Source: an uncultured Candidatus Saccharibacteria bacterium (GTDB taxonomy: Bacteria > Patescibacteriota > Dojkabacteria > SC72). Taken from it: a stretch of 38,309 nt of DNA. Positions 1 to 38,309 of this stretch are shown here, one piece after another. The translations under genes were made by a program, and so were the position numbers. Under the pieces are notes generated by a model. It ran no database searches. It was not told the origin of the DNA and saw only the letters and a program-made list of their open reading frames with translations. Positions within the stretch are counted from its first letter, which is position 1, and the number at the start of each line of letters is the position of its first letter. The stretch is from positions 1 to 38,309 of the forward strand of contig CAZAJR010000031.1 of assembly GCA_964485665.1 (NCBI GenBank), read 5' to 3'.

Positions 1-1913
1 CCCTGTATTTGACCTCTTTTACTACTTAATGATGCTGTAACATCACCCATGTATTCATCTGGCATTTCTACTGCTACTTTCATAAGAGGTTCGAGAAGAA
101 TAGGGTTGGCTCTTTTAAGACCTTCTTTAAATGCCATAGATCCAGCAACTTTAAAAGCAGCTTCAGAGGAATCTACTTCATGATAGGAGCCATCGATTAC
201 AGCAACCTTAATATCTACAACTGGGTATCCAGCAACAACACCGGTTTTCATAGTCTCTTCTACACCCTTTTGTATAGATGGAATAAATTCTCTAGGAATT
301 GCACCACCTTTGATCTCGTTAATAAATTCAAAACCTGCACCTGATTCGTTAGGCTCAAGTCTAAGCAAACAGTGTCCATACTGCCCTTTACCACCAGATT
401 GTTTAATATATTTACCTTCGACTTCTTCACAAACATCTTTAATGGTTTCTCTATATGCAACTTGGGGTTTGCCGACATTTGCAACTACTCCAAATTCTCG
501 TTTCATTCTATCTACCATAATTTCGAGATGTAGCTCTCCCATACCTGAAATAATTGTTTGACCTGTTTCTATATTTCCTTCTACATGGAAGGTCGGATCT
601 TCTCGAGCTAATTTCTGTAGACCTTCTCCCATTTTCTCTTCATCTGACTTAGTTGCTGGTTCAATGGCTTGTGATACAACTGGTTCTGCAAAATCAATTT
701 GCTCCAAAATTATTGGGTCCCCATCATCACAAAGTGTATCTCCGGTTGTCGAGTTCTTTAATCCCACAATCGCTCCGATATTACCAGCTCTTAGTTTCTC
801 AACCTCTTCTCGAGCATCTGCATGCATAAAAACTAATCTGCTGACTCTCTCTTTAACCTCTTTTGTAGAATTGTAAACATAAGTTCCTGCTTTCAATTCT
901 CCAGAATATACTCGACAGTATGAAAGAGTCCCTATATGGGGATCACTCACTATCTTAAATACAAGTGCAGAAAGTGGTTCTTCTTCATCGGAGTGTCTCT
1001 CTATCTCTTCTTTGGTCTCGGGATCAACACCTTTAATAGCTCTGACCTCTAATGGGGATGGTAAGCATATGGAAATATAGTTAAGCAATGTCTTTGCCAT
1101 AGCGGTTCTACTATCTCCTCCTAATACAGGAAAAATATCCAAATTAATTGTTGCTTTTCTCAAAGCCCCATGTAATTCCTCTACGGTTATTTCCTCACCT
1201 ACAAAGTATTTTTCCATTAACTTATCATCTTGTCCTACAAGCTCTTCTACTAAAATTCCCCTATATTTCTTAGCCATCTCTTTCATGTCATCAGGAATTT
1301 CTTCCTCGTATAGGTCTGGAGAGTTAATCCCTTTGTATGTGTATGCCTTCATCTCTATTAGATCAACATATCCGTGTAGATCTGTCTCTCTCCCTATTGG
1401 TAAAGTAATAGCTATAGCTTTAGGACTTAATCTATCTTTAATTGTTTGGAAACTCTTTTCAAAGTCTCCACCGATTAAGTTTATTTTGTTCATAAAGCAG
1501 ATCCTAGGAACATGGTATTTGTTTGCCTGTCTCCAAACAGTCTCTGATTGTGGTTCTACACCCTTTCTTCCATCAAATATTACAACCGCTCCATCAAGAA
1601 CTCGTAGAGATCTTTCTACCTCTGCAGTAAAATCTACATGTCCAGGAGTGTCAATGATGTTTATCCTATATCTCTTTTCATTGTAATCCCAAAAACATGT
1701 CACGGCTGCTGACATAATTGTAATACCTCTCTCTTTTTCCTGCTCCATAAAGTCTGTCGTAGCCTCACCTTCGTGAACCTCACCTACTTTATGTACCTGA
1801 CCCGTGAAATATAGAAGTCTTTCTGTGGTAGTAGTTTTACCAGCATCAATGTGTGCTATGATTCCAATATTTCTGACTAAATCTAAAGGTATTTTAACAT
1901 TGTAAGTTTCCAT
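1..1913 (-). CDS. fusA: Translation elongation factor G; C-terminus cut by the left window edge; absent from the supplied ORF track because the frame runs off the window
   Basis: Minus-strand translation from ATG (1911-1913) reads METYNVKIPLDLVRNIGIIAHIDAGKTTTTERLL..EKERGITI..IIDTPGHVDFTAEVERSLRVLDGAV..RICFMNKINLIGGDF and stays open in one frame to position 3. It passes through GMGELHLEI, KQSGGKGQYGH and GSYHEVDSSEAAFK, which are hallmarks of EF-G domains III-V. Confidence 0.93.
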   Translation of the reverse strand, partial: METYNVKIPLDLVRNIGIIAHIDAGKTTTTERLLYFTGQVHKVGEVHEGEATTDFMEQEKERGITIMSAAVTCFWDYNEKRYRINIIDTPGHVDFTAEVERSLRVLDGAVVIFDGRKGVEPQSETVWRQANKYHVPRICFMNKINLIGGDFEKSFQTIKDRLSPKAIAITLPIGRETDLHGYVDLIEMKAYTYKGINSPDLYEEEIPDDMKEMAKKYRGILVEELVGQDDKLMEKYFVGEEITVEELHGALRKATINLDIFPVLGGDSRTAMAKTLLNYISICLPSPLEVRAIKGVDPETKEEIERHSDEEEPLSALVFKIVSDPHIGTLSYCRVYSGELKAGTYVYNSTKEVKERVSRLVFMHADAREEVEKLRAGNIGAIVGLKNSTTGDTLCDDGDPIILEQIDFAEPVVSQAIEPATKSDEEKMGEGLQKLAREDPTFHVEGNIETGQTIISGMGELHLEIMVDRMKREFGVVANVGKPQVAYRETIKDVCEEVEGKYIKQSGGKGQYGHCLLRLEPNESGAGFEFINEIKGGAIPREFIPSIQKGVEETMKTGVVAGYPVVDIKVAVIDGSYHEVDSSEAAFKVAGSMAFKEGLKRANPILLEPLMKVAVEMPDEYMGDVTASLSSKRGQIQ

Positions 1914-1977
1914 ACAAAATATCTATAAAATTAATAGTACAAGCGCCATAACTTCTAGGAAATAGTACGCGACATGC

Positions 1978-2006
1978 ATTATATCAAACTATTCAAACTG
2001 TGCCAA
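1978..2006 (-). promoter_or_regulatory. Sigma70-type promoter for fusA: TTGGCA-17 nt-TATAAT with extended TG (TGATATAAT)
   Basis: The reverse complement of 1978-2006 is TTGGCAcagtttgaatagtttgaTATAAT. The -35 lies inside the 3' end of the upstream TPR gene. The predicted leader is about 58 nt to ATG 1913. Confidence 0.6.
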
Positions 2007-3434
2007 CAACTTTTCAACCTCTTGAGTTACAAACCCTTCTAAATCATATTCTAAGGCTAGTTCAAAATTGTTTTTAGCTGATTGAGTATCCGACTGTGAT
2101 AGGTCGTATGATCCCTTTAACCAATAGTATTTAGGATTGAATCTATCAAGTGATAATAGTTCTTCACAATCAGCTTCTATGTTTTCGGTGGCTGATTCAT
2201 CCAAAGCCGATCTAATCTTCCAAAATAGATACTCTTTTTTTTCATCATCGCTCATACTCATCTCGGATAGTTTGTTTAAATAGTAATCAAATTTGGCATC
2301 TCCCGAGGATTGATAGTAAAGGTCTAATCCCATTAGATACAACCATTCATTGTCTACACTCTTAACAATATCTGTGTATACAGCTTCCGCTTTACTAATC
2401 TGATTTGAGTTTAATAGGATATTAAGATACTCTTCTACCAATTCTTGGCTGATGTCATCACCTGCATACTCTACTGCCATGTCATAGTAGGTTGCTACAT
2501 TAACTAAATCATCTTTTTTGAAGTAGGCTCTACCTAACATCCAGTATTTATCTGCCTCATATCCCAAAAGGCTAGCTGATTGTGCAAGCACTTCTAATGC
2601 CTTGTCATACTGCTTATTATCCAAATATGCTTTACCTAAGTAGTATAGGGCGTCCACGTACTGAGTAATATCGCCACTTTTAGGCCCCAATATTCTGATT
2701 GCCAAAGTTGGATAACCACTATTAATATATATCCTACTTAACTTCGTAATATTAAACAGTTCATCTTCCGTTAATGAATCAAGGATAGAGGAGTATGTTT
2801 GGAAATAACTACTCTTCTCTTCCTCTATTACTGTATAGTTATCAACAAACTCTTTAGCTTGCTTGGTATCCTCTGTACCAAGGATATATGCATAGAGCAA
2901 ACTGGCTTCATCTACTGTTTCTGTTTCATACTCTTTGTTGAGAAGTTTTTTAGCCAAATCAAATTCATTGTTGTGAATATATGTTTTAGCAAGACCCAAA
3001 TTAGTTGTTGGGTTACTGTTTAAAGAGTTTGCTATTTCATAGTTTACTTTAGCTTCATAGTAGTTTCCATTTTCAAAATATTTCTCTGCTATATCCGCAT
3101 ATATTAGACTGATCCCTGCAGTTGAAGTTCTGTTTTGTGCTTTTTGAGCAATCTCTAAAGCTTTAGCAAAATCATTCTTAGATAAATATATATTTACTAT
3201 CTTAGAATATGCCCGAGCGTCAGTAGGTATCACTTTAACTGCACTGTTGTATTTAATAACGGCTTCTGAATATTCATGAGCATCGATCAACAAATCTCCC
3301 TCTGTAAGTATCTCTTCATATTGATTAATTTCTTCTTGAGTCGGTGGTTTGAAATATAGATAGGCGAGAATACCTCCGGCAATAAGGAGTATTCCTAATA
3401 CTACTGATGATATGATTAAAATTTTCTTCTTCAT
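1989..3434 (-). CDS. Membrane-anchored TPR-repeat protein
   Basis: 481-aa ORF with an N-terminal hydrophobic anchor (ILIISSVVLGILLIAGGILAYLYF). It is followed by many ~34-aa helical repeats with the TPR A/Y/L pattern, e.g. YSEAVIKYNSAVKVIPTDARAYSKIVNIY, YYEAKVNYEIANSLN, YDKALEVLAQSASL. Confidence 0.75.
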   Translation of the reverse strand: MKKKILIISSVVLGILLIAGGILAYLYFKPPTQEEINQYEEILTEGDLLIDAHEYSEAVIKYNSAVKVIPTDARAYSKIVNIYLSKNDFAKALEIAQKAQNRTSTAGISLIYADIAEKYFENGNYYEAKVNYEIANSLNSNPTTNLGLAKTYIHNNEFDLAKKLLNKEYETETVDEASLLYAYILGTEDTKQAKEFVDNYTVIEEEKSSYFQTYSSILDSLTEDELFNITKLSRIYINSGYPTLAIRILGPKSGDITQYVDALYYLGKAYLDNKQYDKALEVLAQSASLLGYEADKYWMLGRAYFKKDDLVNVATYYDMAVEYAGDDISQELVEEYLNILLNSNQISKAEAVYTDIVKSVDNEWLYLMGLDLYYQSSGDAKFDYYLNKLSEMSMSDDEKKEYLFWKIRSALDESATENIEADCEELLSLDRFNPKYYWLKGSYDLSQSDTQSAKNNFELALEYDLEGFVTQEVEKLLAQFE

Positions 3435-3443
3435 GGTATTTCT

Positions 3444-3472
3444 AGAATAGTTTAGTGCTATGAAATTGTCAA
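3444..3472 (-). promoter_or_regulatory. Promoter of the TPR gene: TTGACA-17 nt-TATTCT, only 9 nt from the ATG (near-leaderless)
   Basis: The reverse complement of 3444-3472 is TTGACAatttcatagcactaaacTATTCT. The start codon complement is at 3432-3434. Confidence 0.55.
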
Positions 3473-3493
3473 ATACAATTCAATTTTAAATCA

Positions 3494-3502
3494 TGTTATA
3501 CT
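3494..3502 (+). promoter_or_regulatory. Extended -10 element TGTTATACT, 12 nt upstream of the ATG at 3515
   Basis: TG at 3494-3495 and TATACT at 3497-3502. No good -35 (TACAAT sits at the 17-nt position). It lies back-to-back with the divergent TPR promoter. Confidence 0.4.
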
Positions 3503-3514
3503 AACAAACAACTT

Positions 3515-4438
3515 ATGAAACACCTTAAGTTAGGCTTACTAACTTTGACAATCTGTTTTCTCATTTCTTTTCCAATTATTGCATTTGGTTTTAATATTCC
3601 ATACACAAATGCATCTGAGAATCTTGGTATCGAAAATGTGGGAGAAATTGTTTTTAAGTTTGATAGTCAGGAAGTTAAAAACACTTTTGATTTGAGTCTT
3701 GTCACTGTTATCATTAATGGTACTCCTCAAAAAGTTTTGACTAATCGTGTTGATATTAATAGGCTTCTCAAGGATATGGGAATTGTAAATGATAATAGCA
3801 AGAAAATTTTAAGTACAACTCAAAATGTGCAAGATGGTTCTGTAGTAAGAGTTATTACCGTTGGCACAGTAGTAGAGGAAAACAGTATTGAGATTCCATA
3901 CAGGACTGAGAAAATAAATACGAAAGAAATACCATATGGTGATACTAAAGTCGTCCAAGAGGGTGTTTTGGGTATAAGAACACAACAGATTAAAAGAATT
4001 TACGAAGATGGTAAATTGGTTAAAGAGAATATTCTTTCTGAGGAGATTGCACAAGAACCTGTTAAAGAGGTTATTAAGGTCGGAGTTTTAAAGTATTCTC
4101 CTGATGATTTAGACAAACGATACGGGTATAACTGTTCTCATTGGTATAGCGTTGTAGATCAGGGCGATTATTCTGATCAAGAGAAACAGTGGTTAAAATA
4201 TGTAATGGAGTGTGAATCTGGATGTAACGCGGAGAGTGATAAAAATTCTACCTACAAAGGGCTTTTTCAATGGAACCCTAAGTACTGGGATATCTTTTTT
4301 TCTGATGATAATATCTATGACGGTTATGCACAGATAAAAAATACTGTATGGAAGATCCGAAAAGGTGTTAATTTATATGCTTACTGGCCACACTGTCATA
4401 GAGACTATGTTAAAAAGTTTGGAGAATTTGTAAGATAG
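3515..4438 (+). CDS. RpfB-like secreted muralytic protein (DUF348-like + G5 + Rpf-type transglycosylase-like domain)
   Basis: N-terminal signal/anchor LGLLTLTICFLISFPIIAF. DUF348-like segment VTVIINGTPQKVLTNRVDINRLLKDMGI..DGSVVRVITV. G5-like segment IPYRTEKINTKEIPYGDTKVVQEGVLGIRTQQIKRIYEDGKLV..VIKVG. The C-terminus WLKYVMECESGCNAESDKNSTYKGLFQWNPKYW..YAYWPHC matches the Rpf pattern ECESGGN..GGLQF..W..WP.C. Confidence 0.75.
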   Translation: MKHLKLGLLTLTICFLISFPIIAFGFNIPYTNASENLGIENVGEIVFKFDSQEVKNTFDLSLVTVIINGTPQKVLTNRVDINRLLKDMGIVNDNSKKILSTTQNVQDGSVVRVITVGTVVEENSIEIPYRTEKINTKEIPYGDTKVVQEGVLGIRTQQIKRIYEDGKLVKENILSEEIAQEPVKEVIKVGVLKYSPDDLDKRYGYNCSHWYSVVDQGDYSDQEKQWLKYVMECESGCNAESDKNSTYKGLFQWNPKYWDIFFSDDNIYDGYAQIKNTVWKIRKGVNLYAYWPHCHRDYVKKFGEFVR

Positions 4439-6451
4439 TTAAGCTTGCCAACTATAATATTCGCAGATATCCTGAGGTATTTCTCCCAAGAATCTAGATG
4501 GTATTTGATTACTATATCCTTCTCTTGTTTGTCTCCTTTCGGCGAATGTAAGATAGAGTTTTTCTTTAGCTCTTGTAATTCCTACATAACATAATCTTCT
4601 TTCTTCTTCTAGCTCATCTTCATCTGTAAACGAACGAGAGTGTGGTAACAAACCTTCTTCCATACCAATTATAAATACATACGGAAACTCTAAACCCTTT
4701 GAAGAATGTAGTGTCATCAAATGAAGATTTTGACCACTTCCATCTTGATTTTTATCTTGCTCTTGTTCAATTAAAGCTATTTCTTGTAAAAAGATCTCCA
4801 AAGATTCTTTGCCGTATTTTTTTACATAGCTGTCGGCTACATTCTTTAACTCTTCTATATTCTCTATCTTATACTGAGCTTGCTCTGAACCATCATCTAT
4901 ATCTTCTATATACTTGGTTTTAGAAAGTACTATATCTATAGCTTCCAAAGCATTACTGTTTTTTGCTCTGACATAAATATCCCCAAATGTAAGATATGCT
5001 TTCTTATATTTACTCAGTTCTTCCATATAGTCTCTTACCTTTCTAAGAAGATTCTTATTGACCTCTACACGATCTTGATCTTCGGGATTAACTATTAAAT
5101 AGGCTGATAATAGTAATTCTCCGAGAGTACACTTTGCTTTTTTAGCTATTTTATATAAGTGCACAGTACTTTTAGGACCTATTTTCCTACTGGGAACGTT
5201 GAGTACCCTATTTAAACTAAGTTCATCCTTAAGATTTACAACATATCTTAGATAACTAAGGATATCTTTAATCTCTTGTCTGTCGTAGAATCTAAAACCT
5301 CCCACTAATTTATATGGCAAACCGTTTCTAAGTAGTTCTTCTTCTACAACTCTCGATTGGTAATTAGTTCTGTATAAAACGGCGATCTGGGATAAAGAAA
5401 TATCTCTTCTTTGCAGATGAAGTATTTCATCTACAACGTACATTGCTTCTTCCTGCTGATCTTTAGCTTGATACATTGTGATATCCTCTCCTCTACCTTT
5501 AGCAGTCCACAGTTCTTTGTTTACTCTTGCAATGTTTTGTTGTATTACAGATACTGCAGCTTCTATGACATTTTTTGTAGAACGATAGTTACGTTCTAGT
5601 TTAATAACTTGTACATCATCAAAATCGTTTTCAAAGGATTGGATATTTTTGATGTCAGCTCCTCTCCAAGCATATATTCCTTGGTCATCGTCTCCTACAA
5701 CACAGATGTTTTTATATTTCTCAGATAGCAACTTTGCAAATTTATACTGTACCGTATTTGTGTCTTGATATTCATCAATCATTATATATTTATATCTTTC
5801 TTGATATTTTTCTAAAATATCTTTATGATCTTTGAGCATTTCGACGGTTAGATATAAGAGGTCTCCAAAATCTACACTGTTTTGTGCTCTTAGTTGTTTT
5901 TGGTATTCTGGATATATCTCTGCTGTAATATCTTCTAAAAATCCTCCATAGTGAAAAGAGAAATTTTCTGGAGATATTAATTCATTTTTGGCAGTTGATA
6001 TGTAGTTGGCTATAGATCTTGGTTTAATTTGTTTTGTGTCTATATCTTTTTGTTTAAGAAGATCTTTTATTAAATTTTCTGTATCTTTGCTATCGTATAT
6101 AGAAAAGTTGTGAGATAGATTTATCTTTTTAGCATTTTGTCTTAACATCATTGCTCCTATTGAATGAAACGTGCCTATTGTACATTTAGATTCATTGCTT
6201 ACATGTAATTCAGTTAGGAGTTCATTTACCCTTTCTTGCATTTCACCTGCTGCTTTTTTCGTAAATGTTACTGCTAATATATTGCTGGGATTTATAGATT
6301 TCTCTGATATGAGATATGCTATACGGTTTGTTATAACTCTGGTTTTTCCAGAGCCTGCACCAGCAAATACTAAAAGTGGACCTTTGATATGCTCTACTGC
6401 TTTTTTCTGTTGTGGGTTTAGTCTTGATAATATAGGACTTGTGTCCGCCAT
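4439..6451 (-). CDS. pcrA: ATP-dependent DNA helicase, UvrD/PcrA family (SF1)
   Basis: 670 aa carrying the full SF1 motif set: AGAGSGKT, TFTKKAA, DEYQDTN, VGDDDQGIYAWRGA, LERNYRS, TLHSSKGLEFPYVFI, RRLCYVGITRA. Confidence 0.92.
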   Translation of the reverse strand: MADTSPILSRLNPQQKKAVEHIKGPLLVFAGAGSGKTRVITNRIAYLISEKSINPSNILAVTFTKKAAGEMQERVNELLTELHVSNESKCTIGTFHSIGAMMLRQNAKKINLSHNFSIYDSKDTENLIKDLLKQKDIDTKQIKPRSIANYISTAKNELISPENFSFHYGGFLEDITAEIYPEYQKQLRAQNSVDFGDLLYLTVEMLKDHKDILEKYQERYKYIMIDEYQDTNTVQYKFAKLLSEKYKNICVVGDDDQGIYAWRGADIKNIQSFENDFDDVQVIKLERNYRSTKNVIEAAVSVIQQNIARVNKELWTAKGRGEDITMYQAKDQQEEAMYVVDEILHLQRRDISLSQIAVLYRTNYQSRVVEEELLRNGLPYKLVGGFRFYDRQEIKDILSYLRYVVNLKDELSLNRVLNVPSRKIGPKSTVHLYKIAKKAKCTLGELLLSAYLIVNPEDQDRVEVNKNLLRKVRDYMEELSKYKKAYLTFGDIYVRAKNSNALEAIDIVLSKTKYIEDIDDGSEQAQYKIENIEELKNVADSYVKKYGKESLEIFLQEIALIEQEQDKNQDGSGQNLHLMTLHSSKGLEFPYVFIIGMEEGLLPHSRSFTDEDELEEERRLCYVGITRAKEKLYLTFAERRQTREGYSNQIPSRFLGEIPQDICEYYSWQA

Positions 6452-6472
6452 TGGGTCAATAATAAAAACAAT

Positions 6473-7633
6473 TTACTCTAATTCTTCAGCAAAGGGACAA
6501 TAAAACCAGCCCTCTTTGTCGTCTCCGTACTTAATTTTATACCAACATGATTCGTGGTACTCAACAACAGGATATACCTCTCCATCGTTAACTACATCTA
6601 TCTTCTCACAACTAAATCTTCTACAGTTTCTAATGTTAACAAAACCGTATTCAGGCGAATCTATTTTTACAATCGTTTGATCACCTTTTTTCACTTCAAA
6701 TGCAATTGTAAATTCTGAGTTCTCAAATGGTTCATCTGCAAATTTCAATATGTTAAATTCTTCCGAGTACTCTCCTGGCTCTACTTTAGGATACAAAGAG
6801 AATGTAAACTCTGCTGTTTGACCTGGTAGTATATATTCTTCTGAGTCTAAATGGGTCGCTTTACTAAAACTATCCCATACTTCATTTACTGCAAACGGGC
6901 TTTCTTCTGAATCTTTTACAGATATATATATTGGGTTTTTATCAGATGTCCAAACAAAGTCATTATTGTTTTGGGCAGTAACTTTTACTTCTAGTTGCTC
7001 TCCTAATTCTACACTCTCGTTGTATTCAACACTTTCTATATTTGTTTTGTATTCTAAATGCTCCCTATCATATCCCTGCCAATCTTGAAGTGTTGAGTTA
7101 ATAGATTCTTTAAACAAAGAATTTGGTTCCTGGAGTTCTAATTGAGAGAAAGTTTCTTCCGTCTCTTTTATACTATATGCAGATATATCGTACTCTGTAA
7201 GACCAAATGTCTGTGAAAGATCGTTTGTTAAATTTAATATCTCTGTACTTGCTTTATTGCTTAGTTGTCCATTGTTGGATAAGTATCCTACAACTATATA
7301 GGAGTGGTCTAGGAGTTTAATGGCGTCATATGTTTGTGTTTTATAGATATTCCCACTTTCATCTACAATGTAATGATAGGGTATATTTCCTAGTTTTAGC
7401 TTAGTAATGCAGTAGTAGTAAATTGTGTTTAGGTAGTCTTCAGGGTTTAGTGGGAGTTTATCATAGTTCCCTTTTATTTGTGTGAACAAAATTTGCTTAG
7501 GTTCTTGATAGGAGTATTCAATTCCTTGTACTAAGGACGTATCAAATTTTTCAAAGGAGTTGCTGTATGCAAGTAGTGGTGTTACAAGAGAGAACAATAT
7601 TATGGTTGTAAAGAGAATTTTATTTAACTTCAT
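6473..7633 (-). CDS. Exported wall-binding protein: degenerate amidase_2/PGRP-like domain + Ig-like (NBR1-like) domain + C-terminal SH3b-like domain
   Basis: I place the start at ATG 7631-7633 (MKLNKILFTTIILFSLVTPLLAYS signal peptide); the track ORF begins at an upstream TTG (7648). GNIPYHYIVDESGNIYKTQ..SYIVVGYLSNNGQLS resembles the amidase_2 core (GYHFLID.dG.iyeGR..siGI). The C-terminus GEVYPVVEYHESCWYKIKYGDDKEGWFY is SH3b-like. Confidence 0.6.
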   Translation of the reverse strand: MKLNKILFTTIILFSLVTPLLAYSNSFEKFDTSLVQGIEYSYQEPKQILFTQIKGNYDKLPLNPEDYLNTIYYYCITKLKLGNIPYHYIVDESGNIYKTQTYDAIKLLDHSYIVVGYLSNNGQLSNKASTEILNLTNDLSQTFGLTEYDISAYSIKETEETFSQLELQEPNSLFKESINSTLQDWQGYDREHLEYKTNIESVEYNESVELGEQLEVKVTAQNNNDFVWTSDKNPIYISVKDSEESPFAVNEVWDSFSKATHLDSEEYILPGQTAEFTFSLYPKVEPGEYSEEFNILKFADEPFENSEFTIAFEVKKGDQTIVKIDSPEYGFVNIRNCRRFSCEKIDVVNDGEVYPVVEYHESCWYKIKYGDDKEGWFYCPFAEELE

Positions 7634-7701
7634 GTTACATTGTATCAACTAATCGGGAGTTTTTACATATTAACATCTAGCAGTCTTAATGAAAATTTCT
7701 A

Positions 7702-8694
7702 TTATTGCCCAACTACAATATACTCTGGATCAACTGCGTTGGTATATCCCACAGCGGGCACTGAGTATATTTCATCTTCATATTCAACAGAACATTCTAA
7801 ATCTAAACGAAGTACAGGAGTAAGAAATTCTTGCTCAAAGGATTGATAAAGATAGACTAGTTTGTTTGATACGGCATTACAATTTGTAATTTCTTGCTGT
7901 AATTGTAGTATTTCATCATTTAAATATTCGTTTTCTATAGATAGTGCTGAAGCTATTTTCCCTGGATTAAAATATATTGATTTAGGATATTGTGGAGAAT
8001 TTATATATTCACTGAGATCTTCTAATTCAATTACAGGCAAATACTGCTGAGTATCAAGAAATCCTGTAAGAAGTATTCTACCAGACATGATCTTCCCATT
8101 TTTTATGGATAAATAATCTGTTTCGCTGTAAAGCTCAGTGGTTTCCAGGATAACGTCGTTTGTCAGTACTCTATTGGCGTAGTACAGTGTTAAACCATCA
8201 GGATAATTCTGTTTACTGTTAAAAGTATATTCCCAATCTCTATCAAAGTATCTTTTTACAAAAATGGTAAACGAGTTTGATGAAAGTTCTACCTCTTCCC
8301 AATCAATACCTTCATTCAAACTAAATGTTAAGATGTTTTTTAACAAAGAGTACTGAAAATAATTTCCTTGGTCATCGGACCAATAGTAGTACTCTCCTTC
8401 CACCTGATCTGTGAGATCAATTTTAGAAGCAATTTTATCTATCATATTTTCTATTTCCTCCTTACTTGTCTCTTGTGAGATTTCCCAGAATTTGTAATCT
8501 TTCATTTCATAGTTTTTTATACCTTGGATATTTATACTAACCTCACTCTCCGTCCCCAATGCTGATTGTGTTATAGGTTCTTTTGGATAGTTGTTATCTT
8601 TAGATGAAAAAACAAAATAGAAAAGTACGCCTAAAGCTGTCAAAAGGCTTGTTACCAAAATCAGTATTATTATTTTTCTGTTTTCTTTTTTCAT
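7702..8694 (-). CDS. Bitopic membrane protein of unknown function (N-terminal TM anchor, ~300-aa outside domain)
   Basis: 330-aa ORF with anchor IIILILVTSLLTALGVLFYFVF. I recognise no motif. There is a 12-nt gap to the upstream gene. Confidence 0.6.
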   Translation of the reverse strand: MKKENRKIIILILVTSLLTALGVLFYFVFSSKDNNYPKEPITQSALGTESEVSINIQGIKNYEMKDYKFWEISQETSKEEIENMIDKIASKIDLTDQVEGEYYYWSDDQGNYFQYSLLKNILTFSLNEGIDWEEVELSSNSFTIFVKRYFDRDWEYTFNSKQNYPDGLTLYYANRVLTNDVILETTELYSETDYLSIKNGKIMSGRILLTGFLDTQQYLPVIELEDLSEYINSPQYPKSIYFNPGKIASALSIENEYLNDEILQLQQEITNCNAVSNKLVYLYQSFEQEFLTPVLRLDLECSVEYEDEIYSVPAVGYTNAVDPEYIVVGQ

Positions 8695-8706
8695 ATATTT
8701 TTTATA

Positions 8707-11526
8707 TTACTCAGTGATATAGCAAACGTCATGAACTGGACACGTACCTATAGAGCAACCGAAATCTTCATTTAAAACATCTCTTGGATTATATGTTCGA
8801 CCATCAACCTTAACAACAACGTGAGCATGAAGTCCTGTAGAACACATTCTCCATGATTCATCATGAACTATTGTCGCAACAGCTTGTCCGGGTCCAAGTT
8901 TTTGACCAGATGAGACTCCTATAGCGACATGAAGGATGTAGAATTGATATGTTCTTCCTTGATATGTAGCAGAAAATTGTACAAATCCTCCTGCTGGGTA
9001 TTGACCTCCACCACAAGTAGCTTGCCCTACCGCATCTACTACACAATTACCTTCTGCTACGTTACAAAATTGAGGTGCAGCAAAGTTTCCTCCTATAGCA
9101 ACATCTATAGCGGGAGAGTTTTTATGACTTGGTTGTTTGTACCCAGGTTTAGTACAGTAAGAGAATGGTCCTTGTGTACATCTTAAATTAGATCCTGCAA
9201 CAAACAGACATGTTTCTCCTGCTGGTAGATTACCAGATACAAATTCGGGTAATTGACCATCTCCTTCATAGTAGTTTCCTTCATCATCTATTGGGTTTAA
9301 ACCCATCTCTTGACCATAGCTAGTAAAATTAGGATTCTTATACACCTCTCCAGGTATTTCATAGGTATATTCGCTCATTTTCGCCATTTTAGAATCAGCG
9401 TAACCTACTGATAGTATTAAGAATCCAAATACAGCAATTGTAATACCTAAAAACACATACGCCGTTACTTTTAATGTAACCTTTAATAATTTATCAAGTG
9501 CTGCAGAAACAATTAGTGTAACTGCAGCACCAACAGGTCCAGCAAAAGCAGTCCCTGCTAATCCTAAAGCACTAACAACAGCCTTTGACAAGGCTCCTGT
9601 TAATGCTTTACCACCTGCTTTTTTCCAAGCCTCTAACAGGGCCATGGCTGCCTTATCTTTAGCAAACCATTTCGCATTAGCAAGAAGCTTATAAATACCC
9701 TTTCTAAACCCTTCTTTCACCTTATCAACAGTATTTTTAACAACCCAAGCTTTAATTCTTTGGGGAGTATTAAAGGCCCATGCTAACCCCGACCACCCTT
9801 CTATCTTTTTTAAAAGCTTTTCAGCTTTTTTAAATTTTTTAGCAAAATCACTATCACCTTTTTCTAAAGCCCATAAAATTTTATTCATAAGAATCCGATA
9901 TCCCTCATTTTCTTTTAATAAATTCTCTCTTGCTTCGTCCGAAGTAGCCCCTTTAAACTTCCTATAAAATTGCCAGAACCCTCTGGTCCTTAATTTCCCC
10001 AATTCGCCCTCCCCAGCTTTTATTCCCCAGAACTGGGCACTTGTTAATTTGTCAAAATTCTTATCTGCCACCCACGCAAAAGCTTCCCCTGTAGCTAATG
10101 ATCTTATCCAAGTAGTCGGCATCATATAATACATATTAACCATCATCTGATTATAGTGATCACGAAGACGTCTTTCTTTCATACCTTTTTCTTTTTCATC
10201 AAATCGATCAAGCTTTACTAACCTAACTGCTTTATAAAAATCAATCTCTATATTTTTAGGATTACCATCATCGTCTCTATCAAGTTGATTTTTTCTAAAT
10301 GTTATGAACTTTGCATTGCTAGAAGGACAAGCCCAAGTACTTTTCCTCGGATCCAAAAAATCTCCTATTAAAAAGGACCCCAATCCGCCTGGCCCTAAGG
10401 CATTTTGAATTCCATAATAAGCACCTTCCCATTTTCCTAAATTACTCCAAAATTTCATCTGCGAAAGAGCACTTGAACTACTATTAATTGCCTTAATATT
10501 TTCCCTAATACTACTTAATGTTCTATTTCTCTCTGCACTAGAAGAAAATGTTATTTGTCCTGATCTAATTTTTTTTAATTGATCGACAAGAGTTTCTTTT
10601 CTTTTTGACAATTCCTTGCGTGCTTTCTTAAATTCATTTTGGTTTTGGGGTAAATTGTCATATCGACCCCATAACCCTATCAAACTTCTCGCTTGTTCCA
10701 TTTTGTCATATTTATTCTTTTCATTTTCACTAAGAGAATCCCTACTTCGTCCATTTAAAACCTCTTCCTGCTTTGCTCTAAACTCTTCTCTAAGAAGCGA
10801 TCTAAAACCAAACAATGGATCAAAGTTGACCTCATCGGTTCCATCTGTTGCAATGTTATAAGCAGACTCTATTGCCCTCTTCTGACTCTCTAAACGAGCT
10901 TTAACATCAGGGGAACTGGCTCTATTTATCATGGCCTCCAGTCGATCTAATCGATTTTTTACACTACCACTATTATAAAGTTTCTCAGCTGCATCAATCA
11001 TCCAAGCTTGATCTGTTTCCCTTCCCTGCATTGCAACTTGTCCCACCCCCCTTTCCAAAACAGCTTTCATTTCAGGATCATATCCTTCAAAAAGACCTGC
11101 ATGTTTAGCATATGTACTTCCCGCCAACATTCTCATCTGTTCACCTGCCCACTGAAGCCTTTGCATTTTAGAAAGTTTCCTGTTTTTTTCAAACAAAGCA
11201 TCAACAAACTTTCCAGGATCACTTACTATATCAGGAATATCACTTAGTTTTATCTTTACAACACCAATACGATCTTTTTGAGTATTTATCTTGGTCTCCA
11301 AATCAACCAAATTTTGTAAAGTACCTAAGGTTTGTTCTCCTACAAACACACCCGGAGCAGCTAAAGCATCAACTACTGCTGAAACATATTCCGAATCCGC
11401 TTGTGAATCACTTTTGTCTTGTTTAATAGGCCTTCTTTTATCGGGTGGTTTTTCAGACTGTTCTAGGATAAAACCTAAAATATCTGAAACCGAAGATATT
11501 GTTTTACTATCATTTTTATTGGCCAT
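8707..11526 (-). CDS. Large membrane protein: ~640-aa basic helical N-terminal region, glycine-zipper TM pair, Cys-containing C-terminal M23/LytM-like peptidase domain
   Basis: 939 aa. Hydrophobic block ALTGALSKAVVSALGLAGTAFAGPVGAAVTLIVSAAL..AYVFLGITIAVFGFLILSVGY (about nt 9397-9610). The C-terminal 140 aa (nt ~8710-9129) align by eye with lysostaphin/LytM: AIDVAIGGNFAAP, YILHV, GQKLGPGQAVATI, STGLHAHVVV (canonical STGPHLHFEV). Confidence 0.7.
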   Translation of the reverse strand: MANKNDSKTISSVSDILGFILEQSEKPPDKRRPIKQDKSDSQADSEYVSAVVDALAAPGVFVGEQTLGTLQNLVDLETKINTQKDRIGVVKIKLSDIPDIVSDPGKFVDALFEKNRKLSKMQRLQWAGEQMRMLAGSTYAKHAGLFEGYDPEMKAVLERGVGQVAMQGRETDQAWMIDAAEKLYNSGSVKNRLDRLEAMINRASSPDVKARLESQKRAIESAYNIATDGTDEVNFDPLFGFRSLLREEFRAKQEEVLNGRSRDSLSENEKNKYDKMEQARSLIGLWGRYDNLPQNQNEFKKARKELSKRKETLVDQLKKIRSGQITFSSSAERNRTLSSIRENIKAINSSSSALSQMKFWSNLGKWEGAYYGIQNALGPGGLGSFLIGDFLDPRKSTWACPSSNAKFITFRKNQLDRDDDGNPKNIEIDFYKAVRLVKLDRFDEKEKGMKERRLRDHYNQMMVNMYYMMPTTWIRSLATGEAFAWVADKNFDKLTSAQFWGIKAGEGELGKLRTRGFWQFYRKFKGATSDEARENLLKENEGYRILMNKILWALEKGDSDFAKKFKKAEKLLKKIEGWSGLAWAFNTPQRIKAWVVKNTVDKVKEGFRKGIYKLLANAKWFAKDKAAMALLEAWKKAGGKALTGALSKAVVSALGLAGTAFAGPVGAAVTLIVSAALDKLLKVTLKVTAYVFLGITIAVFGFLILSVGYADSKMAKMSEYTYEIPGEVYKNPNFTSYGQEMGLNPIDDEGNYYEGDGQLPEFVSGNLPAGETCLFVAGSNLRCTQGPFSYCTKPGYKQPSHKNSPAIDVAIGGNFAAPQFCNVAEGNCVVDAVGQATCGGGQYPAGGFVQFSATYQGRTYQFYILHVAIGVSSGQKLGPGQAVATIVHDESWRMCSTGLHAHVVVKVDGRTYNPRDVLNEDFGCSIGTCPVHDVCYITE

Positions 11527-11527
11527 A

Positions 11528-12958
11528 CTATTGCTTTACCAAAAGCTTACCAACTAAAGGTATTTTACTTATTGCAACTTGAGATTGTTGGGCAGCCTGT
11601 AATGCTTCTTTACTAGATGTTGGAGGAATAATAACTTCGGCGTATTTATCTGCCTTAGAAGCTAAAAAGAGGACTAGAATTTGTAATAAGAAAATGGTGA
11701 TTGAATTAATTAAAGTTCCATCAAGAAGACTCTCAACAAACTTCTGCTGACCAAGAGTTAATTGGTCTGGGCCTGGAAGATTAAGCTCCCCCCCGCTCAA
11801 GGAATATAGAAGGCTTGGCAAATTTAAAAACGCAAAAGTTATTGGGTATACAAGGACATTTCTAAATATATTCTTGATCCAATTTATAAATGCCACATTT
11901 TTCCCAGGTATCGCAGACATAACTATTTGAAATGGGCCTGTTATAACATGGAGAAGTATACCTAGATACGCTTTAAGTAAAGTCATAAAAACCATAAAGA
12001 CCCCAATGGTACCTATGATTACAATTATCAGCAACATTACTAAAGTTGCAAAACTTGCCCCACCAATACCAGGAAGAAAAGAGAACCAAAAAGATAGTCC
12101 TAACGCTGGTTTAAATATCTCAAAAAAACTGCCCCCCGCCTCAATTTCTATACCTAAAAGATTTTCTATTGTTTCAATAAGAGCCTGAGGCGCTAAAACA
12201 TCAAAGATACTAGTAAAAGATTCTAATGTAATGATATGATCAAATTCTCCGACTTCTCGAACTATATCTGCTAACAAACCCATAATTAATCCTCCTATAT
12301 CTATAAGAATTCCAGCTATAGCAAAACTAAAAGTAACGCCTATTAGTGCCAAGATTATATTAGGCAATGTGTTACCCAAAGTAACTAGAGTCTGTCCACC
12401 TAATTTGCTTCTAAACATAATCATAAACCCAACAACAATCATTATTATAATAAAAAGTACATAGGTAATATTTCTTGATACTGACCAAATTTTATCAATG
12501 CCTGTATCCCTAAGAACCTCATAACCAGAATCTGCTGCATATACCGAAGTGTTCTCGTATCCAGGCACCCATTCTTCTGCCAAATGTGCATATACATTAA
12601 CTAATGGCTGAGATTGATACATAGAATTTAAAGAGTCTTCTGTCATTCCATATATCCCTCTTTTTGCACTGATAGGTAAATTTTCTGACTCTTGTATAAG
12701 AGCATTGCCTGAAGTAGCTTCTGGATAAAATCTTACAACCCATGTTGCTACTTTAGCATCTCCACTAACAGTTGTTGCATAAGCTGCATTATAATCATCA
12801 ACCTCAAGCTCATGCGCTTTGTTAACAGTTTCTACACTATTCTTATAGACTTCCTGCAAATCTATTTTCCCTTCCTCCACAGCATAAGCGTTCATGGACA
12901 TAAAAAACATAAATATCATAACTATGATAACTAGAAGGTCTGTATAAAGTTTCTTCAT
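11528..12958 (-). CDS. Polytopic integral membrane protein (cleavable signal peptide, ~130-aa outside domain, then about 7 TM segments); VirB6/TrbL- or SpoIIIAE-like architecture only
   Basis: 476 aa. Signal peptide LLVIIVMIFMFFMSMNAYA|VEEG. Hydrophobic segments include ITYVLFIIIMIVVGFMIMF, IILALIGVTFSFAIAGILIDIGGLIMGLL, FATLVMLLIIVIIGTIGVFMVFMTLL, LGILLHVITGPFQIVMSAI, VLVYPITFAFLNLPSLLYSL, INSITIFLLQILVLFLA. Its stop codon lies 1 nt from the next start codon. Confidence 0.65.
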   Translation of the reverse strand: MKKLYTDLLVIIVMIFMFFMSMNAYAVEEGKIDLQEVYKNSVETVNKAHELEVDDYNAAYATTVSGDAKVATWVVRFYPEATSGNALIQESENLPISAKRGIYGMTEDSLNSMYQSQPLVNVYAHLAEEWVPGYENTSVYAADSGYEVLRDTGIDKIWSVSRNITYVLFIIIMIVVGFMIMFRSKLGGQTLVTLGNTLPNIILALIGVTFSFAIAGILIDIGGLIMGLLADIVREVGEFDHIITLESFTSIFDVLAPQALIETIENLLGIEIEAGGSFFEIFKPALGLSFWFSFLPGIGGASFATLVMLLIIVIIGTIGVFMVFMTLLKAYLGILLHVITGPFQIVMSAIPGKNVAFINWIKNIFRNVLVYPITFAFLNLPSLLYSLSGGELNLPGPDQLTLGQQKFVESLLDGTLINSITIFLLQILVLFLASKADKYAEVIIPPTSSKEALQAAQQSQVAISKIPLVGKLLVKQ

Positions 12959-12987
12959 TTTTAGAACTAAATATATTTTAAATAAAT

Positions 12988-14355
12988 TTACATCTTTTTA
13001 GGCTCATCTGTTCTATTCTCTGCTTCGTCAATATGAAAATTCAGATACTCCATTGTATCAGGATACTCCTCTCCAGGTAAATTGTCATACGATTGAAACT
13101 CTACTTCCTTAGAAATGTAGTCTATATCCCATGCACATTTTAATGTCTGTTCATCTATACCATCTATTCTAGCAACACAATCTGTTAAAAGATATACGTT
13201 ACCACCAGTATCTCCTCCAGGTATTTTAACATTTCCAGCTCTTAACTCATTAAACTCATTAACACATTGGCCATTTTCTGCGCAATCCTGTTTAGTCCCA
13301 AAAGGGGATTCCATAATAATTATAATATTGGCAGTACTAACACAATCCCCACCCTCTTCACTTCCCTCTGTACAAGAATTAGCATCAAATATATTATTAA
13401 TTCTCTTAACAAATGATACTATCACTTCCTTTAAGGATGGTGTACAACCTATTGGAGCTGTTCCTTCAACATCCATATTCAAGAAAGTTGAATCATCCGA
13501 GCAACTCTCTATATTTTCAGAAACTTCCTGCTCATCTACTTCATCATAGTAACCTGGTATTTGACTCAATCCTGCCAATATAGAACTTGTATCTAAGTAT
13601 TTTTGTAGAGTTCCACTGGATGGGTTGTTACATTTTTCTCCACAATCATTTGTATAGTACTGATCTACTGTAAATTGGTTTTCTCCACCACCACTAGCAT
13701 CTCCACCGACATTAACATTATATTCAACCCCAAAAGGCACGTTTCTACTATTGTCTGCAGCGTCTAAAATAGCTTTTGTATTCTCATCTCCAGGATATGT
13801 ATTGCTTTCAATAACTCTCCTACTAATCATCTCCCCTGCAGGTTTCAATGTCTCATGATAATTTCCCTTAGTGTCCCTATATATCTGTCTTACCTCACTA
13901 TCCATAGTTGGAGATCCACTTAACAAGGGTGGTACAACAACACTAACCAAACTTATGGACGCATCTCTGCTAATCACTGATCCAACCTCTACCTCACCAC
14001 CTCCTTTTAAATCTGCCTGAAAACCTCCTTGAGAATCTGTCGTAGAGCAAATTTTCTCTGATGAATACACCAAATCTGTAGTCCGACATGTTGTTGTATC
14101 ATTTTCACTTAATACCAGATCTGGATACACTCTTTTTACTGGGTTTAATTCATCATCTACTTCCAAAAAGATATCTTGGACTAAATGATTTTGTTCTAAT
14201 TGGTTCTGAACATTCTCTGTTAAAGTATATTCTTCTGTTTCCAAACTCCTTGTACTAGCATTTACATTATCAAACTTTTTAACAGCAAAATATGCGAACA
14301 GTGCAATGGCTAAAAAAAGTAATAATGTTTTTCTTCTACGTGCTTTCTCGGACAT
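12988..14355 (-). CDS. Membrane-anchored acidic Cys-containing exported protein, unknown function
   Basis: 455 aa with anchor TLLLFLAIALFAYFAV. I count 12 cysteines, all in the predicted outside part. No recognisable motif and no Walker A. Confidence 0.6.
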   Translation of the reverse strand: MSEKARRRKTLLLFLAIALFAYFAVKKFDNVNASTRSLETEEYTLTENVQNQLEQNHLVQDIFLEVDDELNPVKRVYPDLVLSENDTTTCRTTDLVYSSEKICSTTDSQGGFQADLKGGGEVEVGSVISRDASISLVSVVVPPLLSGSPTMDSEVRQIYRDTKGNYHETLKPAGEMISRRVIESNTYPGDENTKAILDAADNSRNVPFGVEYNVNVGGDASGGGENQFTVDQYYTNDCGEKCNNPSSGTLQKYLDTSSILAGLSQIPGYYDEVDEQEVSENIESCSDDSTFLNMDVEGTAPIGCTPSLKEVIVSFVKRINNIFDANSCTEGSEEGGDCVSTANIIIIMESPFGTKQDCAENGQCVNEFNELRAGNVKIPGGDTGGNVYLLTDCVARIDGIDEQTLKCAWDIDYISKEVEFQSYDNLPGEEYPDTMEYLNFHIDEAENRTDEPKKM

Positions 14356-14360
14356 AATAT

Positions 14361-14389
14361 AATATACATTGATTGATATTACTAATCAA
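14361..14389 (-). promoter_or_regulatory. Candidate internal promoter TTGATT-17 nt-TATATT, 5 nt from the ATG at 14355 (leaderless layout)
   Basis: The reverse complement of 14361-14389 is TTGATTagtaatatcaatcaatgTATATT. It lies immediately after the stop codon of the upstream gene. Confidence 0.4.
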
Positions 14390-14393
14390 CGTT

Positions 14394-16031
14394 TTATTCC
14401 GTTAAAATACCGTAATCTGTAAGGGGAGATATTTTCACAAAGGTTTTAGAAGTTTGATCAATAGTTATTTCAACCTCATCAGACATCGCTTCTCCTACAG
14501 TCATCTCTACATCCTCTACATTAGAAAGAGTCATAGGATTAAGAGTTACAATATCATTACTGCTTTCATTAAAATATTCCCCATCTTCATCTCTTGCACT
14601 ACCAATGGTGAGTATCCAAGAACCCTCACTGTCAACTAAGGTTGATAATGGATTACTTGAACCAGATGATCCTGTTCCATCGTTATCTCTGAAGGTAACA
14701 ACTATTGCAATATTATCATAATTATTAACATTTACTACTCCAGCTATAGTTTCAAATTCTGGTGGAGTAGATTGTGTGGCATACGTTGTAAGTTCATAGA
14801 TTTCGTCGTATGCTTCATCTTCGGAATAGACTTGGAAATAATATTTCGTTTCAGGTCCTAGTTGCGTTAGCTCTATACTATGCAAATAATACTGCCCTTG
14901 AGAAGATATTCCATCTCTTTCATCTCTTCCTTTCTCGGACAAATCCTCTGCATCTGTTCCATACATCACATACCCGGTTTGCTCTGTTTGGGAAAACCAA
15001 AGGATAGTAACACCTGTATCTGTTAAGTTAGCTGTTAATACAGTATCAGGACCGTATTCTGTAGGACTTGTAGAAGTTAATTGGTCTGTAGAGACCAAAT
15101 TAATCCACTCTAAATCTGATTTTAGTTCATACTCTCTTTCAAAAGAATCTTCTGTTTGCTCCGTATCATCCTCATCCGTATCAAAATCTGTTTCGTCGTT
15201 GTTGTTTGTATCATCAGAAATATCACTCTCAGTTTCCTCTTCCTCGTAGTCCTCGTTATCTTCAGCTTGAGCTATCAATTTAGCTTTTTCATTTATATAT
15301 CCATAATACTCTTGACCACTTGATATTAGGTTTTCTGTTAGTTCTCCACTTGAATTGAATATATCTGTGTATACTCCTTGTACTACTCCTCCATCGTCTA
15401 CTCCTGATACTGCAATGATGGTTAAATTTGTTGAATCTGAAACCTGGTACAAACTCTTATCAGATATCCTCCGAAGCGATGATAGATCGATCAACCAATT
15501 TCCATTACTTGAGGGTGTACTTACAACCGGATACGTACTTTTATCAGATGGAAAAACGTATACAAGTGTATCTTCATTTCCACCCTGTATTTGTCCATGT
15601 ATAGGTTTAGGTACGGGGGTATCTGTAGATATATTGGCTGTACTAAAAAGAAATTCGTTTCCTTCACTACTCGTATATATATCACTTCCTGATACTATCC
15701 TAAAACTGTACTTAGTTCCAGGTTCCAAATTTGTTAACTCAACATAGTGGGTATACTTTTTAGATGAGCCTCTTTTGTCAGTTACTGTGCCTTGTTCTTT
15801 GCCATTTAGTACTGGTACTACAGCACCGGTTTGTTTGTCTTCTGTAGTCCATGTTATCGTTGCAGAACTAGTTGTAAGATTTGCTATAGCAATATTATTA
15901 GGCTGAGTATTAGTGCCTGCACTTGTGAACCACTGTACTGCTTTGTATATTCCAAATATTGTTAATGGTATACCTATTACTAGAATCAAAACCGTCGTTA
16001 ATTGTTTTTTTTGGTAGGGAGTTAAATACAT
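14394..16031 (-). CDS. Membrane-anchored surface protein with two [FN3-like (purple-acid-phosphatase-N type) + beta-rich] modules joined by a poly-acidic linker
   Basis: 545 aa with anchor LTTVLILVIGIPLTIFGIY. FN3-like 1: NLTTSSATITWTTEDKQTGAVV..YTHYVELTNLEPGTKYSFRIVSG. FN3-like 2: NLTDTGVTILWFSQTEQTGYVMYG..YYLHSIELTQLGPETKYYFQVYS. Linker EDNEDYEEEETESDISDDTNNNDETDFDTDEDDTEQTEDS (nt ~15131-15262). No cysteine. Confidence 0.7.
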   Translation of the reverse strand: MYLTPYQKKQLTTVLILVIGIPLTIFGIYKAVQWFTSAGTNTQPNNIAIANLTTSSATITWTTEDKQTGAVVPVLNGKEQGTVTDKRGSSKKYTHYVELTNLEPGTKYSFRIVSGSDIYTSSEGNEFLFSTANISTDTPVPKPIHGQIQGGNEDTLVYVFPSDKSTYPVVSTPSSNGNWLIDLSSLRRISDKSLYQVSDSTNLTIIAVSGVDDGGVVQGVYTDIFNSSGELTENLISSGQEYYGYINEKAKLIAQAEDNEDYEEEETESDISDDTNNNDETDFDTDEDDTEQTEDSFEREYELKSDLEWINLVSTDQLTSTSPTEYGPDTVLTANLTDTGVTILWFSQTEQTGYVMYGTDAEDLSEKGRDERDGISSQGQYYLHSIELTQLGPETKYYFQVYSEDEAYDEIYELTTYATQSTPPEFETIAGVVNVNNYDNIAIVVTFRDNDGTGSSGSSNPLSTLVDSEGSWILTIGSARDEDGEYFNESSNDIVTLNPMTLSNVEDVEMTVGEAMSDEVEITIDQTSKTFVKISPLTDYGILTE

Positions 16032-16037
16032 TAGTCT

Positions 16038-16066
16038 ATATTACCTTTTCTTTAAGGTTTAGACAA
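16038..16066 (-). promoter_or_regulatory. Candidate internal promoter TTGTCT-17 nt-TAATAT, 6 nt from the ATG at 16031 (leaderless layout)
   Basis: The reverse complement of 16038-16066 is TTGTCTaaaccttaaagaaaaggTAATAT. It sits in the only sizeable gap (100 nt) of the cluster. Confidence 0.45.
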
Positions 16067-16131
16067 ATAATTTTTGTAATCTTGATTAGATAATGCTATC
16101 GATTTTCTACTCCTTAGAAAGTAGCACGTAA

Positions 16132-16425
16132 CTATTTTTTAAGTCCTTGTAGAAAAGAGAATATGTTAGCTAATACTCCCCCTATAGCTCTTACTGGTGT
16201 TACTATAGATTGGTTTACTTCTTCTACTGTAGCTCTAGCAGTATTAACTATTTCTTGTGCATCTTCCAATATCTTATTAGTTTTCTTTAATGTCTCTTTT
16301 GTTTCTGTAACTACTCCTCTTGAGTCTTTAATTAGCATACCTAATTCAAAGAGTATAAAGGTAAAGAATGCTACAGGTACTCCTATTATTATCATCCAAT
16401 ATATTGATGGTATTGTTTCGAACAT
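16132..16425 (-). CDS. Small membrane-anchored coiled-coil protein (DUF948/YtxH-like)
   Basis: 97 aa. N-terminal TM IYWMIIIGVPVAFFTFILFELGML, followed by a helical segment KETLKKTNKILEDAQEIVNTARATVEEVNQSI. This is the layout of the DUF948/YtxH small proteins of Firmicutes; the assignment is by pattern only. Confidence 0.5.
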   Translation of the reverse strand: MFETIPSIYWMIIIGVPVAFFTFILFELGMLIKDSRGVVTETKETLKKTNKILEDAQEIVNTARATVEEVNQSIVTPVRAIGGVLANIFSFLQGLKK

Positions 16426-16470
16426 AGTTTTTAATGTCTTAAGTTATATGTTTAAGGATAACAAATATTC

Positions 16471-19400
16471 TTAGTTATTACCACCTAGCTCCGGTTGCCA
16501 GTTTCCTTTGCCTTCAGTTATTCTTACAAAGTATGATTCTAGTATATTGAGTGGGTAATCAAATCCGTATTCTTCTCCATCGCTTAGTTGATATCCTTCA
16601 TACATCTGTTTATCACCAGCCCATTTGGTTACGTTGTCTGCAGTAAAGTTATCCTGATTTATATCCTCTATCAGTGTTTTAGCAGTATATGATTTAATAC
16701 CTGAACCGTATAGTCCTATTAGGTTCCATCCTTGAGTCATGTGTATTGGTGATTTATCTTCGTCTGTTTCTAGTTGTACTGGTTGTCCCACAATACTTAT
16801 ATTTATATCTTCCTTAGCTTTAATCATATATCCTTCCCCTGGTAGTAGTTGGAAGTCGTTGTTGTCATATATATCTACATTTTGTCCTACTATTTTCCAT
16901 CTTCCATCAAATTTAGAGATTGAATAGAATGCGTCATCATATACTTCGTTTAGTTTGGTAAGTAGTCCAGCGGCTGTTCTGTAGTCTTCATAAGAAATTA
17001 AAAACGGCAATGATATAAAGTTCAAACCAGCTTTAAGATTGTATCTATAAGTCTTTTCTACAGTACTAATGTTGATAGTTGAAGCTATTTCGCTAACATT
17101 TATGTCAATTCCCTCATCATATTTACCGTTGTCATTATCGTCTATATATACTAGAACCCCATCAGTATCTACAACTCCAACATCAAAAGCATAGCTTTCT
17201 CCTTGATATTCAAATATGTAAGTCCCCTGATCAATTTGAGTAAACATTCCCGTTGATTTATCAATAAGAAACTGGTTCTCTATCTCTCGTCCTAGTACCT
17301 GCGAAGTAAGATCTTTAAAAGATATTAAATTATCATCATTTTGATTTGTTGAACTAGACTCAGGCTTTTCCCCACTACAGTAAAATTGTTCACCTCGTGC
17401 TTTCGGACGATTATCCCAAGTACAAGTTATACCACTTCTACTACATACAGCTCCTTCCTTCTTGTCTGCACAAATCCTGTTGTACGAATCGCCCACATTA
17501 TTCAGTGTTAATCTAGATTCTCTACACCATTCATTTACACTTATTGTTCTACCTTTGTCAACACCGTCGACACATTTACATCTCTTTTCTTTACATTCCT
17601 CGCCCGCACCTATTTGATCAACTTCAATCGCGATACTTTCTTCACTCCCCTCATATTCCTTCCAAATTAATTTGTCACCTCCCCATGATTCTACTTTGCA
17701 TATATAGTAATCACCTGAACTAGCTAAACACAACTCTTGAACTCGGTTACACGTGTCCCCTAAACTACACCAATTTTCTGAACCATTCTCCACTGGATCA
17801 GAGATCCAACGGCCATCAGAACATCTCATTCTATTTTCTCCCGAGCCCTTATAAAGAGTGTGTCTAGATCTCTTAGTCCAACAGAGCTCATCAGGTGTGT
17901 AAGGAATACATTCTCCTTCTTGATTCCACTTACCTAAACCCCCATCAGAGCATTCGGAACCTGGTATTACACATTTGTTAGTAGTTGAGCATACGCCATT
18001 TCCAAGAGTCCTTTCACAAGATCTCCCCACATTATTAGGTCCACACCACTGAACAGGATCTTCTACAGTAACATCTTCCGACCCTGTAGATTCATCATCA
18101 GTTATCTCTTCCTCCTTGGCTATCTGGATATTACATAGTCCCCCAGAATTTTCATAGTAAAAATAATTATCATCTTCACGACAAGGCTCCCCATACGGAG
18201 AGGTATTCGTAGAAGTTGAGGGCGAGGGGTCGCTTTTAGGCGTATGAACATGTCCATCTGAAACACCTTCGCACTTTTTAGAATCTACCCCCTTTGTACT
18301 CCAAAGATAAAAAGAACCTGTAGAATTGCGTTGACATTTTTTACAATCATTACCAAATTGGAGATAGTCCCCAGGATTACCACCCCCAGCACATTTCTTA
18401 CTACTATCTGTATTTGATCGCTTATTTTCCTGCTTTCTTCTATTAGCAGCCTCTCTAACATCCTCTAGAGTACTATCCGATTCACCATTACATCCCCTAG
18501 CTTCCAATGTAGCTTGCGGACAAGAACAACTATTCGTGAGAACATCCTTATAACAAGGCCCACAAAATTCCATAAACTTACAACTTCCAGCCTTTACCCC
18601 TTTAATCAATTCACTATTTAGTTTAGAACTCAATTTCTCTACCCCAAACTCTGCATCATTTATCATCAAAGGATCATTAATAACAATCCAATCGGTGGGA
18701 GATACATTGTCAAAAATTACTCTCTTTAAAAACCTCCCTCGCGGTCCTGCATCTATTAGCAATTCAACAAAGATATTAGTTGTTGTCTCCTCAAATCTAC
18801 TAATAAAATGCTCTCCATCCTCCCCAACAGCATTAGAAACATCAATATACCAATTACCACTATCATTAAAACTACTAGAATATACAGAACTCCTTTCACC
18901 TGTAAACTCATCTAAATAGTTAAAATACATAACCCCATCCGTAACAGGAACAAGTTCGTCTATTAGTATATCCTCCTGATTATTAGCATCCTTAACAGTA
19001 CCATAGGCAGGAACAGGACTCTTAATTTGCTCAGGTGTTTGTAATGTAGAAACAACTGTATTACCATCAACATCCTCTACCTCTCTAAAAAGATATTTAT
19101 CTCCTACCATAAAAGAATACTCAGTCTCAGGATCTAAACCTGTAACAGTAACATGATGAGTATAGTACTCACCCATATCAGTAACAACTACATCAGTTTG
19201 AAAATCATCTATTGATACAGTTAAATCATCATCCTCTACAATATTATCAGATGTCTGCTGTACAGCTAACAGCTCCGCCTCTTTAACATCTCTAGTATCA
19301 AAGAATCTATCACCATTATGATATATAGAGAAAGGAATAAACCTATCACCCTCAAAAATCCTTACAGAGGCAGGTATAGCTTTCCTCGTATTCCAACTAA

Positions 19401-19548
19401 CCGTAACAGAACTAGAAGTTACATTAGTAAAATGTACATCATTAGGCCTTATCCTAACATACTCATATACAAACAAACCCACAACCCCTAGAATTAAAAA
19501 AAGAGCTGAGAAGAAAATGGTTAGAAACCTCTTTTTAGATAATTTCAT
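16471..19548 (-). CDS. Giant membrane-anchored surface protein: FN3-like + beta-rich module, 402-aa cysteine-rich block, Ca-binding-like loop, C-terminal tandem repeat
   Basis: 1025 aa with anchor FLTIFFSALFLILGVVGLFVY. FN3-like NVTSSSVTVSWNTRKAIPASVRIFEG..YYTHHVTVTGLDPETEYSFMVGDK is paralogous to the 545-aa protein. I count 32 Cys between aa 323 and 724 (nt 17377-18582) and none elsewhere. DDNDNGKYDEGID is a DxDxNG-type loop. The C-terminal repeat is GLNFISLPF..FQLLPGEGYMIKA followed by GWNLIGLYG..LNILESYFVRI. Confidence 0.7.
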   Translation of the reverse strand: MKLSKKRFLTIFFSALFLILGVVGLFVYEYVRIRPNDVHFTNVTSSSVTVSWNTRKAIPASVRIFEGDRFIPFSIYHNGDRFFDTRDVKEAELLAVQQTSDNIVEDDDLTVSIDDFQTDVVVTDMGEYYTHHVTVTGLDPETEYSFMVGDKYLFREVEDVDGNTVVSTLQTPEQIKSPVPAYGTVKDANNQEDILIDELVPVTDGVMYFNYLDEFTGERSSVYSSSFNDSGNWYIDVSNAVGEDGEHFISRFEETTTNIFVELLIDAGPRGRFLKRVIFDNVSPTDWIVINDPLMINDAEFGVEKLSSKLNSELIKGVKAGSCKFMEFCGPCYKDVLTNSCSCPQATLEARGCNGESDSTLEDVREAANRRKQENKRSNTDSSKKCAGGGNPGDYLQFGNDCKKCQRNSTGSFYLWSTKGVDSKKCEGVSDGHVHTPKSDPSPSTSTNTSPYGEPCREDDNYFYYENSGGLCNIQIAKEEEITDDESTGSEDVTVEDPVQWCGPNNVGRSCERTLGNGVCSTTNKCVIPGSECSDGGLGKWNQEGECIPYTPDELCWTKRSRHTLYKGSGENRMRCSDGRWISDPVENGSENWCSLGDTCNRVQELCLASSGDYYICKVESWGGDKLIWKEYEGSEESIAIEVDQIGAGEECKEKRCKCVDGVDKGRTISVNEWCRESRLTLNNVGDSYNRICADKKEGAVCSRSGITCTWDNRPKARGEQFYCSGEKPESSSTNQNDDNLISFKDLTSQVLGREIENQFLIDKSTGMFTQIDQGTYIFEYQGESYAFDVGVVDTDGVLVYIDDNDNGKYDEGIDINVSEIASTINISTVEKTYRYNLKAGLNFISLPFLISYEDYRTAAGLLTKLNEVYDDAFYSISKFDGRWKIVGQNVDIYDNNDFQLLPGEGYMIKAKEDINISIVGQPVQLETDEDKSPIHMTQGWNLIGLYGSGIKSYTAKTLIEDINQDNFTADNVTKWAGDKQMYEGYQLSDGEEYGFDYPLNILESYFVRITEGKGNWQPELGGNN

Positions 19549-19576
19549 TGTAAAAGATATATATATTAATTACTAT

Positions 19577-19605
19577 AAATTACCCTTTAATGAAGATCAT
19601 GTCAA
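19577..19605 (-). promoter_or_regulatory. Candidate promoter for the envelope cluster: TTGACA-17 nt-TAATTT
   Basis: The reverse complement of 19577-19605 is TTGACAtgatcttcattaaagggTAATTT, 28 nt upstream of ATG 19548. It lies in the divergent intergenic region shared with rsmE. Confidence 0.4.
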
Positions 19606-19612
19606 TCAAAGA

Positions 19613-19621
19613 TGATATAAT
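19613..19621 (+). promoter_or_regulatory. Extended -10 element TGATATAAT, 6 nt upstream of the rsmE ATG (leaderless layout)
   Basis: Exact TGATATAAT at 19613-19621; ATG at 19628. No convincing -35. Confidence 0.45.
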
Positions 19622-19627
19622 CAACAT

Positions 19628-20362
19628 ATGCAAAAATACTTTATCCCACACAAACTAAAAGTAGGAGACATAACTCACCTATCAGACCCTGACAGTGAAA
19701 TGATCATAGCTCAAGACAAATTACACATAGAAGACTTAGTAGAAATAGAAACGTACGAAAAGATATTCCTAGCCCAGATAACCGATATATCTAAAAAAAG
19801 TGTTGAGGCAGAAATATTAGAGTACAAAGGAGAAAGAATAAATAAGAAACAACCAAGTATAACTATCATACAATCAATATCACATGACTCTAAATTTAAC
19901 TACTTCCTAGAAAAAAGTGTAGAGATCGGAGTAGAGAAAATAATTCCAATAGAAAGTAAATACTCCCTAAAAAAGAAAAACAAAGCTATTAAATCCTTTG
20001 GTCTTTGGAAGAAAATAATTAAAGATGCTACAGAACAATCTAGATCACCGTATCCACCTGTACTAGAAAAACCTAAAAGAATTAAAAATTTAACCAAAGA
20101 AGATTTAGGAGGCAGTATAAAAATCTGTCTAGCCACAGAAAATGTAGAAAGCAAATATCTTAATAGATACCTGGAAGATAAGGATATGAGTAAAAACTTT
20201 ACAGTAGCAATAGGTCCGGAGAAAGGATGGTCATCTTCTGATATAGAAGTTTTAAAAAATTTAGGGTTTGACTTTATTAAACTAAGAGGAAATATATTAA
20301 GAACAGAAACAGCTGGATTAGTGATTGTAAGTATAATTAAATATTTAAAGAAAGAAATATAA
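19628..20362 (+). CDS. rsmE: 16S rRNA (uracil1498-N3)-methyltransferase RsmE family
   Basis: 244 aa. The size, the PUA-like N-terminus and the C-terminal SPOUT signature AIGPEKGWSSSDIEVL..LRGNILRTETAGL (canonical IGPEGG.s..E...l...g......LG..ILR.ETA) all fit RsmE. Confidence 0.8.
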   Translation: MQKYFIPHKLKVGDITHLSDPDSEMIIAQDKLHIEDLVEIETYEKIFLAQITDISKKSVEAEILEYKGERINKKQPSITIIQSISHDSKFNYFLEKSVEIGVEKIIPIESKYSLKKKNKAIKSFGLWKKIIKDATEQSRSPYPPVLEKPKRIKNLTKEDLGGSIKICLATENVESKYLNRYLEDKDMSKNFTVAIGPEKGWSSSDIEVLKNLGFDFIKLRGNILRTETAGLVIVSIIKYLKKEI

Positions 20363-21381
20363 TGGGAAAAAGAAAATTAAGAAAAAATTATAAAACACCA
20401 AGAAATAAATCACAACAAAGAAAATACTACACTAAAGAGGACATATTTCTTTCTCGAATGGCTAGTATATTACAAATGCCAAAGGGTAAAGTAAAGCACC
20501 TGTTTTTTCAAAGATCCAGAACCACTATTAGATTAAATAATCTTAAAAACAATCCAGAACATACATACAAAGTACTTACTAAAACCAAGAGTTGGAAATT
20601 ACAAGAGGTAAAAAACTTAGAACACACCTATTTTGTTAATAATAAAGATAAGGATGAAGTTGCAAATACACAAGAATACAAAGCTGGTCACTTCTATATC
20701 CAAGATCTTTCTAGTATTCTTTCGGTATACATATTAGATCCTAAAAAGGGAGAAGATATTCTGGATTTAGCTGCTGCTCCAGGTAGTAAAACTACTTTAA
20801 TTTCTTCTCTAATTGATAATCAAGGGAAAATAGTAGCCAACGATCTTGATGAAAAAAGAATAGGAAGACTTAATAATGTATTGCATCAGTTTGGTAGTAA
20901 GAATGTAGAAGTTACAAATAAAGATGGAAAGATTCTAGGAAAGATATATCCTAATCATTTTGATAGAATCATATTAGATGCTCTTTGTAGTGGAGAGGGG
21001 AGAATATATTTGGCAGGTAGGAATCCTCTTAGATTTTGGAGTATAAAGATGAGTAATGCTATGGTTAAAACACAAAAGGAGTTGATAGAATCGGCTTTTA
21101 AGTCTTTAAGTGTTGGAGGAACTCTCGTTTATTCTACCTGTACATTAGAACCAGATGAAAATGAGGGTGTAGTTACTCATCTGCTTAATAAATACGAAAA
21201 CGCTAGAATGAAAGACATAGAGTTTGTAAAGGATTTAGACCCTCTGTTGACTGATAAAATCACTAATGGAATTACAAAATGGAGTGGTAATACATATCAT
21301 CAAGAAGTTGCTAAGAGTATAAGAATAAACCCATCACCAGAGATGATGGGATTTTATATAGCTAAGATTACTAAAACTTAG
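20362..21381 (+). CDS. RNA cytosine-C5 methyltransferase, NOL1/NOP2/Sun (RsmB/RsmF-like) family, with a basic N-terminal extension
   Basis: 339 aa with motifs LDLAAAPGSKTT (SAM motif I), FDRIILDALCSGEG (motif IV; Leu replaces the usual Pro before Cys) and LVYSTCTLEPDENEGVV (motif VI). The start overlaps the rsmE stop (TAATG). Confidence 0.8.
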   Translation: MGKRKLRKNYKTPRNKSQQRKYYTKEDIFLSRMASILQMPKGKVKHLFFQRSRTTIRLNNLKNNPEHTYKVLTKTKSWKLQEVKNLEHTYFVNNKDKDEVANTQEYKAGHFYIQDLSSILSVYILDPKKGEDILDLAAAPGSKTTLISSLIDNQGKIVANDLDEKRIGRLNNVLHQFGSKNVEVTNKDGKILGKIYPNHFDRIILDALCSGEGRIYLAGRNPLRFWSIKMSNAMVKTQKELIESAFKSLSVGGTLVYSTCTLEPDENEGVVTHLLNKYENARMKDIEFVKDLDPLLTDKITNGITKWSGNTYHQEVAKSIRINPSPEMMGFYIAKITKT

Positions 21382-23441
21382 GCCTGTTTCATACTAAGCT
21401 TTAATTTCCCTTCATTATCTATTCCAATAAGTTTGACTTTAACCTTATTACCCTCACTTACTACTTCATTAACATCCTTTACATATTCATCAGACATCTC
21501 TGATACGTGTACTAATCCAGAAACTCCAGGTCTAATATCTACAAAAGCTCCATACGGCATAACAGAAGCTACTACACCTTCATATACCTCTCCCTCTTTT
21601 GGAGCAAAAGTAAATCTTTCAAGGTATTTCATAGCTTTATCTAGCTTCTCCTTATCATCAGCATAAATATTTACAGTACCATCATCTTCTATATTTATTT
21701 CTGCTCCACTCTCCTCTGTTATTTCCTTAATATTTTTACCACCTGGACCAATTAATTCTCCAATCTTGTCTTCAGGAATCTTTGTACTTGTTACCTGTGG
21801 AGCATTGGCTGATAGCTTAGGTCTGGGTTTAGCTATTGTCTTTTCCATTATATCTATAATCTTAAGTCTTGCATCTCTAGCTCTTTTGAATGTTTCCTCA
21901 ACTATATCCATATTGAGCCCACCCATTTTATTATCCATCTGTACAGCAGTTACTCCATCCTTGGTACCAATAACCTTAAAATCCATATCCCCATAGAAAT
22001 CTTCTACACCCTGCATATCTGTAAGGATATTAAATGCTCCATCTTCCTCTGTAACAAGACCACAAGCAATACCAGCAACTGTCTTCTTAATTGGTACACC
22101 TGCAGCCATTAATGCCATACTCGATCCACATGCTGAAGCCATAGAGCTTGAACCATTCTCCCCCTGTATCTCAGATGCTACTATCATCGTATATGGAAAC
22201 TCTTCTTGTGTAGGTAGCACTGGGACTATAGATCTCTCTGCAAGCATACCGTGCCCAACTGCTCTTCTACTTGGATGATATCTAACTCTTCCTGCGTCGC
22301 CGTATGCATATGGTAAATCATTGTAGAAATGCATATATCTCTTAGACTTCTCACCTAACATATCATCTATCATCTTTGCATCATCTAGAGTACCTAGAGT
22401 TGCTACTGATAGTACCTGAGTTACGCCTCTAGTAAATAGAGCCGAACCATGAACATTAGGAAGCAGATCTATCTCCGTAGCCACTTCTCTAATTTCATCA
22501 AGCTTTCGACCATCAACTCTAATCTGATCTTCTTTAACTAATCTTCTTAATGCCTTTTTTAGTAATTTATCATATCCATCAGATAGCTCTTTTTTAGAAT
22601 ATTTGCCCTCAAACTCCGTAAACATCTCCTCTTTACTCTCTTCGTGCTGAGCACTTTCACCAGCTTTAAGATTCTCTTCAATTCTCTCTCCTAAGAATTT
22701 CTTAATGTCTTCTAAGATACCTTCCGGTAACTTACGTGGTTCATATTCTGCTTTTGGGGTTCCACCTGCCATCTCAATAAATTTGTTCTGTGCTTCCAAC
22801 CATGGGTTCATTAATTCTAAACCTTTCTTCATAGATTCAACCACTTTATCATCCTCAATATCATTGCAACCACCATCGATCATTGTAAAGACCTCCCCAT
22901 CTCCCGTGATCATATAGTTCATTGGGTGTTCATCTGACACATGATCTAAGTTTTTATAAAGAGGTTTTTCTAATCCCATGTTTATACCAGCAATTGGTCC
23001 ATCAAAAGGAATATTAGACATCTGTAAAGCCGCTGATACTGCGTTGATTGCAAGTATTACCGGATCGTTTTCTTCGTCATATGACATCACTGTGACAATT
23101 ACGCTTACAGGATCCATATAGTCTGAAGGAAATCTTGAACGTATAGCTCTGTCTATCATTCGAGATCTTAAAACAGCATCATCAGATGGAAACCTTTCTC
23201 TTTTTACAAATCGTGATCCACTGATCTTACCAGCAGCGTAGAATCTTTCTATGTATTCAACAGAAAGTGGGAAATAGTCCATATCTCCAGTTGCTGTGCT
23301 ACTGTTAACATTTACAGTTATTACTGTATCACCCATTTGGGCTAGAATTGAGGCTTGAGATTTTAAGGCTAATTTACCTGTAGAAAATTTACATTTTCTT
23401 CCATCTATCTCAAACTCGTGTATTTTTTCATCAAAAAGCAT
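21378..23441 (-). CDS. pnp: Polyribonucleotide nucleotidyltransferase (PNPase)
   Basis: Two RNase PH domains (FDGPIAGI; GSSSMASACGSSMALMAAGVP; GDMDFKV), a KH domain (KIGELIGPGGKNIKEI) and an S1 domain (GEVYEGVVASVMPYGAFVDI). I prefer the start MLFDEKIHEFEIDGRK (ATG 23439-23441) over the track start at 23468. Confidence 0.92.
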   Translation of the reverse strand: MLFDEKIHEFEIDGRKCKFSTGKLALKSQASILAQMGDTVITVNVNSSTATGDMDYFPLSVEYIERFYAAGKISGSRFVKRERFPSDDAVLRSRMIDRAIRSRFPSDYMDPVSVIVTVMSYDEENDPVILAINAVSAALQMSNIPFDGPIAGINMGLEKPLYKNLDHVSDEHPMNYMITGDGEVFTMIDGGCNDIEDDKVVESMKKGLELMNPWLEAQNKFIEMAGGTPKAEYEPRKLPEGILEDIKKFLGERIEENLKAGESAQHEESKEEMFTEFEGKYSKKELSDGYDKLLKKALRRLVKEDQIRVDGRKLDEIREVATEIDLLPNVHGSALFTRGVTQVLSVATLGTLDDAKMIDDMLGEKSKRYMHFYNDLPYAYGDAGRVRYHPSRRAVGHGMLAERSIVPVLPTQEEFPYTMIVASEIQGENGSSSMASACGSSMALMAAGVPIKKTVAGIACGLVTEEDGAFNILTDMQGVEDFYGDMDFKVIGTKDGVTAVQMDNKMGGLNMDIVEETFKRARDARLKIIDIMEKTIAKPRPKLSANAPQVTSTKIPEDKIGELIGPGGKNIKEITEESGAEINIEDDGTVNIYADDKEKLDKAMKYLERFTFAPKEGEVYEGVVASVMPYGAFVDIRPGVSGLVHVSEMSDEYVKDVNEVVSEGNKVKVKLIGIDNEGKLKLSMKQA

Positions 23442-23534
23442 ATTAAATATTAAAAAATTTATATACAAAATAAATAACCTAATTTAAGGTTGTATTCTGT
23501 GAAAGTTATATCAAGAAAGAGGCAAAAAAGAAAG

Positions 23535-23798
23535 TTAAATATCCAACTTTTTCTTCAAAGCCTTGAATCTTTCCTCTTCATTAGCTTCAAGATATTGAAG
23601 AAGTCTTCTTCTTTTACCCACTTTTTGTATTAGTCCTCTTCTAGAATGATTGTCTTTTTTATGTTCTTTAAGATGCTCAGAGAGTTTCTTAATCTCTTCT
23701 GATAAAATAGCAATCTGAACTTCTGGAGAACCAGTATCACCTTCGTGGAGTCCATACTCTTCTATTAAATTTTGCTTTTCTGACGTTGTTAATGCCAT
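23535..23798 (-). CDS. rpsO: 30S ribosomal protein S15
   Basis: 87 aa. [49 protein letters not shown] matches the conserved S15 pattern. Confidence 0.95.
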
Positions 23799-23870
23799 TG
23801 TTATAATAGGGTAACATGATATTAAACAATTTACAATGGGCCAAGATTGGGCATTGTGAATAACCTAAGC

Positions 23871-23899
23871 ATTTTACTTTATTATAGGGTATCTGTCAA
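23871..23899 (-). promoter_or_regulatory. Promoter for rpsO(-pnp): TTGACA-17 nt-TAAAAT, giving a leader of about 65 nt
   Basis: The reverse complement of 23871-23899 is TTGACAgataccctataataaagTAAAAT. It lies between the infB stop and the rpsO start. Confidence 0.6.
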
Positions 23900-23910
23900 C
23901 GTTTATACTG

Positions 23911-25512
23911 TTATTTAACAACTTTATAGCAGTAAATTTCATCCCCTACCTGAGCGTCTACTTGGGTATCTAAAATTATTCCACAATCCATACCTTTGGT
24001 CGCTTCTGTTACATCATCCTTATTAATTCTAAGTGATTTTATCTTAGCTTCTTTTAGGATTTCATCATCTCTTACGATATATACTTTACAATCCCTTTTC
24101 ATTTTTCCTTCCTGTATTCTATTACCTAGTACAGCCTGACCATCTGATAGTGTAAATATAGCTTTTATTACTGCTTGACCTATCTCTTCTTCAGTCTCTT
24201 CTGGTATGGTGAGCATATTAAGAGCATCAGACATCTCTTCTACCAATTTATAGATGACATTGTACGTTCTGATCAAAACTCTCTCTTTTTTAGCTAAATC
24301 TTCAACACCCTTCTGTTTATCCACCTCAAAGCCTAAAATTATTGCACTAGCTATTTGGGCTCGTTCAACATCTTTTATTGATATGTCTCCTACACCAGCG
24401 TCTATAATGGTTAATTGAGCACCTTCGATATCTAATTTATTAAGAGCACCCTTTAATGCCTCCAAGGAGCCCTCTGAGGAACTTTTAAGAATTATCCTAA
24501 ACTCTTTAATGTCCTCATCTTCTTCGTCCTCATCAGTTTCAAAAAAGTCTGCTAATTCAGAATCTGTATTCGTATCTGTATCTGTTTCTTCTTTCTCTTC
24601 TATAACTTCTTCTTTAGTTTCTTCTGTCTTATCTTCCTGTTCGTCCTTTTCTGGTTTGGGAAGTAGTTTCTTATCATTTTCTTGTAGTACATATATATAT
24701 GATCCCAAATCTAAAAGATTGGACAGACCGATTATCTTTCCTCCACTACCAGCATCAAGGTTTTCTATATTTTCTCCTTCTTCAGAGACCAAAGCCTTTA
24801 CTTTTTCAATATGAGGTTCATTATCTATTAGATAGCCTATAAATTCTCCCTTAGAGAAAGTACCCTGTGTTACAACTACAGTTGAGACGTTTCCTCTTGA
24901 TTTCTCTTTAACAGACTCTAGAACTATAGCCCTAGCCAATATCTTCTCATCCAGTTTCTCTCTTTCCTGTAATCCTTCTACATCAATTATTAAATTGATC
25001 ATCTCTAAAAGTTCAGGTATTCCTTTTCCTGTTTTCCCTGAAACTTCTACACATGGAATATCTCCTCCCATATCTTCTACTTGTATATCTTCATTAGCCA
25101 ATTCTCTTTTTACTTTTTCTATATCTGTATCTGGCAAATCTATTTTGTTGATAACTACTAATGGTTTGGTTGTTGAATTTTTGATAATCTGTATTGATTC
25201 TCTAGTTTGAGGTTGAACACCATCGTTGGCTGCAACAACTAAAAGGGTAAAATCTGCGATATTTCCTCCTCTCAATCTCATTAGATCAAAAGCTTCATGA
25301 CCTGGAGTGTCTATAAAGGTGATTCTATCTTCGCTATCACAATTAGGGGTCACAGTAAAAACAGATATCTTTTGAGTAATACCACCTGCTTCGCATTCCT
25401 GTACATTTGCTTCTCTGATTCGATCAAGTATCGTTGTTTTACCATGATCAACATGACCTAGAATAGTGACTATCGGTACTCTTTTATTTTTCTTTTCTTT
25501 GTTTTTTGCCAT
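23911..25512 (-). CDS. infB: Translation initiation factor IF-2, minimal form beginning directly at the G domain
   Basis: 533 aa with VTILGHVDHGKTT, DTPGHEAF, NKID and SGKTG. C1 begins at FRIILKSSSEGSLEALKGAL and a C2 beta-barrel lies at the end. An acidic insert occupies aa 286-336. Confidence 0.9.
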   Translation of the reverse strand: MAKNKEKKNKRVPIVTILGHVDHGKTTILDRIREANVQECEAGGITQKISVFTVTPNCDSEDRITFIDTPGHEAFDLMRLRGGNIADFTLLVVAANDGVQPQTRESIQIIKNSTTKPLVVINKIDLPDTDIEKVKRELANEDIQVEDMGGDIPCVEVSGKTGKGIPELLEMINLIIDVEGLQEREKLDEKILARAIVLESVKEKSRGNVSTVVVTQGTFSKGEFIGYLIDNEPHIEKVKALVSEEGENIENLDAGSGGKIIGLSNLLDLGSYIYVLQENDKKLLPKPEKDEQEDKTEETKEEVIEEKEETDTDTNTDSELADFFETDEDEEDEDIKEFRIILKSSSEGSLEALKGALNKLDIEGAQLTIIDAGVGDISIKDVERAQIASAIILGFEVDKQKGVEDLAKKERVLIRTYNVIYKLVEEMSDALNMLTIPEETEEEIGQAVIKAIFTLSDGQAVLGNRIQEGKMKRDCKVYIVRDDEILKEAKIKSLRINKDDVTEATKGMDCGIILDTQVDAQVGDEIYCYKVVK

Positions 25513-25528
25513 TTTAATTATTTATATA

Positions 25529-26752
25529 TTACTCTTCCTTCTTCTCTTTTTCCTCTGCTTCTTCAGTCTCAACCTCTTCACTGTCATTTTCTTTCGTTTC
25601 TTCCTTATCATCAACCTCTCCTGTATCAACCTCTGTATCATCCAAAACTGGTTCTTGTGTCTCCTCTGCATATTCCTCAACTCCATCTCCCATTTCTGCT
25701 GCTGTTTCTCCTTCAGGACCTTCTATATCAATTTTCATACCAGTAAGTTTCCATGCTAATCTAACATTTTGTCCCTCTTTTCCTATCGCAAGTGATAACT
25801 GATCAGCATCTACCTCAACAGTTGCAACATCATCTTCAATTGTTACTTCATTAACCTTCGCAGGACTTAGTGCGTTTGCAACAAACTCTTCTGGTTCTTC
25901 GTCCCATTCTATAATGTCTATTTTCTCCTCTCCTAATTCATTCATTATATTTGCAATTCTAATACCTTTTTGACCTACACAAGATCCTATTGGATCTACA
26001 CCATCCTGATTAGATACTACTGCTATTTTACTTCTCATACCTGCTTCTCTAGCAACAGCTTTAATCTCTACAACTCCCGATTCTATCTCTGGTACTTCCA
26101 ACTTAAAAAGTTCTACAAGAAATTCTGGGTCTGCTCTAGAAACAATAATTTGACCATCATCAATATCTTTAAGCAAAACTTTATATCTCTGACCTACTTT
26201 ATAGAATTCATTACCTATTTGCTCCTCTTGAGGCATAATTGCAGTAGCTTTACCTATCTCAAATACTACTTCTCCTCTCTTCATTCTTTGCATTAAAGCA
26301 GTAAAGACCTCTCCAATCTGATCACTGTATTCCTCCAATATTGCATCTTTCTCAAATTCACTCATTTTCTGTAAAACTACCTGTTTTGCAGCCTGTGCAG
26401 CAATTCTTCCTAATTCCTCCGAGGGTATCTCTATTTGGACAGTATCTCCTATTTCAACGTTAGGAGAAATCAACTCTGCTTCTGATAAAGCAATTTGATT
26501 CTCTTCATCTTCTACCTCTTCTACAACTTCCTTATTTGCAAAAAGCTTAAATTCTCCTGTATCTCTATCAACCTCTGCTGACAAATTCTCACCCATTTTG
26601 TTTCCTTCTTCATCTCTTGTAGTTCCAAATTTTTCTTTTCTGTAAGCAGTAAGAATAGCTTCTTCTAAAGCCTCAAAAACTTTCTCTTTGTCAAAACCTC
26701 TTTCAGCTGCAATTTGTGTAACTGCAGATAGAAAATCTGATGTCATTGCCAT
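25529..26752 (-). CDS. nusA: Transcription termination/antitermination factor NusA with an acidic C-terminal tail
   Basis: 407 aa with an N-terminal domain, S1, and two KH domains (DPIGSCVGQKGIRIANI; LSLAIGKEGQNVRLAWKLTG). It sits in the conserved position upstream of infB. Confidence 0.9.
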   Translation of the reverse strand: MAMTSDFLSAVTQIAAERGFDKEKVFEALEEAILTAYRKEKFGTTRDEEGNKMGENLSAEVDRDTGEFKLFANKEVVEEVEDEENQIALSEAELISPNVEIGDTVQIEIPSEELGRIAAQAAKQVVLQKMSEFEKDAILEEYSDQIGEVFTALMQRMKRGEVVFEIGKATAIMPQEEQIGNEFYKVGQRYKVLLKDIDDGQIIVSRADPEFLVELFKLEVPEIESGVVEIKAVAREAGMRSKIAVVSNQDGVDPIGSCVGQKGIRIANIMNELGEEKIDIIEWDEEPEEFVANALSPAKVNEVTIEDDVATVEVDADQLSLAIGKEGQNVRLAWKLTGMKIDIEGPEGETAAEMGDGVEEYAEETQEPVLDDTEVDTGEVDDKEETKENDSEEVETEEAEEKEKKEE

Positions 26753-26790
26753 GTTTTTGTGTTGTTAAAGTAAAATAGTTTTAAATATCG

Positions 26791-26820
26791 AAAAAAAAGG
26801 TGGGATATTTAATCCTCACC
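26791..26820 (-). terminator. Rho-independent terminator downstream of dnaJ
   Basis: The minus-strand RNA reads GGTGAGGA-TTAAATA-TCCCACC followed by TTTTTTTT. This is a 7-bp GC-rich stem with one bulged A, a 7-nt loop and a U8 tract. It starts 58 nt after the dnaJ stop. Confidence 0.7.
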
Positions 26821-26877
26821 TCTTTCCATATAACTTTCGCTATTAGTATATCAGATAGATACTGTCAAGGCAAATAT

Positions 26878-27984
26878 TCAAGACATATTTTCAAGCTCTT
26901 CCCAAAGCTTTTTTTCTCTTCTAGATAACCTCTTAGGAACATCTAAATTAACCTTAACGTATAGATCACCCTTTTCATCCTCCTCTCCTAATACTGGCAT
27001 ACCCTTATCACGTATCCTAAAGATAGATCCCCCCTCTGTTGACTTAGGTATTTTCAGTGTTACTTCTCCATATGGAGTCTTAACCTCTGTCTCTCCACCA
27101 AGTACTGCCATATGTATAGGGATATCCTCTTCTGAGTATATATCGTTTCCTCTTCTCTCAAATTCTTCTGAAGGCTCTACCTCAACTTCAATATATAGAT
27201 CACCAGGAGGAGTCCCCTTAGGACCTACATTACCACCACCCTTAAATCTAAGAATCATACCATCATATGCCCCTGCAGGTACTTTAATTTTTTCTTCTCT
27301 TCTTTCTGTTTGGGTACCCAAACCTCCACACTCAGAACATTTCTCCTCTGGTACTTCACCAGTCCCCTCACACTCTTCACACACAGAATTTACTGCTATA
27401 GAACCCAATATTGTACGCTGAGTCTTTTGTATTCTTCCCGAACCCCCACAACTAGGACAAACTTTCATTTTGCCAGTTTCACTACCCGTTCCATCACAAT
27501 TAGGACACGGAACATCCCTTTCAATATTTAATTCAAACTCTCCACCTTCTACAGCCTCTTGAAACCCCAACTTTATCTTATACCTTACATCGGACCCTTT
27601 TACAGCACCCCGTCTACCCGTATTATCCCTAAAACCAAATCCAAAATCAGATGCATTTCCTCCAAAAAAAGTATTAAATATATCACCCATATCAAACGGA
27701 GATCCTTGATTAAAACCAGAAAAATCGTAACCGCTCTGTCCACCAAATCCGGCAGTTCCCGCATGGCCGTATTGATCGTAAGCCTTTCTTTTTGATTCAT
27801 CGGAAAGAATCTCGTACGCTTCCTGAATTTCCTTGAATTTCTGCTCAGCATCCTCTGCATCATTTACATCCGGATGATATTTTTTTACAAGTTTTCTATA
27901 TGCTTTTTTAATTTCCTCTTGGCTAGCTCCCTTATCTACACCAAGAATTTCATAGTAATCTCTTTTTTCATTCATACGACTCAT
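26878..27984 (-). CDS. dnaJ: Molecular chaperone DnaJ (type I)
   Basis: 368 aa with a J domain ([14 protein letters not shown]), a G/F-rich region and four CxxCxGxG zinc-finger repeats ([32 protein letters not shown]). It is the only gene in the window ending in TGA. Confidence 0.93.
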
Positions 27985-28046
27985 ATTTTAGCAGAAGGTT
28001 ATATATATTGCCAAACTTTAAGTTGTGGTCAACAAACTTTTATTCA

Positions 28047-28055
28047 TGTTATCAT
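28047..28055 (+). promoter_or_regulatory. Extended -10 element TGTTATCAT, 7 nt upstream of the sortase ATG (leaderless layout)
   Basis: TG at 28047-28048 and TATCAT at 28050-28055; ATG at 28063. Confidence 0.4.
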
Positions 28056-28062
28056 ACTTATC

Positions 28063-28857
28063 ATGCCTAACAAATGGAATATTTCTCAAGAAGAAACAAA
28101 AAAAGTAAAGAGAACTAAGATTATTATCTCTATTACACTATCGGTAGTGGGAGTACTGATAATCCTATCTCAAGCTATACCTCTTACTAATTCTTACATA
28201 GATGGTTTAATTGAACAAGCTAAAGTAAGACTTATGAAAAATCCCGTACCCAATTCTTACAGAACATATATTGAAGAAGAGTTTGCCTATTATGACCCCA
28301 GCAAAAGCTATTTTGAGAATCTTGAGAAGAGTATTAAAGGTTTAAGTGTTAAAGGCAGTTTTACATATGACCCAACCACTAACTCTAGTAAAGAAATTGT
28401 AATCGATACGGAGTATGAAAAGGATATGTATGTAAAGATAGGAAGTGTAGGAATAGAAGATATTGTAGTAATACCAAATGTAGAAAGCAGCCAAGAAGAG
28501 GTCTACGATCAATACCTAAAAAGAGGAGTTGCCCACTTCAAAGGAACTCCGCTACCCGGAGATGGAGGCAACTCCTTTATATACGGTCATAGCTCAGTAG
28601 AGAGCTTCTTTTCTAGACACCAGAATTTACCAGAAACAATATTTACAAAATTAGAAAATATCGATATTGGAGATGATGTGTATATAACTAAGGACAATCA
28701 AGAGTTACACTATGTGGTAAGAAAGAAAAAGATAGTTGAGTCAACCGATTTTTCTATACTTGATACCCAAGGAAACAAAGAAACCCTGACCCTTATGACC
28801 TGTTGGCCATTGGGGATTGGTACAAAAAGATTAGTAGTAGTGGCAGAAAGATATTAG
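28063..28857 (+). CDS. Sortase-family transpeptidase
   Basis: I take the start at ATG 28063 (MPNKWN..), because the track ORF start at 27874 overlaps dnaJ. TM IIISITLSVVGVLIILS, catalytic His context NSFIYGHSS, TLxTC motif TLMTCWP, and a downstream Arg (KRLVVVAERY). Confidence 0.8.
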   Translation: MPNKWNISQEETKKVKRTKIIISITLSVVGVLIILSQAIPLTNSYIDGLIEQAKVRLMKNPVPNSYRTYIEEEFAYYDPSKSYFENLEKSIKGLSVKGSFTYDPTTNSSKEIVIDTEYEKDMYVKIGSVGIEDIVVIPNVESSQEEVYDQYLKRGVAHFKGTPLPGDGGNSFIYGHSSVESFFSRHQNLPETIFTKLENIDIGDDVYITKDNQELHYVVRKKKIVESTDFSILDTQGNKETLTLMTCWPLGIGTKRLVVVAERY

Positions 28858-28874
28858 TTTATGTACAATGTAAT

Positions 28875-30218
28875 ATGAACTCTAAACAGAAGAAATTGGT
28901 AATGATTCTGGGCTCCATACTTGTGGTGTTGATAATTACATTGGTTGTAATTGTTTTAGTTAATAGAAATTCGCAAGATAACAAACAGAACAGTAATGAA
29001 AACACCGGAGAAGCCGCAGAACAAATAGAACTGTCTTACTGGGGATTATGGGAACCTGCAAGTGTAATGGATCCCATCATTGCTCAATACGAAGATCAGC
29101 ACCCTAACGTAAACATCCTCTATACTCAGTACGCATTTACAAACTATGAAAACATTTCCTACACAAGACTAAAACAAGCAGCAACCTCTACAGAACCTGT
29201 TGCAGATATTTTGAGGATTAATAACACATGGACACCTAAATACTACAACTATCTATCTCCACTACCTGACTCTGTTATGACAGCAGATACTTACTCAGAA
29301 ACTTTCTACCCTACTGCACTACAAGATTTCACTGCTAAAGATGGAAATATATATGCAATGCCTTGGGAAATAGATGGGTTAGCAGTATTTTATAACAAAC
29401 AACTGTTAAGCTCTGCAGGTTACGACTCCCCTCCGCTAGATTGGGACTCCTTTATAGAACTTGCTGAGCAATTAACAACTAAAAATAGCTCTGGACAAAT
29501 TGTTACGTCGGGTCTCGCAATTGGAACTGCTAAAAATATTAACCATTCCGCAGATATCCTTTCATACTTAATGTTACTCAACGGAGCAGAATTAATGGAC
29601 TCAACCTATACAACAACAAATTTAACTAGTAGTGAGGTCCTCTCTGCCGTAAATACATATACTCAATTCTCTCAAGGCGAAAACACATTGTGGACAACAG
29701 ATTTAAGAAACGATTTAGAAATGTTCTATGCTGGCAAACTAGCTATGATGTTTGCTCCGAGCTGGAGAGCTTTCGATATTATTGAAGCAGCCCCAAGTAT
29801 TGAATTTGGTATAGCATCTACCCCACAACTTACAAACAATGAACCAGTATACTACTCTATGTACTGGGGAGATGCTGTCAGTGCCACATGCGAACATCCT
29901 GAGGTTGCTTGGGACTTTATTAAATATCTAGTAGATCACCAAGAGGAAATATTTTCAGCATCATCACAGATAAGAGCTTTTGGAGAACCATATTCCTTAG
30001 TCTCTCTTAACAACAAACTAGAGAATTCATCATATCTAAGTGCATATGCAACCATGGCTCCTAATATGAAATCTTGGGGTATGGGAGATCAATCTTTTGT
30101 AGAACAAACTTTAAATACTGCAATTATGGAAATAGTGCAAGATAGCAGGAATACAAATAGCGCTATGGAAAATGCTCAGCAAGATATTAATGACCAGCTT
30201 GCACAAACTAATAAGTAA
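28875..30218 (+). CDS. Extracellular solute-binding protein (ABC family 1, sugar-type), TM-anchored, with no adjacent permease or ATPase genes
   Basis: I take the start at ATG 28875 (MNSKQKKLVMILGSILVVLIITLVVIVLV). There is no lipobox Cys. Family-typical stretches are LSYWGLWEP, YAMPWEIDGLAVFYNKQLL and KLAMMFAPSW. Confidence 0.65.
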   Translation: MNSKQKKLVMILGSILVVLIITLVVIVLVNRNSQDNKQNSNENTGEAAEQIELSYWGLWEPASVMDPIIAQYEDQHPNVNILYTQYAFTNYENISYTRLKQAATSTEPVADILRINNTWTPKYYNYLSPLPDSVMTADTYSETFYPTALQDFTAKDGNIYAMPWEIDGLAVFYNKQLLSSAGYDSPPLDWDSFIELAEQLTTKNSSGQIVTSGLAIGTAKNINHSADILSYLMLLNGAELMDSTYTTTNLTSSEVLSAVNTYTQFSQGENTLWTTDLRNDLEMFYAGKLAMMFAPSWRAFDIIEAAPSIEFGIASTPQLTNNEPVYYSMYWGDAVSATCEHPEVAWDFIKYLVDHQEEIFSASSQIRAFGEPYSLVSLNNKLENSSYLSAYATMAPNMKSWGMGDQSFVEQTLNTAIMEIVQDSRNTNSAMENAQQDINDQLAQTNK

Positions 30219-30233
30219 CATTAATATATAGTA

Positions 30234-32291
30234 ATGAAAACTAAAAAATCACCACAATCTGCCAAAAAGAATTTTCTAATTCTTTCTCTCTTCTTAGTAC
30301 TCTGCCTACCCCTGATGATATGGCAAATTGTCTCTGATGAAAGTTTCGATTTAAGAAATTTAGCCTTTGAAGAAGTCGAGGTTAGTAAAGAAAATCCCTG
30401 CGTCATATCATTTCCAAATGTCAATCCATATACTTTAGAGGTTGGCAAAACTGTAAGAATGCAGGTAGAAGGTATAGCTCAAGGATCTGGTATAACTTCT
30501 GTGTTAATAACTGATTCAACTGGAGAAGAGCTTTTTACAAGAGATTATAATACCCCCGAGGATGAAATAGCAGAGACTTTTGAATTTACTCCTAATCAAT
30601 CAAAGGAATATGACCTAATTGGAACTCTTTCGGAAGGAACGTATGAAAGTGCTTGTGTAATTAGCAGTCCATATGATGTTAAAGGTATTAAAGCTATAGA
30701 AAACAACAACGCACCAGAGTTTACATCGCTGCCCACAGATTCTGATCCTTCACAAGATATAGACACAGGAGTAAATTATCAATATACATTAACCGCTTCT
30801 GATCCCGAGGGTGATTTTATAAACTACATTTTCTCATTTACTCCTAACAATCAGTGGTTAAAATACACTGTAATAAATGATGGTAGTAATGGAGATCTAA
30901 AAATTCAATTCAAGGGAAGTACCTCAGAGCCCGCCAGTTATCTTGCCAACGTATTTATACACGATGGTTACAGCAAACATCTAAGATCTCAATCATGGAT
31001 CATAAGTGTCAATCCTGCTGAAAATGATATCCCTCGTGTCACTATACTCTCCCCGTGGGAGGCTCTAACATTAACTCAAGGAGAACCTTTAACAATTAAA
31101 TGGGGCGCCTCTGATAGAAATGCAATTACTCATTACGAACTTTACTTAGCACAAAGCTTACAAAACGAAGAAGGATGGCATCCTGTTGATAAAGAAATTG
31201 CTTACAATGTTGAAGAATACACTGTTGATACAAAGGATATTTCTGCAGGAACCTATAAAGCCGTAATTAAAGCCCCAGATAATCAAGACCCTCCATTAGT
31301 AGGAAAAGGTGTTTCTGCACTCATAGAAATATTAGGAGAAGAGTTTGATATGCCCGATGATAGCGTACAACTTCCTGACCCACAGATAATTAATGTGTCT
31401 CCAACAAGTAAAGATGAGATAACTAATCAATTGGTTACAATTAGAGCATCTCTTTTAGCGAGTACTAATGCCCAAATAGACGAAGATAGTATTAAGATAA
31501 AGGTTGATAGTAAAGATGTAACATCTTTGGTCAAATTTAATAAAATATCTGAATCAGAATATACACTAATATACCAAAGTGAGAAGGAATATGAATCAGG
31601 TTTACATAAAGTGGAGATATCTTTCTCTGACAGCAACAATCTAGAAGCCCAAAAGAGTTGGACTTTTAATATTTTTACTGACGAAAAAGATCCCAATAAA
31701 TTCTACATATTTGGCTACGGAATAAGTAAGACCATAGTTTACGTAGTAGCTGGAGGATTGCTTTTAATTCTCCTTGCATTAATTGTTCCACTAATTCTCG
31801 TACGAATATGGAAGGAAGATAAAGAAACTGTTGAGGAAGATGATACTCTATCTCCCCCTACACCAACAGATACAGTTTCAAAAATGGTAAACGAGCCTCC
31901 TCCAACCGATCAAGTTTCAGATGTTGTAGAGTCTACTGATACTACATTTTCTAAATTAGAAAATCCTCCTACAACAACTGAGCCAACAGCACCTGAAATC
32001 CCCGACTCTGTACCTAAAGAAAAGGCAGGAGGAGAAATCAAGAAGAAGATAATAGAAGCTAAACAGAAAAAAGAACAACAAACAGTGCACAATCAAAACG
32101 AAACCAGTAGTGATGATACTTTCCCCACCACTACGGTTGAGAAGAACGAGATTCCAGAACCAGCAGATATTCCTGACCCGGATGAGGATTTGAAGTTACT
32201 CTATGAGAAAATAAATAACCAAAAAGAAGATGATATAGAGAATGAGGAGAAAGAGAAAGATAAAAATAGTGATACAAAGTCAACGGAATAG
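30234..32291 (+). CDS. Type I membrane surface protein with Ig-like/cadherin-like (He_PIG-type) domains and a long Pro/Thr/Glu/Lys-rich tail after the TM helix
   Basis: 685 aa with N-terminal signal/anchor FLILSLFLVLCLPLMIW. NNAPEFTSLPTDSDPSQDIDTGVNYQYTLTASDPEGDFINY resembles the 'putative Ig' cadherin-like repeat. TM IVYVVAGGLLLILLALIVPLILV (nt ~31735-31803) is followed by a low-complexity tail of about 160 aa. Confidence 0.6.
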   Translation: MKTKKSPQSAKKNFLILSLFLVLCLPLMIWQIVSDESFDLRNLAFEEVEVSKENPCVISFPNVNPYTLEVGKTVRMQVEGIAQGSGITSVLITDSTGEELFTRDYNTPEDEIAETFEFTPNQSKEYDLIGTLSEGTYESACVISSPYDVKGIKAIENNNAPEFTSLPTDSDPSQDIDTGVNYQYTLTASDPEGDFINYIFSFTPNNQWLKYTVINDGSNGDLKIQFKGSTSEPASYLANVFIHDGYSKHLRSQSWIISVNPAENDIPRVTILSPWEALTLTQGEPLTIKWGASDRNAITHYELYLAQSLQNEEGWHPVDKEIAYNVEEYTVDTKDISAGTYKAVIKAPDNQDPPLVGKGVSALIEILGEEFDMPDDSVQLPDPQIINVSPTSKDEITNQLVTIRASLLASTNAQIDEDSIKIKVDSKDVTSLVKFNKISESEYTLIYQSEKEYESGLHKVEISFSDSNNLEAQKSWTFNIFTDEKDPNKFYIFGYGISKTIVYVVAGGLLLILLALIVPLILVRIWKEDKETVEEDDTLSPPTPTDTVSKMVNEPPPTDQVSDVVESTDTTFSKLENPPTTTEPTAPEIPDSVPKEKAGGEIKKKIIEAKQKKEQQTVHNQNETSSDDTFPTTTVEKNEIPEPADIPDPDEDLKLLYEKINNQKEDDIENEEKEKDKNSDTKSTE

Positions 32292-32296
32292 TTTTT

Positions 32297-32305
32297 TGAT
32301 ATAAT
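32297..32305 (+). promoter_or_regulatory. Extended -10 element TGATATAAT, 8 nt upstream of the alaS ATG (leaderless layout)
   Basis: Exact TGATATAAT at 32297-32305; ATG at 32314. The -35 is weak (AAGTCA). Confidence 0.45.
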
Positions 32306-32313
32306 CAGTAGAT

Positions 32314-34059
32314 ATGACCAATCTTACTTACAAGGATATTAGAGATAAGTATATCCAATTTTTTAAAGATAAAGACCACGAAGAGATACCTAGTGCCCCA
32401 CTAGTACCAGAAGACGATCCCTCGGTACTTTTTGTAAACGCAGGTATGTTCCCCCTAGTTCCATATCTCATGGGTGCCAAACATCCTCAGGGACAAAGAT
32501 TAGTAAACTCACAACGATGTTTAAGAACAGGAGATATAGATTTAGTAGGTGATCCATATCACTGCACAACTTTTGAGATGTTGGGAAACTGGTCGTTAAA
32601 TGACTATTTTAAAAAAGAAGCTATTAATCTTACAGTCAAATTTTTTGTGGAGGTATTAAATCTGGACATTAACAACATATATGCAACAGTATATGAAGGC
32701 GATAAGAATTTTCCCAAAGATGAAGAGACAATAGAAGTTTGGAAAAAGATCTTTAAATCATATGGAGTTGATGTCAAAGTCGGTAAAGGAGAAAGAATAG
32801 AGCCTAAAGGAAAGAATGAAAACTGGTGGGGTCTAAAATCAGGTGGACCGTGTGGACCAGACAGTGAAATTTTCTACAAAACAGATAACGGGTTAGTAGA
32901 AATAAGTAACAACGTCTTTATGCAATATCTACTAGACAATGGAGAATACAAACCACTAGGAAAACACAATGTTGATTTTGGAGGAGGTCTGGATAGACTC
33001 ACTGCCATGATACAACAAGTCAACAGCGTATTTGAAACAGACATATACAAACCAATACTACTAAAAGTACAAGATATTAGTAATGAAAATATCATAGAAT
33101 CACAAAGAATAATTGTAGACCATCTAAAAGCTGCTACATGGATTGTAATGGATGGTATAGTTCCAGGGAAATCTAAACAGGGCTATGTACTCAGAAGATT
33201 AATTAGAAGAGCTGTAAGACATGGGAAAAAGCTAAACATTGATCATATGTTTACCAGGGAAGTCTCAGAAATAGCCATTGAACAATTTAAAGTAATATAC
33301 CCACAACTCCAACGACAGAAAGAAAATATACTTAAAACAATAGAAGATGAGGAGAAGAAATTTAACCAAACTATTAAAAATGGTTTAACAATCCTGGATG
33401 AGATGCTGGAAGAGAAAAACAGCATTACTGGAGAAGATGCCTTTACACTCTACGAGACATACGGGTTTCCAATAGAAATAACCAAAGAAATACTTAAGGA
33501 GAAAAATTTAGAACTACAAAACCCCGAAGGATTTGAAGATGCTAAACAAAAACATAAAGAACAATCACGATCAGCATCCAAAGGAATGTTTCAAGGAGGA
33601 TTGGCAGATATCTCTGAAATGTCAACCAAATATCACACCGCAACTCATCTACTTCTAGCTGCGTTACAAAAAGTATTGGGAGATGAAATATATCAAAAAG
33701 GGAGTAACATTACACCTGAGAGATTAAGATTAGATTTCCCTGCAGATGAGAAATTAACTAAAGAGCAACTGCAAGAGGTAGAAAATATCGTAAATGAAGC
33801 TATAGAAGCTAAATACAACGTATACTTTAAAGAGATGAAAAAGGAAAATGCACTTAAATTAGTACCATTTGCAAAGTTTACTCAAAAATATGGAGATGTT
33901 GTCAAAGTATACTACATAGGACCAGAAGAAGATCCTTTTTCAGTAGAAATATGCAGAGGTCCTCATGTAGAAAACACATCCGAATTGGGAGAATTTAAAA
34001 TTATCAAACAAGAAAACATGGGTGCAGATACCAAAAGACTCAAAGCTGTACTAAAATAG
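32314..34059 (+). CDS. alaS: Alanine--tRNA ligase, short form (no C-Ala domain)
   Basis: 581 aa. FVNAGMFPLVPY, RCLRTGDIDLVG, FEMLGNWS, GPCGPDSEIFY, NNVFMQY and DFGGGLDRL match the class II AlaRS core. The editing-core motifs HTATH (HxxxH) and CRGPH (CxxxH) lie near the C-terminus. Confidence 0.9.
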   Translation: MTNLTYKDIRDKYIQFFKDKDHEEIPSAPLVPEDDPSVLFVNAGMFPLVPYLMGAKHPQGQRLVNSQRCLRTGDIDLVGDPYHCTTFEMLGNWSLNDYFKKEAINLTVKFFVEVLNLDINNIYATVYEGDKNFPKDEETIEVWKKIFKSYGVDVKVGKGERIEPKGKNENWWGLKSGGPCGPDSEIFYKTDNGLVEISNNVFMQYLLDNGEYKPLGKHNVDFGGGLDRLTAMIQQVNSVFETDIYKPILLKVQDISNENIIESQRIIVDHLKAATWIVMDGIVPGKSKQGYVLRRLIRRAVRHGKKLNIDHMFTREVSEIAIEQFKVIYPQLQRQKENILKTIEDEEKKFNQTIKNGLTILDEMLEEKNSITGEDAFTLYETYGFPIEITKEILKEKNLELQNPEGFEDAKQKHKEQSRSASKGMFQGGLADISEMSTKYHTATHLLLAALQKVLGDEIYQKGSNITPERLRLDFPADEKLTKEQLQEVENIVNEAIEAKYNVYFKEMKKENALKLVPFAKFTQKYGDVVKVYYIGPEEDPFSVEICRGPHVENTSELGEFKIIKQENMGADTKRLKAVLK

Positions 34060-34063
34060 TAAT

Positions 34064-34495
34064 ATGATTCAATATCCAATCCTAGCAATAGACTATGGAA
34101 CAAAGAATATCGGTTTAGCAATATCAGATTTCAAAGGTGTTGTAGCCACTCCTTTAAAGGTCTTGCGCGTTAGACCTAAGCATGGATACGATAAAATTAT
34201 AGAAAAAATTGTAGAAATTTGTGAAAATAACAAAGTACAAATTATCCTACTTGGGAAACCACAAGTGTTTGAAATTTCATATAAAAAAACTTTAAAAAAG
34301 ATAGAAAAATTTGAAAAACTACTAAAAGATAGTATAAACTTACCTGTAATAAATTACGATGAAAGTTACTCTACAGTTACTGCTCAAGATATGCTACTAT
34401 ACACGAAGCAAACGACAAAAAGTAGTAAGGATAAAATAGATAGTGTAGCAGCAGCAGTATTTTTACAAGAGTTTTTAAATTCAAATCAGCAATAA
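34064..34495 (+). CDS. ruvX: Putative pre-16S rRNA nuclease / Holliday junction resolvase-like protein YqgF
   Basis: 143 aa. ILAIDYGTKNIGLAISD at the N-terminus, DESYSTVTAQ, and DSVAAAVFLQEFL at the C-terminus are typical of YqgF/RuvX. Confidence 0.85.
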   Translation: MIQYPILAIDYGTKNIGLAISDFKGVVATPLKVLRVRPKHGYDKIIEKIVEICENNKVQIILLGKPQVFEISYKKTLKKIEKFEKLLKDSINLPVINYDESYSTVTAQDMLLYTKQTTKSSKDKIDSVAAAVFLQEFLNSNQQ

Positions 34496-34496
34496 A

Positions 34497-35513
34497 ATGT
34501 TTAAAAATATCCGGAGCTTAATCAGGATTTTTCTCTTCGCACTAGTCACAGTAGTAGTAGCGGGTGTATTTATAAAACTAAGATACAATAAAATAATTGA
34601 GACACCCAACAGTGACTCTAGTGATAAAGTAATTGTAACCATCAACGAGGGACAAGCTGTTGATTCTATAATCAATGAATTAATTGAAAGAGGTATCATA
34701 AAAGAGAATTGGAGGAACTATCTCAAAGTTTACCTGAGAGTTAATAGTCTTGGTTCACAAATTCAAGCGGGGACATACAAAATACCAAAAAATCTTAACA
34801 TTAAAGAACTTGTTGAGACATTACAACATTCTGAACATCAAGATGTTTGGATTACTATACCAGAAGGTTTAAGAAAAGATGAAATAGCTAAAATGCTTGC
34901 AGAAGAATTTTCACAGTATGATTCGGTAAGTTTCTCTCAAACTGTTTTTCTAAATCTAACGACAGATAACTCGTTCATTGAGCAATTTAATCTAAATGAA
35001 AATGTTAATAATTTAGAAGGATATATTTTCCCAGATAAGTATGCCTTTTCTATGGAAAGTACGACAGAATCTATACTGAAGAAAATGGTAGATAATTTTA
35101 TAGCAAAAGTTGGCACAGAAGATAGCTATGAGGATATAACACTGGCATCGTTAGTAGAAAGAGAGGGATATAATAGCTCTGATAGAGCAATTATTGCAGA
35201 TATTTTAAAAAGAAGATTGGAAGAAGGTTGGTTACTGCAAGTAGATGCTACCCTACTTTATCCTGTAAAAGATTGGCAGTATACTATAACGCAGTCAGAT
35301 AAAGAAAAAGATAGCCCATATAACACTTACAAGTATCCTGGGCTACCACCCACACCCATTTGCAATCCTGGTTTGGAATCTATAAATGCTGTTAGAAATC
35401 TTCAGCCTAATAATTACTATTACTACATTCATGAGGATGATGGAACTGCTCATTACTCAACAACTTTAAGCGAGCATGAGCAAAATGTAAATACATACTT
35501 AAGATCAAATTAA
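34497..35513 (+). CDS. mltG: Endolytic murein transglycosylase MltG (YceG family)
   Basis: 338 aa with an N-terminal TM and motifs GTYKIP, EGYIFPDKY, LASLVEREG, and YNTYKYPGLPPTPICNPGLESINAV. Confidence 0.88.
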   Translation: MFKNIRSLIRIFLFALVTVVVAGVFIKLRYNKIIETPNSDSSDKVIVTINEGQAVDSIINELIERGIIKENWRNYLKVYLRVNSLGSQIQAGTYKIPKNLNIKELVETLQHSEHQDVWITIPEGLRKDEIAKMLAEEFSQYDSVSFSQTVFLNLTTDNSFIEQFNLNENVNNLEGYIFPDKYAFSMESTTESILKKMVDNFIAKVGTEDSYEDITLASLVEREGYNSSDRAIIADILKRRLEEGWLLQVDATLLYPVKDWQYTITQSDKEKDSPYNTYKYPGLPPTPICNPGLESINAVRNLQPNNYYYYIHEDDGTAHYSTTLSEHEQNVNTYLRSN

Positions 35514-35519
35514 AAAGCT

Positions 35520-36989
35520 ATGAGAATTACGCTGGATGATGCAGATTTTAAACATCAATCTAAAAACAAAAGAGATCTCAAAGATGTAAATAAAAGGGTT
35601 GCAAAAAAAAGATTACGTAAAAGTAAACCTTCTAAAACCAAAACAGCTACAAAAATAATTTTTGGAATAGTAGGACTTCTCTTAGCTATATTCTTAAGCT
35701 ATGGTGGATATCTTGTATATAAGGCATATAAAACAGGAACTGGAATAGGTCTAATATTCAATGCTTCAGATATCCTCTCTCAAGAAAAACCTCTATTAAA
35801 AAAGGATAGTACAGGAACATACACAAACGCTTTAATCGTGGGTATTGATACTAGAGAAAATGGGAATTTATTAAATACAGATTCTATAATCTTACTCTCC
35901 TACAATCATGACACTAATAACGTCATCATGATGTCTATCCCAAGAGATTTTCATGTACAAATTAAACCTGAAGTTTACTGGTTTAATAAAATTAATTCCG
36001 TATATTCTACATATGAACAACAACAGGAGGGTTCTGGATTATTTAGATTAAGAGAGGTCGTAACAGAGATAACAGGACATGAGATTCAGTATCATGCAAT
36101 GATAGATTACAAAGGATTTACAGAGCTAATAGACACTCTTGGAGGCATAGATGTATATGTTGAGAACTCGTTTACAGACTACGCATTTCCCGCTGAACCA
36201 GGATACAGAACAGTTAGTTTTCAGGAGGGACCAACACATATGGATGGCTCTAGGGCATTAGACTATGCTAGATCACGACACTCTTTAGATAATAACGAAG
36301 GTTCTGATTTTGCTAGAGCAAGAAGACAACAGAATGTAATTTCTGCAATAACAGAAAAAGTCTTATCCAGCTCGTTATTAAATCCTCAATCCCTTATGAA
36401 TCTTTTCAATGTAATACAAGATAATGTCCAAATCTCAGAATTTACTATCACAGATATCAAAGCTGGAATAAACGAACTTCAGAAATTACAAGAAAATGGA
36501 GATATCTACTCCTTTGTATTAGATCCTACTGCTGGTGCTAGTAAGCTTGTTACTAGCAAAGATGTAGTAAATACCAATGCATACGCAATTGGTCCTGTTG
36601 CAGGTCTTGGAAACTACGATGATATAAAAAACTATATAACAAATGTCTGGCAAAATCCTCAACTTCATGAAGATGATCCGGTTATTAGAGTCTACAATAC
36701 AGGCTTGGGCTATACTCAAACAAGAGAGAAGTATCTAGAGTTAACAGAACAACTTCCATATATCAAGATATACTACTCAGGAACACTGTATAATGATAAA
36801 GAGGGAGTGATAATATTTATAAATAAGGAGGATAGATATACAACCTCTCTGCAATCTACAAATGAATATGTACAAGCAGACCGAACAGAAAAACCCGAGT
36901 ACATAACAACCAACCTTAACAATGAAGATATAACGATTCTTTACGGCAAAGAGCCCTCTGCAGAGGACAATATCCAACAAACTGAATAA
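35520..36989 (+). CDS. LytR-CpsA-Psr (LCP) family cell-wall glycopolymer ligase
   Basis: 489 aa with TM IIFGIVGLLLAIFLSYGGYLVY and LCP core NALIVGIDTR..TDSIILLSY..MMSIPRD..NKINSVY..IDYKGFTELIDTLGGIDV..MDGSRALDYARSRH..SDFARARRQQNVI. Confidence 0.85.
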   Translation: MRITLDDADFKHQSKNKRDLKDVNKRVAKKRLRKSKPSKTKTATKIIFGIVGLLLAIFLSYGGYLVYKAYKTGTGIGLIFNASDILSQEKPLLKKDSTGTYTNALIVGIDTRENGNLLNTDSIILLSYNHDTNNVIMMSIPRDFHVQIKPEVYWFNKINSVYSTYEQQQEGSGLFRLREVVTEITGHEIQYHAMIDYKGFTELIDTLGGIDVYVENSFTDYAFPAEPGYRTVSFQEGPTHMDGSRALDYARSRHSLDNNEGSDFARARRQQNVISAITEKVLSSSLLNPQSLMNLFNVIQDNVQISEFTITDIKAGINELQKLQENGDIYSFVLDPTAGASKLVTSKDVVNTNAYAIGPVAGLGNYDDIKNYITNVWQNPQLHEDDPVIRVYNTGLGYTQTREKYLELTEQLPYIKIYYSGTLYNDKEGVIIFINKEDRYTTSLQSTNEYVQADRTEKPEYITTNLNNEDITILYGKEPSAEDNIQQTE

Positions 36990-37910
36990 ATGCAAAAACT
37001 ATACCATGGCAAAAATACTTTTCTTTCATTAAGAGCTGTACATAATGTTATTGAAACAGAATTTAAAGAGTGTGAGCTGATTAAAGTAAACGCAGACTCC
37101 AGTGACCCCAGCGACATCATAGATAAAATATCCTCACCCACTCTATTCTCATCTTCCCAAATCTATTTTTTAAAACGCCCTTATAAAAACAAAGATAAAG
37201 ATTTCCTACTCTCGACACTTTTAGATCTTCTTTCAAGCAAGAGCATCCCCATGATTATATGGGAAGATCAAAAAATCAGAAGCAATACAAAGTACTACAA
37301 ATTCTTTAAAGAAAATAATGCTGTCGAAGAATTTAAAGAGCTTAACAAAAGAACATTTATGACATGGGCTAAAAAAGAGTTGTCCAAGTATCCTTTCTCT
37401 ATAAACCCCGATCTGACCAAAACATTGGCAGAAAGATCCAACTATGAACCTGAAAGATTCACAAACAACATTACTAAACTAAACCTTTTAGGTAGTAAAG
37501 AAATCAAAAAAGATATTTTAGACCAAATTGTCGCTGACACATTAGAAACAGATATTTGGAAACTGATGGATAATATAAATCAATCCAATCATAAGGAGAT
37601 TAATAAAACTTTGGAAAAACTTTTAGAGTATAAAGTGGATCCCAACTACATCTTAGCAATGATAGCTAGAAACTTAAGAATATCAATACAGATAAAAGAA
37701 CTTCTTAGCAAAAATCTTGATGGTAAAAAAATAGCCTCTAAACTTAAACTTCCTCCCTTTGTAGTATATCCAATAGCTAAATCCGTTAAGAAAGTTAATA
37801 AAGAAAAAATTCTTTTGGAATATAAAAAGTTGGCTAATTTAGATTACGAAATTAAAACGGGAAGAATAGATCCTGTACTAGGGCTTTCCCTTTTTACATT
37901 AGTACTTTAG
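36990..37910 (+). CDS. holA: Probable DNA polymerase III delta subunit
   Basis: 306 aa. The size and helical C-terminal half fit, as do delta-like stretches (LYHGKNTFL, IWKLMDNI.., ILAMIARNLR, LDYEIKTGRIDPVLGLSLF). The start ATG overlaps the upstream stop (TAAATG). The assignment is by pattern only. Confidence 0.55.
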   Translation: MQKLYHGKNTFLSLRAVHNVIETEFKECELIKVNADSSDPSDIIDKISSPTLFSSSQIYFLKRPYKNKDKDFLLSTLLDLLSSKSIPMIIWEDQKIRSNTKYYKFFKENNAVEEFKELNKRTFMTWAKKELSKYPFSINPDLTKTLAERSNYEPERFTNNITKLNLLGSKEIKKDILDQIVADTLETDIWKLMDNINQSNHKEINKTLEKLLEYKVDPNYILAMIARNLRISIQIKELLSKNLDGKKIASKLKLPPFVVYPIAKSVKKVNKEKILLEYKKLANLDYEIKTGRIDPVLGLSLFTLVL

Positions 37911-37970
37911 TTGACATTAGATATAGTATTAACTTAAACTGTAACTGTAGACTTATTTTACTGCCTTTAT

Positions 37971-38309
37971 ATGGATCAACAAAAGAAAAAATCAAAAACT
38001 GTAATTAAGATCCTTTTTGTTTTTCTAGCTATATTAGTTCTTGCTTTAATCGGCGCTATTTTGTACTTCTATCTAACAGGAGATATCTTTCAACCAGAGG
38101 AAGAAGAAATTATAACCTGTGGCTGTTACTACATTGATCCACAAGTTGTTGATACCTGTGCAGATACGAGAAGAGCCTTCAGATTCACTACCGCTCAAGG
38201 AACTATGTCTGACTGTCAAGCATCTTGTCCTGTATCTGATCTTTCTACAAATACTTTGTACAGTACAACCCCACAAGATTCATATTTAACCTGTCCTGTA
38301 AAAAATATT
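37971..38309 (+). CDS. Membrane-anchored Cys-rich exported protein; 3' end beyond the window; not in the ORF track
   Basis: The frame is open from ATG 37971 to the window end. It reads MDQQKKKSKTVIKILFVFLAILVLALIGAILYFYLTG.., then TCGCYYIDPQVVDTCADTRR..SDCQASCPVSD..LTCPVKNI, with 6 Cys in the first 75 outside residues. Confidence 0.55.
   Translation, partial: MDQQKKKSKTVIKILFVFLAILVLALIGAILYFYLTGDIFQPEEEEIITCGCYYIDPQVVDTCADTRRAFRFTTAQGTMSDCQASCPVSDLSTNTLYSTTPQDSYLTCPVKNI

Follow-up and report, generated by a model that had tools for sequence, protein, structure and literature searches.

A conserved envelope gene cluster of Candidatus Dojkabacteria that may be the channel and wall-breaching part of a T4SS-like apparatus

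Introduction

In Firmicutes, autolysins are under the control of the kinase WalK, which YycH and YycI regulate. YpeB acts there as the partner of SleB, a cortex-lytic enzyme next to which it is encoded. The orf15-14-13 region of Tn916 encodes a polytopic protein, a peptidoglycan hydrolase and a bitopic protein in this order. The preliminary description of the DNA studied here had pointed to this arrangement, and it appears in the pCF10 record as a membrane protein, a lysozyme/C40 peptidase and a conjugal transfer protein. MPF_FATA-like T4SSs have been described from ultrasmall Patescibacteria (Wang et al., 2023, PMC10633639; Quinonero-Coronel et al., 2025, PMC12102498). VirB6 homologues are reported to be scarce in Microgenomatia, which was put down to extreme sequence divergence, and Dojkabacteria assemblies are listed as VirB4-positive, elsewhere than in the cluster described below (PMC12102498).

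Here we analyze a gene cluster from a Candidatus Dojkabacteria (WS6) bacterium, which is tiny and probably host-dependent. On balance, we lean towards reading the cluster as the membrane-channel and wall-breaching part of a patescibacterial (MPF_FATA-like) T4SS-like apparatus, which would be split from its ATPase (VirB4/TrsD/PrgI) and pilin genes and combined with surface proteins specific to the lineage.

Results

The cluster comprises eight minus-strand genes, termed G1 to G8, at positions 6473-19548 in the ORF listing of the window, that is, the whole 38-kb stretch of DNA that was analyzed (Table 1). From G1 to pcrA the ORF coordinates leave gaps of 45, 100, 38, 29, 1, 12, 68 and 21 nt, of which the one between G7 and G8 is 53 instead of 68 nt if G8 starts at TTG. 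At its head, the cluster has a single sizeable stretch without coding sequence, which separates G1 from the divergently oriented rsmE and is presumed to be the promoter region; a consensus scan of this stretch and of the internal gaps revealed nothing exceeding chance. By hydropathy, the proteins G1, G2, G3, G4, G5, G7 and G8 each carry a hydrophobic segment at the N-terminus, and G6 has internal TM segments at residues 655-705. All eight products are membrane-anchored or exported, as the preliminary description had proposed. Its account of eight same-strand genes, with their lengths, gaps and domains, agrees with the ORF coordinates, Pfam and profiles, and the parts it had listed were recovered: three FN3-like modules (one in G1, two in G3), a 32-Cys block (G1), a small DUF948-like protein (G2), an M23/LytM-like domain fused to a region of ~640 aa (G6) and a pseudo-amidase/SH3b wall binder (G8). 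Moreover, Pfam detects no ATPase, secretin, relaxase or glycosyltransferase in the cluster and no pilin above threshold, in line with the same account.

Table 1. Positions of the cluster genes and adjoining features in the window
Feature	Position	Strand	Product or remark
G1	16471-19548	-	1025 aa
G2	16132-16425	-	97 aa
G3	14394-16031	-	545 aa
G4	12988-14355	-	455 aa
G5	11528-12958	-	476 aa
G6	8707-11526	-	939 aa
G7	7702-8694	-	330 aa
G8	6473-7648	-	391 aa from TTG; 386 aa from ATG at 7633
pcrA	4439-6451		downstream of G8
G1-rsmE divergent intergenic region	19549-19627	.	79 nt

The order of G2-G8, flanked by rsmE and pcrA, is identical in 80 of 80 related species-level loci examined. Position and flanks are constant across these 80 species, down to ~32% G5 identity, and three deep-branching loci have the same gene order, again between rsmE and pcrA. 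Thus, the arrangement is not due to chance. The earlier proposal of an uncharacterized envelope gene set is supported, and the set is conserved. The extent of this set has to be revised, since a G1-like gene between rsmE and G2 is present in 21 and missing in 26 of 47 informative loci. The conserved core therefore consists of the seven genes G2-G8, and not of the eight initially proposed, whereas G1, a surface protein present in some loci only, is accessory. As part of the reading we favor, the cluster is most likely a vertically inherited chromosomal module across the class Dojkabacteria. It could also be imagined as what is left of an integrated conjugative element or of a prophage tail module, composed of a VirB6-like protein, a hydrolase and a tape-measure-like long helical protein. 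The order of polytopic, hydrolase and bitopic genes does resemble the Tn916 region seen in pCF10, and in G6 a long helical region precedes a lytic domain. However, this origin is effectively refuted by the conserved synteny, and it becomes highly improbable in view of a window that contains no integrase, relaxase or tRNA, a cluster GC content indistinct from that of the flanks and a PHROGs search that yields only weak peptidase and amidase matches.

G5 starts with a signal peptide or anchor, followed by an ectodomain of ~135 aa that is specific to the lineage and by a conserved core with about five TM helices. Its profile search recovered 3789 representative clusters; named members of the family include Woesebacteria, Gottesmanbacteria and Microgenomates-group proteins, and a close relative of one member carries the UniRef name TrbL/VirB6. 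Alignment by hhalign of three G5-like profiles to a proteobacterial VirB6 profile, built from 10 sequences, gave E-values of 2.9e-5 (probability 73.6%), 6.9e-4 and 1e-3, and all three profiles align GP..I, W and N to VirB6 in one register. The scores of 47.9, 37.1 and 35.8 compare with 15-16 ± 3 after column shuffling and 18-20 after reversal. The top five Foldseek matches of a G5 model of moderate confidence (pLDDT 68.7) are TrwI/VirB6, with E-values of 0.4-1.6. Pfam TrbL is matched by 2 of 40 distant relatives and not by the G5 of the window, and single-sequence hhalign of G5 against TrwI or PrgH found nothing. G5 is most likely a divergent, T4SS-associated polytopic protein of the VirB6 family, to which it appears linked by remote similarity of profile and predicted fold. 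A SpoIIIAE identity of G5 is not supported, since there is no Pfam match to Spore_III_AE at E<1. The echo of the SpoIIIAE/SpoIIQ pair that had been noted earlier is likewise unsupported for G6, whose M23 catalytic residues are kept and not degenerate.

In 80 loci fetched with the G5 relatives, the gene lies in a stereotyped T4SS locus of the Microgenomatia type, which encodes, on the same strand, a pilin array, a protein of 800-1230 aa, the G5-like protein, PrgI, TrsD, VirB4 and an M23 protein. At least three pilin genes are present in 24 of the 29 loci with enough upstream sequence (PF18895 was confirmed for 55 of 58 sampled pilin ORFs), PrgI in 19 of the 29 with enough downstream sequence, and VirB4 was reached in 11 loci. 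For G2, G3, G4, G7 and G8, five genes of the core, no counterpart was detected in these loci, which runs counter to a split T4SS. The absence of VirB4, TrsD, PrgI/VirB3, VirD4 and VirB2-like pilin genes from the cluster, the window and the 80+ Dojkabacteria loci speaks against it, too.

The N-terminal ~640 aa of G6 are helical, without a signal peptide and with a single Cys, features from which a cytoplasmic location is predicted. The C-terminus (~770-939) forms a Cys-rich M23 metallopeptidase domain. Pfam leaves this domain undetected in the G6 of the window and gives a weak Peptidase_M23 match on the orthologue from one locus (L086); a profile of 43 orthologues searched against the PDB retrieves M23 peptidases, namely ShyA (7e-5) and ~15 further M23 entries. 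Conserved residues are H801 (35/43), D808 (38/43), H866 (43/43), H900 (32/43) and H902 (33/43). With the VirB4-adjacent M23 proteins of Microgenomatia, G6 aligns in hhalign at a probability of 96.5 over the M23 domain only, and it shares with the Microgenomatia proteins encoded directly downstream of VirB4 an architecture of long N-terminal region, TM and M23.

G7, which starts 12 nt after G6 and whose slot is occupied in 55 of 57 loci, is bitopic, and a confident AF2 model (pLDDT 89.6, pTM 0.82) gives it three alpha/beta ectodomains like those of YycI/YycH/YpeB. Foldseek matches this model to 5coz (EUBREC_2869; 1.6e-7), YycI (2o3o; 6e-7 to 8e-6) and YpeB (5boi; 2.8e-4); Pfam finds no family match at the sequence level. 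VirB8, PrgL and TraM are absent from the top 50 Foldseek matches, which contradicts the VirB8-like identity first suggested for the bitopic protein. The likeness to a T4SS drawn in the preliminary description is thus retained for the polytopic G5, where it goes beyond architecture because G5 is a homologue of the protein that takes the place of VirB6 in Microgenomatia T4SS loci, and for G6, which resembles VirB4-adjacent M23 proteins, but not for G7. The modeled fold suggests that G7 probably acts as a partner of the G6 hydrolase or regulates it. That its structural relatives control or stabilize cell-wall hydrolases runs counter to a split T4SS.

G8 combines an N-terminal PGRP/amidase_2-like domain, a beta-rich middle and a C-terminal SH3b (Pfam SH3_3, 3.8e-6). 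Its profile matches PGRP-SD (6.1e-5), PGRP-I-beta (2.2e-4) and the SH3b of an autolytic lysozyme (4.5e-6). The first zinc-ligand His is lost, Q52 (33/37) being aligned with the His of 'IIHT'. G8 is a secreted, non-catalytic PGRP-like and SH3b protein that probably binds peptidoglycan.

With peptidoglycan bound or cut by three of the seven core products, the cluster might instead encode a complex for cell-wall remodeling or autolysin control in growth or cell separation, without a role in secretion. G7 would then regulate G6, G8 would target it, the VirB6-derived G5 would be a scaffold only, and the FN3 and Cys-rich proteins would be wall-associated structural partners. This would suit a cluster that is universal, single-copy and set among housekeeping genes, whose conserved surroundings, like the cluster itself, contain no ATPase, pilin or VirB3, and whose G7 has YycI and the C-terminal domain of YpeB as its closest structural matches. 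However, the relatives of G5 sit specifically inside the T4SS loci of the sister class Microgenomatia, the G6-type M23 architecture is T4SS-linked there, and divisome or elongasome genes are absent from the cluster. We therefore regard this explanation as rather unlikely.

G1 is anchored in the membrane at its N-terminus and comprises one FN3/purple-acid-phosphatase-N-like module (Pfam Pur_ac_phosph_N, 7.8e-9; fn3, 9.6e-5), the Cys block, which holds all 32 Cys within residues 323-724, and an unassigned C-terminal region. G2 leads the conserved core and was found in 65 loci; its product starts with a TM helix, continues with a charged helical region that varies in length and ends in an amphipathic, Gly/Ser-rich stretch. 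In Pfam, the G2 of the window matches DUF948 weakly, as do 28 of 37 orthologues (best 1.9e-6, below gathering), whereas T4SS_pilin is matched by only 1 of 37; G2 as a pilin was rejected on this comparison. G3, with orthologues in 69 loci, is bitopic and free of Cys, and carries two FN3/Pur_ac_phosph_N modules with an acidic linker between them (Pur_ac_phosph_N, 1.7e-19 in two stretches; fn3, 2.9e-11). G4 is bitopic and extracellular, with 12 Cys, eight of which are invariant among 39 orthologues; searches of Pfam, NCBIfam and PDB profiles gave no match and no recognizable domain. G4 diverges fast although the slot between G3 and G5 is occupied in 67 of 67 loci, by an ORF of 421-521 aa with a median of 13 Cys. 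In a deep lineage the slot holds a protein of 718-765 aa, with an Amidase_2 match on the L086 copy only. A DsbA gene adjoins the cluster in a deep lineage, which, together with the Cys distribution, fits an extracellular position of the Cys-rich parts.

Three FN3 modules, the 32-Cys block, the variable G1 and the quickly diverging G4 slot would suit fast-evolving surface proteins. The FN3, Cys-rich and SH3b proteins could thus be the functional core of an array for surface adhesion or host attachment, in which G5 and G6 only aid their export or insertion and no channel leads to the host. We consider such an array improbable: conservation is highest in G5, G8 and G2, which are not the putative adhesins, G3 and G4 have an N-terminal anchor only and lack known adhesin domains, and the array leaves unexplained why relatives of G5 occur in a T4SS context.

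Discussion

In the split T4SS-like apparatus that we favor, G5 would oligomerize in the cytoplasmic membrane as a channel or assembly platform. G6 would be anchored beside it, its long N-terminal domain facing the cytoplasm and its extracellular M23 domain cutting peptide cross-links locally, so that the machine could cross the wall. G7 would position or restrain this hydrolase, G8 would tie the assembly to peptidoglycan, and G2, G3, G4 and the optional G1 would form an extracellular, wall-spanning or host-contact part. The apparatus would cooperate with an unlinked VirB4 and might serve transport or host contact, in keeping with the host-attachment or conduit role proposed in the preliminary description. 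If the Dojkabacteria VirB4 locus has VirB6-like and hydrolase genes of its own, the cluster may be a paralogous, separate system.

Compared with the Tn916 orf15-14-13 and pCF10 PrgH...PrgK-PrgL modules, the cluster has the same succession of gene types and a hydrolase that is a large membrane-anchored multidomain protein. However, G6 is M23-only and not lysozyme/CHAP/NlpC-P60, G7 is YycI/YpeB-like and not VirB8/NTF2-like, no VirB4 lies between or beside the cluster genes, and the cluster does not belong to a mobile element. G7 resembles YycH/YycI and YpeB in its N-terminal TM anchor and tandem alpha/beta ectodomain fold, and YpeB in that its gene directly adjoins that of a peptidoglycan hydrolase. 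It differs from them in having no sequence-level family match, no histidine kinase nearby and, as partner enzyme, an M23 peptidase instead of a lytic transglycosylase. To VirB6/TrbL (TrwI of R388; PF04610), G5 is similar in its remote profile match over the GP..I / W / N TM core, in TrwI as the best Foldseek match, and in being polytopic, with some five TM helices and an N-terminal region outside the cytoplasm. The missing Pfam match, the lineage-specific ectodomain and a highly conserved extra hairpin (GFMIMFR...TFSFAIAG) without equivalent in the aligned VirB6 region set it apart. Finally, the patescibacterial MPF_FATA-like T4SS differs in its VirB4, TrsD, PrgI/VirB3 and VirB2-like pilin array, in having nothing detectably like G2, G3, G4, G7 and G8, and in the ATPase genes that lie in Microgenomatia between the equivalents of G5 and G6, which are adjacent in Dojkabacteria. 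Yet both are chromosomal and without a relaxase, both come with a large membrane protein that ends in an M23 domain, and in Microgenomatia it is a polytopic protein of the G5 family that holds the VirB6 position.

Gene content and conservation of the cluster

On the minus strand of the window, eight ORFs follow one another; they are termed G1 to G8 in the order of transcription, and their lengths and intergenic gaps match the values of the preliminary description exactly. According to the ORF listing, pcrA starts 21 nt downstream of the cluster end. In a hydropathy scan, seven of the eight products showed a hydrophobic segment at the N-terminus. Pfam gave no match at all for the G4, G5, G6 and G7 proteins of the window, and NCBIfam made no additions. 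The other genes of the window are annotated as housekeeping genes (PNPase, RsmB, RsmE, IF-2, NusA, DnaJ, AlaRS and RuvX); a sortase and a solute-binding protein are also encoded, along with a protein of 685 aa that contains a bacterial Ig (Big_7) domain. Because the ORF listed for the sortase runs into the 5' end of dnaJ, which lies on the opposite strand, the true start of the sortase gene is probably further downstream. Scans of the window for tRNAs and Rfam families gave no matches, promoter and terminator scans returned nothing above chance, and the base composition does not change abruptly where the cluster begins or ends.

The source names of G5 homologues include Candidatus Dojkabacteria and candidate division WS6. 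Scanning one genome per GTDB species yielded 475 genomes with a relative. The best 80 of these 475 loci were fetched, and their gene order was read by tblastn and ORF extraction. Synteny, the check proposed for the cluster, held: the same order was found in all 80 loci fetched, down to ~32% G5 identity. The common order is PNPase, rsmB, rsmE, (G1), G2, G3, G4, G5, G6, G7, G8, pcrA, a G5-domain protein and a TPR protein. The G4 slot is occupied in 67 of 67 loci, by an ORF of 421-521 aa with a median of 13 Cys, and the G7 slot in 55 of 57. Three deep-branching loci (L086, L087 and L181) retain G2, G3, G5, G6, G7, G8 and pcrA. Of the eight-gene unit originally described, the G2-G8 core is thus kept, whereas G1 is optional (21 loci with a G1-like gene, 26 without). 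The conserved order and the variable G1 indicate that the unit is a vertically inherited chromosomal core of seven genes, to which an eighth may be added, and not a mobile element. An origin as a mobile element or prophage was rejected on account of the conserved synteny, the lack of an integrase and of a tRNA, and the PHROGs comparison; that the cluster is the remnant of such an element fits the data less well and is highly improbable.

Several features of these loci were of note. The deep lineage contains two tandem G5 paralogues. In L086 and L087 a protein of 718-765 aa replaces G4, and a DsbA/thioredoxin gene adjoins the G2 homologue; of the replacing proteins, only that of L086 has a Pfam Amidase_2 match. 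Moreover, pcrA lies directly downstream of G8 in every locus examined, the deep lineage included. ICEBs1-type conjugation uses the host PcrA. The adjacency of G8 and pcrA may, however, reflect mere conserved gene order, since synteny extends over the entire region together with its housekeeping genes.

Coordinates of features in the window and in loci of relatives
Sequence	Feature	Position	Strand	Remark
Window	G5-domain protein (307 aa) and TPR protein (481 aa)	1989-4438		positions kept in nearly all related loci
Window	pcrA	4439-6451	minus	flanked by G5-domain protein and TPR protein
Window	G1-G8 cluster	6473-19548	minus	
Window	G6 N-terminus (aa 1-60)	11347-11526	minus	
Window	G5 TM hairpin (aa 154-224)	12287-12499	minus	GFMIMFRSKLGGQ...TFSFAIAG
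Window	sortase-domain protein, solute-binding protein, Big_7 protein	27874-32291		
L086	tandem G5 paralogues	10001-13506		deep lineage
L087	tandem G5 paralogues	10001-13453		deep lineage
L181	tandem G5 paralogues	699-3865		deep lineage
L135	protein between pilin array and G5-like gene	996-4172		Microgenomatia
L149	protein between pilin array and G5-like gene	4569-8261		Microgenomatia
L156	protein between pilin array and G5-like gene	7175-9640		Microgenomatia

G5 is likely a remote member of the VirB6 family

Hydropathy analysis suggests that G5 has about five TM helices beyond its N-terminal hydrophobic segment. A profile of 26 G5 orthologues, run against 1.84 billion representative proteins, matched 3789 clusters at E<=1e-3. 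Outside Dojkabacteria the matched proteins have 470-880 aa and align only over the TM core, at about positions 160-497 of the profile; the named family members belong to Woesebacteria, Gottesmanbacteria and the Microgenomates group.

Using hhalign, profiles of the family were compared with a VirB6 profile made from ten MPF_T VirB6 proteins of plasmids. The Microgenomatia-type G5-like profile aligned to it over 126 columns (prob 73.6%, E 2.9e-5), and two Dojkabacteria-containing G5 profiles did so with E values of 6.9e-4 and 1e-3. All three alignments have one register, in which the invariant GP..I, W and N of both families are superposed. The scores observed were 47.9, 37.1 and 35.8, as compared to 15-16 +/- 3 for column-shuffled VirB6 profiles (maximum 24.9 of 40) and 18-20 for the reversed profile. 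Moreover, the top five Foldseek PDB matches of an AF2 model of G5, which is of moderate confidence (pLDDT 68.7), are TrwI/VirB6 chains of the R388 machine (E 0.4-1.6). When G5 profiles were compared by hhalign to the single sequences of TrwI and PrgH, there was no signal, and a PDB sequence-profile search with G5 found no match. Pfam TrbL (PF04610) does not match the window G5 at E<1, let alone above its curated threshold; among distant G5 relatives it matches two of 40 (5.4e-4) and none of ten further ones. In UniRef, a Gottesmanbacteria protein from the same 90% cluster as the family member P0245 is named TrbL/VirB6, and the TrbL match behind this name is not reproduced by the current Pfam. 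Thus, G5 is likely a remote member of the VirB6 family, and hhalign, Foldseek and the locus position of its relatives all point to it as the VirB6-like polytopic inner-membrane subunit of a type IV secretion system (T4SS). An alternative echo, that of the SpoIIIAE/SpoIIQ feeding channel, did not hold up: G5 has no Spore_III_AE match at E<1, and the M23 domain of G6 keeps its His and Asp.

Conservation within G5 is highest in a TM hairpin, which aligns, if weakly, over the full length of the VirB2-like pilin domain PF18895 (hhalign E 0.0023, prob 12%). In Pfam searches PF18895 matches two Gottesmanbacteria/Microgenomates relatives of G5 (E 0.008), and a clean pilin HMM reaches E<=1e-3 with only three G5-like proteins out of 173. 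The hairpin may be a pilin-like module within a VirB6-like protein, or the similarity may be only that of TM helices.

G5-like genes are found in T4SS loci of Microgenomatia

Two G5-like genes directly follow arrays of PF18895 T4SS_pilin genes, and one of them also has downstream PrgI and TraC-like genes. Using an alignment of G5 relatives, 80 metagenomic loci were fetched, which were annotated by HMMs whose seeds were pCF10 PrgJ, R388 TrwK and the genes with Pfam annotation in two of the relatives' loci (L088 and L089). These loci, from the sister class Microgenomatia, have a stereotyped same-strand arrangement. On the pilin side, six to nine pilin genes are followed by a protein of 800-1230 aa and then by the G5-like gene. 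After it there is often one opposite-strand gene, and then PrgI/VirB3, a TrsD/TraC-like gene, VirB4 and a protein of 780-910 aa. At least three pilin genes are present in 24 of the 29 loci that have at least 6 kb upstream, and PrgI in 19 of the 29 that have at least 9.3 kb downstream; VirB4 was reached in 11 loci. Pfam confirmed 55 of 58 sampled pilin ORFs as pilins. This stereotyped context indicates that in the patescibacterial T4SS the VirB6 position is taken by the G5 family.

The conserved protein of 800-1230 aa that separates the G5-like gene from the pilin array (L135, L149, L156 and equivalents) and the opposite-strand protein after the G5-like gene, which has 570-985 aa, have no Pfam match; they are further components of the T4SS locus. 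HMMs of G1, G2, G3, G4, G7 and G8 detected no relatives in the Microgenomatia T4SS loci, and neither did the G6 HMM find a match there.

G6 is predicted to be an M23 peptidase and is followed by a putative YycI-like protein

G6 has internal hydrophobic segments at residues 655-705, and 10 of its 11 Cys lie after the TM region. This distribution, together with the missing signal peptide, suggests that the first 640 residues are cytoplasmic. A profile of 43 G6 orthologues matched about 15 M23 enzymes in the PDB, the best being ShyA (7e-5). H866 is invariant, and H900xH902 and H801/D808 are kept in 75-90% of the orthologues (about 75% for H900xH902); the spacing of the first motif, H801-x6-D808, is unusual compared to HxxxD. 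Pfam Peptidase_M23 does not match the window G6 and matches one orthologue weakly. As judged from its sequence, G6 would provide the dedicated peptidoglycan hydrolase (VirB1 function) of a monoderm T4SS and is predicted to be an M23 peptidase anchored in the membrane, of the kind linked to T4SS. It shares its plan with the Microgenomatia protein encoded directly downstream of VirB4, in which a long N-terminal region and hydrophobic segments precede a Peptidase_M23 domain at the C-terminus (Pfam 7.7e-24 to 1.6e-10). In profile-profile comparisons only the M23 domains of the two align (prob 96.5), and their N-terminal regions appear to be analogous by position.

The N-terminus of G6 (aa 1-60) contains a motif with F19, K30, P33 and an invariant P58 (consensus DALGSIFDFIF..KPP.KRKP) in an otherwise poorly conserved, presumably cytoplasmic region of 640 aa. 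It could be a docking site.

A model of G7, built with 20 sequences from a protein search, reached a pLDDT of 89.6 and a pTM of 0.82. Its Foldseek matches include EUBREC_2869 (5coz; 1.6e-7), YycI (6e-7 to 8e-6) and the C-terminal domain of YpeB (2.8e-4). The similarity to the YycI fold has a Foldseek prob of 1.0 and an E value of 6e-7 with a TM-score of only 0.35-0.48, and an N-terminal anchor is present. Pfam YycI/YycH does not match G7, the window has no kinase gene, and a profile search of G7 against PDB sequences gave no match. The preliminary description had compared G7 to VirB8, which is NTF2-like; this has to be abandoned, as no VirB8, PrgL or TraM is among the top 50 Foldseek matches of the confident model. 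Autolysins are controlled by the WalK kinase, which YycI and YycH restrain, and the lytic enzyme SleB has YpeB as its obligate partner. As the gap after G6 is only 12 nt, G7 is most simply taken to act as partner of the M23 enzyme or to regulate it.

Pfam SH3_3 matches G8, in line with the SH3b domain predicted for it. With the G8 profile, PGRPs align at 6e-5 to 2e-4, and the first zinc-ligand His is replaced by Q52 in 33 of 37 orthologues. The PGRP-like domain has no conserved His or Cys and hence not the His/His/Cys triad of amidases, suggesting that G8 shares the amidase/PGRP fold and is probably not an enzyme.

G1, G3 and G4 are anchored ectoproteins. The three FN3-like modules proposed earlier were all recovered by Pfam, one (FN3/Pur_ac_phosph_N) in G1 and two in G3, and the 32 Cys reported for G1 all lie between residues 323 and 724. 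Eight Cys are invariant in G4, for which a PDB sequence-profile search found no match. A purely adhesive function of the cluster fits less well, and we regard it as unlikely. G2 is probably DUF948-like: DUF948 (PF06103) matches 28 of 37 orthologues at E<=0.01 (best 1.9e-6), and the window G2 scores 18.8 bits, which is below the gathering threshold of 37.2. The window G2 also matches PF18895 T4SS_pilin (5e-4, below gathering, TM helix only). That G2 is a VirB2-like pilin was rejected, since the pilin model matches one of 37 orthologues, as compared to 28 for DUF948.

Discussion

HMMs for VirB4, TrsD and PrgI were built from the Microgenomatia loci and run on the window and on more than 80 Dojkabacteria loci. 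Neither these genes nor VirD4 or pilin genes (PF18895/PF04956) were found in the cluster, the window or the Dojkabacteria loci. There is also no ATPase domain in G1-G8 or elsewhere in the window, so the cluster is not accompanied there by the VirB4 of a T4SS. In a published survey, the Dojkabacteria assemblies of the dataset are VirB4-positive, with the gene elsewhere in the genome (Table S1, PMC12102498), which indicates that the ATPase exists elsewhere in these genomes; the preprint of this survey counts Dojkabacteria among the T4SS-bearing groups.

On balance, we favour the view that the cluster is the channel-plus-wall-breaching part of a patescibacterial T4SS-like machine, which in Dojkabacteria forms a separate module with lineage-specific extracellular proteins. 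It would provide the channel and breach the wall, with the ATPase genes located apart. The main rival explanation, appreciably less probable, is that the cluster encodes a complex for wall remodelling, independent of secretion, in which a membrane protein derived from VirB6 is re-used. The absence of ATPase and pilin genes from the cluster and the nature of G7 and G8 speak for it, and the position of G5 relatives in Microgenomatia T4SS loci speaks against it. More doubtful are two further possibilities. Dojkabacteria might possess a trans-envelope machine centred on VirB6 whose genes, and perhaps whose function, are independent of VirB4. Relatedly, the G5 hairpin might be a pilin-like module embedded in the VirB6-like proteins of CPR bacteria that primes pilus assembly. 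If true, the VirB4-independent machine would represent an envelope conduit, or an organelle for host contact, of a new kind. Its parts would be a channel derived from VirB6, a giant M23 protein whose cytoplasmic domain has 640 aa, a regulator resembling YycI, and spikes of the FN3/Cys-rich proteins.

The patescibacterial T4SS is already known (PMC10633639, PMC12102498, PMC12857230), and in the one species tested it is essential for epibiotic growth (PMC10633639). VirB6 homologues were reported to be scarce in Microgenomatia, which has been ascribed to extreme sequence divergence, and the few VirB8 homologues detected are nearly all from the class ABY1 (PMC12102498). What is new here is, first, that a large, previously unnamed family (3789 representative clusters) provides the VirB6-position protein in Microgenomatia. 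Second, the organisation in Dojkabacteria appears to be split, the VirB6-position component being detached from the ATPase genes, and the split locus would be a natural experiment on which parts work together. Finally, the VirB6-position protein is associated with an M23 enzyme and with YycI/YpeB-like, pseudo-PGRP/SH3b, DUF948 and FN3/Cys-rich proteins; these are concrete candidates for the parts by which the machine would cross the wall and contact the host, and are of use in dissecting a system that is essential but functionally obscure.
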